A DNA stretch of 64,000 bases, taken from Rhodothermales bacterium. GTDB lineage: Bacteria > Bacteroidota > Rhodothermia > Rhodothermales > VXPQ01. The translations under genes were made by a program, and so were the position numbers. Where the stretch lies: NCBI GenBank assembly GCA_965232485.1, contig OZ246975.1, positions 2,027,246 to 2,091,245 of the forward strand, given 5' to 3'. The notes beneath the pieces are model-generated. The model was not told where the DNA came from and did no database searches. It saw only the letters and a list, made by a program, of their open reading frames with translations. Below, piece after piece: positions 1 through 64,000 of the stretch (its first letter is position 1; the number at the start of each line of letters is the position of its first letter).

Positions 1-439
1 TTTGTGCGGGCGGCGATTGGAAAAGGAGGGTGATGTTTCACGTGAAACATTTGGGGATAATTTTTTATAAATTACTATTTTTCAGTATTTTATCCCCCAT
101 ACACGAAGAACTTTACCCTACGTCCATATCGACTTTTAGATGGCAACGGCAAAGGGGAACCGGCTCATTGACAGGAGGTAGGGGCACAGATCGAAAGTCT
201 CGTATAGAGAACCCAACAAGGAGCATTGATGTGTCTAATCCTCCTTGGCAATTGCATCCCTTGGATTAAAGACCGAAACCCTCTCTCTTTATTCCAGGGC
301 CAGCCCCTCCGGTATGCTGACCGGATCATTTGAAAAGCGCGAAAAAGATCAACAAGCGATTATTTATTTGTATAAAATTATAATATTTTATAAATTAATT
401 CGTTATGCTTAACGAGTATAAATATGCAGGAGGTACGCT

Positions 440-1663
440 ATGAACACGCATTCGGGCAAGTTTCCCAATCCTTTCCGGCCGGGGGCCGGGCATCAGCCCC
501 CTTACCTTGCGGGACGCGAGACGGAAAAGCAAGCATTTGGCCGGCTCCTCGAACAAGAGGTCATCCTTGAAAACATGGTGCTGACCGGCCTGCGCGGGGT
601 TGGAAAGACGGTGTTGCTTGAAACCCTGAAGCCCCTTGCACTTGATCGCGGATGGCTGTGGGTCGGGGCCGATCTAAGTGAAACCGCCAGCCTGCGGGAA
701 GAGCATATGGCCACTCGGCTATGCACCGATCTGTCGCTTGTAACTTCCTCTGTGGTGGCGTCTGTCAGGCAAGTTCAGCCTTTGGGGTTCGGCGCGAGCA
801 CAAAAACGGTGGAGAACCGGCTTGACTACCGGACCCTGACGGATATCTATCGGCAAACGCCAGGGCTTGCGCTCGACAAAATCAAAACGGTGCTCGAAAC
901 AGCGTGGGCAGCGCTGGCCCACACGGAAATACGCGGAATCGTTTTTGCCTACGACGAAGCCCAAAACCTTGCCGACCATGCCGACAAGGAGCAATTTCCC
1001 CTCTCGCTGCTTCTGGATACATTCCAGTCTATACAAAGGAAAGAACTTCCTCTGATGCTCGTATTGACGGGACTGCCAACGCTCTTTCCGTCGCTCGTGG
1101 AGTCGCGGACTTTTTCCGAACGCATGTTTCGCGTGGTTTTTCTCGACCGTCTTTCGGAAGACGATAGCCGCGAAGCGATTCAGCGGCCTGTCGCCAATAC
1201 GAAAGGAACCGTGCAACTGAGTGATAACTCCGTAGACATGATCGTGAAAATGTCCGGCGGTTATCCATACTTCATCCAGTTTATTTGCAAGGAAGTGTAT
1301 GATGCGTTTATCCAGCGTATAGACAGGGGCGAAGACGCCTCCGTGCCTACCTCAGAGATCATGCAGAAGCTGGATACGGATTTCTTTGCCGGGAGATGGA
1401 GTCGGGTAACGGACCGGCAGCGGGAACTGATGCTCGTCATCGCGCAACTGGATAGTAGCGACAGCGAATTCACTGTACAGGAGGTGGTGAAAAAATCCAA
1501 TGCCGTACTTGACAAGCCATTCAGCAGCAGTCACGTAAATCAGATGCTATCGACGCTGAGCGCCCGTGGCATGGTTTTTAAGAACAGGCATGGTCGATAC
1601 TCCTTCGCGATACCGCTTTTGGCGAGTTATATCCGGCGCCAAATGGATGGAACGGGAGAGTAA
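440..1663 (+). CDS. AAA-type ATPase with C-terminal winged-helix-like tail (ORC/Cdc6- or Arch_ATPase-like; function unknown)
   Basis: 407-aa ORF. AGGAGG (428-433) lies 6 nt upstream of the ATG, behind an AT-rich stretch. Walker A LTGLRGVGKTVLL and Walker B-like IVFAYDEAQN are present. Family assigned from motifs only. Confidence 0.75.
   Translation: MNTHSGKFPNPFRPGAGHQPPYLAGRETEKQAFGRLLEQEVILENMVLTGLRGVGKTVLLETLKPLALDRGWLWVGADLSETASLREEHMATRLCTDLSLVTSSVVASVRQVQPLGFGASTKTVENRLDYRTLTDIYRQTPGLALDKIKTVLETAWAALAHTEIRGIVFAYDEAQNLADHADKEQFPLSLLLDTFQSIQRKELPLMLVLTGLPTLFPSLVESRTFSERMFRVVFLDRLSEDDSREAIQRPVANTKGTVQLSDNSVDMIVKMSGGYPYFIQFICKEVYDAFIQRIDRGEDASVPTSEIMQKLDTDFFAGRWSRVTDRQRELMLVIAQLDSSDSEFTVQEVVKKSNAVLDKPFSSSHVNQMLSTLSARGMVFKNRHGRYSFAIPLLASYIRRQMDGTGE
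594..1644 (+). repeat. 1051-bp direct repeat, copy 1 (inside the intact ATPase gene)
   Basis: Aligns with 5109..6159 at a constant offset of 4515 bp. I found 3 mismatches by eye (756, 1073, 1627). Identity stops sharply at both ends. Confidence 0.9.
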
Positions 1664-1802
1664 AATTCCCGAATGTCGGGTTACGGGCTCACGCGATGGA
1701 GTAAAGACCGAGACCTTGATCCCGTGACGCACTGCCTGGCAAGCAAACTATCTGACAGGATTCAACGTAGCGCCCACCCGTCCGGACTAGGGCGTGTTAA
1801 CA

Positions 1803-2560
1803 CTAAAGCAATGCGTCGACGATGAGCACGAAGACGACGAAGCCGAGGAATACAACGTCGAGTTTTTCGAAGCGCGAGAAGATGCGCCTAAACCCCTTCA
1901 GACGCCGGAACAAACGCTCGATTTCGTTGCGCCGCTTGTACATCTCGCGGTCGTACTCCCAAGGGGCAAGGCGGTTTCTCTTCGGCGGAACGACGGGTAC
2001 GAACCCGAGGTCAAGCGCCAACTGGCGCGTACTGTCGTCTTCGTACGCACGATCCATCACCAACGCAGGACTGTTCGATGGCCTCTCCATGCCGCTCAAG
2101 AGCTTGCGGCCTTCGGGCGCGTCGTGCGCCTGGCCGGGAGAGAGCGAGAACGAGAGGGCCGTTCGAGCATCCGCGGCAACCATATGAATCTTGGCGCTCC
2201 AGCCGCCACGAGACTTGCCGATGGCTTGCGGACCGTTTTTTTTTCCGCGCCCGTACCGTCCGGATGGACCTTGACGCTGGTGCTATCCAGCCCCACCGCC
2301 TCGATCTTGATGCGCACGATTTGCTGCAGTTGCAGGTGCTCGAACACGCGGTCCAGAACGCCGTTTTTCGACCAGCGGTTCATTCGCGTGTAGATAGTGT
2401 GCCAATTGCCAAAGCGTTCGGGCAGTCCGCGCCACTTGCAGCCGTGCTCGGCCACGTAAAGGATCGCGTTAAGCACCTGAATATTCGACAGGCTCACGTT
2501 TCCGCGCTGTTTCGGCAGCAGCGGCGCGATCCGTTCAAACTGGGCCTCCGTGAGTTTCAT
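1803..2560 (-). CDS. IS5-family DDE transposase, two overlapping frames joined by a -1 frameshift
   Basis: The upstream frame starts MKLTEAQFERIAPLLPKQRGN (ATG at 2560). The downstream frame contains KIHMVAADARTALSFSLSPGQAHDAPEGRKLL...YKRRNEIERLFRRLKGFRRIFSRFEKLD. Shifting -1 at the A9 run gives the continuous sequence ...GTGAEKKNGPQAIGKSRGGWSAKIHMV... Confidence 0.85.
2236..2244 (-). other. A9 slippery run (A_AAA_AAA), candidate programmed -1 ribosomal frameshift site of the transposase
   Basis: Nine consecutive T on the plus strand, located where the two transposase frames overlap. The zero frame reads GAA AAA AAA ACG. Confidence 0.6.
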
Positions 2561-3085
2561 GTTCTGATGTTCTGAATTTAGCCTTATATTTCCGCGTCCC
2601 GAAATAACGCAACGAAGGACATCATGTTTCCTGTTAGTGTTAACACGCTCTAAAAGCAATAAAGAAGGCTTTCGGCATGGGCGGGGATGAAGACAGGAGC
2701 ATTCGCCCCCTATAAAGCCCCCTACGCGCCCGTAGCCCGGCTTTGAGGCGAACGGCGAATTTGCCCGGCCAACGCCCGGAAACGCCGTCTGCGGGCGTTC
2801 TGGTGCGCTGGACGCGAACCCCTGAAACCATGAAAAGCGACGATCCCGGCCCGAACTGCATCCAGACGGGAACCGGATTCCGAATCAGAACGCCGAATCC
2901 ATTCCCCTGTCCCAGTGCGGCAAGCAGAAAGGCGGCGTTATGCTCTGGCCATCGAGGAGCAAGAAGGGTTTTTGCTCCGTGCGCTGGTTTTGTTACCCTT
3001 GCCGGACGGAATGCCTCATCGAGGAGTACGACGGGATTCCCGAACCCCACAGGAACGCCGCCCGGAAACGCCTTTGCGCAGGGGC

Positions 3086-3114
3086 TTGACATTGTCCAGG
3101 CGATGCCTTATGCT
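3086..3114 (+). promoter_or_regulatory. sigma70-like promoter candidate (TTGACA-17 nt-TATGCT)
   Basis: TTGACA at 3086-3091, a 17-nt spacer, then TATGCT at 3109-3114, about 70 nt upstream of the low-GC ORF starting at 3184. Confidence 0.35.
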
Positions 3115-3183
3115 ATGGATACGCACCCGCCTGCGGCTGTTGCGGCGGGCTTTTATACATCCAAATACATACTGGTTTTTCTT

Positions 3184-3630
3184 ATGCGTAATAAGTTACT
3201 CCTTCTCGTTTTTGTTTTGCTGTCTGGGTTATTTACCCAAGAAGGTAAATCTAAAGAATACACGTCTACAATCGTAGGCCCATGTGATCATATGTCATAT
3301 GTTGCGCCTAATAGTTGGACTAAATCTCCAAGACAAATATGTTTAGAGGAAATAAACGATGTAAATTCTGGATCTAATGACCCTATTTCTATTGCGGGCC
3401 CTACCAGAGGCCCTACTTTTTGTGCAACCCATATACTTCGGTATGGAGGCCCCGAAAAAACGTATGATTGGCGAGGATGCGTAAGCCGAATGAGAGCATA
3501 TTGCCATAGAGAAAACGGTAAACGAATTAAGTTTAGAACATTTATTTATATTCATTTACCGTATCTTACAACCGCCGATCTTGGCGCCTATTTACGGATA
3601 GAAGAAGCACGTTGTGAGTCTTACTACTAA
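3184..3630 (+). CDS. hypothetical secreted Cys-containing protein (low-GC gene)
   Basis: The internal ATG gives MRNKLLLLVFVLLSGLFTQEG, a signal-peptide-like N-terminus. GC is markedly lower than the surroundings. The longer track ORF (2743..) runs through a high-GC region and is probably not translated. Confidence 0.5.
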   Translation: MRNKLLLLVFVLLSGLFTQEGKSKEYTSTIVGPCDHMSYVAPNSWTKSPRQICLEEINDVNSGSNDPISIAGPTRGPTFCATHILRYGGPEKTYDWRGCVSRMRAYCHRENGKRIKFRTFIYIHLPYLTTADLGAYLRIEEARCESYY

Positions 3631-3731
3631 CATCTATTGATATTAAAAATCCTTATGCCTATGCGTATACGCTACTGCAATTAGCTATTTAGCATTGCTT
3701 GTTTATAGGACTCCCTAACTGCGGTGACATT

Positions 3732-4331
3732 ATGAAAACCCAAATCGCTTTTGTTTTAGGTATCATCTGTATCATCCTGGCATCTTGCGATTCGCAAGAT
3801 GATACAGATGATATTCCTCCTCCTGTAACTAAAGAACAGGCTTGGTTATATGAAGCGGATGCTTGGGAAACAGAATCCTTGATGTGGCACCAGATGCATT
3901 TGTCTTTTGACTCCCTTAATGTAATTATTGAGAATGAAGGCGTTGACTATGAATATTGGGATTCTTTAGAATTAATTGTGTCTAATTTAGACGAGGCTAT
4001 TGTATTTGCAAATAACAATTCTACGGCATTCTATGATAGTTCTCAGTATACCTTAAGACGTTCTATAACTACTCGTAAATTTGCGAAAAATGAATGTTAT
4101 GATAAATGGGTTACTCGTCGAGATAGTGCAAATGTTCATAAAAAATCAATTATATTTTATGCTTCTTATTTTGATAATCGTATTTGGATTCCCCAAGTAG
4201 ATTCTATCATAAATAAAGCAAATGTTGCTCAAGTTGCATGGAATATGTCCGCGGAAAAATGGCATGAATTATGGCTATGGGATAAATCACCTACTTTGTA
4301 TCAAATTACTGATAATTGTTTAGTGAATTAA
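3732..4331 (+). CDS. hypothetical lipoprotein (low-GC gene)
   Basis: MKTQIAFVLGIICIILASCDSQDD is a signal peptide with a lipobox-like ILASC. Low GC. No recognisable domain. Confidence 0.55.
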   Translation: MKTQIAFVLGIICIILASCDSQDDTDDIPPPVTKEQAWLYEADAWETESLMWHQMHLSFDSLNVIIENEGVDYEYWDSLELIVSNLDEAIVFANNNSTAFYDSSQYTLRRSITTRKFAKNECYDKWVTRRDSANVHKKSIIFYASYFDNRIWIPQVDSIINKANVAQVAWNMSAEKWHELWLWDKSPTLYQITDNCLVN

Positions 4332-4412
4332 ACAACCTTGTGCTTAAGAATGTTTCTGATGTATGGCTTATGTTTGGGGTGCGCATCGGGCCGGGCTCGG
4401 CAGAACGGCGCG

Positions 4413-4516
4413 AAACAACCCGAAAACTGCGCAACGCATCCGAAAAACTGCAAAAAACTGCGTTTTGCTGTCGAAAACTGTCGAAAAACGCAGAAAACAA
4501 CCCGAAAACTGCGCAA
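4413..4516 (+). repeat. iteron-like repeat cluster
   Basis: The 22-bp direct repeat AAACAACCCGAAAACTGCGCAA occurs at 4413-4434 and 4495-4516. Between them lie five consecutive 10-bp units of the form (C/T)NGAAAA(A)CTG (4441-4490). Confidence 0.5.
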
Positions 4517-4680
4517 AAAAGCAGGAATCTTCACTTTCGGCATAGTCCGGTGCAATGAAGCGCAAGGGCGCGGTATGCCTTCGCGGGGCGGCGCGAAGCC
4601 GCGGGGACGGGCGCATCGAGGCCGCGCCCGTCCCGCATCATGCGCAAAAGCGTTGCATTTCCACCGGTAAACGCATATAC

Positions 4681-4722
4681 CCCAAAAATCAGCCCAAAAT
4701 CCCCCAAAATCAACCCCAAACG
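4681..4722 (+). repeat. phased CCCAAAAT A-tract repeats (about 10-12 bp period)
   Basis: The sequence is cccaaaaatcag cccaaaatcc cccaaaatcaa ccccaaacg. Helically phased A-tracts sit immediately upstream of the Rep-like ORF. Confidence 0.45.
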
Positions 4723-4778
4723 CGCCGTTTCGGGCATAAAACGCGCCGTCGCGGCGGCACAGGCAACGGCGTTCGGGA

Positions 4779-5144
4779 TTGGACGCATTGTGGGCGTACC
4801 GGCTTGACCTTTCCGGCATAGGGACGCGCCGGGCGCAGAAAACGGCGCGGGCTATCTTGCTTGAACTTGTCGGGATGATCAAATGGAACCCGGACGCGGA
4901 CGACTACGGCCAGGCATGGCCAACCGTCGCAAAGATTGCGGCGCGGATAGACCGTAAACCGCGGGGCGTACAGTACATCATGCGGCGGCTTGAAGCGTCC
5001 GGCTACGTCGTTCGGAGCATCCGCAAGCGTTCCGACGGGGGCAACGCATCGAACCTTTACGCGCTGAATCCGGCGGCGCGGGGTGTGGATAACCCCGCAG
5101 TTTGTGCAGCGGGGTTGGAAAGACGGTGTTGCTTGAAACCCTGA
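4779..5144 (+). CDS. winged-helix DNA-binding protein, plasmid/phage replication-initiator-like; its 3' end runs into the repeat junction
   Basis: 121-aa ORF. The segment WPTVAKIAARIDRKPRGVQYIMRRLEASGYVVRSIRKRSDGGNASNLYALN looks like an HTH/wHTH of small Rep-type proteins. The last ~12 codons lie beyond the junction at 5109. Confidence 0.4.
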   Translation: MDALWAYRLDLSGIGTRRAQKTARAILLELVGMIKWNPDADDYGQAWPTVAKIAARIDRKPRGVQYIMRRLEASGYVVRSIRKRSDGGNASNLYALNPAARGVDNPAVCAAGLERRCCLKP

Positions 5145-6163
5145 AGCCCCTTGCACTTGATCGCGGATGGCTGTGGGTCGGGGCCGATCTAAGTGAAACC
5201 GCCAGCCTGCGGGAAGAGCATATGGCCACTCGGCTATGCACCGATCTGTCGCTTGTAACTTCCTCTGTGGCGGCGTCTGTCAGGCAAGTTCAGCCTTTGG
5301 GGTTCGGCGCGAGCACAAAAACGGTGGAGAACCGGCTTGACTACCGGACCCTGACGGATATCTATCGGCAAACGCCAGGGCTTGCGCTCGACAAAATCAA
5401 AACGGTGCTCGAAACAGCGTGGGCAGCGCTGGCCCACACGGAAATACGCGGAATCGTTTTTGCCTACGACGAAGCCCAAAACCTTGCCGACCATGCCGAC
5501 AAGGAGCAATTTCCCCTCTCGCTGCTTCTGGATACATTCCAGTCTATACAAAGGAAAGAACTTCCTCTGATGCTCGTATTGACGGGATTGCCAACGCTCT
5601 TTCCGTCGCTCGTGGAGTCGCGGACTTTTTCCGAACGCATGTTTCGCGTGGTTTTTCTCGACCGTCTTTCGGAAGACGATAGCCGCGAAGCGATTCAGCG
5701 GCCTGTCGCCAATACGAAAGGAACCGTGCAACTGAGTGATAACTCCGTAGACATGATCGTGAAAATGTCCGGCGGTTATCCATACTTCATCCAGTTTATT
5801 TGCAAGGAAGTGTATGATGCGTTTATCCAGCGTATAGACAGGGGCGAAGACGCCTCCGTGCCTACCTCAGAGATCATGCAGAAGCTGGATACGGATTTCT
5901 TTGCCGGGAGATGGAGTCGGGTAACGGACCGGCAGCGGGAACTGATGCTCGTCATCGCGCAACTGGATAGTAGCGACAGCGAATTCACTGTACAGGAGGT
6001 GGTGAAAAAATCCAATGCCGTACTTGACAAGCCATTCAGCAGCAGTCACGTAAATCAGATGCTATCGACGCTGAGCGCCCGTGGCATGGTTTTTAAGAAC
6101 AGGCATGGTCGATACTCCTTCGCGATACCGCTTTTGGCGAGCTATATCCGGCGCCAAATATAA
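5102..6163 (+). pseudogene. 5'-truncated second copy of the AAA ATPase gene
   Basis: Homology to copy 1 begins inside the Walker A codons (copy 1 residue ~52). It has no equivalent N-terminus, RBS or promoter. The C-terminus differs (..RRQI* versus ..RRQMDGTGE*). Confidence 0.7.
5109..6159 (+). repeat. 1051-bp direct repeat, copy 2
   Basis: See copy 1; offset 4515 bp, near-identical. Confidence 0.9.
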
Positions 6164-6195
6164 TGTGGAATGATACGTTGCGGGCGAGCGAGGTT

Positions 6196-6996
6196 TCACG
6201 GTTCGGTACTACTTTCTTTCGGGGCCCGTTTGCGGGTCCGCCTGGACTCGCCCAGAATCCACCGGGGCTTCAGATCGAGATGGAATCGCGTGTTGGCCGC
6301 CTTGACAATAGCGGAAACGGCCTCTTCGGGGGAATCGGTGATCGTCCATCGCTCGGCGTCTTCCGGACTGATCGTGCCTTCCCGAACCATCGCGCCGGAA
6401 ACGAAGTCGATCATTTCCGACCAGTATTCGGCGCCCATCACGACGACAGGCAAATCCAGAATTTTGCCGGTTTGCACCAGCGTAAGCGTTTCGAATATCT
6501 CGTCCATGGTGCCAAAACCGCCCGGCAACACCACGAAGGCATAAGAGTATTTGACCAACATCACCTTACGGACGAAAAAGTGGTTGAAATCCACCCACTG
6601 GTCCAGATACGGGTTGCGTTCCTGTTCCTCGGGAAGTTCGATGCTGCAACCTATACTGAACCCGCCCGCCTCCTTGGCTCCGCGGTTGGCGGCTTCCATG
6701 ACGCCGGGGCCTCCTCCAGTCATCACCGTGAACCCTGCATTGGCCAGTTCGCTGCCCACTTGTCGAGCCAGCTGGTAGTAAACATGATCTTCGGGGAAGC
6801 GAGCCGAGCCGAAAACCGTCACGCAAGGCCCGACAAAATGCAGTTTGCGAAAGCCCCGGAGGAATTCGAGAAAGATGCGACCGGCCCGGATCAGTTCGGC
6901 CAGCCGCCTGCCCGGCCCGCTCAGGAAAAAGCGTTCTTCAAGCGTGCTTTTTTCGGTGCGCGCAGATCCTGGGGTTGTGTTCTTCGATATTTTCAC
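6196..6996 (-). CDS. LOG / TIGR00730-family Rossmann-fold nucleotide-binding protein (lysine-decarboxylase-like)
   Basis: Motifs: VFGSARF...VMTGGGPGVMEAANRGA...VVLPGGFGTMDEIFE (PGGxGTxxE). GTG start. Confidence 0.85.
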   Translation of the reverse strand: MKISKNTTPGSARTEKSTLEERFFLSGPGRRLAELIRAGRIFLEFLRGFRKLHFVGPCVTVFGSARFPEDHVYYQLARQVGSELANAGFTVMTGGGPGVMEAANRGAKEAGGFSIGCSIELPEEQERNPYLDQWVDFNHFFVRKVMLVKYSYAFVVLPGGFGTMDEIFETLTLVQTGKILDLPVVVMGAEYWSEMIDFVSGAMVREGTISPEDAERWTITDSPEEAVSAIVKAANTRFHLDLKPRWILGESRRTRKRAPKESSTEP

Positions 6997-7255
6997 TTGC
7001 CTGGATTGGATAGTATGAGCAATGCGGTCGAGCCCTCAACTAAAGCCTGTGCAGGATCGTCAAGGACAAAGATACTTGCTCGAACGACGAGGCGCTCCCG
7101 GAATGGGTAATAATCAGAAAAAGTAAATATACCGTATTACCCGTGTTTGCCAATATTGAGCATGCGCGCCGATATTTTTAAACAAGTTATTATTTTTAAG
7201 AATTTATAATAAAATAATGATTGGCGCGGAAACGTTTCCAGAACAAGCGCCCGCG

Positions 7256-7699
7256 TTATCGCCTCCAGAATCTGAATCTGCGCTTGGCCTTCCTCAACTC
7301 GAACGTAACCGGAATTTTCATCCGAATCTTGACGGGATTCCCTTGGCTTAAACCCGGACTGAATCGCGCCTGACGCACTACGCGCAGCGCTTCTTCATCG
7401 CAACCGCCGCCAACACCCTTCTTAACCACCGGATCTTCTACAAGGCCCTTCTCATTGACCATGATCGTCACTATAACTTCTCCCTCGATACCGTTCGCGT
7501 AGGCAGAATCGGGATGCTGTATTAACTTCTGCAAGGACCTTTGTCCTCCAATCAATTCAGGCATTTTCTCCACAATGAAAAGCCGTTCAGGCAGTTCCGG
7601 CTTTTGTTCCTGGCCCAATACTTCCTGTCCCCAGCCCCCAAGTATGATCACCCCGATCAGGGCCGCAAGTCCTCTCCGTCCGGATCGTTTTCTGCGCAT
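7256..7699 (-). CDS. TonB C-terminal-domain protein (energy transducer TonB family)
   Basis: N-terminal membrane anchor, then GIEGEVIVTIMVNEKGLVEDPVVKKGVGGGCDEEALRVVRQARFSPG, which is typical of a TonB C-terminal domain. Confidence 0.8.
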   Translation of the reverse strand: MRRKRSGRRGLAALIGVIILGGWGQEVLGQEQKPELPERLFIVEKMPELIGGQRSLQKLIQHPDSAYANGIEGEVIVTIMVNEKGLVEDPVVKKGVGGGCDEEALRVVRQARFSPGLSQGNPVKIRMKIPVTFELRKAKRRFRFWRR

Positions 7700-7779
7700 T
7701 CTATTTCCGGTAAGGCCAAGTCATTTCGGCAGCGTTCCTGTATAATCCCTCTGGCGCTGCTATATGCGCATTCTCTTTC

Positions 7780-8331
7780 CTACCGTATAGCTACCTTTGC
7801 GCACAACTCCGACCGGTGTGGATTCCGGTCCACCCCAGGCGGACTCGCAAGGGGACACAGTCGCAACACTCCGTGAACCATGGCGCCGCCCTCTGCAGCC
7901 TGATCCCATACCTTTGCCTGCTGTTTCCATAGCACTGCTTCCTGCTCCCATATTTCCGCCTCGCGTTCCTGTGCTTCCACGACCCCCCACCACCTCTCCG
8001 GGGTTTCAATCCGGGCCATATAAGATGCCTCCGCCGCCAATCTCCGCACCGTTTTCGCATGCTGGAACGCCTCTGCCGCCGCAGCCCTCGCCTGCACCGC
8101 CAATGCGTCGTATTCTGCTGCATTCCGGGAATCGTTACGAACCGCCCGCGCCAGGGTGGCGAATGCCGCCGGACGCGTCGCTCTTATCTTTTTCCTCTGG
8201 GCCTCTTCCCGTTGATCATGATCATTGATTGAGCCGCCCGTCGTGCCTTCCCATGTCTGCCCTTGCGCTGCGCAGGGCAGCATAGCAAGCATAATCGCCA
8301 GGATGGCAATGCGTACAGCTGATCGCTTCAT
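7780..8331 (-). CDS. hypothetical secreted protein, Ala/Glu-rich helical
   Basis: Signal peptide MKRSAVRIAILAIMLAMLPCAAQG. No recognisable domain. Confidence 0.45.
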   Translation of the reverse strand: MKRSAVRIAILAIMLAMLPCAAQGQTWEGTTGGSINDHDQREEAQRKKIRATRPAAFATLARAVRNDSRNAAEYDALAVQARAAAAEAFQHAKTVRRLAAEASYMARIETPERWWGVVEAQEREAEIWEQEAVLWKQQAKVWDQAAEGGAMVHGVLRLCPLASPPGVDRNPHRSELCAKVAIR

Positions 8332-8389
8332 GGCCTGGCGTGTTTTGCGAGAAAAAGATTTCGTAAAACAGGGGTACCGCCGGACGCCC

Positions 8390-9760
8390 TCAAGTGTTCT
8401 TGGCAGCGAACCGCCTTATTTCGTCTTCGCTGCGGGGATGGCAGGCACGGTGCACGAGCGCGGCGTTTTCGATCGAGGTCGGGCCTCCCTCGCTGTGGGG
8501 TTCGATGTGATGGAACTCCGCCTCGTTCCAAACGACCTCCTTGCCACAAGCTCCGCACTTCCGCTCATCCCGCCAGTAGACAATCTCACGCTCCAAGGAG
8601 CCTAAAACGCGTCGGCCATCCCGGAGCTTCGGCTGCATGTGCTCCTGCATCTTGGTGCAGAAGAAGAGGTGTCGGTCGCGTATGGCATGCGCCACGTCGC
8701 TACTAGTTCTCGCCTTGTAGCCGTATTGTCGCATGTACTCGAAGTCTCCAGGTTTCATTTCGGCTTGCCCAGCACGCTCGCGAGTCCTGGCTTGGGTGAG
8801 GCGTTCCGTGAAACGGTCGAACGCATCAGCAAACGTTGTCTGCCAAGACTCGGGGACGTATTGAGGATCGAGTAGGGTGCCGACCAACAACACCAAATGG
8901 ATCGCCTGATGACCGACCAGCAAAGGTCGCTTCCCGTCGACCAGCAGCTCGGTCACTGTGCCAATGGCGGCAAGGAATTCCTTGGCGAGCGGCGAGTTGT
9001 TGTCGAACTCCATGTGCTTCACATAGTAGGAATCGACGGCTTTCCGGTTGATGTCGCAGAAACGTCCGTCCTCTCGGTAGGTGGCGAACAACATGACCAT
9101 TTGAGCGGCGAGTTGACGTCCCTTCGGCGTATTGGCCCGAACGTTGGCCCGCAGGAGTTTCCTGAAGAAGTCTTGGCCGGGGTATTTGGCCACGTCCTTC
9201 TTGCCTGCCACCTGACAGACGAAGGCACCGAACGCTCCCGGCCACGCATCCCTCTGCTCTTGAGGCGTCAACGGCTTGCCACCCTGCAACCGAATGAAGA
9301 GGTCGCGCACTTCGTTCTCGTCCTCGGTTTCGATGTGGACCACGGACAGCGGCATCTGGAAGAAGCGCGTGCGTGTACGATCATCCAGTTGATGCATGTC
9401 CCTCCCCGCCCACTCGCAAGGCGAATCGATGAGCGACTTCGGAAAACGCCCCGGGTGCTCTCGTGGATCGAGTAGGGGAAAAGCTCCTTCGGAGAACTCG
9501 TAGAGTGCATGGACCCGCTGCTGACCATCGATGATGTACAGCCGGTCGCCGATTTGGAAGCCACTCACCTCGTTCCCCTTCTTGAAGTGCAGGTAGATCA
9601 GCGGGATGTGGTAGCCTCGGAGAATCGAGTCTATGAAGTACTGCTTCTGTAGGCGCGTCCACACGGGTCCGCGCTGGTATTCGGGGTCCACCTCCAACAG
9701 CTTCTTCTTCTGTAGTGTGAGGAGTTCCTTGACGGTCTGTTGCTTTGGGGTCGATTTCAT
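8390..9760 (-). CDS. DUF262 (ParB/GmrS-like NTPase) fused to a C-terminal zinc-finger HNH nuclease
   Basis: 456 aa. The N-terminus has DPEYQRGPVW (QR at 29-30), IIDGQQR (78-82) and FIRLQGGKPLTPQE. The C-terminus has C402-x2-C405, H417-H418, N432, H437 and C440-H441. Confidence 0.85.
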   Translation of the reverse strand: MKSTPKQQTVKELLTLQKKKLLEVDPEYQRGPVWTRLQKQYFIDSILRGYHIPLIYLHFKKGNEVSGFQIGDRLYIIDGQQRVHALYEFSEGAFPLLDPREHPGRFPKSLIDSPCEWAGRDMHQLDDRTRTRFFQMPLSVVHIETEDENEVRDLFIRLQGGKPLTPQEQRDAWPGAFGAFVCQVAGKKDVAKYPGQDFFRKLLRANVRANTPKGRQLAAQMVMLFATYREDGRFCDINRKAVDSYYVKHMEFDNNSPLAKEFLAAIGTVTELLVDGKRPLLVGHQAIHLVLLVGTLLDPQYVPESWQTTFADAFDRFTERLTQARTRERAGQAEMKPGDFEYMRQYGYKARTSSDVAHAIRDRHLFFCTKMQEHMQPKLRDGRRVLGSLEREIVYWRDERKCGACGKEVVWNEAEFHHIEPHSEGGPTSIENAALVHRACHPRSEDEIRRFAAKNT

Positions 9761-9890
9761 TCGAAAAACTCGCTGGAGAACGGGAACGTCCTTCAGGCCT
9801 CAGCAAGAGGCCGGCCGGCTGGAAACCAAGCTATGTGGTCTGGGTTCCCGGCGCGAGACAGGGGGCATTTGGGGCACGGCAATTGACATT

Positions 9891-12800
9891 TTAGGCCGTG
9901 TACTCTTTCAATCTTTGGTACCGGGGATCATTCTGTATCTCCGGCTTCGCCTGCAAAATGTCCTTTAGACACTGGTTTAGTTCGGGATGCGACCATGGCT
10001 GATCGCTAATGACAGCGTACAGCAAACACAGCGTTGCATTCGGGAATCTTGCACAGAAATCGCCCTCCTGCAGCTGGTGGACAACGTAGTGGGAATACGC
10101 AAGCGGCTGGAGCCAACCGTGGATCAAATCCACCGCATCTGGAAATTTCTCTCCAGCGGCTATGCTCATCAATGCAAGTGACTCCGTGATGTCATCAGAA
10201 ACCAATTCGAGCGATTTTGGCCACATCTCTTGCCAAAAAGGCTGGATACGATTGCTCCAGTAGTCCTCGCGTTGCGCACCTGCGCTTTCAAGCGCTTGCG
10301 AGAGAATTCGTGCCGCTTCCTGCAACCCCTCCTCCTGTGGCAGGGCACTGAACGCCTGCCGAAATCCTGTCGCCTCATCTTTGTCCGTGCATTCCAGCGC
10401 CGCGTAGGTCAGAACTGCAACATACTGCCGCTTGAACTCACCCAAGTCGTCGTAGTGGCTCGCGGTTTCAATGAACTGCGGCCTGAAAGCATCCAGCAGG
10501 GGCCGATAAAGGCGTGGAGACCAGAGGAAGCCTTCCCAGACTATTTGGGCTTCTATGGGATTCTTTGTCCATCGGAAAAGGGGCAACAGATACTGCTCGG
10601 TCCAGGATCGGTCAACCCGAAACAGCGTAATCAATCTTGACGCCAACACTGCTCTACCATGACGGAACTGTTCTACCTGCGTATCACACATTTTCGTGAA
10701 GAGAGGCTCAAGGCCGTCAGGCAGGCGGTCATTGTCGTTCGGCTCGCGCCGGAACCAAAGAGACAACAGCGCTTGGGTAACAAGGCCGACCGGATGGTTG
10801 ATTGCTTCAGTGACAGAGCGCTGGATCCGTTCGCCACCCTGAGTTATTGTTAGGCCAGAACCAGATTCGAAGGGTGAATTCAGAATACGCCGGCACAAAT
10901 CAAGCAGGATTTCATCATGTCCCTCGCCGGATTTGGACGTAGCGTATAGCCACCAGGCAACACCGTGTGCAATCTCCTGCAAAATATTATCAGGCATGGT
11001 CGCTACCAGCGGAGCCGCATAGCGCCACGACCGCTGTACCATATCTTCCTCGCTCCACACCTGTAATGCTTCTCGCCAACGGCTTGCCGGCCAGATGCCT
11101 TGTTGAGCCAAGTCGCAAAGAGCAACAAAGCTCAAGGGGAACTGAGTGCGACATGTATCAGGCCAAGTGTCCTCATCGGACCAATGCTTCTTGGGCGGAG
11201 GAGTCCTTAGCCATTGAACCAAGTCGCGCCGGTTGCGAGGTGCAATATTGATCTCCCTGTTGTCTTCGTAGTCTGGATCTCCGGTTCCACTAATCCAGAG
11301 CGGGAATTCTTCGGGCTCGTGAGGAAGCAATTCCCATGAAGTATTGGTCGAAGACAAGGTATCGAAGCGGCTTTGTGCGGCCTTCCCCAAGTCCAGCCCT
11401 GATGCGTTCAGTTTCGCCAGACGCAACCACACTGAGCGTTTCACAATTTTTTCCCAGTGTGCAGGCTCAAGGTCTTCTGGGTACATGTCGCGCGGAGGAC
11501 CATCCAGAATAGCGGCTTCGAGCATATCCTGAGATGAAGACAGGCAGTGACCTTGTAGCGCCAAGAGGCGCATGACTTCGCGTTGTGTTTCTTCGGACCA
11601 CAGCCACCAACATGCATCACACAGTAACCAGTCAGACCATTGAACCGAATCAATGCATCCATCTTGGCTGGCGGCGAAAAAGGCGAGACGCTTGAACGTG
11701 GGATACGGAAGTTCAAACCATTCCTCTGCAATCCGAGTCGCCCTTGCAAGGTCATCTTCCTGAACAACCTGCCAGGCATCGCGCAGAAGTTCGATCAGTA
11801 TCACCCAGTCGCGGGAGCGCCGATTCTGCCAGTGCGGTTCGATTGAGGGCAGGCCCACAAACGAACCGTCGCTGCGGTCAACTGCCCCGCCTAATTCGCG
11901 CAGGAGATCCAAGGCGTCGCGCAACAATTGCTGTAGATCATCCAATAGCACGGGCAAGGCGGCTCGCCAATGTTCATCGGTCCGATCGCCAATAACCGAT
12001 TGAACATGGTCAGCGGCAAGCACAAGTTCCCAGTCGGGAATGTGTCTCGAGTGCTCGGAAGAATCCGGTTTAACAAGTTCATCAGGCCATCGGAACGGCC
12101 TTCTCAAGGCAATCATGGGCGAAAGAAATTCCCGCAACTTCATACGCAGGGATACAGTCAGGCCGTCGCGCTTCAGGTGATCCACCCACCGGGAAAGACT
12201 GATATCGCCTCGAAAAGATTTCACGCGCCCCCTCAACAATAGACGCCAAAGTAGCCGCATCCTTTCGTCAGGAATAGCCTTTGGAGAATTCGCGCGAATC
12301 TTATCCAGTTCGTCGCTTTTGCCTTCGCGGTTCAGTTTGTCAAGGCGATCAAGCTCGTCCTCGATCAACCCCGCCAATTTCTCATGCAGTCGACTTCCAT
12401 TTTCCACCAGCCAGTAGATCAGCTGAGGGTCGTTAAGGTGTCGCGTCAGCCAGTGGGCGACATAACGCATCACGGCATCCCAACCAGTGTCGCGATTACT
12501 CCCGATGAGCGTCATCCATGGAGTGCGCCCGTAGGATGCAGGTCGATTTATGAAGCTGAACCGGAGATCAGAGTCAATGGGCGGTCGGGACGAGATGCCG
12601 AAGCGACTCAAATCGTCATACCGAAAGCGATTCTCGGAAAATACCGTCAACCACTCGATTGGCGGCGCTGGATTGAGCTCCGCGAAACGCTTGGCTGGAA
12701 GTCCTGATTTATCCGAAAGCGCCCAGAGTACGCGCCCTACGAAGTCATCCTGCTGGGTGCTTGCAGAGGGCCGCGCCAACGCATGTTGAACCACAATCTG

Positions 12801-13712
12801 CTCCTTGCCAAAGACTCCATCGCGGTGGGTTTCCCCCCAGAGTTTCAATGTCTGATGCAGCGCGGCATGGCGGTTCTTTCCTGAACGAACTTCGTAGAGA
12901 ATCGGAAAGACTCCCTTGGACTCCCATGCAATGGATTGGGTCATTTTCTCACCAGGATCGTAACCTCCCAAGGCGTAGGCTTGGGGTGTTGCTTCGCCCA
13001 GCATCCGGTCGGCAGCCAACGCATCCATCATGTAGCGCAACACCGGATCGTTGATGCTATACCCGACAAAACACACCACATAGTTGCGAAACAACTCGCT
13101 GACGAAGCGCGCTGCCCATCGCTCGGTCAGGTAAGCCAAGCCAAAATCGCCGCTGGTAACAACGAGCCTGTGCAGTGCGATCTCGTCTTCGTCCGGTTTC
13201 GAGGGCAACAATCCGTGCAAATAGACGAGCCCATCCCAGCGGCTGGTCTTTGGAATGGGGAGTGTCGGTGCGGTATATGGATGGTACGACTGCTTGCTTC
13301 GTCTGGCAGCGTGCTCAAATATCTGATCGAAATTGGTGGTAACGAGTCGTAGATTCCCATCGCGACCCCGGGCCAGATGGAGGAGCGCGGTGTGGGTATC
13401 GGTAGCCCCGCGGCGTCTGAGTTTGGGTTTCAGGACCTCTGCCAATTCCTTTCGAACGGCGATTCGCTGTCCAGGAAATCGACGTTCCAGCAAGTCTAAG
13501 GCTATGTCGAACTGTTCCCGCTCATAGGCTTTGGCTTCAATCTCGGTAGGATTTGTACCCAATCGCCCATAAATCTTGTCCACCAACCCCTTGAAGCCCG
13601 GCAATCCTGCGGGATAGGAAATGCCCGCTCCACAGAAGAACACTGCGCGGTCCTCTTCGTGCGCCTGCAGAAGAGCATCTGGAATGTCCGGGCCGTTGCT
13701 TATGAATTGCAT
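9891..13712 (-). CDS. 1273-aa protein: N-terminal SIR2-like (SIR2_2) NADase domain plus a ~1000-aa Trp-rich helical C-terminal region; DSR1/DSR2-like architecture
   Basis: Motifs: FFCGAGIS (28-32), VTTNFD (Asn127), YLHG (His166), CFVGYSINDP. The remainder has no motif I recognise. GC looks lower than in the core genes. Confidence 0.85.
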   Translation of the reverse strand: MQFISNGPDIPDALLQAHEEDRAVFFCGAGISYPAGLPGFKGLVDKIYGRLGTNPTEIEAKAYEREQFDIALDLLERRFPGQRIAVRKELAEVLKPKLRRRGATDTHTALLHLARGRDGNLRLVTTNFDQIFEHAARRSKQSYHPYTAPTLPIPKTSRWDGLVYLHGLLPSKPDEDEIALHRLVVTSGDFGLAYLTERWAARFVSELFRNYVVCFVGYSINDPVLRYMMDALAADRMLGEATPQAYALGGYDPGEKMTQSIAWESKGVFPILYEVRSGKNRHAALHQTLKLWGETHRDGVFGKEQIVVQHALARPSASTQQDDFVGRVLWALSDKSGLPAKRFAELNPAPPIEWLTVFSENRFRYDDLSRFGISSRPPIDSDLRFSFINRPASYGRTPWMTLIGSNRDTGWDAVMRYVAHWLTRHLNDPQLIYWLVENGSRLHEKLAGLIEDELDRLDKLNREGKSDELDKIRANSPKAIPDERMRLLWRLLLRGRVKSFRGDISLSRWVDHLKRDGLTVSLRMKLREFLSPMIALRRPFRWPDELVKPDSSEHSRHIPDWELVLAADHVQSVIGDRTDEHWRAALPVLLDDLQQLLRDALDLLRELGGAVDRSDGSFVGLPSIEPHWQNRRSRDWVILIELLRDAWQVVQEDDLARATRIAEEWFELPYPTFKRLAFFAASQDGCIDSVQWSDWLLCDACWWLWSEETQREVMRLLALQGHCLSSSQDMLEAAILDGPPRDMYPEDLEPAHWEKIVKRSVWLRLAKLNASGLDLGKAAQSRFDTLSSTNTSWELLPHEPEEFPLWISGTGDPDYEDNREINIAPRNRRDLVQWLRTPPPKKHWSDEDTWPDTCRTQFPLSFVALCDLAQQGIWPASRWREALQVWSEEDMVQRSWRYAAPLVATMPDNILQEIAHGVAWWLYATSKSGEGHDEILLDLCRRILNSPFESGSGLTITQGGERIQRSVTEAINHPVGLVTQALLSLWFRREPNDNDRLPDGLEPLFTKMCDTQVEQFRHGRAVLASRLITLFRVDRSWTEQYLLPLFRWTKNPIEAQIVWEGFLWSPRLYRPLLDAFRPQFIETASHYDDLGEFKRQYVAVLTYAALECTDKDEATGFRQAFSALPQEEGLQEAARILSQALESAGAQREDYWSNRIQPFWQEMWPKSLELVSDDITESLALMSIAAGEKFPDAVDLIHGWLQPLAYSHYVVHQLQEGDFCARFPNATLCLLYAVISDQPWSHPELNQCLKDILQAKPEIQNDPRYQRLKEYTA

Positions 13713-13805
13713 TGAGTGGGTCTACTTCTTCTCACTGGTCGGGCTATATTAAGAAGCGCAGTGTGTCCGTCCTTGTTTGACGGACTGTCAAGGAAATACT
13801 AAACT

Positions 13806-16361
13806 TCACCCCCGAAACAGCATCTCATTCAGCCGCGCTTGCCACTCCTCCTCGTCAACGACCTCAAAGCGCACTACCTTGCTTCGCATTGCAGGAACGA
13901 ATTGGGCCCAATCTGCCTTGCGGGCATGGTCGCTACAGATATCGAAGACGGACCGCTTGTATTCAGTGTCTTCCGACCCCTTCAGGTGAACGCCTTTGGT
14001 TTCGACTACGAAAACCTGGTGAAAGTCATCATCTGCTTCGGACTCGTCGTCCCGCAACGTCACGATGAAATCGGCGTATATCCGACGTGGCCTCCATCCC
14101 TGCACATAGTAATCCTTGCGAGCACGGTTGCGATACCAAAAGAAGAGCCGGGCTTGTTGATCCAGATAGGTCGCCACCTTGTTCTCGAACTGGTTGAGAT
14201 CATCCTCTGTGGTGACATCGAAAAGGTTCCGCTGGTAGGGGCTGCCGTCCTCCCGGTTCGCCTGCTTCGCTTGTGGAACCTCAATTTTTTCGGGAAGGCT
14301 ATTGAAATCGAGATCCTCTGTGACAACCAGAAAGCGCATCTTGCCTGACTCCAGGAGACGGCGAAAGACTTCCCGCGACAAGCGGTCGCGCTCCATCTCA
14401 ATCTGTCGGCGCAGCTCCTCGAGGATAAAAACATGATTGGCCGCCACGCGCTCGAATGGATAACGCTCAAGCAGTACCCTGAAAGTACGGCGAGCCAAAT
14501 CGCACCCTCGCCACGGATTGGGCACCAGATCCAGCAGGTGGCTGGCAGCAAAAAAGTAATCCACGGGGTCGGTATCGCTGCTTGCCCCAGACCCATTCGT
14601 TGTTTCAACCCCGGAAACATCAAACCCCGGAATGCTTGCGTCATCCGTCAGGTTTGCTCGCAACGCCACATCTCCTTGATTGCCCTCGCCCATATTCAGA
14701 TCGCCCAATGGACTAATGTCGATGTCGCCCCAGGGCACCCTTGAGAGGATGTCCGCCTCGTAATGAACCAGACGCCAACCATCCACACCTCGAATCATAA
14801 AGACAGGGAGGACCAGATCGCGCGCTGCTTTCCGGTAATTATCCCGCTGCCGAGTCATCTGTTTCTCCGCTGGCCCGGTCAGACTTTCATTGGAAACTAC
14901 TCTTCCTTCCAGTCCCTGCAAGCCCTCCAGCCCGAATCCTTTCCTAACTTCTCTCAACAACTCGTTTGCACGACGACTGAAACAGAAGACATAGCTCTCG
15001 TCAAGCCAAGCCACCCTGGTTTTCTGTGCATACGGCTGTCGCAAAATACGCCCGACCAACTGCGTGATCCCCGTTCTTGACATTGGGTTGGTGAGGATCG
15101 TCAGAATGTAGGCGAACGAACAATCCCAACCTTCCTGTAGCGCCTGTTTGGTGATGATGAAACGGATCGAACAGTCACGGGACATCAGACCGCCTATGTC
15201 GTCCACCTCCTTGAGATCGTCTTGTACGCTGGTCTTGACCGCAATGTGCTCCGCGCCGATTCCCGGGTGCTGGAGCAGGTACTCGCGCACGTCGTCGGTG
15301 TGAACGTATCCGGGCTTGCGCTGCTCTTTGCCGGTTCTTTCGACCTGGATTACGCAAATGGGCCGGATGTAGCTCCCGGTCTCCGCTTCGTGCCGCTGCG
15401 CTTCCACCTCCAGGTGCTCGCGGTGTTCGATCGACGCAAGCAACGTATTCCGCCAGTCGTTGCTTGCCTTGTTAAGAATGTGCAGGTCCAGCTTGATCAT
15501 CTCTTCGGCGTTAAGCTCCTGGCCCCGGATCTCGACGAGCACATTGGCGCCCTTGGTTGGCGTGGCCGAAAGCTCCACAATCATGCACGGGTTGAAACCT
15601 TCGAGCGTCGCTTTTGCGTTGGCGCTGTACGCCTTGTGTCCCTCGTCAAGGATGATCAGGGGCCGTAGCAGACGCACTGTGTTGCCAAGCGAGGTCTTGA
15701 TGTAGCGGCCCCAGAAGCCTGTCGTTTGCTCGAAGGTATCGAGATTGGGATATTCCTCCAGCATTTTGGCGTGCGCCGGGGAATCGTCGTCCGGAGGAAA
15801 AAACCGGTCGAAGCCCCCGCTGTCGCGAAACATCCGCAGTGTATCCTTCGTCTGCCGGTTAGCCGACGGAAGCATGAGCAAAAGGATACAAAGGTTCTCA
15901 GCGACATCGCGCGGGCCAAAGGCCATGGTTTTCTCAAGGATGAGCGTACGCTGCCCTGACGCCAGATCGATCTGTTGGCGATAAGGGTGGTCGCGATCCT
16001 TGAGCGCCTTGAGCGTCTGATTGTATATCTGCGTTGTAGGCACGATCCACAGAACGAGCCCGCGCTGATTCTGCCGGAAATGTACGTTGACAAGGTCAAT
16101 CACCTTGGTTGCAAGCAATGTCTTGCCGCCGCCAGTCGGAACCTTGAGGCAGAAAGTAGGCAAATAGTCGCCGAGTCCGTTGCGACGAGGAATACATATC
16201 CTCCCGGGTACTGTCTTGCTCCATGCCCGTTGAACCCAGTCGAAACCCCAATCGGGGTTCTGGCTTCGGGCATCCCCGTCCGCTTTCCTCCACTTTGCGA
16301 GATTCTCAAGGAAATCGTGTACTGTTTCCAGCGTTCGCTTTTGGTATTCCTTCAGGATCAT
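13806..16361 (-). CDS. res: Type III restriction endonuclease, Res subunit (SF2 helicase plus C-terminal PD-(D/E)xK)
   Basis: 851 aa. Walker A VPTGGGKTLLA, DEGH box LIILDEGHKAY, and a C-terminal YADFIV...VFVVETKG nuclease-like motif. The start overlaps the mod stop (ATGA). Confidence 0.9.
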   Translation of the reverse strand: MILKEYQKRTLETVHDFLENLAKWRKADGDARSQNPDWGFDWVQRAWSKTVPGRICIPRRNGLGDYLPTFCLKVPTGGGKTLLATKVIDLVNVHFRQNQRGLVLWIVPTTQIYNQTLKALKDRDHPYRQQIDLASGQRTLILEKTMAFGPRDVAENLCILLLMLPSANRQTKDTLRMFRDSGGFDRFFPPDDDSPAHAKMLEEYPNLDTFEQTTGFWGRYIKTSLGNTVRLLRPLIILDEGHKAYSANAKATLEGFNPCMIVELSATPTKGANVLVEIRGQELNAEEMIKLDLHILNKASNDWRNTLLASIEHREHLEVEAQRHEAETGSYIRPICVIQVERTGKEQRKPGYVHTDDVREYLLQHPGIGAEHIAVKTSVQDDLKEVDDIGGLMSRDCSIRFIITKQALQEGWDCSFAYILTILTNPMSRTGITQLVGRILRQPYAQKTRVAWLDESYVFCFSRRANELLREVRKGFGLEGLQGLEGRVVSNESLTGPAEKQMTRQRDNYRKAARDLVLPVFMIRGVDGWRLVHYEADILSRVPWGDIDISPLGDLNMGEGNQGDVALRANLTDDASIPGFDVSGVETTNGSGASSDTDPVDYFFAASHLLDLVPNPWRGCDLARRTFRVLLERYPFERVAANHVFILEELRRQIEMERDRLSREVFRRLLESGKMRFLVVTEDLDFNSLPEKIEVPQAKQANREDGSPYQRNLFDVTTEDDLNQFENKVATYLDQQARLFFWYRNRARKDYYVQGWRPRRIYADFIVTLRDDESEADDDFHQVFVVETKGVHLKGSEDTEYKRSVFDICSDHARKADWAQFVPAMRSKVVRFEVVDEEEWQARLNEMLFRG

Positions 16362-18262
16362 GGTTCCAGCCTCTCGATCGCCTCGTATATCTGAAAGGGC
16401 AACTGCTGGAAATCGATCCGGTATTCGTGAAGAAACTCTGGATCCAGGTACTTGGCGGGTGCAAAGACGAGCCGCTTACGCTTGCTGCTGGGCAGAGTGC
16501 GGGCGACAGGAAGGGTCAGCGCGAGATTCTTGAGCTTTTCGACATTCGGCTCATAGAGAAGAAAAACATCATGCGACGCGGTGCGACCGACAAACCCGGT
16601 GTCACTGTTAGTCTCGGCCGGGTCGAACTCCTGTCCGGTCGCTGTGAAGAAGATGTACGAGGCGAGCTTCTCCCACGACGGGAGGTGGGAGCCGTCGAGG
16701 AGCGACTCCTGGCGCATGGGGCGCCCAAGCTCGAAGTAGCTGAAGGTGCCACCGAGGCCCTCAGTATGTTCGACAACTGCCGTCTCACCAGCGACGACGA
16801 GTTTTCCTTTCTCGAATTGCCTCGATATTTGGTCGTAATCGTCCCTGTACTGCTCCTCAATGGCCTTCACGGACCCTGTCAGTTTGTCGCTTAGCTTCGC
16901 CCATGTGATCTCCTCCCGCATCAACTCTGTCTTCTGGGTACCCGTGAAGGCGTATCCGTTGATGACGCGCCGGACGCGCTCGGCAGTGATCGTGTCCGCA
17001 TAGTCCTCGCACTCGACCAAAATGAAACGCCGGTTGCCACCGTCCTCCCGGTTCTGGGCGAGGACAGCGTGGGCCGTAGTGCCGGAACCAGCGAAAGAAT
17101 CGAGAACGATGGAGTCGGGGTCCGTGGCGATCTGGAGGATGCGGCGAACGAGGCGAGACGGCTTGACGGTGTTGAATACGTCTTCGGATCGCTCGAATTG
17201 GAGCGCGGAGACCAGTTCTTTCTTTGCTTCCTGCGTGTTGCCAACATCGGTGTGAAGCCAAAGTGTCTGCGGGACGACTCCCTTCCTCACATCGGTCAGG
17301 AATCGCTTGAGGCGAGGCATGCTGTTGCCACCCTTTCCCCACCAAACCCGCCCGTCCTTATCCAGTTCAGCGAACTTCTTGGGAGATACGCGAAAGTAGT
17401 TGCCGACCGACGGCTTGAACTTCTTTCCAGCGGGGCTGGTAACCTCGTAGGTGCCTTGACCGTAGAAATTTCGTGCCGTCAAGTCGCTGGAGGACCACGG
17501 CCCCCGTGGATCATCATCAGGATTCTTGTAACGTCCAGTCGCCCGCTCACTACGCGCTATCAAGTTTGGGCGCCATGCTTCAATGCGCCGCGCGTACGCC
17601 ATCACGTAGTCGTGATCTTCCGAGAAGTATTTCGCGGTGTTCTTCGGGGAAAAGACTTTCTGCCATATGGCGGTGGCCAAGAAGTTTTCCTCGCCGAACA
17701 CCTCGTCCATCAGAGAGCGCAGGTGATGCACTTCGTTGTCGTCGATGGACACGAAGATCGCCCCGTCCTCCCGGAGCAGTTCGCGCAGCAGCTTCAGGCG
17801 CGGCGTCATCATGCAGCACCACTTGTCGTGGCGGGTCAAGTCGTCTCGGTCTACCACCTTGCCCAACCAGTTCTTCATCAGCGGCGAAGTCACGTTGTCG
17901 TTGTACGCCCAGCCCTCGTTCCCCGTGTTGTAAGGCGGGTCGATGTACACGCACTTCACCTTGCCGTGATAGGTCGGCAACAGCGACTTGAGCGCGGCCA
18001 GGTTGTCGCCGTGGATGATCAGGTTATCGCGCAGGCTTGCCTTCTCGCTCAGCCCCTTCTCACGCACTGGCAGCAGCTCGTGGAAGGGCACAGCCAAGTG
18101 ATGGTTCTCGACAAAGACCTTGCCCTTGAAATGGAGTCGCGGCAAAGGATCCCTCCTCTGAAATCTATTATTTAACGTGCATCCACTGCTTTGCCCACTA
18201 GCGCTACGGAACGCCTGCCTTAAACTAAGCCCCGTATTGTCGCCGCACAACCCGTTTTCCAT
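16358..18262 (-). CDS. mod: Type III R-M DNA methyltransferase, Mod subunit (beta-class N6A/N4C MTase)
   Basis: 634 aa. VYIDPPYNTG (motif IV) precedes DSFAGSGTTAHAV (motif I). The first ~40 codons are uncertain. Confidence 0.9.
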   Translation of the reverse strand: MENGLCGDNTGLSLRQAFRSASGQSSGCTLNNRFQRRDPLPRLHFKGKVFVENHHLAVPFHELLPVREKGLSEKASLRDNLIIHGDNLAALKSLLPTYHGKVKCVYIDPPYNTGNEGWAYNDNVTSPLMKNWLGKVVDRDDLTRHDKWCCMMTPRLKLLRELLREDGAIFVSIDDNEVHHLRSLMDEVFGEENFLATAIWQKVFSPKNTAKYFSEDHDYVMAYARRIEAWRPNLIARSERATGRYKNPDDDPRGPWSSSDLTARNFYGQGTYEVTSPAGKKFKPSVGNYFRVSPKKFAELDKDGRVWWGKGGNSMPRLKRFLTDVRKGVVPQTLWLHTDVGNTQEAKKELVSALQFERSEDVFNTVKPSRLVRRILQIATDPDSIVLDSFAGSGTTAHAVLAQNREDGGNRRFILVECEDYADTITAERVRRVINGYAFTGTQKTELMREEITWAKLSDKLTGSVKAIEEQYRDDYDQISRQFEKGKLVVAGETAVVEHTEGLGGTFSYFELGRPMRQESLLDGSHLPSWEKLASYIFFTATGQEFDPAETNSDTGFVGRTASHDVFLLYEPNVEKLKNLALTLPVARTLPSSKRKRLVFAPAKYLDPEFLHEYRIDFQQLPFQIYEAIERLEP

Positions 18263-18390
18263 AATTCAGGCGCCTTTCGGAAGAGTAAAACCGCTTACGC
18301 AGGTCAGAGAACACTTTCCTGACTACCGCCCTCTTGGCCCGCGCGCTCCCGCGGGCGCCAGCGCCGTCCATGCCGCTTCCAGAATAGTCC

Positions 18391-21300
18391 TTGCGATCAA
18401 ATCATCCCGCCAGTCAGGAAGCAATCGGCCCAAATGCCTCATCCTGCGAACATCCCGACCCGTTTCGTCGTTTTTCGATGCGCCCGGCGCGAAACCGCGC
18501 GCCAGCGCAACAGCCGTTTCACGTCTTTCCCGCCCAAAACCCGTTCGATCCCGTGGCGCTTGCTTCGATCCGCAGGCAACTGGCCTCCACGGACGTCTTT
18601 CGCAAGGCGTCCGCATGGTGTGAACGAATAGACCCCGAAGCCCCCTCTACGCTTCAAATAAAAGGGTTGGCCGGATCCGTCTCGTCCTTCCTGCTGGCCC
18701 GACTCCACGAAACGGCCAACGCGGCGAATATCCTCTGCGTCTACATTGCGCCGAACGAGGAAATAGCCGCCTGGGCCTTCGGAGACATTGCCCAGCTGGT
18801 CGAGGAAGACGAGGGCGCCCTGCAACTGCCGGCCACGGGACACAAACCCTACGACGCCGAACAACTGGACGATCTGGCCCCGATCATCGCCCGGACCGAT
18901 GTGCTGCAACAAATCGCCGACGGATTCCACGGCCTGGTCGTAACGAGCGTCGAGGCGCTTGTGGAAATGACTCCCCCCGCGGAAACGATCCGAAACCGCA
19001 CGATCTCCATCGCTACGGGAATGGTCTTTCCGCCGGAGAAACTGGCGCAGCGCCTGGTGAAATTGGGTTTCGAGCACGCCGAGTTCGTGGAGCGACCCGG
19101 AGAAATAGCGCTTCGGGGCGGCATCCTCGACATCTATCCATTCACCGGCTCGTGGCCCATCCGGGCAGAATTCTTCGGCGACGACATCGAATCCCTGCGC
19201 GAATTCGACCCCCGGTCGCAACGATCCATCAGCCGCCTGACCACCGCCCGCCTCGTTCCGAATACGGGGAACGATCTGTCCGACGCCAGCGCCCGCGCAT
19301 CCATCTTCGAACAATTTCCCGAACGCGCGCTGCTTGTCACGACGGACGAAGAAGGGCTGACAGAACACGCCGCCAAGCGATTCGAAGCCACCGAAAAAGC
19401 CTGGCGCCATGCGCTGCGCGAAATCCCCGAAGCGCCCGTCCCCGCCACGCGGTATCTCTCTGGCGAAGCCTTCGAGCAAGCTTTGCTCCTTCGTAATCGG
19501 ATACTGCTTGGCTCGTTCGGCGGCGGCGGCGAACGCCTCCTTCGGTTCGACGCCGCCCCGCAACCGGACTTCAATGGGAATATCGGCCTGCTTCGCACGC
19601 GCATTCTGACCAACGCCGAACGCGGCGTGCGCACCTTTATCCTTTGCGATAGTCGAGGGCAAGAGGTTCGCCTGTCCGAACTCCTCGGCGACGAAACAGC
19701 CCAGGAAAATGTTCGCATCTCCATCGAATCGCTGCACGAAGGATTCGAAATTCCCTCGCTTGGCCTGGCCGTCTACACGGATCATCAGATATTCAATCGT
19801 TACCACCGTCCCTCCGTGCGCGGGCAAAAGAAACGGTACGGCGGACTGGGCCTGCAAGCGCTGAAAAATCTCTCGCCCGGCGATTTCGTGGTCCATGTGG
19901 ATTACGGAATCGGCCGCTTCGCCGGACTGCATCGCATCACGGTGCGCGAAAAACAGCAGGAATCCGTCAAAGTGCTTTTTCGGGACGAGGACATCCTGTA
20001 TGTCAATGTCAATGCGCTCCACAAACTCCACAAATATTCCGGCAAGGACGGGCGGCCGCCCACGCTCACCAAGCTGGGTTCCGGGCAATGGGAGCGCACG
20101 AAATCCCGCGCCAAAGGCAAGGTCAAGGATATTGCGCGAGACCTGATCGCGCTCTACGCAAAGCGAAAACAATCCGCCGGGGTCGCTTTTTCCCCGGACA
20201 CGATCTGGCAGCGGGAAATGGAAGCCTCGTTCCGCTACGAGGACACGCCAGACCAGACCGCCGCCACAGACGCCGTCAAAGCCGATATGGAAACGGCGGC
20301 GCCCATGGATCGGCTGATCTGCGGAGACGTCGGATTCGGCAAAACGGAAGTCGCTGTCCGGGCAGCCTTCAAGGCGGCGCAGGACGGTAAACAGGTGGCG
20401 ATCCTGGCCCCCACCACCATCCTTGCCGCGCAACATTTCAAAACCTTCTCGAAAAGGCTGGAAAAATATCCGGTCTATGTGGAGATGTTGTCGCGTTTCC
20501 GCTCCGCCGCCGAGCAAAAACAGATCGTCCGGCGCCTCGCGGACGGCGATGTGGACATTGTGGTGGGGACGCATCGCCTGACTTCGCAGGATATCCGGTT
20601 CAAAGACCTGGGCCTGCTCATTATCGACGAAGAGCAACGCTTCGGGGTAGCCGTCAAGGAACGCCTGCGAAAACTGCGCGCCGAGGTGGATACGCTTACC
20701 CTTACCGCAACGCCCATCCCCCGAACGCTTCAATTCTCTCTGCTGGGCGCCCGGGATTTATCGCTCGTCACCACGCCGCCCCCGAACCGGCAACCGGTCA
20801 ACACGGAGATCCATACTTTCGACAAGGACCTGATCCGGGACGCCATCCTGTACGAAGTCAGTCGAGGCGGACAGGTCTTCTTTCTGCACAACAACATCTG
20901 CACTATCGACGAAATGGCCGACAGCCTGCGCCTCATCGTCCCGAACGTTCGCATGCGAACGGCGCACGGGCAAATGAAATCGAGCGCGCTGGAACAGGTC
21001 ATGGCGGATTTTATCGGCGGACGGTTCGACGTACTCGTGAGCACCAGCATCATTGAGAACGGCCTCGACATACCCAACGCCAATACGATCATTATCGATC
21101 GGGCGGACCGGTTCGGTCTCGCCGAACTGCACCAGCTTCGCGGGCGCGTCGGGCGTTCGGACCGAAAAGCCTTCTGCTACCTGCTTGTTTCGTCCATCCA
21201 CGGACTCACGCGCGAAGCGCGGCAACGACTGCAAGCCGTCGAGGAATTTTCGGACCTCGGGGGCGGATTCAATCTGGCCATGCGCGATCTGGATATCCGG

Positions 21301-21924
21301 GGCGCAGGCAATCTCCTCGGAGGCGAGCAAAGCGGCTTTATCGACGAGGTTGGTTTTGAAACCTGGCGCAAGATTCTGGAAGAGGCCGTGCTGGAACTCC
21401 GCGAAGAGGAATTTGCAGACGCGCTGGACCGCGAAGCGGCGCCGGTCGCCGCCGAAACCACGGTGGATATCGAAGAAGACGCCTTCATCCCGGAGGACTA
21501 CGTTGCAAACAATGTAGAGCGGTTGAATATCTATCGCCGCATAAGCGAAGCCGAAGACATCCCAGCGCTGGAGACCCTGCGCGACGAAATGCAAGACCGT
21601 TTCGGGGACCTGCCCGCCGAAGCGGATCATCTGTTCATCGCCGCCGAAATGAAATTCCTTGGCCAGTCGCTGCGCCTGTCCAGGGTGCTTTTCAAAAACG
21701 AACGACTCTTTCTGTATATGCCGTCCGCAGAAAACGATCCGTATTTCCACGAACGAATCTTTTACCGCTTTCTGGAACAGCTGAGCAACCTGGGCCAGCG
21801 ATACGTACTGAAAGAAACGAAGCGACGGACCGTGCGGGCGATCGTGCAGGAAGTGCCCAGGCTTTCCGACGCGCACAAGACTCTGCGGCGCCTGCAACCC
21901 GAATCCGCAAGCGTAGCGGCGTAA
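18391..21924 (+). CDS. mfd: transcription-repair coupling factor
   Basis: Motifs: CGDVGFGKTEVA, LLIIDEEQRFG, LTATPIPRTL and a TRCF C-terminal domain. An alternative ATG start at 18478 is plausible. Confidence 0.9.
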   Translation: MRSNHPASQEAIGPNASSCEHPDPFRRFSMRPARNRAPAQQPFHVFPAQNPFDPVALASIRRQLASTDVFRKASAWCERIDPEAPSTLQIKGLAGSVSSFLLARLHETANAANILCVYIAPNEEIAAWAFGDIAQLVEEDEGALQLPATGHKPYDAEQLDDLAPIIARTDVLQQIADGFHGLVVTSVEALVEMTPPAETIRNRTISIATGMVFPPEKLAQRLVKLGFEHAEFVERPGEIALRGGILDIYPFTGSWPIRAEFFGDDIESLREFDPRSQRSISRLTTARLVPNTGNDLSDASARASIFEQFPERALLVTTDEEGLTEHAAKRFEATEKAWRHALREIPEAPVPATRYLSGEAFEQALLLRNRILLGSFGGGGERLLRFDAAPQPDFNGNIGLLRTRILTNAERGVRTFILCDSRGQEVRLSELLGDETAQENVRISIESLHEGFEIPSLGLAVYTDHQIFNRYHRPSVRGQKKRYGGLGLQALKNLSPGDFVVHVDYGIGRFAGLHRITVREKQQESVKVLFRDEDILYVNVNALHKLHKYSGKDGRPPTLTKLGSGQWERTKSRAKGKVKDIARDLIALYAKRKQSAGVAFSPDTIWQREMEASFRYEDTPDQTAATDAVKADMETAAPMDRLICGDVGFGKTEVAVRAAFKAAQDGKQVAILAPTTILAAQHFKTFSKRLEKYPVYVEMLSRFRSAAEQKQIVRRLADGDVDIVVGTHRLTSQDIRFKDLGLLIIDEEQRFGVAVKERLRKLRAEVDTLTLTATPIPRTLQFSLLGARDLSLVTTPPPNRQPVNTEIHTFDKDLIRDAILYEVSRGGQVFFLHNNICTIDEMADSLRLIVPNVRMRTAHGQMKSSALEQVMADFIGGRFDVLVSTSIIENGLDIPNANTIIIDRADRFGLAELHQLRGRVGRSDRKAFCYLLVSSIHGLTREARQRLQAVEEFSDLGGGFNLAMRDLDIRGAGNLLGGEQSGFIDEVGFETWRKILEEAVLELREEEFADALDREAAPVAAETTVDIEEDAFIPEDYVANNVERLNIYRRISEAEDIPALETLRDEMQDRFGDLPAEADHLFIAAEMKFLGQSLRLSRVLFKNERLFLYMPSAENDPYFHERIFYRFLEQLSNLGQRYVLKETKRRTVRAIVQEVPRLSDAHKTLRRLQPESASVAA

Positions 21925-21944
21925 CAGGCGGGGGTCCGGCGCAA

Positions 21945-22604
21945 TCAGGAACGAGGCGCACAGACGAGAATCGCCTTGTCCCGGAACCACGGGCGCGGAT
22001 CCATATTTGCAAGATCGATCCGCTCGACGTCCGCCTCGCCTGCAACAGACGCTATTTCGTCCGACAGATCGCCTCCTTTCAGGCAAATGGCGGCGGGACG
22101 CCAGGTATCCGCATCCAGCAGACGAGCGCAAGGGCGGGCGACGCGGCGATGCCATGCCCATACATCCCGAAGCGGCGCCGCGGCCCGCGACGCCGAATAG
22201 ACATAGCCCGAATCGCATTGGGCCTGTTCGGCGGCGGAAAAAGCCCCGGCGTCGCCGCGCCAGACCGTCGCATTCGCAAGTCCGAGGCGCCGAATCATGG
22301 CGCGCAGAGCCTGTGCCTTCTTCTCGACCTTGTCTATGGCGATCACCCGGATATCCGGGCAGGCGATCGCCAACGGAATCGCTGGAAGGCCGCCGCCGGT
22401 CCCCCAATCAATCACAACCGCTCCGGGCGGAAAACGACGACATGTCAGAAACAGACAGTGCAGGCAATGCATCCGAACCGCTTCCGCATCGGCTTCCCGC
22501 GAAATGAGATTGACGCGGCGGTTGAATTCGAGCAGCATGGCCTGATACGCATTCAGGAGCTGCTTCTGCTCGGCCGTCCATGATCGAAAAGGGTCCACGA
22601 ACAT
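21945..22604 (-). CDS. rsmG: 16S rRNA (guanine527-N7)-methyltransferase
   Basis: VIDWGTGGGLPAIPLAI SAM-binding motif. It sits next to mnmG as in the canonical gidA-gidB pair. Confidence 0.9.
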   Translation of the reverse strand: MFVDPFRSWTAEQKQLLNAYQAMLLEFNRRVNLISREADAEAVRMHCLHCLFLTCRRFPPGAVVIDWGTGGGLPAIPLAIACPDIRVIAIDKVEKKAQALRAMIRRLGLANATVWRGDAGAFSAAEQAQCDSGYVYSASRAAAPLRDVWAWHRRVARPCARLLDADTWRPAAICLKGGDLSDEIASVAGEADVERIDLANMDPRPWFRDKAILVCAPRS

Positions 22605-22613
22605 GCAGAAGTT

Positions 22614-24524
22614 TCAGTTGGCCGCGGGAGAGGCGGACCGTTTCCTGGCCGGGCGCTTCCGCAGCATCACGAGAAGCACCGACACGTCGGCGGGGCTGAC
22701 GCCGCTTATGCGCGACGCCTGCCCCAGATTGTCCGGACGGATTTTCGATAACTTCTCCCGCGCCTCCATGGCGATATGCTCCACGGACGCATAATCGAAA
22801 TCCTCCGGAAGGCGAAGCGATTCCATTTCTTCCATCTTCCGCACCATGTCGCGTTCGCGATCAAGGTATCCCTCATACCGAAGATCAATCTCGATATCCC
22901 GGACCACGGACACGGGCCCCGGCGCCGGCGAAACCAGTTCGTCCCGACGACCCGTACGATCCAGCAGGTCGTCCAGCGAGACTTGCGGCCGTTTTGCAAG
23001 CTGCGCAAGGCGTTCAGGCCGGCGAATCGGGTCCGTACCCGCCCCCTCCAGATACGTATTCACAGCCTCCGGCGACACGGTCGCCGATTCAATGGCCGCG
23101 CGCGTGGCCGCAATGGCCTGCTTTCGGGCCCGCATCCGTTCGTAGCGAGCGTCCGTCGCCAGGCCCAACCGATGGCCCAGCGCCGTCAAGCGGCGGTCCG
23201 CATTGTCCTGCCGCAAAAGCAGCCGGTGCTCGGCCCGCGAAGTAAACATGCGATACGGTTCGTCCGTGCCCTTGGCCACCAGATCGTCGATGAGCACGCC
23301 AATGTAGGCCTCCGACCTTTTCAGGACGACCGGGTCTTCGCGACGCAACTGCCGCACGGCATTGATCCCGGCCATGAGCCCTTGCGCCGCGGCTTCCTCG
23401 TAGCCCGTCGTGCCATTGATCTGCCCGGCGAAAAACAATCCCCGAATGCGCTTCGTTTCGAGGCTGTACCGTATTTGCCAGGGAGGAAAATAATCGTATT
23501 CGATGGCGTAGCCGGGACGCAGCATGTGCGCTTTTTCGAGACCAGCCACCTTGCGCAGCGCCGCAAACTGCACCTCTTCGGGAAGGCTGGTGGAGAATCC
23601 ATTCACATAAATTTCATATGTGTTTCGTCCTTCCGGCTCCAGGAAAAGCTGGTGGCGGTCTTTTCCGGCGAATCGGTTGATTTTATCCTCAATCGACGGG
23701 CAATACCGGGGGCCGGCGCCCCCGATCCGCCCGGCGAACATGGGGCTCCGGTCGAATCCCTCCCGCAGCGCATCGTGCGCCTCGGGAGACGTGTAGGCAA
23801 TCCAGCAGCATACCTGATCTTCCGGAAGCCGATCCGTAAGAAAGGAAAACGGCGCGGCCGCCGGGTCGCCCGGCTGTTCTTCCAGTCGGTCGTAATCAAT
23901 CGTGCGCCCGTCAATGCGCGGCGGCGTGCCTGTTTTCAATCGCCCGCTCTCGAAACCAAGTTGCTCAAGCGATGCGGTCAAGCCTGTGGAGGCGCGCTCG
24001 CCCATGCGACCGCCCCCATACTGGCGTTCGCCGATATGAATGACGCCGTTCATGAAGGTGCCGCTGGTCAAAATGACCGTTGGAGCGCGAAACGTCTGGC
24101 CGATTTGCGTACGTACGCCCGTTACTTGACCTTTTTTCGTACATACCTCGACAGCCATATCGGACCGCAGGAACAAGCCCGGAATGCACTCCAGTTCTTC
24201 CCGCGCCGCGGTCGCATAAGCGGCCCGGTCGCACTGCGCGCGCGGCCCCTGCACGGCAGGCCCTCTCCGCTGATTCAACATCCGAAACTGTATGCCTGCG
24301 CGATCGGTCACCTTACCCATGACGCCGCCAAGCGCATCGATTTCGCGGACGATATGCCCCTTGCCGATACCGCCAATGGCCGGGTTGCACGACATCTGCC
24401 CAATGGTTTGCAGATTCATGGTCACGAGCAACGCGCGCGCGCCCATGCGCGCGGCTGCCGCAGCGGCCTCGGTCCCGGCATGCCCGCCGCCCACCACAAT
24501 GACGTCGTATTCGAAAGGATGCAT
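22614..24524 (-). CDS. mnmG: tRNA uridine 5-carboxymethylaminomethyl modification enzyme
   Basis: MHPFEYDVIVVGGGHAGTEAA FAD motif, with full-length GidA-like sequence. Start taken at the internal ATG (24524) rather than the track start at 24581. Confidence 0.95.
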   Translation of the reverse strand: MHPFEYDVIVVGGGHAGTEAAAAAARMGARALLVTMNLQTIGQMSCNPAIGGIGKGHIVREIDALGGVMGKVTDRAGIQFRMLNQRRGPAVQGPRAQCDRAAYATAAREELECIPGLFLRSDMAVEVCTKKGQVTGVRTQIGQTFRAPTVILTSGTFMNGVIHIGERQYGGGRMGERASTGLTASLEQLGFESGRLKTGTPPRIDGRTIDYDRLEEQPGDPAAAPFSFLTDRLPEDQVCCWIAYTSPEAHDALREGFDRSPMFAGRIGGAGPRYCPSIEDKINRFAGKDRHQLFLEPEGRNTYEIYVNGFSTSLPEEVQFAALRKVAGLEKAHMLRPGYAIEYDYFPPWQIRYSLETKRIRGLFFAGQINGTTGYEEAAAQGLMAGINAVRQLRREDPVVLKRSEAYIGVLIDDLVAKGTDEPYRMFTSRAEHRLLLRQDNADRRLTALGHRLGLATDARYERMRARKQAIAATRAAIESATVSPEAVNTYLEGAGTDPIRRPERLAQLAKRPQVSLDDLLDRTGRRDELVSPAPGPVSVVRDIEIDLRYEGYLDRERDMVRKMEEMESLRLPEDFDYASVEHIAMEAREKLSKIRPDNLGQASRISGVSPADVSVLLVMLRKRPARKRSASPAAN

Positions 24525-24618
24525 GGTTTGCGTTTGCGATATGGCTCCGTCCGTACGCCTGCGGAAACTATGGACGCGCACATACAGGAAAACGCCGCAA
24601 GAACGACAATGGCTCCCG

Positions 24619-25998
24619 TTATTTTCCTATACAGAATCGAGAGAAAATCTGATCCAGCACATCTTCGTTCGTGATCTCGCCGGTAATCGCGCCAATTTCA
24701 TGCAGAGCCACGCGCAAATCCAGCGCCAGCAGTTCGGCGGCGCTCCCGGCCCCAAGACCCTGTCGAGCAGCGCGCACGGCGTCAAGCGCCTTGCGCAAAT
24801 GGTTGCGATGCCGCTCGTTCGTCACCACGAGCGACCCCTCGGAAAGGCTTAGATCGCCGCCCGCCGTTTCCAGCAAACGAGCGATCAGCGGCTGCATCTC
24901 CGCTTCGTCCCGGAAAGCCCGCTTGGCCGACAGGGGGAAAACGCCGCCGTCCGACGGCGCCTTCTCCCGTTTCAGCAAATCCGTCTTGTTCGCCGCCAGA
25001 AGCACCGGGGGCGCGCCCCGATCCGCCAGGGCCTCGATAAAGGCTTGCTCGCCCGCGTCCATGCCTACCGTAACGTCGTACACATACACCAGTATATCGC
25101 TCCGATCTATGGCTCGCTCGGCGCGGGATACGCCCTCGGCCTCTATGGCGTCCGCCGTGTCCCGCAGGCCCGCGGTATCCGTAAACCGGAACAGCAAGCC
25201 GCCTATTTCCGCCTCGCCTTCCACTTCGTCCCGCGTCGTGCCAGGCGCCGGACTCACAATGGCGCGGTCGCTTCCCAGCAAGGCGTTCAGCAAGGTGGAT
25301 TTTCCCGCATTGGGCCGCCCGGCGATAACCACCCGCACCCCATCGCGCACGCGGCGCCCGAGCCGCCAGGACCGAAGCAATGCGTCCAGCAGGCGCTCGC
25401 TCCGTTCCAGCAAGTCCCCGAGCCGTTCGCGGTCGGCGAACGCCACGTCCTCTTCCGAAAAATCCAGTTCGAGTTCGAGGTACGCACAGAGTTCGAGCAG
25501 GCCCGCCCGGATATCCGCCAGCGCCTCAGAATAGCGGCCCTGAAGGTGTGAAACGGACACGCGATGCGCCAGAGAGGACGAGGCGTGAATCAGATCGGCC
25601 ACAGCTTCGGCTTGCGCCAGATCCATCTTCCCGTTCAGAAACGCCCGCTGGGTGAATTCGCCGGGAGCGGCCAGACGCGCACCCGCCTCGAGCAAGCAAT
25701 TCAGAATGAGCCGGGTCGCAAAATCGCCGCCGTGGCACGAGCACTCCACCACATCCTCTCCAGTCGCTGAACGAGGAGCCCGGAATACCGTAGCGACCAC
25801 CTGATCAAGGCGCGTTCCGCCGCGGCGGGCCACATAACCCACATGCGCCGTATGCGAGGCGGCTTCCCGAAGATTCGCTCCCTCAAAACAAGCGGCTGCG
25901 ATGGCCACCGCCTCGGGACCGGAAATGCGCACGACGCCCAGCGCGGCGCGCCCCCGGGCCGTTGCAATGGCGGCAATGGTGTCGCTGGAAGTTGGCAT
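24619..25998 (-). CDS. mnmE: tRNA modification GTPase
   Basis: GRPNAGKSTLLNAL G1 motif, DTAGLR, NKTD, and the C-terminal FCIGK. Confidence 0.95.
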   Translation of the reverse strand: MPTSSDTIAAIATARGRAALGVVRISGPEAVAIAAACFEGANLREAASHTAHVGYVARRGGTRLDQVVATVFRAPRSATGEDVVECSCHGGDFATRLILNCLLEAGARLAAPGEFTQRAFLNGKMDLAQAEAVADLIHASSSLAHRVSVSHLQGRYSEALADIRAGLLELCAYLELELDFSEEDVAFADRERLGDLLERSERLLDALLRSWRLGRRVRDGVRVVIAGRPNAGKSTLLNALLGSDRAIVSPAPGTTRDEVEGEAEIGGLLFRFTDTAGLRDTADAIEAEGVSRAERAIDRSDILVYVYDVTVGMDAGEQAFIEALADRGAPPVLLAANKTDLLKREKAPSDGGVFPLSAKRAFRDEAEMQPLIARLLETAGGDLSLSEGSLVVTNERHRNHLRKALDAVRAARQGLGAGSAAELLALDLRVALHEIGAITGEITNEDVLDQIFSRFCIGK

Positions 25999-26049
25999 GG
26001 CGCAGGAGAAACGATGCGCTGGACGAACCGCCCTGCAAGCAAGGCGTGC

Positions 26050-27930
26050 TTACTTGCGCCGCTCGGTCGTGCGGGGACCGCCGGGTCGCCGCGCCGATTT
26101 GGCCTTGCCTGTCCGGGCATGAAGCGGGCGCGGCTTTTTGCCGCGGGCAGATTGTTTTTTGCGCTGGCTTTTCGCCGCAGGCTGCCCGTTTTCTTCCTCT
26201 TTCGCCGCTGCAATATTCCGATTGATGATCTTCTGCTGCACGGCGGTTACCACATTATACACAAGGTAGTACAAGCTCAGCCCGGACGCGAAGCGATTGA
26301 AAATGGCGAAGATCATCACCGGCATCAGATAGGTGAGCATCTTCATTTGGGGGTTGGAGGTGGGCGCGGACTGAATACGCATCTGAACCACCATGGAAAG
26401 GCCCATGAGCAGCGTGAAGCCCGCCACGAAATCGCCGTAGAACGGAATGGTGAACGGCAGATTCAGGATGACGTCCGGCGCGGAAAGATCACTGGCCCAC
26501 AAAAATCCCTGTTGCCGGATTTCGATGGACTGCGGAAGGAAAAGCCACAGCGCAATAATAATGGGGTATTGCAGCAACATGGGGAGACAGCTTCCCACCG
26601 GATTGACGCCCGTCTCCTTGTACATCTTCATCATTTCCTGCTGCTGCTTTTGGGGATTGTCCCCGTACTTCTCCTTGATGGACTCCATCTTCGGTTGCAG
26701 TTCGCGCATCCGGGCCATGCTCTTGTAGGAGCTTTTCGTCAGCGGGTACAGGACCAGCTTGATGAGAATGGCGAAGACAATGATGACGTAGCCGTATCCG
26801 GGAATGAACTTCGCCAGAAACGTGAACGCAGGAATAAAAACCAGTCTGGCGAGGGGCCGCGTAATCCACTCGAAAAAATCCCAACCGTAATCCACCATGT
26901 CGTACAGGCCCAGATCGTAGTCGGCGATGCGGTAAAACTCCATCGGTCCGACGTACAGCCTGAATTCGTCCGGCCCGTCCTCCGGACGCGGCATAAACAG
27001 ACGCATATCGTAGCGCTGCCGAAAGTCCGCGCTACCCGGTTCGCCCGTTTGCTCTCCGGCAAGCTCGGCGCCCCGCGTACTTGAGGAGGGGATCATAACC
27101 GTAGTGAAATACCTCGTTTTGACGGCGGTCCAATCCACAAGCCCGCTCAGGGGCGCCTCCTGAAAATCTTCTTTCCGAAGCGCAATATATTCCACTTCGC
27201 CTCCGCTGTGCGCATAGACTCCCGACGCCTTGACCTCCTCGTTCGGGTCGTTTTCGGTGAACGGAATGCCGCCTTCCCATATCAATTCGTACCCCTCTCG
27301 CGTGGAAAAGGCCGCTGCATTTTCCTGCGCTACCCGCAAGCCGATTTCGTATTCGCCCGGATAGAACGTATACGTCTGGCGCAACACGCCCCCCTGAATG
27401 CCCGTTTCGAAATGCAACTGGGCGGAATCGCCGGACACGCGCAGGGTATCCCCCTCGTACGACGTATCGAAATACAAATCGCGCGAATTGAGCACATGGG
27501 AGCGAGGCGTCGTAAAAGCGATGGACAAAGCGCCCGAACCAGTGGTATCCACCATCTGTACGGGCGTTTCCTGATCGAATTTCTGGTATTCTTTCAGGAT
27601 AAAAGAGATCAGCGTGGCCCCCCTCGTAGAGAAAACCGCGCTATACATATCGGTTTCGACCGTAATGAAACGGGCTTCGCCCGCCAACGCCGCCTCCAGC
27701 GTCGTATCCTGCCGGGCCGCCTCCGCAACGGACAGCTCCTCGTCCGATTGCGGGTCGTCGAACGCCAGCGCGTCGCTTCCCGCGGCAGCTTGTTCGGCGG
27801 ATAGTGAATCTTCGACAAGCGCCGCCGGATTGTCGTCGGGCGCAACCGGCTGCGGCGGCGCCAACAACCAGAGCCAGAGAAACATGATAATCGCTACCAG
27901 AACGGTCGCGATGACGACATTGCGGTCCAA
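26050..27930 (-). CDS. yidC: membrane protein insertase YidC
   Basis: YidC/Oxa1 core (…PLTKSSYKSMARMRELQPKM…CLPMLLQYPIIIALW…). The likely start is the TTG at 27930, giving MDRNVVIATVL with AGGGGA upstream. The track ORF extends to 27996. Confidence 0.9.
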   Translation of the reverse strand: MDRNVVIATVLVAIIMFLWLWLLAPPQPVAPDDNPAALVEDSLSAEQAAAGSDALAFDDPQSDEELSVAEAARQDTTLEAALAGEARFITVETDMYSAVFSTRGATLISFILKEYQKFDQETPVQMVDTTGSGALSIAFTTPRSHVLNSRDLYFDTSYEGDTLRVSGDSAQLHFETGIQGGVLRQTYTFYPGEYEIGLRVAQENAAAFSTREGYELIWEGGIPFTENDPNEEVKASGVYAHSGGEVEYIALRKEDFQEAPLSGLVDWTAVKTRYFTTVMIPSSSTRGAELAGEQTGEPGSADFRQRYDMRLFMPRPEDGPDEFRLYVGPMEFYRIADYDLGLYDMVDYGWDFFEWITRPLARLVFIPAFTFLAKFIPGYGYVIIVFAILIKLVLYPLTKSSYKSMARMRELQPKMESIKEKYGDNPQKQQQEMMKMYKETGVNPVGSCLPMLLQYPIIIALWLFLPQSIEIRQQGFLWASDLSAPDVILNLPFTIPFYGDFVAGFTLLMGLSMVVQMRIQSAPTSNPQMKMLTYLMPVMIFAIFNRFASGLSLYYLVYNVVTAVQQKIINRNIAAAKEEENGQPAAKSQRKKQSARGKKPRPLHARTGKAKSARRPGGPRTTERRK

Positions 27931-28029
27931 ATCAGGTTCCCCTTGCTCGTATGAAAGAATGGACGGGTGTTGTTTGCGCTTGCCGCAAAGGCGCAAAAAC
28001 GCCGAAACGCCGCCGCGCTAAACGGAAAG

Positions 28030-28488
28030 TCATGCGGGACGTTCCGAACGCATGGAAGATTCGTCGAGACGGCGGCAAAGTTCTTGCAGGGCTTTCGGCA
28101 AATCGGCATGCACCCGACAACCCGGTCGAATGTCGTCCGACCGTCCGCTGCGATGCAGAATCATCATGGTCAATGCGCTGGACGTACCGGAAAAACGGTC
28201 CAGTACGCCCTGCTGATGAAGGCGCCAGGCTTCGCGCAGCAACCGCTTGATGCGATTCCGCGTTGAGGCTTTTGGATGACGGCCGGGCGCAAATCCGATT
28301 TGAACGGGCGCATCGGCTTCGAGATGCGTCCGGGGTACTACCCGGTACACGATCTGAACGCACCCCCTCCTCACCGCAGCCACATCTTCGCGGCGACGGT
28401 CGAACAAGGGACGAATAAGACGCTTTCGCTTGAGACGAAACGAGCAGGGCAATTTTTGAAACGGGCGCGGGCGGCCATCCTTCGACAC
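28030..28488 (-). CDS. rnpA: ribonuclease P protein component
   Basis: Basic 152-aa protein immediately downstream of rpmH. The segment RLKRKRLIRPLF...TRNRIKRLLREAW is typical of RnpA. Confidence 0.8.
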   Translation of the reverse strand: MSKDGRPRPFQKLPCSFRLKRKRLIRPLFDRRREDVAAVRRGCVQIVYRVVPRTHLEADAPVQIGFAPGRHPKASTRNRIKRLLREAWRLHQQGVLDRFSGTSSALTMMILHRSGRSDDIRPGCRVHADLPKALQELCRRLDESSMRSERPA

Positions 28489-28502
28489 GATGCAGCCTCA
28501 GA

Positions 28503-28658
28503 CTATTTGCCTGAACGCGTGTCGCTTACAGTAAGGACGCGACGGCCTTTCTCGCGGCGGCGCTTGAGCACCTTGCGGCCGTTTTTCGAACGCATGCGAG
28601 CGCGGAAACCGTGCTTGTTGGCCCGTTTGCGGCGACTTGGCTGATACGTACGCTTCAT
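28503..28658 (-). CDS. rpmH: 50S ribosomal protein L34
   Basis: [39 protein letters not shown]. Start at the internal ATG, 28658. Confidence 0.9.
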
Positions 28659-28762
28659 GATAACAGGGCGCCTGAAGACGCTTCTTGACTTTTTGTAACG
28701 GGTACAGAATTCCTTTGTACGCACATGCCCGCGGGTATGTTTTCCCGCAATGCAAAGGTTAA

Positions 28763-28860
28763 GGATTCCTCATTATGCGGGGCCTGCCGCATTGCTTCGT
28801 CATTCCTTGCCGGCGAACGCCTCGCAGTCTTTGAGCATCGTGGACTTAATCAGAGTATCC
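28763..28860 (+). repeat. ~100-bp conserved intergenic element, copy 1 (orientation A)
   Basis: Its reverse complement shares the blocks GGATACTCTGNTTAAGTC, GCCGGCAAGGAATGACGAAGCAATGC and CCCCGNATAATGAG with 41451-41547 and 62374-62472. Confidence 0.8.
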
Positions 28861-28865
28861 TTAAA

Positions 28866-28918
28866 GAATGCTCTGATCAAATCCGCAAAAATTCAGAAAG
28901 GGCATGCGGATTAAGGAC
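28866..28918 (+). repeat. partial inverted copy of the same element
   Basis: gaatgctctgatcaaatccgcaaaaattcagaaaggg aligns with ggatactctggttaagtccgcaaagattcagaggctgaaagg of copy 3. With the end of copy 1 it forms an imperfect inverted repeat centred near 28863. Confidence 0.55.
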
Positions 28919-28965
28919 CTGTGCGGAACCCTCTCCGCCGGACGGAGTAGGGGTACAGCTGTATA

Positions 28966-29037
28966 GCGGGAGTAGCTCAGGGGTAGAGCATCAGCTTCCC
29001 AAGCTGAGGGTCGCGGGTTCGAATCCCGTTTCCCGCT
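28966..29037 (+). tRNA. tRNA-Gly (anticodon CCC)
   Basis: Manual cloverleaf: acceptor GCGGGAG/TTCCCGC, anticodon stem TCAGC/GCTGA, loop TTCCCAA, T-loop TTCGAAT. 72 nt. Confidence 0.85.
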
Positions 29038-29100
29038 CGGCAAGACGAGCAGACGAAATGGTTCGGCGAACGCAGCGATACGCGCTCCGCATACCCCGAT

Positions 29101-29175
29101 GGGCGGTTAGCTCAGCTGGTTTAGAGCGCCTGCCTTACAAGCAGGAGGTCACTGGTTCGAATCCGGTACCGCCCA
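29101..29175 (+). tRNA. tRNA-Val (anticodon TAC)
   Basis: Acceptor GGGCGGT/ACCGCCC, anticodon stem CCTGC/GCAGG, loop CTTACAA, T-loop TTCGAAT. 75 nt. Confidence 0.85.
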
Positions 29176-29296
29176 CAAAACAGGAGTATGTCCACCGCAT
29201 TCCATCGTTCCCGCGTTGACTTCCTGCGCCAAAAACAGTAGAATGCCGCTATAAGATACTCTGATCGAAACCACTACGCTCACGGAGGTAGAGTCA

Positions 29297-29632
29297 ATGC
29301 AGGTAATTACCGAAAACAAAAACGGGAGCCTTGTTATCGTAACCCAAGGCCGCGTCGATGGCAGCAACGCTCCTGAATTTCAGGAAGCCCTGAAGGAAGC
29401 GCTCAAGGGAGGCGAACGCACAGTCGTGCTTGATTTCGAGAACCTTGCGTACATCAGCAGCGCGGGTCTGCGGGTCATCCTGATGTTCGCCAAACAGATG
29501 CGAAGGGAAAATATCTCCTTTGCGGCATGCTCGCTCATCGCCGCAGTGAAGGATATCTTTGCAATCAGCGGCTTCGACAAGATTATTCCGATCCACGCAT
29601 CGCAAGAGGAAGCGCTGGCGGCGCTCGGCTAA
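29297..29632 (+). CDS. STAS-domain anti-sigma-factor antagonist (SpoIIAA/RsbV-like)
   Basis: 111 aa. The segment LDFENLAYISSAGLRVIL carries the conserved phosphorylatable Ser context. Confidence 0.85.
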   Translation: MQVITENKNGSLVIVTQGRVDGSNAPEFQEALKEALKGGERTVVLDFENLAYISSAGLRVILMFAKQMRRENISFAACSLIAAVKDIFAISGFDKIIPIHASQEEALAALG

Positions 29633-29707
29633 GGAACGACACAGGATTAAGGAACGACACAGGATTTCGCGGCCCGTCAAGGCAGGAAATGACAAAAACA
29701 TCTGGCC

Positions 29708-30871
29708 ATGGGTAAGACTCCGTACAAGATCCTCGTAGTGGACGACGAACCGGACTTGCAACCGCTCATGTTGCAGCGCATGCGGCGGAGCATTCGCTCC
29801 GGCAAATATACGTTCGTCTTCGCAGGCAACGGATTGGAGGCGCTGGAGCGACTGCGCGCAGAGCAGGACATAGATATGGTGGTGTCGGATATCAATATGC
29901 CCCAGATGGACGGTCTGACGCTGCTCGAACAGATTGCACAGATGGATCCGAATATTCGCTCCGTAATTATTTCCGCGTACGGAGACATGAAGAATATTCG
30001 CACAGCGATGAACCGGGGCGCTTTCGACTTCATTACCAAACCGGTCGATTTCGAAGACCTCCGGATCACCATCGACCGGACCCTCGAACACATGGCGCGG
30101 TGGCGCGAAGCGCTCGCTTCGCGGGACAAACTGGTTACGCTGCAAAACGAACTGGATATCGCCCGGAAGATGCAGCGGGCCATTCTCCCCACGGAATTTC
30201 CCCAAAAGCCCGCCTACCGCGTTTTCGGCGACATGGAGCCCGCCCGTAACGTGGGAGGAGATTTTTTCGATGTGATTCCCCTGAGTCAGGGCCGGATCGG
30301 CCTCGCGATAGCCGACGTATCGGACAAAGGCGTTCCGGCGGCCCTGTTTATGATGTCCACGCGCACCTTGCTGAAAGGCGCAGCCATTGGCCGCCCCCGG
30401 CCTGCGGACACGCTGAGCGAAGTAAACAATATGTTGTGCGAGAAGAACGACACCATGATGTTCGTGACGCTCCTGTACGGGATATACGACCCGAACACCA
30501 GAGATTTCACGTATGCGAATGCGGGGCACAACAGCCCGTTCCTCGTTCATCCCGACAAAAGCTGCGAGATGCTTCCGCTTACCGACGGCATCGCCATCGG
30601 GGTCATGCCCGATCTGGAGTACCAGCAAAAAACCGTCACGCTTGCCCCGGGCGACATTCTTAATTTTTATACGGACGGCGTCACGGAAGCTATGAACGAA
30701 AACCTGGAAGTGTTTGGCGAAGAACGTCTCTTGGATATTCTCAGGAACATGTTGTCCAAAAACCCCGAGGAAATCACGCGAGAAATCTTTGAGGGAGTCA
30801 GGGCCTTTGCCGGCGAAGCCCCCCAATCGGATGACATTACCTCCCTGACTCTCTGCCTGCCTGGAACCTGA
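29708..30871 (+). CDS. response regulator receiver fused to a PP2C/SpoIIE phosphatase (RsbU-like)
   Basis: Receiver: KILVVDDEPDL...VVSDINMPQMDG. PP2C: GGDFFDV...IADVSDKGVPAALFM...TDGVTEA. Confidence 0.9.
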   Translation: MGKTPYKILVVDDEPDLQPLMLQRMRRSIRSGKYTFVFAGNGLEALERLRAEQDIDMVVSDINMPQMDGLTLLEQIAQMDPNIRSVIISAYGDMKNIRTAMNRGAFDFITKPVDFEDLRITIDRTLEHMARWREALASRDKLVTLQNELDIARKMQRAILPTEFPQKPAYRVFGDMEPARNVGGDFFDVIPLSQGRIGLAIADVSDKGVPAALFMMSTRTLLKGAAIGRPRPADTLSEVNNMLCEKNDTMMFVTLLYGIYDPNTRDFTYANAGHNSPFLVHPDKSCEMLPLTDGIAIGVMPDLEYQQKTVTLAPGDILNFYTDGVTEAMNENLEVFGEERLLDILRNMLSKNPEEITREIFEGVRAFAGEAPQSDDITSLTLCLPGT

Positions 30872-30884
30872 CATCCGAATTCCC

Positions 30885-31295
30885 ATGCTTTCGCTCAGTA
30901 TTAAAACCGAAGCCTCGGAACTGGAACGCATTTTCGCTGTCGTGGACGAGCTTGGGGGTCAGCATAACTGGCCTGCCGACTTCATCTTCCGGATCAATCT
31001 GGTCATTGAAGAGGTGGCGATGAACTGCATAAAATATTGTCGCCTTGAGGGGGTCTCCACTTTCGAAATCAAGGTAGTCCCGGAGAACGACATCCTTAGA
31101 ATTGAGATCGTAGACGCCGGACGGCCCTTCGATCCCCTGACGGACGCCCCGGAGGCAGATACGGATTCGGATATAGAAAATCGGCCCGTAGGCGGCCTCG
31201 GCATACATCTGGTGCGCACTATGACCGACGAAATGCGTTACCGGCGGGAAGAAGACCGGAATCACCTGACGCTGATCATGCACAAACCCTCATGA
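30885..31295 (+). CDS. anti-sigma regulatory Ser/Thr kinase (RsbW/SpoIIAB-like HATPase)
   Basis: 136 aa. The NLVIEEVAMNCIKY N-box-like motif and GGLGIHLVRTMTDEM G-box are present. Confidence 0.8.
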   Translation: MLSLSIKTEASELERIFAVVDELGGQHNWPADFIFRINLVIEEVAMNCIKYCRLEGVSTFEIKVVPENDILRIEIVDAGRPFDPLTDAPEADTDSDIENRPVGGLGIHLVRTMTDEMRYRREEDRNHLTLIMHKPS

Positions 31296-32680
31296 AACGA
31301 CTGACCGGCCTGGCGACTCTCGTGCTTCTGACGCCGGTTCTCGCGGGAATCGGCCCTTTTGTCGCGTCTATCGCTGTTCCGAAGGGGTGGACGGGGACGC
31401 GCGTGGATGCGAACGCGTACGAAAAAAGCGACGGCGAGCCAGAAAAGCGGATTCAGAAAAACCGCGCGGAAAACTTTGCGCTATCCGAGAACGCTTCGCC
31501 AAACGTCCGGGCGGCGGACACCACCTCGGCAACCCGGGAAGTCGGCGTTTCCGACGAGCAGGTCCTTTTCGGACAATCCGCGGCTTTCACGGGACCGGCC
31601 CAGGAACTTGGACAGGACATGCGGCGGGGCATCCAGGCTGCTTTTCATGAAATCAATCGGCGGGGCGGCGTGCACGGACGACAATTGAATCTGGTATCCC
31701 TTGACGACGCCTACGAGCCCGAGGCGGCGATCCGAAATACCCTGCAATTGATTGAGGAGGAAGAAGTGTTTGCGCTGATCGGCGCGGTCGGTACGCCTAC
31801 GTCCCGTTCCGCCGTTCCGGTGGCCGCGGAAGCGAATATTCCCTATATCGCGCCGTTCACGGGCGCCGCCTTCCTTCGCGACACCACTTGGCAGAACATT
31901 ATCAACCTGCGGGCCTCGTACGACCAGGAAACGGAAGCGATGGTCGCCCGGCTGACGGAAGACCTCGGCATCGAGCGGATATCGATACTCTATCAGGACG
32001 ATTCCTTTGGACGCGCGGGCTATCTGGGGGCGCGAAAGGCGCTCGAAAAACGCGGCATGGCGCCAGCCTCCATCGGATTGTATACGCGCAACACCCTCGC
32101 TGTCAAAACGGGCCTCCTTGATCTGCGCCGGGGCGATCCCGAAGCGGTAATTCTCGTGGGAGCGTACCAACCGGTGGCCACCCTGATTTCATGGGCGCGG
32201 CATATCGGCATGAATCCCGTTTTCATAACCATTTCTTTCGTGGGCAGTAACGCGCTGGCCCGGGAACTCGGACAAGAAGGCCGCGGCGTCTTCGTAACCC
32301 AGGTCGTACCTTTTCCGCTGGACCAAACGCTTCCGGTCGTTGCCGCCTACCAGCGCGCGCTCGCGGCTTATGCTCCCCAGGCCACGCCGGGGTTCGTCTC
32401 CTTTGAAGGGTACCTGGCCGGACGCCTGGCCGCCGCCGGACTGGAGCGATGCGGTCCGGAGGCGACGCGAAGTTGTTTTATGGACTCCTTGCAGCAGACG
32501 GACGACGTACGCATCGACATTAACGGATTCACGCTTCGCTACGGAAAAAACGACAACCAGGGGTCCGACACGGTGTTTCTTACCATGATCGGCCAGGACG
32601 GCCGGTATTATCCCGTCAATACGCTCATGGATACAGACCGTTTGTGGAAACAGCTGCCCGTTATGTGGCCCATGAATTAG
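31292..32680 (+). CDS. periplasmic substrate-binding protein (LivK/Peripla_BP_6-like)
   Basis: Signal peptide. The LivK-like core FGQSAAFTGPAQELGQDMRRGIQAAFHEINRRGGVHGRQL is typical of branched-chain amino acid-type binding proteins. The start overlaps the preceding stop. Confidence 0.8.
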   Translation: MKRLTGLATLVLLTPVLAGIGPFVASIAVPKGWTGTRVDANAYEKSDGEPEKRIQKNRAENFALSENASPNVRAADTTSATREVGVSDEQVLFGQSAAFTGPAQELGQDMRRGIQAAFHEINRRGGVHGRQLNLVSLDDAYEPEAAIRNTLQLIEEEEVFALIGAVGTPTSRSAVPVAAEANIPYIAPFTGAAFLRDTTWQNIINLRASYDQETEAMVARLTEDLGIERISILYQDDSFGRAGYLGARKALEKRGMAPASIGLYTRNTLAVKTGLLDLRRGDPEAVILVGAYQPVATLISWARHIGMNPVFITISFVGSNALARELGQEGRGVFVTQVVPFPLDQTLPVVAAYQRALAAYAPQATPGFVSFEGYLAGRLAAAGLERCGPEATRSCFMDSLQQTDDVRIDINGFTLRYGKNDNQGSDTVFLTMIGQDGRYYPVNTLMDTDRLWKQLPVMWPMN

Positions 32681-32705
32681 CCAATCCGCTCGAAGGCGCA
32701 TTTCC

Positions 32706-34871
32706 GTGGACGAATCCCCGAATACCCCGAAACGCCGGCGTGTCCGGATATCCACCCAACTGTACGCAGGCATTGGGGCGGCGGTCCTGCTTACCGTGGC
32801 GGCAAGCCTGGTCGGGTGGTTTTCCTTCAACCGCGTCGGCGAAGCCCAAAGCGACGTAAACGAAGGCGCCATTCCCGAAATGGCGGCGGCGTTCGAGATC
32901 GCCCAGTACAGCGGAACCCTGGTGGTGGCGTCTCCGCGCCTGGTCGCCGCCGAGACGCCCGAACTATTCGAAGAGGTTTATGTGGACATTAACGATGCGC
33001 GGGCGTCCTTCGATGAGCAACTGGCTATTCTGGAAAGCACCGAGAGAACCGACGAACGCGTTCAGCGCATTCGCGCCCATTCCGATACGCTGATCGCCAA
33101 TATCGAGGTCATCAAAAACCAGGGAACCAGAATGTTCGAGATGGTTGCCGCCCGGGACAATTTGCGAGAACGCATCATAGACCTGCGCAATCGCCTGGAA
33201 CGCATGGTGGTCTCGGCCCTTGACGACCAGTTGTTCTACACGATCACCGGGTACCGCGAACTGGGCGAAGCCCCGGCGGATAGCGCAGAGCATTTCACCG
33301 AAGAGGAATTCGAACGGTATCGCCACCTGTCCGAACTGCAAGCGGACGCCAACATCGCAACGGAGCTGCTGGTCAATGCATTCACCCATTCCCACGCCGC
33401 AACGATCGAGCCGCTGCGAGAACGTTTCGAGGCCGCCGCCAGCCGCATTGAACGGAATCTGGCCGTGCTGGAGGATTCCACGCTTCATGCCCAGCTCGCC
33501 TCGACGTTCAACGAACTGCATGCGCTGGGAATGGAGGAAGAAAGCGGCTTCGTTTTGCTACAGGAGACGCTTCGCCTTGCCGAAAATCAGCAAGACTTGC
33601 TCGTCTACAACAGCAACGAGGCAACCCTTCTCGTCACGGAAGTGGATAATCTCGTGGTTTCGGCGCGCAGCCGCGCGCAAAACGCTACCGACGCTTCCGC
33701 CAACGCCATCTTCACGGGCCGCACGCTGCTGCTATCGATCAGTATTTTCAGCATTGTCGGCGCCATTCTCATCGCCTGGCTATTTGTCGGACGCACCTTG
33801 CTTTCCCGCATTCAGCGGCTGTCGGACTGGATGCACCGCATGTCCGAGGGCGACCTGGAACTGCAAGTCGAGATATCCGGCAACGACGAAGTGACCGACA
33901 TGGCCGGAGCGCTGGAAGTATTTCGACAACATGCCCTTGAGGTGCAGCGGCTCAACCTCGTGGAGTTGCTGGCGGAAGACCTGAAGGAAAAGAACAGCGA
34001 ACTGGAACGCGTACTGGACAAACTGCGACTGGCCCAGGACCAGATCGTGATGCAGGAAAAACTGGCGGCCCTTGGCGAATTGACGGCGGGCGTCGCCCAC
34101 GAAATCAGGAATCCGCTGAACTTCGTCAAGAATTTTTCCGAAGCGTCCGAGGAACTGCTTGAGGAACTGCACGAGGTGCTGAACGAAGGCGACAACCAGC
34201 TCAGCGATGAGCAGCAAAGCCTCCTTCAAGAGATCCTGGACGACCTGAACAGTAATTTTGATCGCATCCGGCATCACGGCGAACGGGCGGACCGCATCGT
34301 GCACGATATGCTGATGCTGGGACGGGGCGAAGCGCAACACCAGGATACCGACATCAACAACCTGCTCGACGAACATGCCCGGCTTGCCTACCATAGCGTA
34401 CGGGCCAACGATTCCGACTTTCAGCTCGACATAAAACAGGATTTGGACCCGAATGCAGGTATTCTCAAGGTCATCTCCCAGGATTTGGGCCGCGTTTTCC
34501 TGAACATGGTGAACAACAGTTGCCACGCGGTTGACGAAAAACGCCGGAGCAAAGCCGCCAAGGGAGAAGGGATCGAAACCTACATGCCGACCTTGTGGCT
34601 CGTCACCCGACGCAAGGAAGACGCGGTCGAAATACGCATCAAGGACAACGGAAACGGGATTCCGGACGAGGTTTTGGGTAAAATATTCGATCCGTTCTTT
34701 ACCACGAAGGCTACAGACAAGGGCACCGGGCTGGGCCTCGCCATGTCCAGCGACATCATCCGCGAGCACGGCGGCGCCATTCGCGTAAACACCGAACCAG
34801 GCGCGTTCACGGAAATGATTATCGATCTGCCCCTGGAACCGGCGAAAGAAACAGTGGAAGCGGCGGAATAA
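32706..34871 (+). CDS. sensor histidine kinase with periplasmic sensor region and HAMP domain
   Basis: Two TM segments flank a ~290-aa sensor region. HAMP: MSEGDLELQVEISGNDEVTDMAGALEVF. H-box HEIRNPLNF; G-boxes DNGNGIP and GTGLGLAMS. Confidence 0.9.
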   Translation: MDESPNTPKRRRVRISTQLYAGIGAAVLLTVAASLVGWFSFNRVGEAQSDVNEGAIPEMAAAFEIAQYSGTLVVASPRLVAAETPELFEEVYVDINDARASFDEQLAILESTERTDERVQRIRAHSDTLIANIEVIKNQGTRMFEMVAARDNLRERIIDLRNRLERMVVSALDDQLFYTITGYRELGEAPADSAEHFTEEEFERYRHLSELQADANIATELLVNAFTHSHAATIEPLRERFEAAASRIERNLAVLEDSTLHAQLASTFNELHALGMEEESGFVLLQETLRLAENQQDLLVYNSNEATLLVTEVDNLVVSARSRAQNATDASANAIFTGRTLLLSISIFSIVGAILIAWLFVGRTLLSRIQRLSDWMHRMSEGDLELQVEISGNDEVTDMAGALEVFRQHALEVQRLNLVELLAEDLKEKNSELERVLDKLRLAQDQIVMQEKLAALGELTAGVAHEIRNPLNFVKNFSEASEELLEELHEVLNEGDNQLSDEQQSLLQEILDDLNSNFDRIRHHGERADRIVHDMLMLGRGEAQHQDTDINNLLDEHARLAYHSVRANDSDFQLDIKQDLDPNAGILKVISQDLGRVFLNMVNNSCHAVDEKRRSKAAKGEGIETYMPTLWLVTRRKEDAVEIRIKDNGNGIPDEVLGKIFDPFFTTKATDKGTGLGLAMSSDIIREHGGAIRVNTEPGAFTEMIIDLPLEPAKETVEAAE

Positions 34872-34898
34872 CAGCCGCGTTGGAAAAACGGGCAGGGC

Positions 34899-36605
34899 TT
34901 ACCGCTTCCTGTCGCGACGCGGAGCGCGGTTTCGCTTTTTGTTAGCGCCTTGCTGCTTCTCCTGTTTTTCCTCCTTCCGTACCTCCTGTGCTCCGTGCTC
35001 GGCGATATCGCTCGCAAGCATGGCCAAAATTTCGGGCTCTTCCCGGGCCAATTCCTGAACAAGCGGAACAAACTGTCGAGCGCGCTCCCGCTCCATATTC
35101 GTTCGTTTGCGGAAGCGATTCTCCAGCGCAGCCGTAATATCTTCCGGCTGTTTCGCCTTCGACCGCGCCGCCTGCGCCCTGCTCCCGGCGATATCGCTCA
35201 CGAGCATGGCCAGCATTTCGGGCTCTTCCCGGGCCAACTCCTGAACAAGCGGAACAAACTGTCGAGCGCGCTCCCGATCCGCATCCGTGCGCTTGCGAAA
35301 GCGGTTCTCCAGCGAGACCGTAAGGCGCTCCGCAACACGCGCGCTAACATCCTCTGGCGTAGGAAGAGGACGTTTTTCCACAGGCACGCCATAGCGCATG
35401 GCCGAGCGAATAAGGTCTGTTTCGTCCTCCACGGTGGCCAGCGCCACGGCGACGCCCATTTTCCCGGCGCGGGCGGTCCGTCCAGACCGGTGAATCAGGT
35501 ATTCCGGATCTTGCGGCACATCGTACATGAACACATGGCTTAGGTCCGATATGTCGATCCCGCGGGCCGCGACGTCCGTGGCGACCAGAAAGCGCGTCTC
35601 CCCGGAATGGGTTCGGGCAAGCGCCGCCTCCCGGGCCTTCTGCGACAAATCCCCGGAGATGGCGTCGGCGCTATAGCCATAATTCTGTAGAAATGTCGTC
35701 AAATACTCGACATCCTTTTTCCTGTTGACGAATATGATCGCCGATTCGGGGTTTTCGATCTCGAAGAGGCGCGCCAGCACGCGATCCTTTTCCATGGGAT
35801 CGGTTACATAATACCGGTACTCCATCGTCTCAATGCTTTCCTTGCCCGCGCTTAACGAAATAAACCGGGGTTCCGTAAGAAAATCGCGGCTGAGCGACCG
35901 GACTCTGGGGGGAATCGTGGCGCTGAACATCAATGTGCACCGCTCGGCTGGCAAATACCGTCTCAATGCCTGCATGTCCGGATAAAAACCCATGGAGAGC
36001 ATCTCGTCCGCTTCATCGAAAATGACATAGTCGAGATTCCGAAAATCGGCGTTGCCCCGGCTGAGATGATCAAGAATCCGACCGGGCGTACCGATCACGA
36101 CCTGGGCGCCATCCTGCAACCCCCGAACCTGCGGTCGATAATCGACGCCGCCGTACACCAGCACGGAATCCAGCGCGCGGGTCCCGGCGGTAGCCTGTTT
36201 CATGTGCGCGAACACCTCGTTGATCTGCTTGGCCAGCTCGCGGGTAGGCGCCATAACGAGGGCTTGCGTAACGCGCCGCGACGAGTCCAGGCGTTCGAAA
36301 AGCGGCAACAGAAACGCCCCGGTCTTGCCGGACCCGGTGCGAGACTGCACGATCAGGTCGGCGCCTTCGAGAATATGGGGAATAACTTGCTCCTGAACGG
36401 GCATGAGCGAATCCCATCCGGCGGCGCCCAACGCTGCGCGCATGGTTTCGGACAAGTCGTCCAGCCTGACGCCCGGAAGGTCTTCGACAGCGCCCTCCTG
36501 AATATCCTGAATCTGTTGCTCGTTATGCTGCTCGCGCTGCGCGCGACGGGTCAAGTCAATGACCTTGGCATAGGAAAAAGATGATTTGCCTTCTTGCTCA
36601 TTCAT
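34899..36605 (-). CDS. DEAD-box ATP-dependent RNA helicase with a duplicated C-terminal module
   Basis: Motifs: SRTGSGKTGAF, PTRELA, VIFDEADEM, FSAT, HRSGRTARAG. The C-terminus carries two near-identical ENRFRKRT..ERERARQFVPLVQELAREEPE.LAML modules. Confidence 0.9.
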   Translation of the reverse strand: MNEQEGKSSFSYAKVIDLTRRAQREQHNEQQIQDIQEGAVEDLPGVRLDDLSETMRAALGAAGWDSLMPVQEQVIPHILEGADLIVQSRTGSGKTGAFLLPLFERLDSSRRVTQALVMAPTRELAKQINEVFAHMKQATAGTRALDSVLVYGGVDYRPQVRGLQDGAQVVIGTPGRILDHLSRGNADFRNLDYVIFDEADEMLSMGFYPDMQALRRYLPAERCTLMFSATIPPRVRSLSRDFLTEPRFISLSAGKESIETMEYRYYVTDPMEKDRVLARLFEIENPESAIIFVNRKKDVEYLTTFLQNYGYSADAISGDLSQKAREAALARTHSGETRFLVATDVAARGIDISDLSHVFMYDVPQDPEYLIHRSGRTARAGKMGVAVALATVEDETDLIRSAMRYGVPVEKRPLPTPEDVSARVAERLTVSLENRFRKRTDADRERARQFVPLVQELAREEPEMLAMLVSDIAGSRAQAARSKAKQPEDITAALENRFRKRTNMERERARQFVPLVQELAREEPEILAMLASDIAEHGAQEVRKEEKQEKQQGANKKRNRAPRRDRKR

Positions 36606-36653
36606 AAAATCTCTTGTCTGGGGCGCGGGCCGAACGCAACAGGCCCGGCAGAG

Positions 36654-37403
36654 TCACATAGCAAGGCCTCCGTCCACCTGCAGCACATGTCCCGTGACGT
36701 ATCCTGCGGCGGGAGAAACCAGAAAATGCACGGCGTTCGCTACATCCTGCGGCGTGGCCGTGCGTTTCAGCGCCACCGTATCAAGCAATGCGTTGCGGGC
36801 GGCGTCGCTCAACCCGGCCGTCATATCCGTTTCCACATAGCCCGGGGCCACCACATTTACGGTGACCCCGCGACCGCCGAGCTCTCTGGCAAGGCTCTTC
36901 GAAAAACCTATAATGCCCGCCTTGGAAGCCGCATAGTTCGTTTGCCCCGGGTTGCCCACGACGCCGATCACCGACGACATATTCACGATTCTGCCGCCGC
37001 GCTGCTTCATCATGGGCCGGTACGCCATTTTGCAAAAATTGAACACGCTTTTCAGATTCGCGTCCATCACGGCGTCCCAGTCCTGCTCGCTCATCCGGAG
37101 CATCAGCCCGTCTCGCGTAATGCCGGCGTTATTGACCAGGATATCTACGGCCCCCCATGCTTCCAGTACGCCGCCCACCGCTTCTTCGGCAGACGAAATG
37201 TTCGCGACGTCTCCCTGAAAAACAAGACATTCCGAACCGGACTCCTCAACATGCCGACAAAGCGCCTGCGCCTCGTCCGTGGAGGATCGGTACGTAAAGG
37301 CCACGCGCGCGCCCGCCGCAGCCAGCGTTTCGACGACAGCCCGGCCAATGCCCCGGGAAGCGCCCGTAACAAGCGCCGTCTTTCCGTTCAGATCGAAAGC
37401 CAT
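36654..37403 (-). CDS. fabG: 3-oxoacyl-[ACP] reductase
   Basis: TGASRGIGRA and the YAASKAG SDR catalytic motif. Located downstream of fabD. Confidence 0.9.
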   Translation of the reverse strand: MAFDLNGKTALVTGASRGIGRAVVETLAAAGARVAFTYRSSTDEAQALCRHVEESGSECLVFQGDVANISSAEEAVGGVLEAWGAVDILVNNAGITRDGLMLRMSEQDWDAVMDANLKSVFNFCKMAYRPMMKQRGGRIVNMSSVIGVVGNPGQTNYAASKAGIIGFSKSLARELGGRGVTVNVVAPGYVETDMTAGLSDAARNALLDTVALKRTATPQDVANAVHFLVSPAAGYVTGHVLQVDGGLAM

Positions 37404-37463
37404 GATTCCGAAAAAGTCGATTGAATGAGATCAAGCAAGCCAACCGCGCCTGCAGGGTGATTG

Positions 37464-38423
37464 TCAGGCTCCGCGGGCAAGCATCGACGCCAGTTCATCC
37501 GCTTTGCCGGCGGCAAAAATCTGGACGTTGCGCCCCAGCGTTCGCCGCGTCAGGCCGCAAAGCACCTTGCCCGCGCCGACTTCAATATACCCGTCGGCGC
37601 CGTCCGCATGCATGTTCCGGAGCGACCGGGACCAATACACAGGCGACGTAAGCTGCGCCACGAGCGCCTTGCGTATCTCGTCGGGATCGCGCGCAGCGGA
37701 AGCCGTCACGTTAAGGTACACAGGAAAACGGGGAGGATGAATCGCACATCCCGAAAGCGCCCGTTCGAGACCGTCGCGGGCCTGCTCCATAAGCGGCGAG
37801 TGAAACGCACCATTTACAGGCAATGGAACCGCGCGACGGGCGCCCCGGGCGCGCGCCTCCTGCATGGCTCGTTCGACGGCCGATGCATCTCCAGATATGA
37901 CCACCTGTCCGGGAGCATTGAAATTCGCTGCCGCCACAACGTCGGAAGGCTCCGAAACATCCTCGCAGGCATGCGCCACATCGTCGTCTTCCATGCCAAG
38001 CACGGCGGCCATGGCGCCGGGGCGTTCGTCGTCCGCGGCGGCCATCAGTTCGCCGCGCCGCCGCACAAGCTGCAATCCGTCCTCAAAAGAAAAAGCGCCC
38101 GCCGCAACGAGGGCGCTGTATTCGCCGAGGCTGTGTCCCGCCGCCATGGCCGCGGACAACCCGGCGCGGCGCAAGACAGCCATGGCCGCCATGCTGTGCA
38201 AGTACAGGGCGGGCTGTGTCGCGTCGGTCCGTTTCAGCATATCGCCGCTTTCGTCCGACCTGCCAAACATGGCCTCCGATAGCGAAAAGCCCAGCAGCCG
38301 ATCCCCCTGGTCAATGATTTCGCGCGCTTCGGCAAAGCGTTCGTACAGGTCCTCGGCCATACCCGCGTATTGGCTCCCCTGGCCCGGAAAAAGAAAAGCC
38401 GCTTTATGGTTCGCTACGGGCAT
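37464..38423 (-). CDS. fabD: malonyl-CoA:ACP transacylase
   Basis: FLFPGQGSQYAGM and GHSLGEYSAL. Start taken at ATG 38423, directly after the fabH stop; the track ORF extends to 38513. Confidence 0.9.
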   Translation of the reverse strand: MPVANHKAAFLFPGQGSQYAGMAEDLYERFAEAREIIDQGDRLLGFSLSEAMFGRSDESGDMLKRTDATQPALYLHSMAAMAVLRRAGLSAAMAAGHSLGEYSALVAAGAFSFEDGLQLVRRRGELMAAADDERPGAMAAVLGMEDDDVAHACEDVSEPSDVVAAANFNAPGQVVISGDASAVERAMQEARARGARRAVPLPVNGAFHSPLMEQARDGLERALSGCAIHPPRFPVYLNVTASAARDPDEIRKALVAQLTSPVYWSRSLRNMHADGADGYIEVGAGKVLCGLTRRTLGRNVQIFAAGKADELASMLARGA

Positions 38424-38425
38424 GC

Positions 38426-39487
38426 CTACAGCGCCTCGACCACATACGCTTCCGTCTCCTTCGTCGCCGCCTTGCCGCCATCGTAGGCCCAGCGAAGATA
38501 ACAGGACCCCCACGTAAACCCGCCCCCGAACGCCACCAGCACCAGGACGTCTCCCCGGCGCAGATCACGCTCCCGATCTGCAAAACACAAGGGAATGGTG
38601 GCGGCGGTCGTATTGCCGTACCGGTCGATATTGACCATCACCTTGTCGCTGTCGAGGCCCATTTGACGCGCTGTCGTGTCAATAATGCGCTGGTTGGCCT
38701 GGTGCGGCACGAGGTAACGAATATCGTCTACCCCCAACTGGTGGCGGTTCATAATCTCCGTCGCGGCGCGGGCCATGCCATCCACAGCGTATTTGAACAC
38801 CGCACGCCCTTGCTGCTGCAAAAAATGCATTCCCTTCGCCACCGTTTCGTAGTTGGGAGGGCGCAGGCTTCCTCCGCCCGGCATGGAAAGCAACCCGGAG
38901 TGTTTCCCATCGACGCGCTGATAAAAATCGATAATGCCGCAATCCCCGGAGTCGGGCTCCAAAAGCACGGCGGCGGCCCCGTCCCCGAAAAGAACGCATG
39001 TGCTCCGGTCCTCGAAATTCGTAATGCCCGACATCTTGTCCGCTCCAATGACCAGCACCCTCCCGTGCCGCCCGCTTTCGATCATTTGCGCCCCGGTCGA
39101 AAGCGCAAAAAGAAACCCGCTGCACGCAGCGGAAAGATCAAACCCCCAGGCATTCGATGCGCCAATTTCATGCTGCACCAGACAAGCCGTCGCGGGAAAA
39201 AACATATCCGGCGTAATGGTGGCGACAATAATCGCATCGATTTCTTCCGGGTCCAGTCCCCGCTTCTCAATCAAATCTTGCGCCGCTTTCGACGCCATGT
39301 AGGCGGTAGCCTTGTCGGGGTCTCGAAGAATGCGGCGCTCCCGAATGCCGGTGCGCGTCCGTATCCATTCGTCGTCGGTGTCCACCATTTGCTCAAGATC
39401 CGCGTTCGTCAGCCGATCTTCGGGAAGAAAATGTCCAACCGCCGTAATAGCCGCATAGCTCATGACGCTGTTCGTCGCTGGTTGCAT
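38426..39487 (-). CDS. fabH: 3-oxoacyl-[ACP] synthase III
   Basis: [10 protein letters not shown] active-site Cys, [18 protein letters not shown]. An alternative start is at 39463 (MSYAAIT..). Confidence 0.9.
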
Positions 39488-39539
39488 GATCGGGAATGCG
39501 CCGTCGGCAAACCTCCTGCGTAGGCGATGGTTCGGAGCG

Positions 39540-40547
39540 TCATTTGCCGAAAGCCTTATTCATTGCCTCAAGCGCCCCATGCCGCGCCACATCGGCGGCC
39601 ACAAGAATCATGCGCTCGATGGCGCGAGACGAGGACCCGCCGTGGCCAATCATCACATTGCCATTCACCCCAAGCAATAGCGCGCCGCCGTACTCTTCGT
39701 AGCTGAACCGAAGGCGAACGGCGGAAAGCGCCTCCTGCACCACCTGCTTGTCCGCATCGGAAAACGCCCGCCGCGTCATTTCTTCCAATACCATCCGGGG
39801 TATCGCGGAAGCCACGCTCTCCCCAAACTTCAGAAGAATGTTGCCCACGAACCCGTCGCAAACCACGACGTCGGCCGCATGGTGCATAAGGTCCCGCCCC
39901 TCGATATTTCCGCAAAAACGAATGTCCGGAGAAGCCTGAAGGAGTTTGTAGGCCGCTTTTACCTGCTCGTTTCCCTTTCGGGCTTCTTCTCCGAGGTTCA
40001 CCAGCGCCACCTTCGGCTCGGGAAGCTGCATCACCGTGGAGGCGTAAATCGAACCCATCTTCGCAAACTGAAGCAAATGCTCCGGGCGACAATCCACATT
40101 GGTGCCCACATCGAGAAGGATGCAATGGCCCTTGGTGGTGGGAAAAAACGCGACGATCGAGGGACGCGCAACGCCCTGCAAAGCGCCCAGTACGAAAAGC
40201 GAGGCCGCCATGACGGCGCCCGTATTGCCCGCGCTGACGAATGCGTGCGCCTTGCCTTCCCGCATGGCGCCAAGTCCAATATGAATGGAAGAACCCGGCT
40301 TCGTTTTTACGGCGGCCGCCGGCGCCTCGTCCATGCCGATCGCATCGGGCGCATGCACGATGCGCAATGGCAATCGCTCGACAATGTCCTTTTTAGGGGC
40401 AATCTCGGCTTGCAGGGCGTCTTGCCGCCCTACAAGAAACACTTCAAGGTCGCCATCCGAAGCGTCCAGGGCATGGATGGCGCCCTCAACGACAACGGCG
40501 GGAGCCTTGTCGCCCCCCATAGCATCAACCGCTACCCGAATGGCCAT
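39540..40547 (-). CDS. plsX: phosphate acyltransferase
   Basis: [16 protein letters not shown]...[11 protein letters not shown] is the typical PlsX signature. Confidence 0.9.
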
Positions 40548-40595
40548 GTTGAAAGATATGAAGAAACGGCCGGCGAACCGGACGCAATGTATGAC

Positions 40596-40787
40596 CTAAA
40601 CGGCTTCCTTCGGCTCGATCACCTGACGGCCCCGGTAATAACCGCAACTGGGGCAGGCGTGATGCAAAAGCTTTGACGTACCGCAGTTGGGGCACTCGGT
40701 TATCTGGGGTTCCTCCAAACTGCCGTAATACCGAGCGCGGCGCTGCCGCGTACGAGCCTTGGAATGTTTTCTTTTGGGATTCGCCAT
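40596..40787 (-). CDS. rpmF: 50S ribosomal protein L32
   Basis: MANPKRKHSKARTRQRRA...CPNCG...HHACPSCG. Confidence 0.9.
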   Translation of the reverse strand: MANPKRKHSKARTRQRRARYYGSLEEPQITECPNCGTSKLLHHACPSCGYYRGRQVIEPKEAV

Positions 40788-40841
40788 AATTTTCTGTGTT
40801 CGCCGATAAGCGCATCGCTGGCGTACGCGCCTGCCTGGCCA

Positions 40842-41339
40842 TCAGTTCTTCTCTGACTTTAATGCGCCAAGCGCTTCCCAGCGTGGGTCTATGCTGTTTT
40901 CCGGCGTTCCTTGCGGGATACCGAATGTCTTCGGAATGTCTATGTCTTCTGCCCCGGGGGCAACGCGACGCGCCGGCACCGCAAGCAAAACAGTATCTCG
41001 CGTAACATCGGTAAGGTCCAGGACCCGATCGTTCGGGTCCAGTGTCCTGACCTCGTTGCAACGGTTTTTGCTTCCGCTTGCGAACCCGGCGCAAGAGAAC
41101 AGTACGCAGTACGCACCCTCGATCTGCTGATCGAAAGAACGCAGCGTACGGTCGCATTCCAGCGCGGCCTGCGCCCGAACCGTCAGCGAAACAAGAATCT
41201 GCCCCTCGGCCACATTCAGGCGCGCGGAGACATCTACATCCCGAAACACCGAAGGATCCAATCCCAGCGCCTCGGCCTCCGGCCTGAACGTTCGTTCATG
41301 CACGCCCGGCTTTAGCGCTTCGATACCAATCGCAAACAT
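40842..41339 (-). CDS. YceD/DUF177 family protein
   Basis: 165 aa, in the conserved position upstream of rpmF-plsX. Confidence 0.7.
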   Translation of the reverse strand: MFAIGIEALKPGVHERTFRPEAEALGLDPSVFRDVDVSARLNVAEGQILVSLTVRAQAALECDRTLRSFDQQIEGAYCVLFSCAGFASGSKNRCNEVRTLDPNDRVLDLTDVTRDTVLLAVPARRVAPGAEDIDIPKTFGIPQGTPENSIDPRWEALGALKSEKN

Positions 41340-41450
41340 GACAGCACGTCAAATCTGTTCCATCCAACGAAGATATGCACGATCGCGTTCCGAGGCAAAA
41401 ACGACACAGCGTATTTGGGCCAATGCCGTCCGCCGCGCCTGCGAAATTAA

Positions 41451-41547
41451 GGACGCCGTGATTAAGTCTGCAAAGATTCAGAGGCTGAAAGGCGCGCGCC
41501 GGCAAGGAATGACGAAGCAGTGCGGCAGGCCCCGCATAATGAGGAAT
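41451..41547 (-). repeat. ~100-bp conserved intergenic element, copy 2 (orientation B on the plus strand)
   Basis: ggacgccgtgattaagtctgcaaagattcagaggctgaaaggcgcgcgccggcaaggaatgacgaagcagtgcggcaggccccgcataatgaggaat, in the yceD-dnaA divergent intergenic region. Confidence 0.8.
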
Positions 41548-41699
41548 GACACAGCCGGCGCGCGGTCTTAATACGTTTCGGTTTGTCTTTTTCTCCCGGA
41601 ATCGTTACCATCCTGCCATGCGCCCGCGGGAATTGAACGAAGGCGCTGTCGAGTACCGCAGAAAGATTCCTCCAGGGATCGCGCCAGAAACGACTTGCC

Positions 41700-41925
41700 T
41701 GTGAACAAATTGTGGGCAACCGGAGTCGCCCTGTCGAAAATAGACTGCTCGTGCCGACAACTCCGAAGCAGCATGTGTGAAAAAATCTCGCATTCTTTGT
41801 TCAAATCCTTTATTTACAGAAAGGTAAGAGCAAAAAAGCAATGTGTATAACCTGTGAGCGCATCAACGGTAACGCAAGCAGGGGATGGACATACGCGCGG
41901 AGGAAAAAATTTCCGTTGTGAATAA
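41700..41925 (+). promoter_or_regulatory. cluster of same-orientation DnaA-box-like 9-mers plus an AT-rich stretch (candidate dnaA operator / oriC part)
   Basis: TGTGAACAA 41700-41708, TGTGGGCAA 41711-41719, TGTGTGAAA 41774-41782, TGTGTATAA 41842-41850, TGTGAATAA 41917-41925, compared with the consensus TGTGGATAA. An AT-rich run lies at about 41780-41850. Confidence 0.45.
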
Positions 41926-43186
41926 TAGGTGCATATCGGACAGCCTTCCGGCCCGGCGGCGGCCTGTTCGAGAAAATAAACAGCGAGAACGATCCATGAA
42001 ACCGCCTTCTGGAAACGTATCCATGCCGCCTCCGGGCCCCCCGGAGCAACCGCCGCCCCCGACCGGAGCAGCGTCTCCGTCTGGCCCGGCGACGCCGAAT
42101 GCTGCGTTCGCGCGGGAAAGCGCTTTCGAACCCGCGAGCACGGTCTTTATTGCGTCCGGGCTTCCGCTAAACGCCTCGTACACCTTCGATCGATTCATTG
42201 AAGGCGATTGCAACCAGTTCGCGCGCAGCGCCGCGCTGGCCATCGCCCAGCAGCCCCGCCATACGGCCTTCAACCCGTTGCTGATCTATGGCGGCGTCGG
42301 CCTGGGCAAAACGCACCTTGTGCAGGCCATCGGCAACCATGTCCGGCAGCACAGCAACTACAATGTCCTGTATACGTCGAGCGATCACTTTACGTCGGAC
42401 TATATGCAATCGCTCCGGACAAACCGGAATAACGAGTTCGTCGCCTTCTACAGCGACATAGACCTCCTGATCATCGACGACATCCAGTTCTTCAGCGACC
42501 AGCCGAAAACGCAGGAAGGCCTCTTCCACACCTTCAACCTGCTGCATCAGGCCGGAAAACAGATCGTTTTCTCGACAGACCGGGCGCCGCAGGAAATTTC
42601 TGGCGTGGCGGACCGGTTGCTTTCGCGGTTTCAGGGAGGACTCGTGGCCGACCTGCAACAACCCGAGCTGGAAACCCGTATCGCTATTCTTAACCGCAAG
42701 GCCAACGATCAGGGCATCGACATCCCGTATGAATTCATCGAATTCGTGGCGCGGCGCATCACGAAGAATGTGCGGGAACTGGAAAGCGCCCTCATACGAC
42801 TACTGGCGCACGCCACGCTGCACCGGCGCGAAATAGATATGCCGCTCATCCGGGAGGCGCTCGGCGAGCTGCCCGACGACACGCATGCAAAACCGACCGT
42901 GGAAGATATTCGCCGCACCGCCTGTGCATACTTCGGCGTCGCCGAAGACCTGGTGCTGGGCCGGGAACGCAAGCGGGAAATCGTGCAGGCGCGCCATGTG
43001 GGAATGTACTTCAGCAAAAAAATGACCGGGCATTCCCTCGCCACGATAGGCCGGTATTTCGGCGGCAAGGACCATTCGACCGTGATTCATGCCTGCCGGT
43101 GCGTCGAGAACCTGATGGAAACAGACCCGAACTTCCGGGAAACGCTCAAACGAATCCACAGGGAAATCGAGGCCGGTTACCGATAA
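41885..43186 (+). CDS. dnaA: chromosomal replication initiator DnaA (domains III-IV clear; no recognisable domain I)
   Basis: YGGVGLGKTHL, LLIIDDIQF, a box VII-like region and a C-terminal DNA-binding HTH (KDHSTVIHA). The N-terminal ~95 aa are a short basic segment plus a Pro-rich linker. An in-frame TAA lies 15 nt upstream of 41885. An alternative start is at 41996. Confidence 0.85.
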   Translation: MDIRAEEKISVVNNRCISDSLPARRRPVRENKQRERSMKPPSGNVSMPPPGPPEQPPPPTGAASPSGPATPNAAFARESAFEPASTVFIASGLPLNASYTFDRFIEGDCNQFARSAALAIAQQPRHTAFNPLLIYGGVGLGKTHLVQAIGNHVRQHSNYNVLYTSSDHFTSDYMQSLRTNRNNEFVAFYSDIDLLIIDDIQFFSDQPKTQEGLFHTFNLLHQAGKQIVFSTDRAPQEISGVADRLLSRFQGGLVADLQQPELETRIAILNRKANDQGIDIPYEFIEFVARRITKNVRELESALIRLLAHATLHRREIDMPLIREALGELPDDTHAKPTVEDIRRTACAYFGVAEDLVLGRERKREIVQARHVGMYFSKKMTGHSLATIGRYFGGKDHSTVIHACRCVENLMETDPNFRETLKRIHREIEAGYR

Positions 43187-43317
43187 GGATACGCTGAGGA
43201 TACTCTTTCCCCGCGGTATTGTTATCTTGGGAAACATGGGCTTTTTTGTTTCCCTAAGTTGTAGCGTCATCCGGCGCCGCACATGTGCCACCTGAGCGTA
43301 TCGATCATAATAACGCC

Positions 43318-44436
43318 ATGAAATTCACCGCTTCCAGCGCCGCTCTCCTCAAGGCGCTGACCACCGCCGGGGGAGCCGTCCCCACAAAAAGCACCCTTCC
43401 CATTCTGGAGTGCATCCTTTTCGAACAGGTTGACGAGACGCGCCTTCGTCTGAGCGCAACGGACCTGGAAGTCTCCATCGTACAGGAGGTTGACGTGCAA
43501 TTCGAAGACGAACAGGCCCGTCGCATCGCCGTGCCGGCGCGGCGCCTTCTGGACACGTTGCGCGCCTTGCCCGAAGTGCCGATCTCTTTCGAGGCAAACG
43601 ATGAATTTCACATTGAGCTCAAAACCGAGGCAGGCGAATACAAAATGTCCGGACACGACGGAGGAGACTACCCGTCCCTCCCCGACCTCGACCCGGAACA
43701 TCGCATAGATACGTCCGGCGATCTGATCCGCCGCGCGATCGACAAGACCAGTTTCGCGGTCAGCAAGGACGCGCTGCGACCCGCCATGATGGGCGTGTAC
43801 TTTCAGATTGGCCCGGCGCCGGGACGCGCCGTGGCGACGGACGGACACCGCCTTGTCCGCATGCAAATGGACGCCTTGCTCTCGGAAGAAGAAGTGAATT
43901 TCATCATTCCGGAAAAAGCGCTCTCGCTGGCCAACAAGATTCTCTCTGGAGAAAACTGCGCCATCCTGGTGGATGCAGGCTATGCGGCCTTCGTCGCAGG
44001 CGATACGCGCATCCTGGTGCGGCTTATCGCCGAGGCATACCCCAACTATGAAGCCGTTATCCCCCAGGACAACGACAAGCGGATTCTCGTGGAGCGGAAC
44101 GCGCTGCTCGCCGCCGTAAAACGCGTCAGCCTGTATTCGTCCAACCTGACGCCTCAAATCCGCCTGATGCTCCATCCGGATCACATCGATATCTCTGCGC
44201 AGGATATCGAGCGGTCAAGCGAAGCACACGAGACCGTCCCCTGTGAATACGACGGCGAGCCGATGTCCATCGGATTCAACGCCACCTATCTGAACGAAGT
44301 CCTCGGACACATCGACGACCATGAGATCGTTATCGCATTCAGTTCTCCGAATCGCGCCGGCGTGGTTACGCCGCATAATCAGCGAGACGGGGAACAGGCG
44401 CTGATGCTCATCATGCCGGTCATGCTGAACCATTGA
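43318..44436 (+). CDS. dnaN: DNA polymerase III beta sliding clamp
   Basis: MKFTASSAALLKAL...; 372 aa, immediately after dnaA. Start at the internal ATG, 43318. Confidence 0.9.
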   Translation: MKFTASSAALLKALTTAGGAVPTKSTLPILECILFEQVDETRLRLSATDLEVSIVQEVDVQFEDEQARRIAVPARRLLDTLRALPEVPISFEANDEFHIELKTEAGEYKMSGHDGGDYPSLPDLDPEHRIDTSGDLIRRAIDKTSFAVSKDALRPAMMGVYFQIGPAPGRAVATDGHRLVRMQMDALLSEEEVNFIIPEKALSLANKILSGENCAILVDAGYAAFVAGDTRILVRLIAEAYPNYEAVIPQDNDKRILVERNALLAAVKRVSLYSSNLTPQIRLMLHPDHIDISAQDIERSSEAHETVPCEYDGEPMSIGFNATYLNEVLGHIDDHEIVIAFSSPNRAGVVTPHNQRDGEQALMLIMPVMLNH

Positions 44437-44446
44437 CAGGCGCGCG

Positions 44447-45076
44447 CTACTCCAGATTCGTCAGCAATTCCTCGTCTTTGCGCAGCCGATTGACGGCCTT
44501 GTAAACGAAGGAACGAATGGTTGGAAGCGAGCGCTCCGTGCGCCGCGCAATTTCCGCGTACGACAATCCGCCCAGAAAACGCAGCCGCACGCACGAGCGC
44601 AGATGCGGCGGAAGCCGGTCGATGGCGCGAACCAGCGTCTGTTCCTGCGCGCCGTATTCGCGGTAGTTATTCGGCAATTCGGACACGGAAACCCCGGACT
44701 TGGCGTGGTCGAGAGAAACCTGCGGCTGCCTTGCGCGAAGGTAGTTACGGAACGTGTTTTTGCACACCACGCTGACCCAGCTTGCATAGCGAGAGGGTTC
44801 CCTGACCTGGGATTGCCGCATTTCCGTTTTGCGAAACGCTATATCAATGAGCACATCCAGATCGATAACGCTCCAGGACGACTCCTGAACGAATTTCACG
44901 AGAAAATATCTTCGGATGTAGCAGTACGTCCACAATTGAACTACCCGGCGCTCCTCGAGGTCGCGCGTGGCGCGCCAGCGTATGTAGGCTGCGTTTACAG
45001 CGGGTGCGTCGTCAAGACGAAAAGGCAGGGCTGCTGCCAGTTCGTCCAGCGAGTCAAAGGATGAGTACGACATCAA
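44447..45076 (-). CDS. sigma-70 family (ECF-type) RNA polymerase sigma factor
   Basis: Region 2 (…YIRRYFLVKF…) and region 4 HTH (LSYAEIARRTERSLPTIRSFVYKAVNRLR). Confidence 0.8.
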   Translation of the reverse strand: MMSYSSFDSLDELAAALPFRLDDAPAVNAAYIRWRATRDLEERRVVQLWTYCYIRRYFLVKFVQESSWSVIDLDVLIDIAFRKTEMRQSQVREPSRYASWVSVVCKNTFRNYLRARQPQVSLDHAKSGVSVSELPNNYREYGAQEQTLVRAIDRLPPHLRSCVRLRFLGGLSYAEIARRTERSLPTIRSFVYKAVNRLRKDEELLTNLE

Positions 45077-45210
45077 TTACCTTTTGGATAGCGTGAAACA
45101 GGACAAAGGGTGGAAAACCGAACAGATGACCCATTCAAAGCGAATACTGGCCAGCCTCGGGCGCTACAGGCCGCGACACAAAAAGATCGCGGGCGCCTGC
45201 AACGAAAAAC

Positions 45211-45239
45211 TTGACGTACAATTCCAAAGGCCGTATATT
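45211..45239 (+). promoter_or_regulatory. sigma70-like promoter candidate upstream of rplM (TTGACG-17 nt-TATATT)
   Basis: TTGACG at 45211-45216, a 17-nt spacer, TATATT at 45234-45239. This implies a ~160-nt leader before the rplM ATG. Confidence 0.45.
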
Positions 45240-45403
45240 ACTTGGCTACGATGATTCGTAACGAACGACTTCGTCGTCAGGGGCGTCTGGACACTCCAGT
45301 GGAATGATTCGACGCCGTGAAACCGCCTTGATCGATACCTGCGCGGGAGCATCAGGCATGTAATGATGTGCTGCGTTATCAGGTAAGTTAAATAAATTTA
45401 GTC

Positions 45404-45865
45404 ATGGATGCGAACACTTTCAAAACTTATTCTGCAAGGCCGAACGACATTGATCGCGCCTGGTACGTCATCGACGCCCGGGACCAGATCGTAGGCCGGC
45501 TTGCGTCGCGCATCGCCGCTGTGCTGCGCGGAAAGCATAACCCGCGATTCACGCCCCATCTCGACACCGGCGACTTCGTGATTGTCGTCAATGCGGACAA
45601 GGTCCGCCTGACCGGCAACAAGGAAACGGCGAAGGAGTACTTCCGTCACACCGGGTATCCGGGCGGCGAACGATTCGCGACGCCCGCGGAAATGCGCGCC
45701 TCCAAACCGGAGTTCATCGTGCGCAACGCGGTTCGGGGAATGATGCCGAAAGGCCCCCTTGGGCGCCAGATGCTTAAAAAACTTAAGGTGTACGCCGGTT
45801 CGGAGCACCCGCACGCCGCACAGCAACCCAAAGAGCTCGCCTTGCAGCCCGGCTACCAAACGTGA
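45404..45865 (+). CDS. rplM: 50S ribosomal protein L13
   Basis: [28 protein letters not shown]... Confidence 0.95.
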
Positions 45866-45866
45866 A

Positions 45867-45892
45867 ATGTCCTTTTTCAGGACATATTTATT
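45867..45892 (+). terminator. hairpin plus T-rich tail immediately after the rplM stop
   Basis: ATGTCCT-ttttc-AGGACAT (7-bp perfect stem) followed by ATTTATT. Confidence 0.4.
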
Positions 45893-46030
45893 CGAGGAAA
45901 ATCTTCTTGAACCCCTGGACGCCTAAAAAATTTAACCTCCCTTGCGGGCCGCCTTATTTTTATTTGGAAGGACGCTCCGAAGGGTGCACTCCGTATCCCC
46001 TGTAACCAGCGAAAACGACGAACCTATTTC

Positions 46031-46426
46031 ATGGCAGGACCCGTTCAGCATATCGCCGTCGGCCGACGGAAAACATCCACCGCGCGCGTTTACCTGCGCG
46101 CCGGAAACGGCCAAGTGACGATCAACCGTCGTTCCCACGAAGAGTATTTTCCGCTCGACTGGCGACGCAAGGTCATCTTCCAGCCCTTTGAAGCGACCGG
46201 CACCACCGGACAATTCGACGTATTGGTCAACGCAAAAGGCGGAGGCTTGACCGGACAGGTCGAGGCGATTCGCCTCGGCATTGCTCGCGCGCTGGTCGAT
46301 TTTGACGAAGAGTTCAAAAAACCTCTTCGCGACGCAGGCTTGCTCACGCGGGACGACCGCATGGTGGAACGCAAGAAGTACGGTCGTCCGAAGGCGCGCA
46401 AGCGGTTCCAGTTCAGCAAGCGGTAA
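46031..46426 (+). CDS. rpsI: 30S ribosomal protein S9
   Basis: The C-terminus ...RKKYGRPKARKRFQFSKR is diagnostic. Confidence 0.95.
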   Translation: MAGPVQHIAVGRRKTSTARVYLRAGNGQVTINRRSHEEYFPLDWRRKVIFQPFEATGTTGQFDVLVNAKGGGLTGQVEAIRLGIARALVDFDEEFKKPLRDAGLLTRDDRMVERKKYGRPKARKRFQFSKR

Positions 46427-46558
46427 CGCAGGCGACGAACAAACCGTAATTTTTTAATCACGCATACCGCCTGACATGCAACAGGGTGGCCGGGAAGCCG
46501 GTCATGTTTCATGCGAGACGGCGGTAGAGGAACAAACCCGGCGTATTACGCCCTTTTC

Positions 46559-47338
46559 ATGAGCGAAACGACACCCGCAACACCCGCCCCTGCGCCCGAA
46601 GCAGCGCCTGCTGGAGACCAGGTCGGCGTTGAACAACTTCTCAAGGCAGGCACCCACTTCGGGCATCTCACGTCCCGCTGGAATCCGAAGATGAAGAAAT
46701 ACATCTTCATGCAGCGGAACAACATCCACATTATCGACCTGATGCAAACGCAGGCCCTGCTGAACGCCGCGGCGGAAGCGGCGGCCCGGTTTGCGCGTCT
46801 GGGCAAATCGATTCTCTTCGTGGCCACGAAAAAGCAGGCGAGGGAAGCCGTCCGTTCCTATGCGGAATCGTGCGATTCCCCCTATGTGGTCGAACGCTGG
46901 CTGGGCGGTACGCTGACGAATTTCCAGACCATTCGCGGGAGTATCCGGCGCATGGACGAACTGGCCCGGTTCGAAGAAGACGAATCGTTTCAGACGCTCA
47001 AGAAAAAGGAACGGCTGATGCACAGCCGCGAACGCGAAAAACTCGTGAAGGTGTTGAGCGGCATCGCCGCCATGCCGCGCTTGCCCGGCGCCACGTTCAT
47101 CGTGGACATCAACCGGGAGCACATTGCCGTCAAGGAAGCGCGCAAACTCGGCATACCGATCATCGCCATGATCGATACGAACTGCGACCCGGAACTGGTG
47201 GATTATCCGATCCCGGCCAACGACGACGCACTCAAGTCGATCCGGCTTGTTACTTCCGTCATCGCCGATGCGGTGAACGAAGGCAAGCGCGCAAAAGAAA
47301 CCAAAGACGCCCATCAGGACCAAAAGCGGAAATCCTGA
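46559..47338 (+). CDS. rpsB: 30S ribosomal protein S2
   Basis: [24 protein letters not shown]. Start at the internal ATG, 46559. Confidence 0.95.
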
Positions 47339-47402
47339 CGAATCGACGATCCTGCGCGGATCGTTGCCTCCAGAGAATTCTGTCTGCAATACAAAAAAGA
47401 CC

Positions 47403-48233
47403 ATGAAGATAACGGCAGCCGACGTCAAAAAACTCCGTGAGATTACGGGCGTCGGCATGATGGACTGCAAAAAAGCGCTCCAGGAAGCGAACGGCGACCT
47501 GGAGGCCGCGGTAGATATTCTGCGCAAAAAAGGCCAGAAGGTCGCGGAGAAACGCGCCTCCCGGGAAGCCAACGAGGGACTCGTGGCGGCGGCGCTTTCC
47601 GACGACGGAAAGCAAGGCGCGCTCCTGGAATTGAACTGCGAAACCGACTTTGTCGCGCGGAACGAGGAATTCAGACAACTGGCCGACGCACTGGTCCGGG
47701 TAGCGCTGGACCAGGCGCTCGCCAGCAAGGAAACGTTGTTGGGCGTCGAGTTTGCGGCGGGACAGACCGTGGAGCAAGCGCTGATAGAGGCCACGGGTAA
47801 AATCGGCGAAAAAATCGCGGTGCGGCGGGCGGCCTTCCTCGAAAGCGAGGATGGTCGCATCGTTTCCTATATTCATCCGGGGTCCCGCCTTGGCGTCCTG
47901 GTGGAGATGTACGGAAACGGACAGGTGGAAAACGCCGGAACCGACGTCGCCATGCAGGTGGCCGCCATGAATCCGATCGCCGCCACAAAAGACGATGTTC
48001 CCGAAAGCGTGAAGGAAAAAGAGCTGGAGATTGCCCGGGAATCCGCCCGAAACGAAGGCAAGCCGGATCACATTATCGACCGAATCGCCCACGGCAAGCT
48101 GGAGCGGTACTTCAAGGATCATGTGCTGGTGGAACAGCCGTTCGTCAAAGATTCCTCAATGAGCGTAAAGGCCATGCTGCAAAACGCGGAAGCCGGAGTA
48201 CGTCAGTTCGTCCGGTTTGCTCTGGGAGAATAA
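47403..48233 (+). CDS. tsf: elongation factor Ts
   Basis: [44 protein letters not shown]. Start at the internal ATG, 47403. Confidence 0.95.
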
Positions 48234-48258
48234 TCTCCTGACCCTGGTCCCTGAAACC

Positions 48259-49068
48259 ATGGCAAGCGACACGCATCGGATCGCATACAAGCGCATCCTG
48301 CTAAAACTTAGCGGGGAAGCGTTGCTGGGCGCCCGGACATACGGCATTGACCCTGAAGTCCTTGCCGGATATGCGCGCGAAATCGAAGCCGTCATGGAGC
48401 GCGGAGTCGAGATGGCTATCGTAATCGGCGGCGGCAATATTTTTCGCGGCGTTCGCACCACCCATGCCGGCATGACCCGCGCGCACGCCGATTACATGGG
48501 CATGCTGGCCACGATGATCAATGCTATGGCGTTGCAAGACGCCCTGGAGCAGACGGGCCTTCAGACCCGGTTGCAATCCAGCATAAAAATGGAGGAAATC
48601 TCCGAACCGTTCATCCGGCGGCGGGCAATCCGGCATCTGGAAAAGGGCCGCGTGGTCATTTTTGGGGCCGGGACGGGCAATCCGTACTTTACCACCGACA
48701 CGGCGGCAGCGTTGCGGGCCCTGGAAATCGAAGCGGACGTGCTTCTGAAGGGGACCCGGGTCGAGGGCATTTTTTCGGCGGATCCCGAGACCGATCCGAA
48801 TGCAAAAATGTACGACGAAATCGCGGGCGACGAGGTGATTCGACGGGATCTGCGCATCATGGACATTACCGCCTTTACCCTCTGCCGGGAATCGGAATTG
48901 CCCATTCTGGTGTTCAATATGAACAAACCAGGCAATCTGGACCATATTGTTTCAGGCGAGCGTATCGGCACCGTCGTGCACTGGAGCGAAAAACCCGGGG
49001 AGGCCCCTGAGAACACGCGGCGGCGTCCAGAAACGAAAGCACGCTCCTTCACACAAGTCGAGCCATGA
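48259..49068 (+). CDS. pyrH: UMP kinase
   Basis: [13 protein letters not shown]...[10 protein letters not shown]. It carries a ~30-aa basic C-terminal extension, and its stop overlaps the frr start (ATGA). Confidence 0.9.
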
Positions 49069-49634
49069 TCAACGAGCGCCTCAAGGACCTCTTGAAAGAG
49101 GTCGAAGAACACATGGAGAAAAGCCTCGAATGGTTGCAAGGCGAGCTGCACGCCATCCGGGCGGGACGCGCCTCGCCAGCCATGATCGACAAAATCCGGG
49201 TGGACTATTACGGCGCGCAAACGCCGCTCAACCAGATTGCAACGATCGGCGCGCCGCAGCCCGACCTGCTCACCGTGCAACCATGGGATCGCGGCGCGCT
49301 CGAAGCCATCGAAAAAAGCATTATGGCGTCGAACATGGGGTTTAATCCGTCGAACGATGGCGCTATGATTCGCATCCCGGTCCCGCCGCTGTCGGAAGAA
49401 CGGCGTCGAGACCTTGTCAAAGCGGCGAAAAGCCGAGGAGAAGAAGCCAAGATCGGGATTCGCAACATTCGCCGCGACGCCAAGGACAAAATGCGCAAAA
49501 TGGGCGAGGCGGAGCATATTCCGGAAGACATGCAGTTCGAAGGAGGCGAGCAACTTCAGGAACTCACGAACCGTTTTACAAGCGCCGTGGATTCGCTGAC
49601 CGCCCGCAAAGAGGAAGAGATCATGGCGGTATGA
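49065..49634 (+). CDS. frr: ribosome recycling factor
   Basis: [27 protein letters not shown]...IRNIRRDA. Confidence 0.95.
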
Positions 49635-49700
49635 TCCGGTCTCGCATCCCGAAACGAACGCCGGGGTCCTGCAATTAAGGACGCGCGTTTACCATATCCT

Positions 49701-49791
<91 letters not shown>

Positions 49792-49831
49792 CTGTTTCCC
49801 CGGCTGAACCGTCCCGCTAACCCTTGCCCCC

Positions 49832-50716
49832 ATGATAAACAGCATGACCGGTTTCGGTCTTGGCGAAGCGGAGGTAAACGGCACGGTATCGACGGTCGAA
49901 CTTCGGTCGACCAACAATCGGTTCTGCGAGGTGTCGGTGCGCCTGCCGCGCAGTCTGAGCGAATACGAATCGGAAGTGCAGGCCCGCATCCGGAAGCGCT
50001 TTGCGCGGGGTCGGATCACGGCGCACATTCAGGTCGAGACCGATGCCGAAGAATCCGGCGGCGCCCTCTGGATAAACCCCGAAAGCGTACGGAAGTGCAT
50101 GGAAATGCTCCAGGCCGCGCGCGAAGCCGCCGGACTAACCGAACCGGTGCAACTCGAACATCTGCTAACGTATTCCGATATTTTTCAGACGAAAGCCGAA
50201 TCGCCGGAGGCAACGACCCAGGAATGGAATGCCTCGGAGCAGGCGCTCGACAAGGCGATAGCCAACCTGCAAGCCTTGCGCCGCCTTGAAGGAGACGCCA
50301 TCCTGAACGATATGGAGCAGCGGCTACAAGCGATCGGACGGCTACTGGAACAGGTCGAATCCCTGGCTCCCGCGCGCGTCGAAAACGCACGCGAGCGATT
50401 GCGGGAACGGCTTGCCGAAATGCTTGAGGATCACCGCATCGACCCCCATCGCCTGGAACTGGAAATCGCCATCCTGGCCGAACGGCTGGACATTACGGAA
50501 GAATGCGTACGCCTGCAATCGCACCTGAATCTGTTCCGGCAGAGCCTTGCAAGCGAGCATGCGGAAGGGCGCAAGCTTAACTTTATCGCGCAGGAAATAC
50601 ACCGCGAAGTAAACACGCTTGGCGCCAAATCCGGAGATACGGCGATCGCCAGCCTTGCCGTCGCCATGAAGGACGAACTCGAAAAAATTCGCGAGCAAGT
50701 ACAAAACGTGGAATGA
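49832..50716 (+). CDS. yicC: YicC family protein
   Basis: MINSMTGFG... N-terminus and the C-terminal EIHREVNTLGAKS motif. Confidence 0.85.
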   Translation: MINSMTGFGLGEAEVNGTVSTVELRSTNNRFCEVSVRLPRSLSEYESEVQARIRKRFARGRITAHIQVETDAEESGGALWINPESVRKCMEMLQAAREAAGLTEPVQLEHLLTYSDIFQTKAESPEATTQEWNASEQALDKAIANLQALRRLEGDAILNDMEQRLQAIGRLLEQVESLAPARVENARERLRERLAEMLEDHRIDPHRLELEIAILAERLDITEECVRLQSHLNLFRQSLASEHAEGRKLNFIAQEIHREVNTLGAKSGDTAIASLAVAMKDELEKIREQVQNVE

Positions 50717-51294
50717 ACAACCCCGACCAAGTCCCGCGCCTCGTGGTGCTCACAGCGCCAAGCGGTTCCGGAAAAACGACCATCGCCAACCAGATCATGG
50801 CCAAAATACCGGGTTTCCGTTTCTCGGTATCGGCCACCACGCGGCCCCGGCGCCCTGACGAAGAGGACGGCAAGCATTATCGCTTCATCTCGCATCAGGA
50901 GTTTCAGGCCCTCATCCACTCCGGCGAGATGCTGGAACACGAAGAAGTATACCCCGGACGCCTGTATGGAACCCTGCGATCCGAACTGGACGGCGCCAGC
51001 GCAGAACATCCGGTTTTGCTCGATATCGACATTGAAGGCGCATTCAGAATTAAAAAAATCTATGGGAAGAATGCGCTTATCGTCTTTATTCGCCCGCCGT
51101 CCATGCGGGAACTTGAGCGACGCCTTAAGGAACGCGCCACGGAAAACGAAGAGACCATTCGAATCCGACTCGACCGGGCGCGCAAGGAGATAGAAGCCGC
51201 CGTACGGCAGGCGGACAAGGTGATCGAAAATGACGATATCGAACGCGCCGTCAAGGAAACCTTGCGCGTAGTACGACGGTTTATCAAAGATTGA
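50713..51294 (+). CDS. gmk: guanylate kinase
   Basis: VVLTAPSGSGKTT P-loop and SATTRPRRPDE. Confidence 0.9.
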   Translation: MNNPDQVPRLVVLTAPSGSGKTTIANQIMAKIPGFRFSVSATTRPRRPDEEDGKHYRFISHQEFQALIHSGEMLEHEEVYPGRLYGTLRSELDGASAEHPVLLDIDIEGAFRIKKIYGKNALIVFIRPPSMRELERRLKERATENEETIRIRLDRARKEIEAAVRQADKVIENDDIERAVKETLRVVRRFIKD

Positions 51295-51332
51295 CGTACG
51301 GAATTTCTGAACATGCAGACAGGGCCTGACCA

Positions 51333-51650
51333 ATGGCAATGAAAACCATAGATATTGAAAATCTCACGGCGCAGAGCGACAATGCGTATGAAACCGTCGT
51401 GGTGCTCTCGAAGCGCGCTCGGCAAGTAGCCGCCCGACAAAAGGCGGATCTGGACGAAAAACTGGCGTACTACGAAGGGTTTACGTCCGATGTGGAAAAT
51501 ATCCGGATTCAGGAAGAACAGGCTCGCATATCGCTGGAATACGAAAAGCGGCCCAAACCCGCTGAGGTCGCGATCTCAGAACTTGAGCAAAGCGAGATTT
51601 ACTTCCGTTATCCTGAAACAGAAGACCTGTCAGAAGCATTTCCGGATTGA
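51333..51650 (+). CDS. rpoZ: DNA-directed RNA polymerase omega subunit
   Basis: NAYETVVVLSKRARQV motif, in the position after gmk. Confidence 0.8.
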   Translation: MAMKTIDIENLTAQSDNAYETVVVLSKRARQVAARQKADLDEKLAYYEGFTSDVENIRIQEEQARISLEYEKRPKPAEVAISELEQSEIYFRYPETEDLSEAFPD

Positions 51651-51697
51651 GCGAGCGCCTGCGCGGCGCCAATCACTCCGGGCCTTTCGGTAAACGC

Positions 51698-52963
51698 ATG
51701 ACGCCCAGCCAGCCATACGCCGAAATGCGCGGGCGGCATATTCTGCTCGGCGTAACCGGGGGCATTGCGGCGTACAAATCCGTCGAACTGGTGCGGCTCC
51801 TCAAGAAAGCAGGCGCCGACGTACAAGTCCTGATGACGCCGGACGCCGCGCGCTTCGTCACGCCGTTGACGCTGGGGACCGTTTCGGGGCGTCCTGTCCT
51901 TACAGACCTGTTTTCCGAGGCGGAAGACGGAGCCTGGACTCGACACATTACGCTTGGGCATTGGGCGGACCTTCTGGTCGTTGCCCCGGCGACGGCGCAA
52001 ACGCTGGCCAAAATGGCGGGGGGGTTCTGTGACAATATGCTCACCGCCACAGTGCTTGCCGCCCGGCGTCCGATTCTCGTATGCCCGGCCATGGACGAGG
52101 ATATGCTGGTTCATCCGGCCACGCAGCGCAACCTGGACGCGCTTCGGTCCTATGGCTATTTCGTGGCGCCGACAGCCTACGGCCCGCTTGCAAGCGGATT
52201 GACGGGACAGGGCCGCTTGCCGGAACCGGAAGAAATCGTGCAGCACATCCGGGAGGCGCTTGCAACAAACCCGGACGCTCGCCCGGCGCATTCCCACGCG
52301 GAAAACGGCCTTCTGCAAAACAAGCATGTGCTCGTAACGGCGGGACCTACCCGGGAACATGTAGACCCGGTCCGCTTCCTCAGCAATCCCTCGTCGGGCA
52401 AAATGGGCTTTGCGCTCGCGGAAGCGGCCGCCCGGCGAGGCGCCAACGTCACGCTGGTTTGCGGTCCGTCGCGCCTCGACACGCCCGCTCATGTGCAGCG
52501 AATCGACGTGGAAAGCGCCGAAGAAATGCACGATGCGGTCATGGCGCATGGCACGGCCGATATTGTGATTATGGCGGCAGCGGTCGCAGATTACGCGCCG
52601 AAAGAACGCGCCGCGCAAAAAATAAAAAAGAGAAACGGCGAAATGGCGTTGCACTTGCGACGCACGGCGGATATTCTCTATGCATTGCAACAACAACGGG
52701 CCGAGGGGCAACTCCTCGTGGGATTTGCCCTGGAAACCAACGATGGCCTGGAAAACGCGCGCAAAAAGCTCCGCGACAAGAACATCGACTGGATCGTACT
52801 CAACATGATTGCCGAGGGATCGGGGTTCGAGGCGGAAACGAATCGAATCACATTGCTGAACCGAAATGGCCACGAGGAAGCGCTGCCCATGCTGAGCAAG
52901 CGGGAAACCGCCGAAATCATTCTGAATCGCATTACGTCCACGCAGGACCGGACGGCGGCGTAA
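51698..52963 (+). CDS. coaBC: bifunctional phosphopantothenoylcysteine decarboxylase / phosphopantothenate-cysteine ligase
   Basis: [13 protein letters not shown] flavoprotein motif and the C-terminal CoaB half ([26 protein letters not shown]). The track ORF starts at TTG 51647; ATG 51698 was chosen. Confidence 0.9.
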
Positions 52964-53029
52964 CGAGGCGGCGAGACCTGCTCCAGAACCGACCCCGACT
53001 CTACGACGGCGTATGACTTCTTCCCGACA

Positions 53030-53899
53030 ATGTCCCTGCTTCGCGAACTGAAAACCATTCTTGAGCACGAACAGCGGCTAAGCGGGCCGCTCGCGCCACT
53101 CCCCCATGCCGTCGGGCAAGCAGCGCAGGACGCGCCGCCGAGCGAGCATGTCCCTCTGGAAACGACCCGGCAATCTGCTGCTCCGGCCCCCGTCCACAGA
53201 GGCGCGCCGCCCGAAAACACGAACGACGGTTTGTTCGGAGATGGGAGCGGGGCGAGACAGCGCGGCGGAGACAACCCGTCGCCCTATGCACGCATTCATG
53301 GGCTGATTCCGACGCAATCCCCGCTGCGCGAGATGAATACGCTGGACGAAGTCGAAGCCTTCGTGCGCGACACGGAGCTGATCGCCCTCGACAAAACCCG
53401 CGCCAATCCGGTGTTCGGCACAGGAAGCCCTGAGGCAGACCTGATGGTGATTGGGGAAGCTCCCGGAGCAGACGAAGACGCTCAGGGAGAGCCTTTCGTG
53501 GGAAGGGCAGGCCAATTGCTGAACAAGATTCTGAAGGCTATCGATTTCGAACGCAAAGAGGTCTACATCGCAAACATTCTGAAAAGCCGCCCGCCGAACA
53601 ACCGGAACCCGCTTGCCGAGGAAGTCCAGGCGCATGCCCCGATTCTCTATAAACAAATGGCGCTTATTCGACCTAAATTGCTCCTTTGCCTCGGCAAGGT
53701 CGCAGCATCCACGTTGCTGGACCGGCAGGATTCGCTGAAAGCCATGCGGCAAATTTTTCATGATTTTCATGGCCTTCCTCTGCTTGTGACCTATCATCCG
53801 GCGGCGCTGCTGCGCAATCCCGGATGGAAACGAGCCGCCTGGGAAGATGTGCAGATGCTTCGCAAACGCTACGACCAGTTGACGGGAAGCGCAGCCTGA
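53030..53899 (+). CDS. family-4 uracil-DNA glycosylase with a ~110-aa low-complexity N-terminal extension
   Basis: LMVIGEAPGADEDAQGEPFVGRAGQLL (GEAPG motif) and ...ANILKSRPPNNRNP... Confidence 0.85.
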   Translation: MSLLRELKTILEHEQRLSGPLAPLPHAVGQAAQDAPPSEHVPLETTRQSAAPAPVHRGAPPENTNDGLFGDGSGARQRGGDNPSPYARIHGLIPTQSPLREMNTLDEVEAFVRDTELIALDKTRANPVFGTGSPEADLMVIGEAPGADEDAQGEPFVGRAGQLLNKILKAIDFERKEVYIANILKSRPPNNRNPLAEEVQAHAPILYKQMALIRPKLLLCLGKVAASTLLDRQDSLKAMRQIFHDFHGLPLLVTYHPAALLRNPGWKRAAWEDVQMLRKRYDQLTGSAA

Positions 53900-53915
53900 C
53901 CGTCGTTTCTGCGCC

Positions 53916-55388
53916 TTGCACGCACCCGATATGCCTGAACAGGAACTATATCCTCCGCCCATGCCGGACGCCCCCCCGCAGGAAATGCCGGACCGACATG
54001 CCGGCGGGCGCGTGCCGCCGCAAGCTGTCGACGTCGAGCAGGCCGTACTGGGAGCGATTCTTCTGGAGCAAGACGCGCTGTCGAAAAGCCTTGAGATTCT
54101 TTCCGAAAACAGTTTTTACGACGGGCGACATCGGAAAATATTCGCCGCGTTCTCGGAACTCTTCCGGAAAGGCGTTCCCGTCGATTTAATCACCTTGACG
54201 GACGAACTGCGGCGGCGCAAGGAACTCGACAAGGTGGGCGGCGCAAATTATCTGAACGAAATCTCGGCGCATATGGGCGCCGCCGCGAATGTCGAATACC
54301 ATGCCCGCATCATCGCCGAGAAGCACCTGCTTCGGAAACTGATCGAAACGACGACGCAACTCACCCGGGACGCATACGAGCCTGGGGCGGACACGTTCGA
54401 ATTGCTCGACAAGGCCGAAACAGACATTTTCAAAATTTCGAATGAGGAGATACGGCGGCCCGCGGAGAAGGTCTCGGACGTAATAAAAACCGCGATAGAA
54501 CACCTTGAGGCCATTGATGGGCGAGAAGGGGGGATAACTGGCGTGCCCAGCGGCTTTTCGAGCCTGGACCAATTAACCAGCGGCTGGCAACGATCCGACC
54601 TGATCATCATCGCTGCCCGTCCGTCCATGGGCAAAACCGCGTTTGCCTTGGCCTGCGCCCGCAATGCGGCCTTGCACAAGAATTATCCGGCGGGCGTGGC
54701 CATTTTCTCGCTTGAGATGGGCGCGGAGCAGCTGGCCCTGCGCTTGTTGACGTCGGAAGCGCGGGTCAATTCCCAGAACGCTCGCACGGGGCAAATGAAG
54801 TACGAAGATTGGTCGAAAATATCTCATGCCGCCGGAATACTGGCCCAAGCCCCCATTTTCATCGACGATACGCCGGGGCTGTCTGCTCTGGAGCTCCGCG
54901 CCAAGTGCCGCCGCCTGAAATCCGAACACGACATAGGGCTGGTGATCGTAGACTACCTGCAACTGATGCATGTGGGCGATACGAAGCAACGCTACGCGAA
55001 CCGGGAGCAGGAAATTTCGCAGATCAGCCGGTCCATGAAGGCGATGGCCAAGGAGATGGACGTGCCCGTTATCGCGCTGTCCCAGCTGAGCCGGGCCGTG
55101 GAAGCCCGGAGCGACAAGCGGCCTCAACTTTCGGATTTGCGCGAAAGCGGAGCCATCGAACAGGACGCGGATGTGGTGTGTTTTATTTATCGTCCCGAGG
55201 AATACGACATTACGACGGACAGAAATGAGAACTCCACGGAGGGCATGGCCGAAATCATTGTCGGGAAACAGCGCAACGGACCAACCGGTTCGAGGGACCT
55301 GGCCTTCGTCAAGAAATATGCGCGCTTCGCAAACCTGGCGACGCATTATCAGGACCCCCCGGAAGGAAATGGGGCCAATGTCTTCTAA
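53916..55388 (+). CDS. dnaB: replicative DNA helicase
   Basis: PPQAVDVEQAVLGAIL, Walker A ARPSMGKTAFAL, IVDYLQLM, LSQLSRAVE. Confidence 0.95.
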   Translation: MHAPDMPEQELYPPPMPDAPPQEMPDRHAGGRVPPQAVDVEQAVLGAILLEQDALSKSLEILSENSFYDGRHRKIFAAFSELFRKGVPVDLITLTDELRRRKELDKVGGANYLNEISAHMGAAANVEYHARIIAEKHLLRKLIETTTQLTRDAYEPGADTFELLDKAETDIFKISNEEIRRPAEKVSDVIKTAIEHLEAIDGREGGITGVPSGFSSLDQLTSGWQRSDLIIIAARPSMGKTAFALACARNAALHKNYPAGVAIFSLEMGAEQLALRLLTSEARVNSQNARTGQMKYEDWSKISHAAGILAQAPIFIDDTPGLSALELRAKCRRLKSEHDIGLVIVDYLQLMHVGDTKQRYANREQEISQISRSMKAMAKEMDVPVIALSQLSRAVEARSDKRPQLSDLRESGAIEQDADVVCFIYRPEEYDITTDRNENSTEGMAEIIVGKQRNGPTGSRDLAFVKKYARFANLATHYQDPPEGNGANVF

Positions 55389-55487
55389 CGCCGCCTGCGC
55401 ACAAGGACGGGAAGCCGGCGCCTGAGGAATACGCTTGTTTCATGTGGGCGAAGAGGCGCTGCGAAACGGTTTCGATCAGCGCATCCC

Positions 55488-56531
55488 TCAGAAGCCCAGC
55501 CCCCGTGCATGGAGGCGAATGCGGGCAAGGAACATGTCTGACGTAAGATACAGCGTCGACCCATCGTCGCCGAAGGCGCAGTTGGCGATCCGCTCTCCTG
55601 TGGAAATGACGCCAAGGTGTTCCCCTTCGGGCGTCAACGCCAGTACGCCGCCCGGTCCCGTAGCAAACAAATTCCCCTCCGTATCGACCGCCATGCCGTC
55701 AAAGGCGCCCACCGCCCCGTCGGCGACCAGGGCGCTGCCGTCGAAAAAGACGCGGCTGTTGGCGAGCGTTCCGTCGTCCTGCACATCGTAGGCGCGAATA
55801 ACCGGATCGTCCCCCCCGGAATTTGCGACATACAGGGTTTTTTCATCTGGCGAAAACGCGATCCCGTTCGGAAAAGGCAGTTCGTCCGTAAGCAAGGACG
55901 CCGCGCCGCTCGCATCGACGCGGTATACGCCATTAAAAGGAATCTCCTTGTCCGGGCTGTCGTTGAGACCCGCCAGTCCGTAGGGCGGATCGGTGAAATA
56001 CAAATCCCCGCTGGAATGAAAAACGAGATCGTTGGGGCTATTGAGGCGCTTGTCTTCGTAAGCGTCGACAATGGTCTCGCGCGTGAAATTCGCGGCGTCG
56101 AGGCGGGCGACTTGCCGGTTGCCATGATCGCACATCACCAGTTGGCCTGCCGCGTCCAGCGCGAGGCCGTTCGTGCCCAACTCGGCTCCCGGCGGATCGC
56201 TTCCCGCATAGCCCGCAGGCCGAAGCCAGGGCGACAGGCCGCTTTTTTCGTCCCACCGGTAGATGGTGTTCGCCGGAATGTCGGAGAAAAGAAGATAGCC
56301 CCCTTCGTCGGGAACCCAGACCGGGCCTTCCGACCACTCGAACCCCTCGGCCAGTTTTTCAATGACGGCGTCCTCGGGGACCAGCGCGTCCATCCGATCG
56401 TCCAGGCGGATCACCGTCCCGACAGATTCGGGGGCGGGACGGACGTAGATTTCCTCCTCTTCATGGGAAACGCAGCCCGCCATGGCGGCAAGCGCAAAAA
56501 AAAGGACAGGAATGCGAAGCGAGGCGAACAT
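55488..56531 (-). CDS. SMP-30/gluconolactonase/LRE-family beta-propeller lipoprotein
   Basis: Signal/lipobox MFASLRIPVLFFALAAMAGC, then EGPVW...NDLVFHSSGDLYFTDP...PNGIAFSPDEKTLYVA repeats. The track ORF extends over tRNA-Cys, so it was trimmed to ATG 56531. Confidence 0.85.
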   Translation of the reverse strand: MFASLRIPVLFFALAAMAGCVSHEEEEIYVRPAPESVGTVIRLDDRMDALVPEDAVIEKLAEGFEWSEGPVWVPDEGGYLLFSDIPANTIYRWDEKSGLSPWLRPAGYAGSDPPGAELGTNGLALDAAGQLVMCDHGNRQVARLDAANFTRETIVDAYEDKRLNSPNDLVFHSSGDLYFTDPPYGLAGLNDSPDKEIPFNGVYRVDASGAASLLTDELPFPNGIAFSPDEKTLYVANSGGDDPVIRAYDVQDDGTLANSRVFFDGSALVADGAVGAFDGMAVDTEGNLFATGPGGVLALTPEGEHLGVISTGERIANCAFGDDGSTLYLTSDMFLARIRLHARGLGF

Positions 56532-56585
56532 GGCTTTCTCTGGAAAACAAGCGGACGACAGGCGCGGGATTGCCTGTGCTCTGTG

Positions 56586-56656
56586 AGGTGACGGGCGGAC
56601 TCGAACCGCCGTACAAGGTTTTGCAGACCTTTGCCTAACCACTCGGCCACGTCACC
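56586..56656 (-). tRNA. tRNA-Cys (anticodon GCA)
   Basis: The reverse complement folds with acceptor GGTGACG/CGTCACC, anticodon stem AAGGT/ACCTT, loop CTGCAAA and T-loop TTCGAGT. 71 nt. Confidence 0.8.
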
Positions 56657-56752
56657 CGATGTCACCCGATGGTCATACCCTACGATTCCGGCAGGGTTCT
56701 TGATCCCGGCGAAAGAGCCGCCCCGCCCGCTCGCCGTTACGGGCGCCCGCAG

Positions 56753-56826
56753 CGCGCCCGGCAGGACTCGAACCTGCAACCTGCGGATTAGAAGTCCGCC
56801 GCTCTGTCCGGTTGAGCTACGGGCGC
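56753..56826 (-). tRNA. tRNA-Arg (anticodon TCT)
   Basis: Acceptor GCGCCCG/CGGGCGC, anticodon stem GCGGA/TCCGC, loop CTTCTAA. 74 nt. Confidence 0.8.
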
Positions 56827-56904
56827 AAGGAACGAGTGCGGGGCATGGCGACAAACTGCCGCCGGCGTCTTTCCCGTCCACGCCATGGCCGGAATCGGCA
56901 TGTG

Positions 56905-56978
56905 TCGAGGCGGCCGGATTTGAACCGACGACCCTCTGCTCCCAAAGCAGATGCGCTACCGGACTGCGCCACGCCTCG
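56905..56978 (-). tRNA. tRNA-Pro (anticodon TGG)
   Basis: Acceptor CGAGGCG/CGCCTCG, anticodon stem TCTGC/GCAGA, loop TTTGGGA. 74 nt. Confidence 0.8.
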
Positions 56979-57064
56979 ATGTTGCGAACAAGGGCGCATC
57001 CTGCGACGCGTCTTTGCAGCGGGCGGAGCGAACGCGCCATCCGCGCCGCAGAAGTTCGCCGCGG

Positions 57065-57241
57065 TCAGTTCGCCTTTTTCGCCGCGGTCAGGGCGTCCTG
57101 AACCGCCTCAGCGGACACCATGCGGGCCCGAAAACTGTAATGACCGTTCGTCTTCTTTTCGGCGGCGACGATTTTGGCCATCTGTTTGGCGGGGCCGCGC
57201 GTCTTGCGCACCTTGTCGCCGAATGTCTGTGCTTTCGCCAT
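57065..57241 (-). CDS. DUF4295-family small protein
   Basis: 58-aa ORF, below the track cutoff and translated by hand: MAKAQTFGDKVRKTRGPAKQMAKIVAAEKKTNGHYSFRARMVSAEAVQDALTAAKKAN. It sits in the conserved position after rpmB-rpmG seen in Bacteroidota-like genomes. Confidence 0.7.
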   Translation of the reverse strand: MAKAQTFGDKVRKTRGPAKQMAKIVAAEKKTNGHYSFRARMVSAEAVQDALTAAKKAN

Positions 57242-57291
57242 GGCGATCTAACGACGTTTTTACGGAACCGCGCGCCAGGGCCCGCCGCTCC

Positions 57292-57462
57292 TTATTTGAT
57301 TTCTCTGTGCAATGTGTGCTTGCGCAACTTCGGATTGTACTTCTTGAGCTCCAGACGCTGATCCGTATTGCGCCGATTCTTCGTCGTGGAGTACCGCGAC
57401 GCGCCGGGAGCTTCCGTGCACTGAAGCGTCACCTGAATCCGAACTCCTTTCGCTTTGGCCAT
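57292..57462 (-). CDS. rpmG: 50S ribosomal protein L33
   Basis: 56-aa ORF translated by hand: [56 protein letters not shown]. Confidence 0.9.
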
Positions 57463-57529
57463 GATTTTACTCTGGATTACGGGTTCCGGCGCGCGCCTTG
57501 CCCGGGCGCCATGGACATGCCGCGAGCCA

Positions 57530-57766
57530 TCAGATGCGTACGCCTTGCCGGCGCGCTTCTCGAAGCACGGCCTGAACGCCTTTTTTATTAATCGTTTTCA
57601 GCGTCTTCGCGGACACCTTCAGGGTAACGTAGCGATCTTCTTCCGGAATGTAAAACCGCTTCTTCTGAAGATTAAGAAGAAAACGACGCTTCACCTTGTT
57701 GTGAGCGTGGGAAACGTGGTTGCCCGTCCGGGGACCGCGTCCCGTGACGTCGTCTTTTCGCGCCAT
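57530..57766 (-). CDS. rpmB: 50S ribosomal protein L28
   Basis: [34 protein letters not shown]... Confidence 0.9.
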
Positions 57767-57973
57767 GTCTCAAGCCCCAAAGGGCGCTGTACCGGGTGTG
57801 TCGATGTTTCCTGCGCGTTTCCGCACGATACGGACTCGCAAGCAATGGCCTATAGCGTAGTCGCACAAGATACGGCGCAGGAAACCGCTTCGCAAGAATT
57901 TTTCCGCGAAAAACCGGACGCTCATTTCTCGTTTAGCTAAAAGGATACGTGATCGGACGGAAATTGTTTCCTT

Positions 57974-58786
57974 TCAAGCGTCCGGAGCAGGCGCATCGAA
58001 AAACGAAAGCAGCGTGTCGCCCCGAAGTCCTGTGCGCAGCGTTTCAAGAGGAATCACTTCGTCCGGGGGGATATTGCCAAGATTCGCGTTGGCGCCGAAT
58101 TTCCGAATGAACCAGACCTGTTGCGCCTTACGGGGAGCCTCGAAAACCAGTTGCCGGGCGTCGATGCGGCGAACGATTTCGTCCATAACAGACGACCGTA
58201 CCTGGCCGGAAGCATCGAAAACGCCCGCCGCCCCGCTCTCCCGCGCTTCGCAAATAACCTTCCAGCTGCCCGCGCCCAGTTCATCCCGTATCATCCGAAC
58301 CCATGTGTCCGGCGCAAGGGAGACGGACTGATCTTTCGAGCCGACCTCGCTCAATACGCGGAAATCTTCCGCAAAGGAACGAATATGGGCGAGCTTTTCT
58401 TCGTGCGGGAGCGAAATGGTCCCGTCGGAAATCTCGACATATTCAACGCGCAGGGAACGAAGCAAGGCGCGGTACTCGGCGAGCCGCCCGCGCAAGCAAA
58501 ACGCTTCGAAGAGGGTGCCGCCAAAACAAACCGGCACCTGGGCCGCCCGGTACGCCGCCAATTTCTCCTCGAGGCGCGGCGTGACCACAGCCGTGCCCCA
58601 TCCCAGCTTGACGCCGTCCACATAGTCGGCGCTTGTTTGCAGCAGGTCTTCCGCCTGCCGAACAGAGAGCCCCTTGTCCAGAACAAGGGTCAGACCTGAA
58701 TCGCGCGGGCGGGCGGGACGGGCGGGCAAGTCGTCAAATCCAAAGCGGTCGTGCGGCATGGCGGGCGAAAAAAGTTGCGCAGGCAA
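57974..58786 (-). CDS. comA: (2R)-phospho-3-sulfolactate synthase (ComA family)
   Basis: GLTLVLDKGLS...ADYVDGVKLGWGTAVV...VCFGGTLFE is a ComA-like TIM-barrel signature, recognised by eye. Confidence 0.7.
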   Translation of the reverse strand: MPAQLFSPAMPHDRFGFDDLPARPARPRDSGLTLVLDKGLSVRQAEDLLQTSADYVDGVKLGWGTAVVTPRLEEKLAAYRAAQVPVCFGGTLFEAFCLRGRLAEYRALLRSLRVEYVEISDGTISLPHEEKLAHIRSFAEDFRVLSEVGSKDQSVSLAPDTWVRMIRDELGAGSWKVICEARESGAAGVFDASGQVRSSVMDEIVRRIDARQLVFEAPRKAQQVWFIRKFGANANLGNIPPDEVIPLETLRTGLRGDTLLSFFDAPAPDA

Positions 58787-58877
58787 GAATTATGAATCGG
58801 CGGCGCGGCCAGCGCCCCGGCAGCCCAAACTACGACGGGCAAACGTATTACGGGATACGTTGATCAAAACTGCTTCG

Positions 58878-60143
58878 CTATGCCTCTGGATTCACTGCTT
58901 TCGCCGGTTCGATCGCGGCGGCGCGCGCCGCGGGGTACAGCCCCGCCGCCGCGCAAAGCCCGATGGCGGCGGCGCTTACCGTCAGCAGGTCCGTACTCTC
59001 AATGAAGACCGGATATGCATCAATCAGGAACGACTCTGCGCCGGCCAGCGGAACCAGGCCGAACTGCTGCTGCAACAGGGCCAGTCCCAATCCGATCGCC
59101 AGGCCGGCCGCTGTGCCGGTCACGCCTACGAGGACGCCTTCAAGTAAAAAGATGCGGCGGATGTCCCGGCGCGAAACGCCCATCGCCCGCAATGCGCCTA
59201 TATCGCGGCGTTTTTCGATAACAATCATGGTTAGCGAACCGACGATATTACACGAGGCCACCAGGATGATCAGGCCCAGCACGAAAGTCGCCGCCCATTT
59301 TTCGAGCCGCATGACATCGTAGAGCGATTTGCGCAAATCGTACCAGGTGATCGCTTCAAGCGATGCGGGGAGACGCGCCGTCAGCATGTGCTTCACGACG
59401 TCGGCCCGCTCTATATCGGTAAGCCGGAGCTCGACGCCGGTTACGGAGTCTCCCGTGCGAAACAGGCGCTGGGCCTCCTTCGTTTCGATGAAAACATGGC
59501 TTTCGTCATAAATATCCTCCATTTCGAAGAGGCCGCGCACGTCGAACAGGGTTGGGGGCGAAGCGGCAAACCCTGAAAAACCAGTCGCCATGTCCTCGAT
59601 ATCCGACGCCGAAAGAAGCAGAACCCGACCCGCCGGCGTATTCGAGGACGGCAGAAAAGCCAGTCGGGAGGCCAGCGAAACGCCCGCCGCAAGGCCAGGC
59701 CGCCCGTTCCGTCGGGCCAGATCGAAAGCGCCGTCGCTCGTCCGACCCGGTACGCGACTCACGCCAGCGTAGACCTGCGGCTCCACGCCCCGGACCACAA
59801 CTACTTTGTTCACCTCGGCGCCTTGTTCCGGCAACAGAAGGGCTTTCCCCTCGACATAGGCCGAGGCAGATTCGACGCCCGGCAACGCAAGCGCCACCGC
59901 CGCCAGCGAATCGGGGTTAGCGACCCCGGCCCTTCCCTCGCCAACGATACGGACATGCGGATCAAGCGAAACCAGCAAATCGCGTACGATATAATAGAAT
60001 CCGTTCATCACGGAAAGCACTACCACAAGCGACGCGACCCCGAGCGCGACGCCCGCAACGGAGATGCCGGTAATGAACGAAATAAGGGAGACCTGCCGGC
60101 GACCTGCAAGGTAGCGCCGGGCGATCAGCAAGCGAAAGTCCAC
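58878..60143 (-). CDS. FtsX-family ABC transporter permease (LolC/LolE-like lipoprotein-release type)
   Basis: MDFRLLIARRYLAGRRQVSLISFITGISVAGVALGVASLVVVLSVMNGF is the typical LolC/E N-terminus. A C-terminal FtsX 3-TM bundle is present. Confidence 0.85.
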   Translation of the reverse strand: MDFRLLIARRYLAGRRQVSLISFITGISVAGVALGVASLVVVLSVMNGFYYIVRDLLVSLDPHVRIVGEGRAGVANPDSLAAVALALPGVESASAYVEGKALLLPEQGAEVNKVVVVRGVEPQVYAGVSRVPGRTSDGAFDLARRNGRPGLAAGVSLASRLAFLPSSNTPAGRVLLLSASDIEDMATGFSGFAASPPTLFDVRGLFEMEDIYDESHVFIETKEAQRLFRTGDSVTGVELRLTDIERADVVKHMLTARLPASLEAITWYDLRKSLYDVMRLEKWAATFVLGLIILVASCNIVGSLTMIVIEKRRDIGALRAMGVSRRDIRRIFLLEGVLVGVTGTAAGLAIGLGLALLQQQFGLVPLAGAESFLIDAYPVFIESTDLLTVSAAAIGLCAAAGLYPAARAAAIEPAKAVNPEA

Positions 60144-60155
60144 CCGGTTAGCCGG

Positions 60156-61034
60156 TTACAATAGAGAATGCGGATCGGCGAAGGCGCCTTCCGGCACATC
60201 CGCGGGCATATCCACGCGATCCGTAAACAAGACAAACCCGTCGCCGGGTTTCTGCTCCGAAACGACGAGCGCGCCCGAAGGCGTCTCGAAGGTCTTGTGG
60301 CTGGACCAGGCGATCGGTTGAGGCAGATGGTCCGGGGCGTGATGCTGCAAGCGGTACGCCCATTGCCGGATTCGTCCGGTTTCCTTGTCCGCATAGACCC
60401 AATACTGGTCTCCCGGCGTCAGGCCTACGTCTCCAAACGAAAGATGCAGAACGTCTACGTCGGCGGAGGAAGAATCTGGCAGGTAGTTTCTGTGCACGCC
60501 CTCGTCGAACAACTTCGCCGGCATGAGCAGCCAATACGTATCGTTGATGAAGCTGCGGTAGGCATTTTCGAGCAGGGCGGCTTCTTCCCCGGCGTCCACC
60601 CGTTCGCCGAAAAGCCAGACGCTTCCCTCGGCGGGAGCATGCGTATTGAACAGCGCCACATACAGCGTATCGCCGCCGCGCGGCATTTCCAGTCGATAAT
60701 CGCCTGTCATGCGGTCCCACAAATGCCGCCCGCGCACGGTGCGCTCCGGCGGCGCGGCGGACGAATCGTCGGGCGACGCAGAAGACCCGATGGCGAAATC
60801 GAATCGCAGGTAGCGCAGATCCGCCCAGGCCTCAGGTCCGCCGTACGCCTCGAAAACCTTCATGGCCACGCTGTCGGCGCGGGTTTCCATGGGAGGCAGG
60901 GCATGGGACGAACCCTCCATGGATGGTTCGCCGCAACCGGCCAGGACGCCGACCAGCGCGATAGCGAAAAAGAGATTGCTTGTTGCAAAACGGGACGGGA
61001 AGCAACGGGCGCGCGATTTCATGATCGATGTCAT
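60156..61034 (-). CDS. hypothetical lipoprotein
   Basis: Signal/lipobox LFFAIALVGVLAGC. No recognisable catalytic motif. Located 12 nt downstream of the LolE-like gene. Confidence 0.6.
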   Translation of the reverse strand: MTSIMKSRARCFPSRFATSNLFFAIALVGVLAGCGEPSMEGSSHALPPMETRADSVAMKVFEAYGGPEAWADLRYLRFDFAIGSSASPDDSSAAPPERTVRGRHLWDRMTGDYRLEMPRGGDTLYVALFNTHAPAEGSVWLFGERVDAGEEAALLENAYRSFINDTYWLLMPAKLFDEGVHRNYLPDSSSADVDVLHLSFGDVGLTPGDQYWVYADKETGRIRQWAYRLQHHAPDHLPQPIAWSSHKTFETPSGALVVSEQKPGDGFVLFTDRVDMPADVPEGAFADPHSLL

Positions 61035-61268
61035 GGTCGAATCACATGGATGCGAAAAACGGTTTGCACGGCGAAAATCTCAACGGCAGAAAGAGGCGCG
61101 TCACAGCCGCCATGCTCCGGATGCGCCGTGTTTTCCGCCGGTTTCAACGATGCAAGCATGATGGGCCGTACGCAGGAACGCGACGCGCTGAGCGAAGCGG
61201 CTTTGATCAGCGTATCCTAAAATAAGGACTCGCCGAACAATGCGCGGGAAGAAAACATATAGGGCGGG

Positions 61269-62363
61269 CTACACATTGAACCGGAACAGAATCACGTCGC
61301 CGTCCGCCACCACATAGTCCTTTCCTTCGGCGCGCATGACGCCGGCTTCCCGGGCCGCCGCTTCCGAACCGCACCGGATGAATTCCTCATACCGGATCGT
61401 TTCCGCCCGAATGAATCCCCGCTCGAAGTCCGAATGAATAACGCCCGCCGCCGCGGGCGCGCGCGCGCCCTGCTCAACCGTCCAGGCCCGCGTTTCCTTC
61501 GGCCCGGTCGTAAAAAACGTAATGAGATTCAGCAGGGCGTACCCGGCCGCCGTAAAGCGGTCCATCCCCGGAGCCTCAAGACCCAGCTCCCGGAGCCAAT
61601 CAACCCGTTCCTCGGCGGGCAGCGCAGCCAACTGCGCCTCAATGTCGGCGCAAACGACCACGCAGGAAAAACCCTCCAGCGCGGCAATCCGGCGCACGAC
61701 TTCGGCGCGCGGTCCCCCGTCGGGCAGGTCGGCCTCCGCCACATTGGCTACGTAAAGCACCGGTTTCGCCGACAAAAGAAACAGGGACGCGAGGCGGGCT
61801 TCTTCGCCGGGCTGCGCGGGAAAGGCGCGCGCCGGCTTGCCTTCCCCCACATGGGCGCACACCTGTTCGACGAAGGCAAGTTCTTCCCGCAGCGCACGAT
61901 CTCCGCCTTTGGCCTGCTTCGCCATTTTCTCGATGCGGCGATCAAGAGATTCCAGGTCCTTCAGCAACAATTCCGTGTCTACGGTTTCTATGTCGCGGGC
62001 CGGATCTACCGAGCCGGAGACATGCGTCACGTCGGGGTCCTCAAAGCAGCGCGTCACATGCACTATCGCGTCCACTTCCCGAATGTGCGACAAAAACCTG
62101 TTGCCGAGCCCCTCGCCTTTCGAAGCGCCTTCGACCAATCCGGCGATATCCACATATTCGACTGTCGCGGGCGTTGCCTTCGCGGAGCCGGACAACGCCG
62201 CCAGACGATAAAGCCGTTCGTCGGGAACGGGAGCCATGCCCACGTTCGGCTCGATCGTGCAGAAAGGATAATTTTCCGAACGCGCCCCGGCGCCGCTCAG
62301 CACATTGAAGAGCGACGATTTGCCCACATTGGGGAGGCCCGCGATGCCGCAGCGTAAAGCCAT
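61269..62363 (-). CDS. ychF: redox-regulated ribosome-binding ATPase YchF
   Basis: GIAGLPNVGKSSLFN P-loop and the C-terminal ...DGDVILFRFNV. Confidence 0.95.
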   Translation of the reverse strand: MALRCGIAGLPNVGKSSLFNVLSGAGARSENYPFCTIEPNVGMAPVPDERLYRLAALSGSAKATPATVEYVDIAGLVEGASKGEGLGNRFLSHIREVDAIVHVTRCFEDPDVTHVSGSVDPARDIETVDTELLLKDLESLDRRIEKMAKQAKGGDRALREELAFVEQVCAHVGEGKPARAFPAQPGEEARLASLFLLSAKPVLYVANVAEADLPDGGPRAEVVRRIAALEGFSCVVVCADIEAQLAALPAEERVDWLRELGLEAPGMDRFTAAGYALLNLITFFTTGPKETRAWTVEQGARAPAAAGVIHSDFERGFIRAETIRYEEFIRCGSEAAAREAGVMRAEGKDYVVADGDVILFRFNV

Positions 62364-62373
62364 GCGTTTTTAG

Positions 62374-62472
62374 GGATACTCTGGTTAAGTCCGCAAAGAT
62401 TCAGAGGCTGAAAGGGGCGCGCCGGCAAGGAATGACGAAGCAATGCAGGCGGCGGACCCCGTATAATGAGCC
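62374..62472 (-). repeat. ~100-bp conserved intergenic element, copy 3 (orientation B on the plus strand)
   Basis: ggatactctggttaagtccgcaaagattcagaggctgaaaggggcgcgccggcaaggaatgacgaagcaatgcaggcggcggaccccgtataatgag. It starts 11 nt upstream of the ychF ATG and ends just after the nusB stop. Confidence 0.8.
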
Positions 62473-62476
62473 TCCT

Positions 62477-62992
62477 TTAGCGTTGGGGCGACGGCTTCCT
62501 GGCCGGCGAATCCGCGATGCCGCGCTTCCGCAAGGCCTCCATGCCTATTAATCCGCGGCCCGACTTGCTCAAGAGACGTCGCCGATGCAAATCGAACAGC
62601 GCCGCATCAAGAATGCCGTTGATGAATTTTCCGCTTTCCGCCGTGCTGTATCGCTTGACGATTTCGATGGCCTCGTTGATGGACACCTTTGGCGGGATAT
62701 CGTCGAAGGCCAGCATTTCGGCGAGCGCAATGCGCAGCGCAATGCGATCGATCAGCGCAATGCGCGACAAATCCCAGTTCTTTGAATGGGATCCGATGAT
62801 CCCGTCAAGACGAGCGATATGTTGCTGGACCCACCAGAAAAGGCGTTTGGCGAACGCCAGCGTCGCCTCGTCGCCGCAAAGTTTGGGCGCAATAATCGTC
62901 TCGACGATGTGGACGGCGTCTTCCTCGCCCGCCATTTCGCTTGCGTAGAGCGCCTGCATCACACGCGTCCTGGCCTCTCTGCGGTTGTTCAT
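62477..62992 (-). CDS. nusB: transcription antitermination factor NusB
   Basis: REARTRVMQALYA...DRIALIDRIALRIALAEM...INEAIEIVKRY. Confidence 0.9.
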   Translation of the reverse strand: MNNRREARTRVMQALYASEMAGEEDAVHIVETIIAPKLCGDEATLAFAKRLFWWVQQHIARLDGIIGSHSKNWDLSRIALIDRIALRIALAEMLAFDDIPPKVSINEAIEIVKRYSTAESGKFINGILDAALFDLHRRRLLSKSGRGLIGMEALRKRGIADSPARKPSPQR

Positions 62993-63125
62993 ATGTCAAA
63001 GACGGTCTCTCGGGTGGAGCAACGAAGAAACGTCGCTGAAAAAGTAGCATATTCATAACGTGGCTTCAGGTTCTTGTTCGCCGCGACATTCTTGCCTTTT
63101 TATTGAGGGATTTTTCGGGCAAGCC

Positions 63126-64000
63126 CTATCGCCAATGTACGCGCTGGAGCGTTTTCCCGTCCGTACGAAACCATATGCCGCCGGATTCCGAGGTCAACGC
63201 TACGTCGAAACCGGCAGATTCCAGGCGATCCAGTATTTCCTGGTTCGGGAGTCCATAGCGATTCCGCTCCGCCACGCTCACGATCGCGTATGGTTTCCGG
63301 GCGTCTTCTTGCGGTCCCGCCGCGCTGTTGAGAAAAGCCGGGATGGAACTGGTTTTGGAGCCATGATGCCCGACTTTCAGGACATGGCTTTGCAGCAACT
63401 CCTGGTATCGTTGCGTAATGCGCAGTTCAGCTTCAAGCGGAGCGTCTCCCGTAAATAAAAAGGACAACGCGCCGTAGCGTACAAGCAACACCACAGAATG
63501 TGCGTTGGGTCCCTCTTCGGGAACCTCCTTGAACGGGTACAACACATAGGCCCGCACCTCTGGCGACAGCGCCAGCGAATCCCCTGCGCGGACCGCGCGA
63601 TGCGGAATTTGCAGGCTATCCAGCACGGCGTTGGTTTCTTCGAAAAGCCTTGATGAATGCTGGTAGCCCGAGCGGAACACGCGTCGCACGGGCACGGAAC
63701 GCAATACGGAAGGAACGCCCCCGATATGGTCGCTGTCGGGATGGGTAATGACGATGGCCGCCAGTTTGTCGACGCCATGGTACGCCAATTGAGGCGTCAC
63801 GAATCGGCTACCCGCATCGCTTCCGGTAAAAGGAGACCGGGGGCCTGCATCAATGAGCACGCCCTCTCCGTTGGGAAGACGAAGCAGCGCGGCGTCTCCC
63901 TGCCCAACATCCAGATAAATGACTTCAAGGCTTGGACGATAACGTCCGCGCGCGATCCCCTGAACCACATCCCCGACGAGAAAAATCAGCGCGAGGACTA
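63126..64000 (-). CDS. ComEC/Rec2-related protein, C-terminal MBL-fold domain (5' part lies beyond the window end)
   Basis: VIYLDVGQGDAALL...ITHPDSDHIGG...LKVGHHGSKTS metallo-beta-lactamase motifs. The reading frame is open to the window edge. Confidence 0.75.
   Translation of the reverse strand, partial: VLALIFLVGDVVQGIARGRYRPSLEVIYLDVGQGDAALLRLPNGEGVLIDAGPRSPFTGSDAGSRFVTPQLAYHGVDKLAAIVITHPDSDHIGGVPSVLRSVPVRRVFRSGYQHSSRLFEETNAVLDSLQIPHRAVRAGDSLALSPEVRAYVLYPFKEVPEEGPNAHSVVLLVRYGALSFLFTGDAPLEAELRITQRYQELLQSHVLKVGHHGSKTSSIPAFLNSAAGPQEDARKPYAIVSVAERNRYGLPNQEILDRLESAGFDVALTSESGGIWFRTDGKTLQRVHWR

Follow-up and report, generated by a model that had tools for sequence, protein, structure and literature searches.

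Microhomology-jointed 1-kb direct repeats of an Orc1-like ATPase gene beside phage and insertion-sequence DNA in a Rhodothermales bacterium

The window, which is the whole 64,000-nucleotide stretch of DNA that was analyzed, contains an AAA_16/Orc1-like ATPase gene in the context SIS-ATPase-(variable)-LOG-TonB_C-mfd. The same context was found in related Rhodothermales, where ATPase homologues with 89-95% identity occupy the syntenic locus. The comparison with related genomes lacking the insertion, which had been proposed in the initial annotation, revealed a single ATPase copy between SIS and LOG in L001-L007, and no relative carried a second copy at this locus. The ATPase-LOG interval had a different length in every relative (1.1, 2.0, 2.5 and 7.6 kb); the interval is hypervariable in this Rhodothermales clade. 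Both outer flanks of the duplicated region were in correct synteny with the relatives. The interval adjoins a defence island with GmrSD, Dsr1 and a type III restriction-modification system. The features of the locus are as follows.

440-1663, plus strand: intact ATPase gene, 407 aa, AAA_16/Orc1-like (Pfam AAA_16; phrog_6841)
594-1644, plus strand: repeat copy 1, 1051 bp, inside the intact ATPase gene
1645-1789, plus strand: native gene tail (MDGTGE*) and native 3' flank, from homology with relatives
1790-2649, minus strand: IS5-family insertion sequence, 860 bp (Pfam DUF4096 and DDE_Tnp_1; NCBIfam transpos_IS5_3)
2653-3183, no strand: GC-rich stretch (59%) with no family match and no homology to relatives
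3184-3630, plus strand: low-GC ORF, 148 aa, with a predicted N-terminal signal peptide; no homologues found
3732-4331, plus strand: low-GC ORF, 199 aa, with a predicted lipoprotein signal (LASC); no homologues found
4400-4720, no strand: origin-like region with iteron-like repeats, a hairpin and CCCAAAA tracts
4779-5108, plus strand: fragment of a phage-type replication-initiator gene (rep), wHTH only, truncated at J1
5108/5109, no strand: junction J1 between the rep fragment and ATPase codon 52, with TGC and one additional A as microhomology
5109-6159, plus strand: repeat copy 2, promoterless ATPase fragment truncated at both ends, open as ORF 5102-6163
6159/6160, no strand: junction J2 between ATPase codon 401 and the TPR-LOG spacer, with about 2-3 nt of microhomology (AAT)
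6160-6195, plus strand: native spacer upstream of LOG, with the motif M core at 6167-6192
6196-6996, minus strand: LOG/lysine-decarboxylase-like gene (Pfam; synteny), the native right-hand neighbour of the variable interval

A position-by-position comparison and self-BLAST revealed that 594-1644 and 5109-6159 were direct repeats of 1051 bp with 99.7% identity and an offset of 4515 bp, separated by 3464 bp of DNA. The three mismatches were located at 756 (T/C, Val/Ala), 1073 (C/T, synonymous) and 1627 (T/C, synonymous), and both repeat boundaries were exact, with identity ending abruptly on either side. The repeat pair was thus confirmed as initially annotated in its length, spacing and three differences. 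Copy 1 does lie within an intact 407-aa ATPase gene (ORF 440-1663), copy 2 does lack its 5' end (51 codons, previously given as approximately 52), and the tails do diverge directly after the repeat, with RRQI* at the end of ORF 5102-6163 in copy 2 versus RRQMDGTGE* in copy 1. By the same comparisons, the unit 1645-5108 was single-copy, and only 594-1644 occurred twice.

The native 5' region, tail and flank were all retained by copy 1; homology past this copy reached 1727 with L001, 1743 with L007 and 1769 with L004. The flank includes a motif, which we call M, consisting of a 26-nt core and a tail of approximately 70 nt. Motif M follows each of the two ATPase copies in the same orientation, and the copy in the native 3' flank (1670-1695, with its ~70-nt tail) is diverged. 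The tail, motif M and flank of copy 1 were conserved in L001, L002 and L007. Copy 1 is the working gene, and contrary to the earlier description of an integration into the ATPase gene, this gene is not disrupted. Copy 2 is an orphan that has neither a promoter nor the first 51 codons; it starts at codon 52 inside the Walker A motif, which is left incomplete, and its frame differs from that of the rep-like ORF running into it. The duplication is genuine and of recent origin.

Between the repeats lies a mosaic of an IS5-family element, two low-GC secreted-protein genes, iteron-like repeats and a rep fragment. The mobile-looking cargo of the initial annotation was therefore present, except that its rep-like ORF proved to be only a fragment. 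The IS transposase is split over two frames with an A9 slippery run, the terminal inverted repeats match at 15 of 16 positions, and the trinucleotide CTA flanks the element on both sides (1787-1789 and 2650-2652) as a target duplication. A DDE transposase, terminal inverted repeats and a short target duplication identify the element as a member of the IS5 family. It resembles the transpos_IS5_3 type in its DUF4096 and DDE regions in two frames, A9 frameshift site, inverted repeats and 3-bp duplication, with nothing notable to set it apart, and is a passenger. Self-BLAST found no second copy of the IS in the window. The CTA duplication marks the IS as a simple insertion and therefore as no rearrangement joint. 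The two low-GC genes have a GC content of 36% versus 58% in the window, and they are predicted from their signal peptide or lipobox to encode secreted proteins.

In the origin-like region, the iteron-like repeat CCCGAAAACTGCGCAA occurs in 4-6 copies with a spacing of 21, 30 or 31 nt, and two of these copies were detected by self-BLAST as a perfect 22-mer. A perfect 11-bp hairpin is located at 4604-4634, and phased CCCAAAA tracts are located at 4677-4720. The hairpin stretch also occurs near rep relatives in L086 and L091. As in iteron-type origins, at least three direct repeats of approximately 18-22 bp with helical spacing are placed beside an initiator gene, but this initiator is not full-length. 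The rep ORF showed weak Pfam matches to HTH_36 and Replic_Relax, and its PHROGs matches were to replication initiation/O-like families. It aligned to residues 91-187 of the 369-aa protein P0122, the closest full-length relative, which is encoded in a phage contig together with a terminase and a prohead protease. The fragment holds 97 residues versus 267-405 in the full-length relatives, and the conserved N-terminal motif and the C-terminal domain of approximately 110-180 aa are encoded nowhere in the window. J1 cuts this phage-type initiator gene down to its winged-helix domain. The module is similar to a defective prophage remnant with a lambda-O-like initiator and iterons, in that the wHTH matches PHROG O-like families and has direct repeats and a hairpin beside it. 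In contrast to such a remnant, only about 0.8 kb of the module survives, and genes for structural proteins, an integrase or other phage functions are absent.

Copy 2 is bounded on both sides by novel joints with microhomology of 2-3 nt, and neither an IS end nor a recombinase site was found at J1 or J2. To the right of J2, positions 6160-6967 of the window are collinear with positions 8554-9362 of L006, beginning 38 nt upstream of the L006 TPR start. The TPR gene is kept by all four related species; it is approximately 85% or more conserved in L001, L006 and L007 and annotated in L002-L004. The gene is absent from all 64 kb of the window, and J2 is a deletion junction that removed it.

We consider microhomology-mediated duplication-deletion in the hypervariable interval to be the most likely origin of this arrangement, with a chance somewhat better than even. 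The ancestor's ATPase-LOG interval would already have acquired a foreign mosaic at the end of the native ATPase flank, at the point where the relatives have the stop codon of the TPR gene. This mosaic would have comprised the two low-GC genes for secreted proteins together with a phage-like element's origin/initiator module; the IS5-family element, too, is now in the interval. The stretch from mid-rep through the TPR gene would then have been replaced by a copy of ATPase nucleotides 594-1644, leaving J1 and J2 as two microhomology junctions. The likely mechanism would be illegitimate recombination, possibly as a one-step template switch in replication or repair, or possibly as an unequal sister-chromosome exchange that duplicated 594-5108 and was followed by a deletion. 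We infer in which order the events took place, what served as the template, and that the remainder of the phage-like element was present ancestrally.

Novel joints with a few nucleotides of microhomology and without an IS end or recombinase site are as expected from illegitimate recombination, but the whole unit is not repeated head to tail. Only 594-1644 is present twice, so a deletion or template switch must be added. Spontaneous segmental or tandem duplications formed at microhomologies, and template-switch rearrangements, are known from Salmonella and E. coli. The window shares with them the 2-3 nt joints, the near-identical copies and the inherent instability, but differs from them in that only the 1051-bp end of the unit is doubled, which therefore requires a concurrent or later deletion. 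Two points count against duplication-deletion: templated patches of 1 kb are uncommon in bacteria, and the intermediate of the two-step route would be a 4.5-kb tandem duplication, which is unstable. No intermediate genome with an intact rep, the remaining element and TPR was found in the public collections searched, from which the window's own genome was also absent. Additionally, two of the three SNPs carry the states of different relatives (copy 1 as in L007/L013, copy 2 as in L006/L087), a pattern with a chance probability of approximately 0.013 under uniform new mutation. This hints at two alleles rather than a fresh self-copy; the ATPase gene is visibly mosaic, so later homologous exchange could yield the same pattern.

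The match of the two SNP haplotypes to different relatives, and the L006-like character of copy 2 together with its right flank, would also be explained by the import of sibling-strain DNA of the form ATPase-tail-flank-IS-cargo-ori-rep that recombined with the resident ATPase, which we regard as a realistic but clearly less probable origin. The DNA may have entered as a circle unable to replicate (Campbell) or in linear form, joined by a homologous exchange on one side and an illegitimate one on the other (homology-facilitated illegitimate recombination, HFIR). The resident ATPase would have been pushed downstream as a 5'-truncated orphan, and a separate deletion, before or after import, would have taken the resident 3' end and the TPR gene. 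The topology fits, and HFIR displacement that leaves downstream orphan gene fragments has already been proposed as the source of the C-terminal displacement orphans at Rhs, CDI and T6SS loci (PMC5361080 and references therein). As at those loci, a 5'-truncated copy of the upstream gene (copy 2, from codon 52) lies downstream of the intact gene with acquired DNA between them. Unlike those orphans, the gene encodes an AAA_16 ATPase and not a polymorphic toxin, there is no divergent toxic tip or immunity gene, and the copies are 99.7% identical; the tail is altered only by deletion, with LOG next. Import also needs J2 as an independent event that clipped the same gene, and as a circle it needs J1 to predate it in the donor and yields a molecule that cannot replicate; neither a sibling allele nor a free form was found. 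Campbell integration had been proposed initially in another form, that of an autonomous plasmid of approximately 4.5 kb carrying a 5'-truncated ATPase homologue. The iteron-like repeats adjoining a rep-like wHTH ORF and the foreign low-GC cargo and IS between direct repeats are consistent with such a plasmid. Like a single-crossover cointegrate (an integrated suicide vector or a plasmid-chromosome cointegrate), the locus has an A-B-A topology in which near-identical repeats (1051 bp, 3 mismatches, spacing 4515 bp) flank extra DNA, and it is reversible by homologous recombination. That topology, the uninterrupted single-copy locus in L001-L007 and the allelic hint at two of three SNPs uphold part of the proposal, but the replicon status and the predicted placement of tail and flank did not hold. 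In a simple Campbell event the resident 3' end and flank would lie on the distal copy; here the clade's tail, motif M and flank are on copy 1 and copy 2 ends at a deletion junction, so an extra event is needed. Only a fragment of the rep gene is present, which lacks both ends and stops precisely at the junction; its relatives are phage-type and phage-borne, one of them lying beside a terminase and a prohead protease. A 4.5-kb circle of this DNA would lack a complete initiator and was therefore no autonomous replicon. About 1.2 kb of the supposed circle is chromosomal sequence of this clade, and no match or free form was found among 72,556 plasmid records, phage records, IMG/VR and JGI metagenomes. 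We judge the plasmid origin to be quite improbable; the duplication has the appearance of a common type of recombination scar next to decayed phage and IS DNA rather than that of a small plasmid that integrated.

An assembly artefact, in which two strain alleles of the hypervariable locus were chained through shared ATPase sequence, appears unlikely. The locus does differ between strains, the three SNPs look allelic, and ATPase homologues often lie on very short contigs, a sign of assembly breaks; the relatives are all MAGs, so the window is probably from a MAG too. Against this, J1 shares only 3 nt, which gives a graph or overlap assembler nothing for a false join, and both outer flanks are syntenic. 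The position of motif M after both ATPase copies, and the small cassettes bracketed by M with perfect 26-nt duplications in relatives, would be compatible with a programmed system in which copy 2 serves as a silent cassette for converting the 3' part of the ATPase gene, or in which the segment is a cassette captured at motif M by a site-specific recombinase. This was the least probable of the origins considered, with hardly any chance of being correct: with just 3 differences between the copies, copy 2 has no variation to offer; the relatives all lack a second copy, J2 falls outside the M core by 7 nt, no M is present at J1, and there is no recombinase gene nearby. For motif M, an integron cassette array was considered and rejected, as no conserved stable hairpin on either strand and no recombinase among the neighbouring genes were found. 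It is highly improbable, too, that the ATPase-LOG interval is a dedicated cassette-capture site and motif M the attachment site of an unrecognised exchange system with no recombinase nearby. If that were true, the exchange system would be associated with an Orc1-like ATPase that is widely transferred, and its activity would have produced the duplicated fragment as a by-product.

The rearrangement is of an ordinary kind, and the finding is of little importance in itself, being one more microhomology-joined duplication beside decayed mobile DNA. It does show how plasmid integration can be mimicked by an A-B-A pattern that includes iterons and a rep-like ORF. In principle, RecA-dependent pop-out or amplification should be possible through the 1-kb direct repeats; pop-out would release a circle of 4515 bp that does not replicate, and the remaining ATPase would end in RRQI*. 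If the structure is real, the 4.5-kb segment would be a reversible copy-number variant. The finding also marks the locus, a cassette interval, as a hotspot of strain-level variation; metagenome assemblies can be broken or confused by hotspots of this kind.

When the window was compared with its own sequence shifted by 4515 bases, an unbroken match of 1051 bp was found between positions 594-1644 (copy 1) and 5109-6159 (copy 2), with mismatches at only three positions: 756 (T/C), 1073 (C/T) and 1627 (T/C). Similarity ended immediately outside both repeat boundaries, and no further long repeats appeared when the window's first 7.3 kb were searched by self-BLAST against all of it. The initial annotation had described near-identical 1051-bp direct repeats, 4515 bp apart, with three differences, and this description proved to be exact by both the offset comparison and self-BLAST. 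As had also been proposed, copy 1 belonged to an intact ATPase gene, an ORF at 440-1663 encoding a 407-aa protein with an AAA_16 (Orc1-like) domain, while copy 2 was truncated at its 5' end, starting at codon 52 within the Walker A motif. The frame of copy 2 was open for 353 codons (5102-6163), and the gene tails diverged right after the repeat as annotated, ending in RRQI* in copy 2 versus RRQMDGTGE* in copy 1. Copy 1 is the functional ATPase gene. Copy 2 is most likely inert because its promoter, ribosome-binding site, first 51 codons and part of the P-loop are missing.

The initial annotation had suggested comparison with related genomes, and this revealed a single ATPase copy in the closest Rhodothermales MAGs and in several metagenome contigs. 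The closest public sequences were Rhodothermales MAGs with 95% and 93% amino-acid identity, the 95% being that of the best GTDB relative. The gene order was conserved: a SIS-domain gene, the ATPase, a short variable interval, LOG (lysine-decarboxylase-like), TonB_C, mfd, gidB and gidA. Positions 1-90 and 302-1727 of the window matched the left side, ATPase and downstream flank of the relatives, and the sequence from 6160/6188 onward matched their LOG gene and beyond. The ATPase-LOG interval differed in each related locus (1.1 kb in L001, 2.0 kb in L002, 2.5 kb in L006 and 7.6 kb in L007). In these four loci it contained a well-conserved TPR gene, which was about 85% or more conserved among L001, L006 and L007 and was annotated in L002-L004; no TPR gene was found in a search of all 64 kb of the window. 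Repeated 5' truncation of ATPase homologues had been suspected from several close 362-aa calls starting at Met46, and was rejected since the upstream 45 codons were intact at L001. In the L001 call (9866-11089, protein P0006) the start codon was thus wrongly placed, and the gene is not truncated; among these calls only the L001 locus was inspected, and P0009-P0011 were likewise called from Met46.

The DNA between the two copies contained the following features.

Features between copy 1 and copy 2 (window coordinates)
1790-2649, IS5-family element of 860 bp; transposase in two frames with an A9 slippery run, terminal inverted repeats, CTA on both sides
2653-3183, GC-rich uncharacterised stretch
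3184-3630, low-GC gene for a signal-peptide protein (36% GC versus 58% for the window)
3732-4331, low-GC gene for a lipoprotein (36% GC versus 58% for the window)
4400-4720, origin-like region; iteron-like repeats at 21/30/31-nt spacing, perfect 11-bp hairpin, phased A-tracts
4779-5108, rep fragment with a winged-helix domain; matches PHROG replication-initiator / O-like families

The IS element was considered as a rearrangement joint and rejected, as its clean CTA/CTA duplication indicated a simple insertion. Neither low-GC gene matched Pfam, NCBIfam, PHROGs, PADLOC, plasmids or IMG/VR, and searches of plasmids, phages, IMG/VR and JGI metagenomes with the rep and cargo proteins gave no match. 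In the origin-like region, the perfect, GC-rich 11-bp hairpin lay at 4604-4634 (GGGACGGGCGC...GCGCCCGTCCC). Two unrelated small contigs carried matches to it in the vicinity of rep relatives (L086 2483-2508 and L091 3347-3378), suggesting that this replication module conserves it as a cis element.

An exhaustive HMMER search identified 130 rep relatives. The close relatives were 267-405 aa in length and combined a conserved N-terminal motif with a C-terminal domain of about 110-180 aa. The window rep covered only residues 91-187 of one such relative, the 369-aa P0122, which is encoded on a phage-like contig adjoining a large terminase and an S78 prohead protease. Stop codons were present upstream of the fragment, and no trace of the C-terminal domain was found anywhere in the window. 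The iterons and Rep-like ORF of the initial annotation were therefore right in kind, but the module is phage-type, decayed and cut exactly at the joint between rep and copy 2.

We found that the two copies differed in their surroundings. Copy 1 retained the native promoter region, 5' end and tail, as well as the downstream flank over about 125 nt, with flank homology reaching 1727 (L001), 1743 (L007) or 1769 (L004), while copy 2 lacked the native flank on both its left and its right. At the left joint (5108|5109), copy 2 was joined to the rep-like ORF in a different frame, and the microhomology with the native sequence comprised only TGC and one extra A. At the right joint (6159|6160), ATPase codon 401 was joined, with microhomology of about 2-3 nt, to sequence collinear with L006 8554-9362, the spacer that runs from 38 nt upstream of the TPR start codon into LOG. 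The right joint is a deletion joint, because its right side corresponds to the L006 TPR-LOG spacer and TPR is missing from the window. We also considered whether the sequence 3' of copy 2 could be a diverged ATPase 3' flank, with the repeat end as a homology boundary; orthology to the L006 spacer fitted better (29/33 nt). The resemblance of the copy 2 flank to the ATPase flank is explained by a repeated motif, which we term motif M.

The core of motif M was 26 nt long (GGAATGATAAGTTACGGGCTTGCGCG), its semi-conserved tail measured about 70 nt, and its orientation was always the same. It followed each ATPase copy in the window, and in the relatives it bracketed each of the small cassettes between ATPase and LOG.

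Copies of motif M
Window: 1670-1695, 6167-6192
L002: 11229, 12152, 13122
L001: 9610, 11096, 12066
L007: 8920, 11231
L006: 8561

L002-L004 carried three perfect copies, two of which flanked a 923-bp insertion (HTH_XRE and a 139-aa protein) missing from L001. Motif M looks like an attachment site. It was rejected as an integron attC, since it had no conserved hairpin and no integrase, and no recombinase was found nearby. The motif was restricted to this clade, being absent from the ATPase loci of other phyla, and had no match in JGI metagenomes.

Homologues of the ATPase (about 400 aa, AAA_16) with 54-73% identity were spread over many phyla, among them Planctomycetota, Acidobacteriota, Gammaproteobacteria and Actinomycetes (loci L008-L089), and they often lay on very short contigs. 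In L088, another Rhodothermales-like genome, the gene occupied a different neighbourhood. This distribution suggests that the ATPase is a horizontally mobile gene. The ATPase matched phrog_6841, a PHROG family of unknown function, and had no PDB match by sequence and no PADLOC match. Additionally, a defence island was present at 8390-18262, between TonB_C and mfd, which are adjacent in L001 and L002 with nothing between them. Its genes encoded a GmrSD-type endonuclease that included an HNH domain, a full-length Dsr1 (SIR2) scoring 2012 bits against PADLOC, and the Res and Mod proteins of a type III restriction-modification system. A short AT-rich element (TTTTTTAATAAGTTATTATTTTTTAGGTATTTATAAT-like, about 37 nt), which may be a promoter or terminator module, recurred in the region upstream of the ATPase and in the LOG-TonB_C spacer.

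Copies of the AT-rich element
Window: 60-100, 361-400, 7173-7213
L002: 9699-9735, 14290-14344

The A-B-A topology is that of a single-crossover product, and to this extent the Campbell integration proposed initially fits. However, a plain Campbell event predicts a distal copy with the resident tail and flank; here these lay on the proximal copy and the distal copy ended in a deletion joint, so every route needs two illegitimate joints. An autonomous small replicon is highly improbable: with only a rep fragment present, the 4515-bp circle (594-5108) would have no complete initiator, and about 1.2 kb of it would be chromosomal sequence of this clade. In the simplest description, the segment from mid-rep through TPR would have been replaced by a copy of ATPase 594-1644. 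On balance, and with moderate confidence, we consider a local microhomology-mediated duplication-deletion to be the most likely route, possibly through template switching in the course of replication or repair, alternatively through unequal sister exchange followed by deletion.

The main rival, itself rather unlikely, is import: DNA of a sibling strain would have entered through a homologous exchange paired with an illegitimate one, or as a non-replicating circle, and displaced the resident gene as an orphan. Orphan modules at T6SS and Rhs loci have been proposed to arise in this way (PMC5361080). One observation speaks for import: at 756 and 1073, copy 1 carried the L007/L013 states and copy 2 the L006/L087 states, a pattern with a chance probability of about 0.013 if new mutations are assumed to be uniformly spread. 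However, the ATPase gene is visibly mosaic, and later homologous exchange into one copy could mimic this pattern: at sites in 594-1644 that differ between L006 and L007, the window agreed with L006 at 65 and with L007 at 35, the L007-like sites clustering at 640-1060. This mosaic is itself evidence of homologous exchange within the clade. An assembly chimera is distinctly unlikely, as the partners at the left joint share only 3 nt, leaving an assembler nothing on which to make a false join.

The duplication, read as a local duplication-deletion, would add one more case to a known class of rearrangements, and the initial interpretation is supported in part. From the general behaviour of direct repeats, recombination between the two copies would excise a non-replicating 4515-bp circle, leaving a short-tailed ATPase, or would amplify the segment.

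Follow-up and report, generated by a model that had tools for sequence, protein, structure and literature searches.

A truncated O-like replication initiator gene in a Rhodothermales chromosome marks a probable relic of a small circular replicon

A stretch of 64,000 nucleotides from a Rhodothermales bacterium (the window) holds, at ~3066-5108, what is probably an inert, decayed and chromosomally embedded relic of a small circular replicon with an O-like Rep protein. A first-pass annotation of this DNA had described a plasmid or satellite replication module in which repeats lie upstream of a small winged-helix ORF. The derivation from such an element was upheld, but the upstream repeats plus the ORF do not form the typical theta-plasmid oriV that had been proposed. 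In every intact relative the iteron array sits inside the rep gene, 3' of the winged-helix codons, and in the window this array is cut after ~25 bp. The annotated feature would then consist of two parts of the relic, a control region (4338-4765) and an orphaned winged-helix segment (4766-5083).

The mechanically called ORF on the plus strand (4779-5144) encodes 121 aa from a TTG start and crosses the repeat junction at 5108/5109. Its core had been likened to winged-helix replication initiators, and both profile and structural evidence agreed. The ORF matched PHROGs families annotated as "replication initiation protein / O-like" (phrog_428, E 1.2e-10; phrog_391, 5.9e-10; phrog_8540, 1.1e-8). 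An AF2 model, made with 48 homologues in the alignment, was a winged helix with a pLDDT of 85.7, and its structural neighbours in the PDB were generic winged helices, staphylococcal RepA N-terminal domains among them. Against the Pfam family HTH_36 (PF13730) the ORF scored 19 bits (E 1.2e-3), which is below the gathering cut-off of 25. Its homology to HTH_36 is transitive, since close relatives with 40-63% identity to the window ORF (P0002, P0004 and P0008-P0010) passed the gathering score with 31-52 bits. No match to Rep_3 or RepA was found in Pfam. An NCBIfam search returned nothing, a PDB sequence search returned MarR-type winged helices alone (E ≥ 0.006), and exact-sequence look-ups with the window ORF and with the ATPase discussed below found no record.

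A word-index protein search with the ORF gave a single match, and the family surfaced in a full HMMER phmmer scan of 1.8 billion representatives, which detected 145 relatives. The best match (P0002) showed 63% identity over aa 5-101 of the ORF. Among the closest relatives (P0001-P0004, P0006, P0007 and P0146) identity was 57-72% at best and was confined to ORF residues 4-104. Intact relatives are 267-405 aa long and carry an N-terminal motif (DPxTGQTEL..FPDGPRDWMRW), a repeat-containing linker and a C-terminal domain related to no named family. Searches with tblastn found no coding trace of the motif, the linker or the C-terminal domain anywhere in the window; residues 117-232 of P0146 matched window positions 4791-5114, and no further rep fragments were detected. 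Homology to the relatives at the DNA level starts at ~4766, where the mechanical TTG start lies, and the window ORF has neither the conserved N-terminal region nor a genuine start codon. Because the additional parts of the relatives are absent from the window and homology sets in at the TTG, the 121-aa ORF is, by sequence comparison, a fragment truncated on both sides and not a small Rep protein. What is left of rep is the winged-helix DNA-binding domain alone of an O-like/HTH_36 initiator (4766-5083, plus strand), as delimited by phmmer, PHROGs, tblastn and the AF2 model. Over 110 codons the winged-helix frame is uninterrupted and the residues conserved in the family are intact, so that a residual DNA-binding product is possible.

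The position of the origin became clear from the intact relatives. In all five of them, 2-4 tandem 33-34-bp iterons lie directly 3' of the codons for the wing (SNLYAL). These in-gene iterons have internal dyad symmetry and an element-specific sequence. A DnaA box is located 5' of the iterons in three of the five; the box TTATCCACA is perfect in L085 (3202) and L086 (3912) and has one mismatch in L083 (1336). On the 3' side of the iterons the relatives have a conserved A-rich block, ATCCAT..AAAGAA..GAACT..A. In the window, a perfect TTATCCACA box is present on the minus strand at 5084-5092. It is the sole perfect box in the 64 kb, its position is as in the relatives, and it is part of the in-gene origin and not of the upstream array. 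The remnant of the first in-gene iteron (AACCCCGCAGTTTGTGCAGCGGGG; 5091-5114, plus strand) has 92% identity to an iteron of the L087 circle (1309-1332, E 7e-5). About half of one unit is left of the iteron array of this lambda-O-like module, compared with 2-4 units in the relatives, the array being stopped ~25 bp in by the 5108|5109 junction. The A-rich tract and the initiator C-terminal domain, both present in the relatives, are absent from the whole window as judged by tblastn. An intact cognate element would be expected to contain 2-4 tandem 33-34-bp units with CCCGCAGTTTGTGCAG, with TGTGGATAA before them and the ATCCAT..AAAGAA..GAACT block after them.

Collinearity with an independent circle extends the relic well beyond rep. 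L087 is a 3,491-bp metagenomic contig with a 55-bp terminal overlap, and therefore corresponds to a circle of ~3,436 bp. Its order is rep (encoding P0146), a small ORF, a promoter (TTGACA-17-TATACT), low-GC cargo, a non-coding region, a MarR-like gene and rep again. The non-coding region, 5' of the MarR-like gene, is rich in repeats, with a tandemly repeated 32-bp unit and arrayed AAAAAC units of 10-11 bp; L001, a rearranged relative, has the same upstream array. Window positions ~3066-5108 are collinear with L087 through promoter, low-GC secreted-protein cargo, repeats and rep. At the left end, a cargo-operon promoter and leader (3066-3183, plus strand) were identified by a promoter scan, with TTGACA at 3086-3091, a 17-nt spacer and TATGCT at 3109-3114. 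The stretch 3066-3129 is 78% identical to L087 1971-2037 (E 7e-8), and the L087 promoter sits at the matching place, just 5' of the low-GC cargo. Cargo gene 1 (3184-3630, plus strand), which lies in low-GC DNA, encodes by translation a 148-aa Cys-rich protein with a signal peptide and has a weak match to the first L087 cargo protein (32% over 44 aa, pairwise E 8e-5). Cargo gene 2 (3699-4331, plus strand; likely start ATG 3732) encodes a lipoprotein-like product with the lipobox ILASC. Neither cargo gene had a Pfam match. The GC content is 36% in 3184-4337 and 35% in the cargo of L087.

Shared motifs continue into the non-coding region. The 19-mer CGCATCGAGGCCGCGCCCG at 4612-4630 is identical to L087 3347-3365 (E 1.8e-5), 4719-4742 has 83% identity to the 32-bp tandem unit of L087, and 4690-4704 and 4473-4489 resemble L087 132-146 and 159-175, respectively. 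These four common motif blocks stand in a different order in the window than in L087. The window is missing the MarR-like gene and the 5' end of rep, which occupy ~750 bp in L087. Promoter, cargo, non-coding motifs, winged helix and the start of the origin are present and collinear with L087, and the MarR-like gene, the N and C termini of rep and most of the origin are absent, which leaves a remnant in the window and not a working replicon of the L087 type.

Several further observations concern the small circles and their cargo. The circles are sharply bipartite, with a replication module of ~61% GC and cargo of ~35-36% GC (L087 1-3491; L001 1300-2420; window 3184-4337), and the products of the low-GC cargo are Cys-rich secreted, lipoprotein-like or beta-barrel-like proteins. 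In its 5' portion, the lipoprotein-like gene of the window contains a 19-bp inverted repeat with 95% complementarity and a 15-nt spacer (3761-3813); its Rfam matches were all at chance level. A high-GC stretch at 2653-3065 contains the repeat CGCCCGGAAACGCC at 2768-2800 and 3054-3072, which resembles L001 1250-1281. This stretch, between the insertion sequence described below and the cargo promoter, may be further decayed element DNA; no coding potential for the rep C terminus was found in it. In L001 itself rep is broken (29-262 and 3381-3869): the part with the N terminus and half the winged helix stops at RRLEAG, after which comes low-GC DNA with a DUF1232 gene, and the rep C terminus lies at the opposite end of the contig. 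Either a rearrangement of the element or a chimeric contig could account for this. When viral contigs were scanned for the DNA patterns of the 19-mer and the iteron, 18 loci came back, none with a Rep relative or any likeness to the element, and these were set aside as chance matches.

The repeat-rich, non-coding putative control region (4338-4765, plus strand; 56% GC) has motif blocks in common with the non-coding regions of L087 and L001. It includes a phased A-tract array (4413-4516, plus strand) enclosed by two exact direct copies of the 22-mer AAACAACCCGAAAACTGCGCAA at 4413-4434 and 4495-4516, 82 bp apart, precisely where the first-pass annotation had placed them. With up to three mismatches allowed, the 22-mer has just these two copies in the 64 kb, where 100 shuffles gave an expectation of 0, and it was not found in 105 loci from other genomes. 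It is thus no generic genome-wide REP element or dispersed repeat. Between the copies lie four direct ~10-bp A-tract units (GAAAAACTGC at 4442, AAAAAACTGC at 4452, GAAAACTGTC at 4473 and GAAAAACGCA at 4483). A fifth unit, GTTTTGCTGTC at 4462, is inverted or degenerate, so that the earlier count of five back-to-back units was slightly generous; TRF resolved the array into two 2-copy arrays. Eight runs of at least four A occur on the plus strand of 4423-4520, between and within the 22-mer copies, with a Fourier power maximum at 10.25-10.5 bp that was matched by none of 500 shuffles. With 7 runs, where the mean is 0.6, the 120-bp bin containing the array has the highest A-tract density in the window; the bin at 4681 ranks second. 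A second A-tract set upstream of the ORF, also noticed in the first pass, was recovered as CCCAAAAT units at 4680-4722 (plus strand; TRF periods 10, 11 and 21), and 3' of it are two AAACGCGCCGT units 21 bp apart (4718-4733 and 4739-4754, plus strand). The conserved 19-mer shared with L087 lies in a GC-rich hairpin with an 11-bp stem and a 9-nt loop (4604-4634, unstranded). Its predicted folding is not better than that of shuffled sequence (z = -1.7), and an Rfam search of 2600-5300 gave no match near threshold.

The array does not have the make-up of a set of iterons, taken as at least three direct 17-22-bp repeats in helical register: the 22-mer has two copies, and the units between them are variable ~10-bp A-tract motifs. 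No AT-rich DUE was found at the upstream array; nearby, low-GC DNA is confined to the coding sequence of the cargo, left of 4338. Three copies of the 8-mer AAACTGCG lie in the upstream array and one, in inverted orientation, lies in the remnant of the in-gene iteron. Of its seven copies in the window, four fall in this 800-bp region. Some binding of Rep at the upstream array is possible because this 8-mer is found in both places. We compared the array with the in-gene iterons, of which it might be a displaced or inverted copy; the similarity is weak, the common core being just 8-10 nt long (AAACTGCG; CTGCAAAAAA at 4448). The upstream A-tract array of L087, the one plasmid-type relative that is intact, has zero matches to L087's own iteron half-site. 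Since the L087 array lacks the half-site and the window array shares the 8-10-nt core alone, the upstream arrays are most likely the curved promoter/operator or control region of the element and not the origin proper. This assignment is based on position and on motif sharing with two plasmid-type relatives (L087 and L001).

On its right side the relic abuts an incomplete copy of a host gene. The segment 594-1644 is duplicated at 5109-6159 (1051 bp, 3 mismatches, 99.7% identity), and the junction 5108|5109 has a 7-bp microhomology, GCGGGGT. The suspicion raised in the first pass that the C terminus of the Rep-like protein had been lost at this repeat junction was correct, judged against the 267-405 aa of the relatives. 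The duplicated segment belongs to an AAA_16 ATPase gene. Copy 1 (440-1663) has a native 3' end followed by the same downstream sequence as in L003 and L002; copy 2 (5109-6159, plus strand), which lies outside the element, is truncated at both ends, and both ends are novel junctions. Campbell-type integration via ATPase homology was rejected on these grounds. Rhodothermales MAGs are syntenic with the flanks, with 85-93% identity across the ATPase and downstream genes, and these MAGs have a single ATPase copy and are without 1744-5108. Judged by this synteny, the flanks of the remnant are chromosomal. Homologues of the ATPase with 54-78% identity were observed in MAGs of many phyla (Planctomycetota, Acidobacteriota, Gemmatimonadota, Proteobacteria and others), a distribution that suggests frequent horizontal transfer of the gene. 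The ATPase had no PADLOC match.

An IS5-family insertion sequence (1788-2652, minus strand) with 19-bp terminal inverted repeats and DUF4096 and DDE_Tnp_1 domains marks the left border of the island or lies close to it; we regard it as context outside the remnant element. Its transposase is split over two overlapping ORFs (DUF4096 and DDE_Tnp_1), probably reflecting programmed frameshifting, and there is a possible TA target duplication around it. A defence island at 8390-18262 adjoins the remnant. It encodes a GmrSD/NsnA-like HNH nuclease (8390-9760), a full-length Dsr1 SIR2 protein (9891-13712; 2012 bits to PADLOC Dsr1) and a type III R-M system (Res 13806-16361, Mod 16358-18262). The site of the remnant is a variable defence island of the Rhodothermales chromosome, the sort of region in which mobile-element debris accumulates.

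By analogy with lambda O and ori-lambda and with iteron plasmids, the lambda-O-like initiator of the intact element would bind, via its winged helix, the 2-4 dyad-symmetric 33-34-bp iterons. These would lie inside the initiator's own gene, directly after the winged-helix codons, with a DnaA box on their 5' side and an A-rich unwinding block on their 3' side. A curved, repeat-rich non-coding region with phased A-tracts would precede the MarR-like gene and rep, and would most likely act as promoter, operator or control region. Three breaks mark the window copy. The MarR-like gene and the first ~115 rep codons have been lost by deletion. An illegitimate junction with the partial host ATPase copy cuts rep within the first iteron, and with that cut the iterons except for half of one, the A-rich block and the Rep C-terminal domain are gone. 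The third break is the insertion sequence at the left edge of the island. After such losses the fragment is most likely inert for replication.

One alternative to an inert relic is that the locus has been exapted for interference, the orphan Rep domain, if expressed, or the binding-site-like arrays and DnaA box titrating or poisoning the initiators of related plasmids or satellites that enter the cell. The outcome would be incompatibility or immunity, comparable to the "inhibition phenotype" of cloned lambda replication fragments and of ectopic ori-lambda copies; PMC3349717 and PMC4488673 provide a lambda precedent for replication interference. The winged-helix frame of 110 open codons with its family-conserved residues would suit this role, as would the setting beside Dsr1, the GmrSD-like gene and the type III R-M system and the AAACTGCG core common to the upstream array and the iteron remnant. 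We nevertheless consider interference unlikely. The ORF has no genuine start codon, its TTG standing exactly at the onset of homology, and the promoter scan found no promoter-like site upstream of it on the plus strand. A frame of this kind would be open by chance in ~4% of cases at this GC content, as we estimate, and from the 99.7% identity between the ATPase copies the event is recent. The ORF also has no PADLOC match, and such fragments do not recur in the related genomes examined. That the Rep domain, flanking arrays and DnaA box have been kept as an "origin decoy" or dominant-negative immunity locus against cognate small plasmids and the 9.6-kb circles described below is, in our judgement, quite improbable.

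A functional mini-replicon origin, with the 22-bp repeats and A-tract units as iterons for the small winged-helix Rep encoded downstream, would account for the two exact 22-mers, the strongly phased A-tracts, the adjoining initiator-type winged helix and the perfect DnaA box nearby. Set against this, the 22-mer has just two copies 82 bp apart, 4338-4765 has no AT-rich DUE at 56% GC, and the Rep is without the N- and C-terminal regions found in every relative. Moreover, the origin array of the family lies 3' of the winged helix and is truncated here, the upstream array of L087 is without its own iteron half-site, and PLSDB holds no plasmid homologue; we regard such an origin as exceedingly unlikely. 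The remaining alternative is a mis-join in metagenome assembly of element DNA and the partial ATPase copy, perhaps involving the whole 1744-6159 mosaic. It draws on the mosaic of GC content, the 1051-bp near-identical repeat, junctions unseen in any relative and the mosaic nature of the related contig L001. The ATPase copies, however, differ at three positions and so are distinct loci, the 7-bp junction microhomology is typical of illegitimate recombination, and the internal order of the element fits an independent circle. An assembly chimera is accordingly very unlikely, and even if real it would affect where the module lies but not what it is.

A decayed chromosomal relic is thus the reading we prefer, and as a mobile-element fossil the window feature is of limited importance in itself. 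The Rep family to which it belongs also occurs on ~9.6-kb metagenomic circles (L083, L084, L085 and L086), which encode a large terminase subunit, a portal, a head-maturation protease, a Neck1-like connector and a probable capsid protein. Tail genes went undetected in these circles, which may for that reason be satellites that form capsids, or else phages of very small size. Contig L084 is a concatemer of two units (period ~9564 bp), and its two rep copies are unequal (438-1475, 345 aa; 10001-10582, 193 aa). The gap probably stems from a difference in poly-G run length within the iterons, from which the truncated appearance of P0003 would also follow. The same initiator family therefore serves both 3.4-kb circles, with a 61%-GC replication module and 35%-GC secreted-protein cargo, and the 9.6-kb circles.

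Neither PLSDB nor INPHARED contains a relative of the family. The BLASTN comparison with plasmid databases proposed in the first-pass annotation gave no match of the region in PLSDB, and BLASTN and tblastn searches of PLSDB with region and ORF returned nothing or generic HTH regulators. A tblastn search of INPHARED phages with P0002 found nothing, and a search with the family alignment found one distant locus in metagenome contigs and none in viral contigs. The replicons that use these O-like/HTH_36 initiators, with the origin inside rep, apparently form a family not described before, which occurs in Rhodothermales-type metagenomes. A shuttle vector for a phylum in which genetic tools are scarce could be built from an intact member, L087 for example. 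The locus also warns annotators that what looks like "iterons plus a small winged-helix ORF" may turn out to be a truncated relic; the true origin in the O-like/HTH_36 family should be looked for 3' of the winged helix.

Phased A-tracts and curved DNA are common in the origins and control regions of iteron theta plasmids (review PMC4980987). The family resembles these plasmids (pSC101, P1, F, R6K and RK2, with Rep_3/RepA initiators) in its direct Rep sites, DnaA box and A/T-rich region, and the DnaA box of an oriV is present in the window as the perfect TTATCCACA at 5084-5092 on the minus strand. In contrast to them, the ORF has a single HTH_36-type winged helix without a match to the Rep_3/RepA WH1-WH2 arrangement and, being truncated at both ends, does not amount to a complete Rep. 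The origin of the family sits inside the gene, the upstream array of the window consists of two identical 22-mers with no DUE, and there is no similarity to any PLSDB plasmid.

A second comparison is with lambda O. The winged helix of the window ORF falls in PHROG "replication initiation O-like" families, and in the intact relatives the origin is located mid-gene, has dyad iterons followed by an A/T-rich tract, and encodes the repetitive linker, as in the layout of ori-lambda (PMC7466680). The relatives have 2-4 element-specific iterons of 33-34 bp per origin, whereas lambda has four 19-bp units; they have a DnaA box 5' of the iterons, no P-like helicase-loader gene 3' of rep and a C-terminal domain not related to any named family. 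They are carried on 3.4-kb and 9.6-kb circles (the latter with no tail gene detected) and not on lambdoid phages, and the copy in the window is a truncated relic.

A third comparison is with the RepA_N initiators of the Gram-positive plasmids pSK41 and pTZ2162, whose winged-helix N-terminal domains are among the top structural matches of the AF2 model (5kbj, 4pql and 4pt7; TM ~0.55). None of the Foldseek E values is better than 2.8e-3, which is weak, and generic winged-helix regulators do equally well; there is no Pfam RepA_N match and the host phylum differs. In RepA_N plasmids the iterons lie centrally in the rep coding sequence, between the N- and C-terminal domains. The replicon family represented by the relic appears to be a new member of the known class of initiators that carry the origin within their own gene.

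Follow-up and report, generated by a model that had tools for sequence, protein, structure and literature searches.

Type III restriction–modification genes, a DSR1 gene and a DUF262-HNH nuclease gene as a probable defence island flanked by mfd and a LOG-like gene in Rhodothermales

The window analysed here is a stretch of 64,000 nucleotides from a Rhodothermales bacterium, in which four minus-strand ORFs encoding proteins of 634, 851, 1273 and 456 amino acids follow one another as mod, res, a SIR2 gene and a DUF262-HNH nuclease gene. The stop codon of mod and the start codon of res share ATGA (overlap CCATGATCC), whereas gaps of 93 bp and 130 bp separate res from the SIR2 gene and the SIR2 gene from the nuclease gene respectively. 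Terminator scanning and folding revealed no hairpin-plus-U-tract terminator in either gap, and neither gap gave a stronger fold than its shuffled sequence did (z=−1.7 and −0.6). The four genes may share one transcript and hence be co-regulated. Scans for sigma-70 promoters and intrinsic terminators returned sites no more commonly than in shuffled sequence, and the phylum may use other promoter types; no Rfam family was matched. A 7-bp hairpin (GTCCGTC...GACGGAC; 13765..13785, minus strand) was located 20 nt past the res stop codon by folding, alignment and junction mapping. Alignment of the upstream regions showed that this hairpin is kept in relatives and has no U-tract, and the homology break of the related locus L083, a cassette junction mapped to window position 13771, lies inside it.

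On the right, the block is bordered by mfd (18391..21924, plus strand), encoding the transcription-repair coupling factor (Pfam TRCF, UvrB_inter and CarD_TRCF_RID). This gene is the conserved right border of a recombination hotspot; its region is collinear with that of relatives at 83–92% nucleotide identity, and the flank consists of core housekeeping genes (mfd, rsmG, mnmG, mnmE and yidC). The left border is a LOG/SLOG-cluster4-like gene (6196..6996, minus strand; Pfam Lysine_decarbox, 1e-33, and LDcluster4, 2e-21), which by synteny follows the variable cassettes in every relative examined. A plus-strand ORF at 6163–7110 was ruled out as a gene, with Pfam and synteny favouring the minus-strand frame. 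Between the nuclease and LOG-like genes (7256..8331), two minus-strand genes encode a 183-aa protein with a signal-peptide-like N-terminus read from the sequence (7780–8331) and a 147-aa TonB_C protein (7256–7699; Pfam TonB_C). Their presence varies across relatives, and these two small envelope-type genes are probably not defence genes. No tRNA was found within 10 kb of the block and no integrase at its edges; mobile-element traces were seen 2–6 kb further left, comprising a direct repeat of 1 kb, part of an IS4/5 transposase and an ORF resembling a replication initiator. An earlier note on this DNA had described the same four minus-strand genes with the ATGA overlap and both gaps, no terminator between them and neither integrase nor tRNA at the edges, all of which agrees with our analysis, the ORF coordinates being identical. 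The block is indeed lower in GC than mfd (0.560 compared with 0.599), but it lies just ~0.7 S.D. under the window mean (0.579, S.D. 0.027, in 4-kb windows), a weak signal that was rejected as a sign of recent acquisition. Of the housekeeping-type flanks that the note reported, the right one consists of such genes, and on the left stand the secreted, TonB_C and LOG/SLOG-like genes.

PADLOC models, proposed in the earlier note as a check on the four proteins, matched the 634-aa protein as MTase_III (591 bits), the 851-aa protein as REase_III (PDLC03653; 544 bits, aa 57–841) and the 1273-aa protein as Dsr1 (PDLC02183; 2012 bits, 1–1270 of 1275); the best match of the 456-aa protein was NsnA (83 bits), through the common ParB-DUF262 region. 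Mod (16358..18262, minus strand), the Type III methyltransferase, also matched Pfam N6_N4_Mtase (9e-37) and is of the beta-class N6-adenine type, with DPPY at aa 108 ahead of FAGSG at aa 390. Its target-recognition region lies between these motifs (about nt 17127–17676), and this stretch was unalignable between close relatives. The Mod proteins of relatives are 590–595 aa long and profile matches start near aa 40; translation may in fact begin ~39 codons beyond the listed ATG. Res (13806..16361, minus strand), the restriction subunit, matched Pfam ResIII and DEAD, and carries the helicase motifs GGGKT77, DEGH239 and SAT265 and a C-terminal nuclease motif, D764...E787-x-K789. Adjacent and co-directional in the order mod then res, with a beta-class Mod and a Res that unites an SF2 helicase with a PD-(D/E)xK nuclease, the pair is assigned by these features to a known kind, the Type III restriction–modification (R-M) systems. 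It resembles the EcoP15I/EcoP1I-type systems in gene order, overlapping stop and start codons and full-length PADLOC Type III matches, as well as in the target-recognition region lying between DPPY and FxGxG of a beta-class Mod and in the SF2 and D...ExK parts of Res. It differs in that the target-recognition region varies between close relatives and that Res falls in a distant subfamily, as indicated by the very weak score (18 bits) that it reached on the Type III Res equivalog of NCBIfam.

The 1273-aa SIR2 protein (9891..13712, minus strand) had been regarded in the earlier note as unlike the named SIR2 systems, DSR1 included. This view was not upheld, as the protein matched both curated Dsr1 models over its full length, scoring 1929 bits (aa 1–1272 of 1273) against the NCBIfam equivalog NF041818, for which the cutoff is 1400 bits. 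The N-terminal SIR2 NADase domain spans about aa 14–271 (nt 12900–13673), with a Pfam SIR2_2 match at aa 123–271 (5.5e-22), and its motifs GAGIS28, TNFD126 and LHG165 were invariant across a 20-sequence alignment, including the catalytic Asn (in TNFD126) and His (H166). The remaining ~1000 residues correspond to the DSR1 sensor region, and solved structures gave no match to the protein past the SIR2 domain. More than 3800 homologues were found, several of which carry the NCBI name Dsr1, and the nearest relatives come from Rhodothermales MAGs; at least 538 genomes of the species-level set carry DSR1. On this sequence evidence we identify the protein as a full-length DSR1. It shares with DSR1 a length of ~1270 aa, an N-terminal SIR2 domain with GAGxS, TNFD and HG intact, a long C-terminal sensor and occurrence as a single mobile gene. 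It is 55–64% identical to the proteobacterial proteins named Dsr1 by NCBI, from which it also differs in belonging to a Rhodothermales-type genome, and its gene here follows directly after the Type III mod and res genes.

The principle of a SIR2 NADase effector is common to DSR2, Thoeris ThsA, SIR2-HerA and SIR2-pAgo. Matches to ThsA were weak and confined to the SIR2 domain, with no ThsB among the annotated flanking genes; no Dsr2 match was present among the PADLOC matches listed, and neither a HerA nor a pAgo gene was found among the annotated flanking genes. Thoeris, SIR2-HerA and DSR2 were accordingly rejected as identities of the SIR2 protein. DSR1, which is credited in the Garb et al. 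preprint to Gao et al. 2020, is a single-gene NADase that alone protects and depletes NAD+, as tested in B. subtilis (Garb et al. preprint), and the C-terminal TPR sensor of an E. coli Dsr1 is triggered by the phage major capsid protein (PMC12803255). Judging from its full-length homology, the window DSR1 would likewise deplete NAD+ when triggered by phage and may sense a capsid protein.

The 456-aa protein (8390..9760, minus strand) is a stand-alone GmrSD-like nuclease, as suggested by Pfam, motifs, an AlphaFold model and fold matching. Pfam placed GmrSD_N (DUF262, PF03235; 7e-20) at aa 11–172 and HNH (PF01844; 3e-11) at aa 402–444, with HNH_5 below the Pfam cutoff and no DUF1524. A ParB/DUF262 NTPase-like N-terminus with DGQQR78 is thus followed by a helical middle and a C-terminal zinc-finger HNH (C402-x2-C405, H417-H418, N432, H437 and C440-H441), and these motifs, DGQQR78 among them, were invariant in 25 homologues. 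The best fold match of the model (pLDDT 83.6) was BrxU (7p9k; Foldseek E 1e-5, probability 1.0); the N-terminal domain matched ParB-type NTPase/CTPase domains, and the HNH matched Cas9, McrA and ScoMcrA. The global TM-score to BrxU was 0.23, low because the domain arrangement differs. Matching of the nuclease profile to the BrxU sequence was weak and limited to aa 25–86 (E=0.002), and a single-sequence search of solved structures did not recover BrxU. The HNH is a Cas9/McrA-like zinc finger, which has the superfold of the DUF1524 His-Me nucleases and belongs to another family.

The GmrSD family is defined by DUF262 plus DUF1524; the protein has the first of these, with DGQQR, but not the second. 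It is like GmrSD, Eco94GmrSD, BrxU and SspE in joining an N-terminal DUF262/ParB-like domain with DGQQR to a C-terminal His-Me-finger nuclease, and in being a single, stand-alone polypeptide found in defence islands; it differs from the GmrSD family in that a canonical zinc-finger HNH (PF01844) replaces DUF1524 and in its length (456 aa compared with about 580). The protein belongs to a large stand-alone DUF262-HNH family, and among solved structures its closest relative is BrxU, a Type IV enzyme. The literature searched yielded no experimentally characterised protein that combines DUF262 with a canonical PF01844 HNH, so the Type IV-like function is putative, suggested by fold and domain content. 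Despite the NsnA match, Menshen was rejected. This system is a three-gene operon of NsnA (DUF262), NsnB (an ABC ATPase with DUF3696) and NsnC (inPIN plus nuclease), in which NsnA has no nuclease domain and the effector is a separate protein, whereas the window nuclease carries its own HNH. Neither the NsnB ATPase nor the NsnC effector was found nearby, the neighbours being the 183-aa secreted protein and DSR1.

Close Rhodothermales relatives have the same mfd-to-LOG hotspot, where every combination of the modules was found. All four genes stand in order in the window, L168, L165/L166 and L082; Mod-Res-DSR1 occurs without the nuclease in L001, L003 and L169; and in L083 and L084 Mod-Res and the nuclease occur together, the place of DSR1 being taken by an unrelated cassette of 2.4 kb. 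In L167, DSR1 stands alone among transposases without the R-M system, and its identity with the window (89% at the nucleotide level) extends from 5 bp before the ATG through 8 bp past the stop codon. The DUF262-HNH gene is ~130 kb from DSR1 on one contig in both L081 and L169. The four-gene loci share 81–92% DNA identity and a DSR1–nuclease gap of 130–134 bp, and the order was kept across these four genomes because of shared descent. Each module has therefore been gained, lost or relocated independently of the others, with its catalytic motifs intact in the window.

Co-occurrence was then surveyed across species at 80 DSR1 loci from 80 species (at least 1.5 kb of downstream sequence in 69 and at least 5 kb in 60) and at 80 metagenomic DUF262-HNH loci. 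The DUF262-HNH profile matched none of the 80 DSR1 loci, and the DSR1 profile matched none of the 80 DUF262-HNH loci. Annotation-free clustering of the ±4 neighbours gave top partners present at no more than eight of the DSR1 loci and four of the DUF262-HNH loci; scanning the immediate neighbours with Pfam and PADLOC gave a concordant result, with no regular partner for either gene. DSR1 thus behaves as a single gene, with no neighbour family in more than eight of the 80 species and with its coding sequence relocated alone in L167. In ten of the 80 other species, DSR1 starts 0–2 bp past a Type I hsdS gene, suggesting that it often rides on R-M operons, at whose 3′ end it is found (a Type III operon in the window, a Type I operon in approximately one-eighth of species); about 67 of the 80 have no such R-M gene flanking DSR1.

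These data bear on the proposal of the earlier note that the block is an undescribed two-gene or four-gene system. It is extremely unlikely that DSR1 and the DUF262-HNH protein form a new two-gene system, in which the nuclease would sense foreign DNA and activate SIR2, or NAD+-derived products would activate the nuclease. The two genes are adjacent, co-directional and 130–134 bp apart in four related genomes, with no terminator between them. However, the pairing was absent in both directions outside the lineage (0/80 each), so that their adjacency is no commoner than that of random defence-island neighbours; relatives inside the lineage carry either gene without its neighbour (DSR1 in L001, L003, L169 and L167, and the nuclease in L083, L084 and L081); conservation of the spacer between them is lost even in L082, where the genes stand in the same order; and DSR1 alone works in published tests (Garb et al. 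preprint; PMC12803255). The comparative data thus largely refute this reading, and the identification of the SIR2 protein as DSR1 removes the lead of an unrecognised giant SIR2 protein in a new SIR2–nuclease system. A tie between the nuclease and the Type III methyltransferase, whose methyl mark it would read or avoid instead of working independently in Type IV fashion, is very unlikely. The nuclease stays with Mod-Res in L083 and L084 where DSR1 has been replaced, and a homologue in L081 has genes for an N6_N4 methyltransferase and for a DEAD/ResIII helicase in its vicinity; but that helicase is convergent and carries Helicase_C_2, a domain in none of the Res proteins here, Mod-Res lacks the nuclease in L001, L003 and L169, and the neighbour survey led to rejection of the link, since the 108 immediate neighbours at the 80 DUF262-HNH loci include methyltransferase families only twice each and ResIII twice.

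A single layered operon of interdependent members, for example one in which the R-M layer licenses both abortive infection and the Type IV layer, accords with the co-directional genes, short gaps and ATGA overlap, with the occurrence of Mod-Res-DSR1 together and with a conserved 90–93-bp spacer in seven of the eight DSR1-carrying relatives, and with the DSR1 genes that abut hsdS in the ten other species. It is nevertheless quite unlikely, as the R-M partner is Type I or Type III depending on lineage and is missing in most species surveyed, and as DSR1 occurs without R-M in L167 and Mod-Res without DSR1 in L083. A changing partner and separate occurrence fit co-expression of a passenger gene, not mechanistic dependence. 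We also think it quite unlikely that the block is a lineage-specific, co-regulated three-layer operon, interlocked on one transcript. If it were such an interlocked operon, the nuclease or DSR1 might, for example, be tuned to phages escaping the Type III system, and the combined protection would exceed the sum of the parts. A lesser element of this reading is that proteins with DUF262 plus canonical HNH would make up a class of single-chain Type IV-like enzymes with a new modification specificity.

Taken together, our results make it highly probable that the four genes form a defence island in the mfd–LOG recombination hotspot, composed of three self-sufficient modules of known kinds. The three stacked independent systems that the earlier note had offered as another possibility are supported by the absence of co-occurrence in both surveys and by separate occurrence in relatives. 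The modules do not need one another, and DSR1 and the nuclease came to be paired by an accident of island assembly confined to this lineage. In the proposed mechanism, Mod would methylate a short asymmetric site on one strand, and the Mod–Res complex, driven by ATP, would cut DNA with unmethylated sites, which for Type III systems are inversely oriented. The C-terminal TPR-repeat sensor of DSR1 would bind a structural protein of the phage, which for the tested E. coli homologue is the major capsid protein, and switch on the N-terminal SIR2 domain, so that NAD+ is degraded and phage replication starved. GmrSD-family enzymes cleave modified-cytosine DNA under stimulation by NTP. By analogy with GmrSD and BrxU, the ParB-like NTP-binding domain of the DUF262-HNH protein may have a sensing or gating role, and its HNH domain may cut phage DNA, most likely with modified bases. 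The layers could be complementary, with restriction acting first, the nuclease acting against modified DNA that escapes restriction, and NAD+ depletion acting late in infection.

In relatives with the same hotspot, recombination has joined cassettes only a few bases away from coding sequences, and the locus is a clean natural case of defence-cassette exchange, with junctions few bases from the ORFs, between the fixed mfd and LOG genes. The DSR1 slot of a sister genome is filled by an unannotated three-gene cassette.

All four genes of the block lie on the minus strand of the window, where Pfam and PADLOC assigned them as the Type III methyltransferase Mod (16358–18262), the restriction subunit Res (13806–16361), a 1273-aa SIR2 protein (9891–13712) and a 456-aa DUF262-HNH protein (8390–9760). 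The mod stop and res start overlap by ATGA, and gaps of 93 bp and 130 bp separate res from the SIR2 gene and the SIR2 gene from the DUF262-HNH gene respectively. The gene arrangement and domain calls of the earlier note, made from the sequence alone, were thus borne out, as was its claim that no convincing terminator separates the genes: neither gap contains a hairpin-plus-U-tract terminator. The folding of the two gaps was no better than that of shuffled sequence (z = −1.7 and −0.6 respectively), and no Rfam family was matched. The lower GC content noted for the block holds relative to mfd (0.560 compared with 0.599), but lies less than 1 S.D. from the window mean (0.579, S.D. 0.027). Core housekeeping genes (mfd, rsmG, mnmG, mnmE and yidC) form the right flank, and the left flank encodes a 183-aa secreted protein, a TonB_C protein and a LOG/SLOG-like protein (6196–6996, minus strand); there is no tRNA gene within 10 kb of the block. 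Beyond mfd and rsmG, mnmG, mnmE and yidC occupy 22614–27996, a gene set typically located near the chromosomal replication origin; on this basis the hotspot, as the variable region bounded by mfd and the LOG-like gene is called here, may itself lie close to the origin.

The long SIR2 protein had been placed outside the named SIR2 systems, which proved to be wrong. It matched the PADLOC Dsr1 model over the full length (2012 bits, positions 1–1270 of 1275) and the NCBI Dsr1 equivalog over residues 1–1272 with 1929 bits, the trusted cutoff being 1400 bits. More than 3800 homologues were found, almost all of approximately 1270 aa, several of which, at 62–64% identity, bear the NCBI name 'anti-phage defense-associated sirtuin Dsr1'. 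The SIR2 motifs GAGIS28, TNFD126 and H166 were invariant in a comparison of 20 homologues, and the active site is intact. Judged from its sequence, the protein is DSR1, a single-gene system that, cloned alone, protected Bacillus subtilis against phage phi29 with a transient drop in NAD+ (Garb et al. preprint). The C-terminal region of Dsr1 is reported to be a TPR-repeat sensor homologous with that of Avs7, and the trigger of Escherichia coli Dsr1 to be the phage major capsid protein (2026 preprint, PMC12803255); the long C-terminus of the window DSR1 is therefore the known sensor.

The family of the DUF262-HNH protein has at least 1457 members, almost all of which are 450–480 aa long and carry this pair of Pfam domains. 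Its DGQQR78 motif and HNH residues (C402, C405, H417, H418, N432, H437, C440 and H441) were invariant in 25 homologues ranging down to 45% identity, and its active sites are likewise intact. The best Foldseek match of its AlphaFold model (pLDDT 83.6) was the GmrSD-family Type IV restriction enzyme BrxU (E = 1e-5, probability 1.0), followed by the nucleotide-binding domains of ParB, KorB and Noc; the C-terminus matched the HNH domains of Cas9, EcoKMcrA and ScoMcrA. The GmrSD family is defined by DUF262 plus DUF1524 (PMC12707154; PMC4619093), whereas the window protein has a canonical PF01844 HNH in place of DUF1524, which would make it an architectural variant rather than a strict member of the family; by analogy, its mode of action probably resembles that of Type IV enzymes. 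A PADLOC match to NsnA of Menshen was rejected: the nuclease shares only the common ParB-DUF262 region with NsnA, and both NsnB and NsnC are missing at the locus.

The earlier note had proposed that the SIR2 and DUF262-HNH genes may form a new system. From a DSR1-alignment scan with one genome per species (538 relatives), 80 loci from 80 species were kept, each with as much as 10 kb of flanking sequence, 69 of them with at least 1.5 kb and 60 with at least 5 kb downstream of DSR1. Tabulating the neighbours of the SIR2 homologues gave no DUF262-HNH gene, as none of these 80 loci matched the DUF262-HNH profile HMM, and none of 80 DUF262-HNH loci drawn from a metagenome scan matched the DSR1 profile. 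By the rule of three, the adjacency occurs in less than approximately 4–6% of loci outside this one Rhodothermales lineage. Annotation-free clustering of four genes on each side revealed no recurrent partner for either gene, the top cluster being present at no more than eight of 80 DSR1 loci and four of 80 DUF262-HNH loci. A Pfam scan of 108 immediate DUF262-HNH neighbours found PLDc_2 four times and any other family three times at most, with SIR2 absent among the families listed. Thus a joint system is unsupported, each gene being found without the other in relatives, and both genes behave as stand-alone modules.

The alternative raised at the same time, three stacked independent systems, is supported by gain, loss and relocation of modules in the closest relatives (Rhodothermales MAGs and related metagenome contigs, 74–86% protein identity), in which the mfd-to-LOG-like locus is common and every gene combination is represented. 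All four genes occur in the same order at the comparison loci L168, L165/L166 and L082, the nuclease gene of L082 being truncated and adjoining an IS ORF; this recurring order is explained by shared descent, because these loci are 81–92% identical in DNA. L001, L003 and L169 carry Mod-Res-DSR1 without the nuclease, L083 and L084 carry Mod-Res and the nuclease with DSR1 replaced by an unrelated 2.4-kb cassette, and in L167 DSR1 is the only one of the four genes, surrounded by Mu-like, TniB and mutator-type transposase genes. An 81% identical nuclease (L081) lies ~130 kb from the L169 DSR1 locus on the same contig. In L083, homology ends 35 bp past the res stop and resumes 6 bp before the nuclease ATG; in L001/L003 it ends 11–17 bp past the DSR1 stop codon; and in L167 it is limited to DSR1 itself with 5 bp ahead of the ATG and 8 bp past the stop (89% nucleotide identity). 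The DSR1–nuclease spacer is not conserved, even in L082. These sharp junctions and mixed combinations represent modular exchange at the hotspot.

Within Mod, the DPPY–FAGSG region (target-recognition domain; approximately 17127–17676) and a C-terminal stretch (16759–16956) are unalignable between relatives 81–92% identical elsewhere, Mod length ranges from 534 to 634 aa, and mod of L165 is split into two ORFs. At the sequence level, the unalignable regions and varying lengths point to allelic specificity swapping.

Read-through from mod into the downstream genes is plausible because there are no terminators and the junctions include almost no upstream DNA. In ten of the 80 other species (L008, L009, L020, L023, L026, L040, L045, L063, L067 and L079), DSR1 starts 0–2 bp downstream of a Type I hsdS, which is usually preceded by hsdM, and in the window lineage it sits 90–93 bp after the Type III res. 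DSR1 is thus repeatedly found at the 3′ end of R-M operons, which suggests that it is often co-transcribed there as a passenger. Since the type of R-M system differs from case to case, such an R-M gene is missing near the majority of DSR1 genes and DSR1 functions on its own, the pattern points to passenger co-expression rather than mechanistic dependence. A functional interlocking of the block genes specific to this lineage is very improbable, and the block adds another example of system types that are already known.

Type III enzymes place methyl groups on a single strand of an asymmetric site and consume ATP to cleave DNA that is unmethylated, the DSR1 family couples sensing of a phage protein to NAD+ degradation, and GmrSD-type enzymes perform NTP-stimulated cleavage of modified DNA. 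The three layers would come into play one after another, against different phages or at different stages: restriction would come first, the modification-directed nuclease would catch phages whose modified DNA evades restriction, and NAD+ depletion would follow once capsid protein appears.

The cassette in the DSR1 slot and related units (L083:7882–9199, L084:633–2401, L171:6001–8010 and L172:6001–8005) are candidates for a defence cassette not yet described. The first gene of the cassette in the sister genome encodes a 253-aa TIGR04255-family protein, and in distant genomes this gene belongs to a conserved three-gene unit (~256, 246 and 168 aa), located between mod and res of another Type III-like R-M locus in L172 and adjoining a PIN/PhD toxin–antitoxin pair in L170/L171. 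Pfam, PHROG and PADLOC gave no assignment for the unit except one weak PADLOC match of a 187-aa L083 protein to PDC-M32A (E = 1.7e-5), and no mention of TIGR04255 was found in the literature searched.

At the left border, the LOG/SLOG-cluster4 protein (two ORFs in L168) had a weak PADLOC match to PsyrA, and may itself be defence-related because the SLOG domains of conflict systems are predicted to sense nucleotides. Further left, a 1051-bp direct repeat (594–1644 and 5109–6159, 99.7% identical) spans the 3′ portion of the gene for an AAA_16 ATPase (440–1663), the second copy being 5′-truncated. The ~3.46 kb between the repeats (1645–5108) may have arisen by duplication or by integration of a small element through a single crossover, or may reflect an assembly artefact; it contains an IS4/5 transposase fragment (2096–2659, minus strand), a low-GC ORF (3699–4331, GC 0.34) and a phage replication-initiator-like ORF (4779–5144). 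The ATPase matches the phage family phrog_6841 of unknown function (230 bits). Copies or fragments of its gene in relatives (L003:4215–5505, L001:9671–9754, L169:2992–3392 and L165:10416–10646) lie in the mfd–mod interval, after DSR1 or after the nuclease, and because they occupy different positions within the same hotspot, the gene is itself mobile or a recombination substrate.

Follow-up and report, generated by a model that had tools for sequence, protein, structure and literature searches.

What is the role of a protein in which a DUF262 domain is followed not by a DUF1524 nuclease but by a classical zinc-finger HNH, and does it act on its own or together with the defence genes beside which it is encoded? 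DUF262 sensors are central to several anti-phage systems, including GmrSD/BrxU, SspE, DndI, Menshen, Dazbog, and PD-T4-2, and to our knowledge the biochemistry of DUF262 has been studied only for the DUF1524-fused forms. The protein considered here is encoded by a single open reading frame of 456 codons (ATG start, 456 aa; 8390-9760, minus strand) within a stretch of 64,000 nucleotides of contig OZ246975.1 from a Rhodothermales bacterium, referred to below as the window, and comprises a DUF262 domain, a helical domain, and an HNH domain. An initial annotation had raised the alternatives that it targets modified phage DNA in the manner of type IV enzymes or that it serves as the nuclease arm of the SIR2 gene upstream. 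Domains, motifs, and context were found to be as described there, and the observation is therefore confirmed, with small corrections to the length of the middle region and to motif III, which reads FxxxQ.

The start codon is supported by the homologues, which begin at the equivalent position. Pfam assigned residues 11-172 to GmrSD_N/DUF262 (PF03235; E 7e-20, 72 bits against a cut-off of 33) and residues 402-444 to HNH (PF01844; E 2.8e-11, 44 bits against a cut-off of 21), while a scan of the 456-aa protein at E<=0.01 gave no match to DUF1524/GmrSD_C (PF07510), the (D/E)H(I)xP nuclease, the C-terminus being the PF01844 HNH. The two assignments lie far beyond chance, and the domain reading, in which a DUF262 NTPase-type domain is joined to a classical zinc-finger HNH replacing DUF1524, is right. 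The motifs quoted originally (QR, DGQQR, CxxC, HH, N, and H) were all located, with Q29R30, W34, D78GQQR82, C402, C405, H417H418, N432, H437, C440, and H441 invariant in a family alignment of 28 members sharing 45-88% identity with the query. A full-length AlphaFold2 model built from this alignment (mean pLDDT 82.8) was compared with the PDB using Foldseek; the best match was BrxU, a type IV enzyme of the GmrSD family (7p9k, E 5.5e-6). ParB and Noc came next, their CTP-binding N-terminal domains matching the N-terminus, and the C-terminus matched the HNH domains of Nme1Cas9, Gme HNH, EcoKMcrA, and ScoMcrA.

The N-terminal ParB/Srx-type DUF262 domain (GmrSD_N; residues 11-172, 9245-9730, minus strand) is predicted to be the NTP-binding and DNA-sensing module. 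Its motif I, Q29-R30-G-P-V-W34 (QRxxxW; 9659-9676, minus strand), and motif II, D78-G-Q-Q-R82 (9515-9529, minus strand), are both family-invariant, the latter being the predicted nucleotide-binding centre in line with the role described for the DGQQR motif elsewhere (PMC12065111, PMC11662687, bioRxiv 10.1101/2024.01.29.577857). Motif III takes the form FxxxQ (F155..Q159) throughout the family, against the usual FxxxN. Adjoining it, residues 159-171 (G-G-K-P-L-T-P-Q-E-Q-R-D-A; nt 9248-9286) are near-invariant across the family and form the lowest-confidence part of the model, with a pLDDT below 50; they are probably a mobile functional loop of the DUF262 domain.

At the other end of the protein lies a classical HNH (ββα-Me) domain with a CCHC zinc site (residues 402-444, 8429-8557, minus strand), for which strands at 413-417 and 432-436 and a helix at 444-454 are predicted. 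From the conserved residues, C402, C405, H437, and C440 are likely the zinc ligands, and H417/H418, N432, and H441 likely form the catalytic and metal-binding set. By sequence, the domain comes nearest to its counterparts in a group II intron maturase, Cas9, and IscB; taken together, the fold and sequence matches thus identify the nuclease as a compact, zinc-stabilised ββα-Me module, and all the features of an HNH endonuclease (the fold, a catalytic His, a structural Asn, a metal-binding His, and Cys/His zinc ligands) are predicted from sequence and model. The likeness to EcoKMcrA, ScoMcrA, Cas9, IscB, and the group II intron proteins is one of the HNH only: the same PF01844 ββα-Me fold occupies the C-terminal 45 residues, the Cys/His zinc-ligand pattern being taken from the protein's own sequence, whereas the reader of McrA-type enzymes is an McrA N-terminal, SBD, or SRA domain and that of the present protein is DUF262 plus a ParBDB-like domain. 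The label 'McrA' has been given by JGI to several family members; the RefSeq name is only "DUF262 domain-containing protein".

Between the two domains, a region of some 300 residues had been set aside as unassignable. It is in fact about 230 residues long (173-401; 8558-9244, minus strand) and all-helical, with ten helices in an AlphaFold2 model of residues 173-400 alone (pLDDT 88.7, pTM 0.85), and neither Foldseek nor a sequence profile found any PDB relative of the domain. For its first ~100 residues, however, a probable assignment can be made. Alignment of the family with that of NsnA, the sensor of the Menshen system NsnABC, using hhalign gave a probability of 99.6% and an E-value of 2e-24 over 254 columns, pairing query residues 1-274 with residues 23-288 of the 375 of NsnA and covering ParB-DUF262 together with some 100 residues at the start of helical ParBDB; the first ~100 middle-region residues (173-~275; 8936-9244, minus strand) therefore probably correspond to the start of the C-terminal domain of NsnA. 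The NsnA family was seeded with a Klebsiella plasmid-encoded protein (362 bits against the PADLOC NsnA model) that has NsnB adjoining it, and in a BLASTP comparison with this protein the alignment reaches residue 285. The name ParBDB comes from a 2025 study, whose authors treat the domain as equivalent to the helical domains in the middle of GmrSD, SspE, and DndB (PMC12065111). Only for the C-terminal half of the helical domain does the original description stand, as the NsnA alignment stops short of it and no relative was detected by Foldseek or profile searches.

With a BrxU family, for which the pEFER plasmid gene was the starting point, the same comparison yielded no more than 79 aligned columns, surrounding the QR and DGQQR motifs of DUF262, which places the sensor half nearer to NsnA than to GmrSD/BrxU. 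Consistent with this order, the best PADLOC match of the protein is NsnA (4.5e-24), its closest relative by sequence, with which it has the QRxxxW and DGxQR motifs in common. The two differ in motif III, FxxxN in NsnA against FxxxQ here, and in the C-terminal half of the helical domain, which remains unaligned; moreover, NsnA is without a nuclease and acts together with the ABC ATPase NsnB and the effector NsnC, whereas in the present protein an HNH is fused in cis. In overall design, the likeness is instead to the single-chain type IV enzymes GmrSD/BrxU, which are stand-alone and likewise run from DUF262 at the N-terminus through a helical middle to a His-Me-finger nuclease at the C-terminus, and whose homologues include some with the accessory domain DUF4357, also found in one member of the family. 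Their nuclease is DUF1524 as opposed to the compact PF01844 HNH with its CCHC zinc site, the present protein is ~130 aa shorter, and profile homology is confined to the 79 DUF262 columns. A further DUF262 domain, that of PD-T4-2 component A, matches residues 12-184 (E 3e-10) with the likeness limited to DUF262; PD-T4-2 is catalogued as a separate DUF262-containing system without the DUF1524 nuclease. The protein should accordingly be filed neither under GmrSD, as it has no DUF1524, nor under Menshen, as it has no NsnB or NsnC; in all likelihood it works like GmrSD, while its sensor ancestry is common with NsnA.

DUF1524 is itself a His-Me/HNH-type domain, and DUF262 pairs with many effectors, so the fusion is not very surprising to a specialist. 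PADLOC holds no dedicated model for this unnamed family, and a literature search found no paper describing or testing a fusion of DUF262 to a PF01844 HNH. A 2025 paper in which single-gene GmrSD variants are said to carry "HNH or DUF1524" was considered as a precedent and rejected, the supplementary gene tables having the HNH wording in the COG1479 name with no PF01844 assignment.

The rarity implied for this architecture is not borne out. A word-indexed search returned 1,457 clusters at 90% identity (E<=1e-5), almost all of the best 120 being of 440-500 aa with both PF03235 and PF01844, and when 1.84 billion representatives at 50% identity were searched exhaustively with a profile, 463 proteins were returned at E<=1e-30. 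In a scan of one genome per species, 184 loci were confirmed among 185,579 species genomes, and the best 80 of these, which were analysed in detail, span Gemmatimonadota, Chloroflexota, Planctomycetota, Acidobacteriota, Bacteroidota, Latescibacterota, and Alpha-, Beta-, and Gammaproteobacteria, placing the architecture in at least seven phyla on the strength of those 80. The closest copies, which are 66-82% identical over the full length, belong to other phyla (Gemmatimonadota, Chloroflexota, and Gammaproteobacteria) and several are found in sponge-associated genomes, which indicates horizontal transfer. Comparison with the closest homologues for which dS is defined gave dN/dS of 0.09-0.20, so that the gene is under purifying selection. 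A full-length relative turned up once in 72,556 plasmids and not at all in 50,697 phage records. Phage and giant-virus proteins of a similar DUF262-plus-helical fold do exist, two of them annotated with HNH domains, and DUF262-domain proteins are likewise encoded by Bacillus phage FADO (OM236516.1 / NC_073050.1, 42918-43373), itself a target of Menshen (PMC12065111), and by several other Bacillus phages, P2-like phages, and giant viruses.

Several architectural variants were found among proteins P0363, P0364, P0366, P0369, P0440, P0441, and P0445. Tandem DUF262-DUF262-HNH proteins of 870-913 aa recall the GmrS1/GmrSD2 doublet of E. coli ECOR17 (PMC12373910), and the member with DUF4357 (P0369) is a DUF262-HNH-DUF4357 protein with the additional domain at its C-terminus. 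In some relatives, residues 1-367 are retained and the HNH is swapped for C-terminal tails of 160-240 aa, in which no domain was found by Pfam. Such tail swaps and added domains mark the DUF262 and helical domains as a single module, to which the HNH is attached as an effector that can be exchanged.

As to the genomic setting, the location downstream of a methyltransferase-containing restriction-modification (R-M) system and a SIR2 effector was borne out. In minus-strand order, the genes are a type III Mod (16358-18262), a type III Res (13806-16361, overlapping Mod by 4 nt), a full-length Dsr1 SIR2 protein (9891-13712; NCBI equivalog 1929 bits with a cut-off of 1400, PADLOC Dsr1 2012 bits), and the DUF262-HNH gene, which lies 4 kb downstream of the type III genes and 130 nt downstream of the SIR2 gene on the same strand. 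The core gene mfd (18391-21924, plus strand) marks the edge of the defence block. Across 1-18 kb the GC content is 0.50-0.58, and past that point it is 0.56-0.64 and mostly exceeds 0.58, a contrast that an acquired island would be expected to show. Two further open reading frames, one of 183 aa (7780-8331, minus strand) located 58 nt downstream of the DUF262-HNH gene and one of 315 aa (6163-7110, plus strand), have no match in Pfam, NCBIfam, or PADLOC; the former was considered as a partner and rejected, having no family match and no homologue in any of the 80 loci. The window also contains a direct duplication of 1,054 nt with five mismatches (594-1647 and 5109-6162), which spans most of a 407-aa AAA_16/AAA_22 ATPase gene (440-1663, plus strand) and a 5'-truncated copy (5102-6163, plus strand); a fragment of an IS4/5-family transposase (DUF4096, 2096-2659, minus strand) between the two ATPase copies suggests IS-mediated rearrangement.

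When the 1,125 open reading frames lying up to 10 kb from the gene across the 80 loci were clustered, the commonest neighbour cluster occurred in six loci only. Searches of the 80 loci by tblastn found no counterpart of Dsr1, the type III Res and Mod, the 183-aa ORF, or the TonB-C gene of the window, and phmmer gave no real match among the 1,125 neighbour ORFs to Dsr1, Res, or Mod, both Mod/Res pairs having served as queries for the type III genes. Pfam and PADLOC annotation of the two genes on either side in 39 of the 80 loci was mixed, with no family in more than four loci and N6_N4_Mtase not recurrent; scattered defence genes were seen (Mrr-type enzymes, type II R-M, PbeA-like helicases, DRT, GajB, ThsB, and Uzume), as were many housekeeping genes (rpoC, transketolase, and efflux pumps). 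With no Dsr1, type III R-M, or other recurrent neighbour in the 80 loci, the gene is therefore an autonomous, stand-alone unit.

What such a unit does may be judged from its relatives. In GmrSD/BrxU, SspE, and DndI, the DUF262 domain binds or hydrolyses NTP at DGQQR, reads a feature of the DNA, and governs a His-Me nuclease that is part of the same polypeptide, whereas in Menshen the sensor controls a separate effector. Phages T2, T4, T6, and Fado carry hypermodified bases. All four are restricted by Menshen (PMC12065111). This phage range, together with the NTP, DNA, and nuclease logic of the DUF262 relatives, favours an NTP-gated nuclease acting on foreign, probably modified DNA, and it is accordingly considered probable, though by no means assured, that the protein is an autonomous, single-chain anti-phage nuclease whose DUF262/ParBDB half recognises such DNA and whose HNH cuts or nicks it. 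In the mechanism proposed, the ParB/DUF262 and helical ParBDB-like domains would form a sensor nearest to Menshen NsnA; this sensor would bind NTP in the DGQQR pocket and detect DNA that is foreign and probably carries modified bases; binding or hydrolysis of the NTP may then free or position the C-terminal zinc-stabilised HNH, which would nick or cut the recognised DNA. We infer NTPase activity, dimerisation, a DNA signal, and a defence phenotype for the protein, and its presumed specificity for modified DNA is extrapolated from GmrSD/BrxU and from the phages that Menshen restricts. A defence-gene setting is seen for the window copy and for a distant relative on a Rhizobium plasmid described below. 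Of the two roles raised at the outset, the type IV-like, GmrSD-like one is thus the best-supported function by homology, and the SIR2 alternative is not supported.

The protein could also be viewed as a single-chain Menshen, in which an NsnA-type sensor needs neither the NsnB ATPase nor the NsnC effector and uses its own HNH, and for which the trigger may not be base modification at all. The trigger might then be NTP-gated, ParB-like clamping or sliding on invading DNA, or else a phage protein. Neither NsnB nor NsnC genes adjoin the DUF262-HNH gene, its flanks being Dsr1 and the 183-aa ORF by Pfam and PADLOC, and no ATPase gene recurs as a neighbour in the 80 loci, whereas the reference Klebsiella NsnA does adjoin NsnB. 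This possibility is an improbable one, but if true, the protein would represent a mechanistically distinct class of stand-alone nuclease and a minimal model of infection sensing by NsnA, and the relatives with residues 1-367 and other tails would be further, effector-swapped members of that class.

It is unlikely that the protein is instead an SspE- or DndI-like effector, reading a host mark (phosphorothioate or other) laid down by a modification system elsewhere in the genome and nicking the unmarked invader. The logic would be the same, a mark-sensing DUF262 NTPase controlling a His-Me nickase, with a DGQQR NTPase and a His-Me nuclease likewise present in a single chain. SspE and DndI, however, have a DUF1524-type nuclease and are encoded beside, and depend on, the modification genes sspABCD or dndBCDE, while the DUF262-HNH family has no conserved neighbour in the 80 loci, and no Ssp or Dnd model of PADLOC matches the protein.

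A role outside defence, whether as a selfish, homing-type HNH gene or as a housekeeping enzyme of DNA processing, is rated just as improbable. Such a role would agree with the resemblance of the HNH to those of group II intron maturase, IscB, and Cas9, with the many homologues lying amid housekeeping genes, and with the patchy distribution and transfer across phyla. Against it, no reverse transcriptase, transposase, or intron context recurs beside the homologues, the DUF262 lineages that include the sensor half are not known outside defence systems, and the plasmid and phage records searched gave the single full-length plasmid copy and no phage copy noted above; nor is this a core gene, because only the 184 confirmed matches were obtained from the 185,579 species genomes.

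Less probable still is that the protein is an accessory or embedded part of type III R-M, acting for example as a second nuclease on DNA marked or translocated by Mod/Res. Mod and Res do lie 4 kb upstream on the same strand, and a 423-aa relative, full-length including the HNH and 32% identical, sits exactly between type III mod and res on the conjugative plasmid p7 of Rhizobium sp. NLR16a (L081, 1037-12730), a compact composite defence locus in which a DrmD-like SNF2 helicase precedes the relative and an LmuB-like SMC ATPase follows it. In the window, however, Dsr1 intervenes between Res and the DUF262-HNH gene, the two Mod/Res pairs found no real match among the 1,125 ORFs of the 80 loci, and N6_N4_Mtase does not recur within two genes of the gene in the 39 loci. 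The embedding of independent defence genes within other systems has been described (bioRxiv 10.1101/2024.01.29.577857), and the p7 arrangement fits that description without implying a general link to type III R-M. Partnership with type III R-M as a general rule was consequently rejected, no type III genes being present near the 80 chromosomal homologues.

Lastly, the suggestion that the protein is the nuclease arm of the adjacent SIR2 protein, the pair forming a two-gene SIR2-plus-nuclease system, is very improbable: although the genes are on the same strand with no match to a σ70-type promoter or terminator in the 130 nt between them (a σ70 model that may not suit this organism), the neighbour matches the Dsr1 equivalog end to end (1929 bits), DSR1 is a known single-gene system that protects when cloned alone (bioRxiv 10.1101/2021.12.14.472415), and the co-occurrence check proposed initially found a Dsr1-like gene within 10 kb in none of the 80 loci, by tblastn or phmmer. 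The DUF262-HNH gene is hence an independent fourth layer of the defence island, alongside type III R-M and Dsr1, and not a part of the SIR2 system.

The family to which it belongs is widespread in environmental bacteria, with 463 clusters at 50% identity. The DUF262-HNH protein is a candidate new modification-dependent restriction enzyme, and its coupling of an NsnA-like sensor directly to a small and well-understood HNH would offer a compact system in which recognition by NsnA-type DUF262/ParBDB modules, and its gating by NTP, may be studied.
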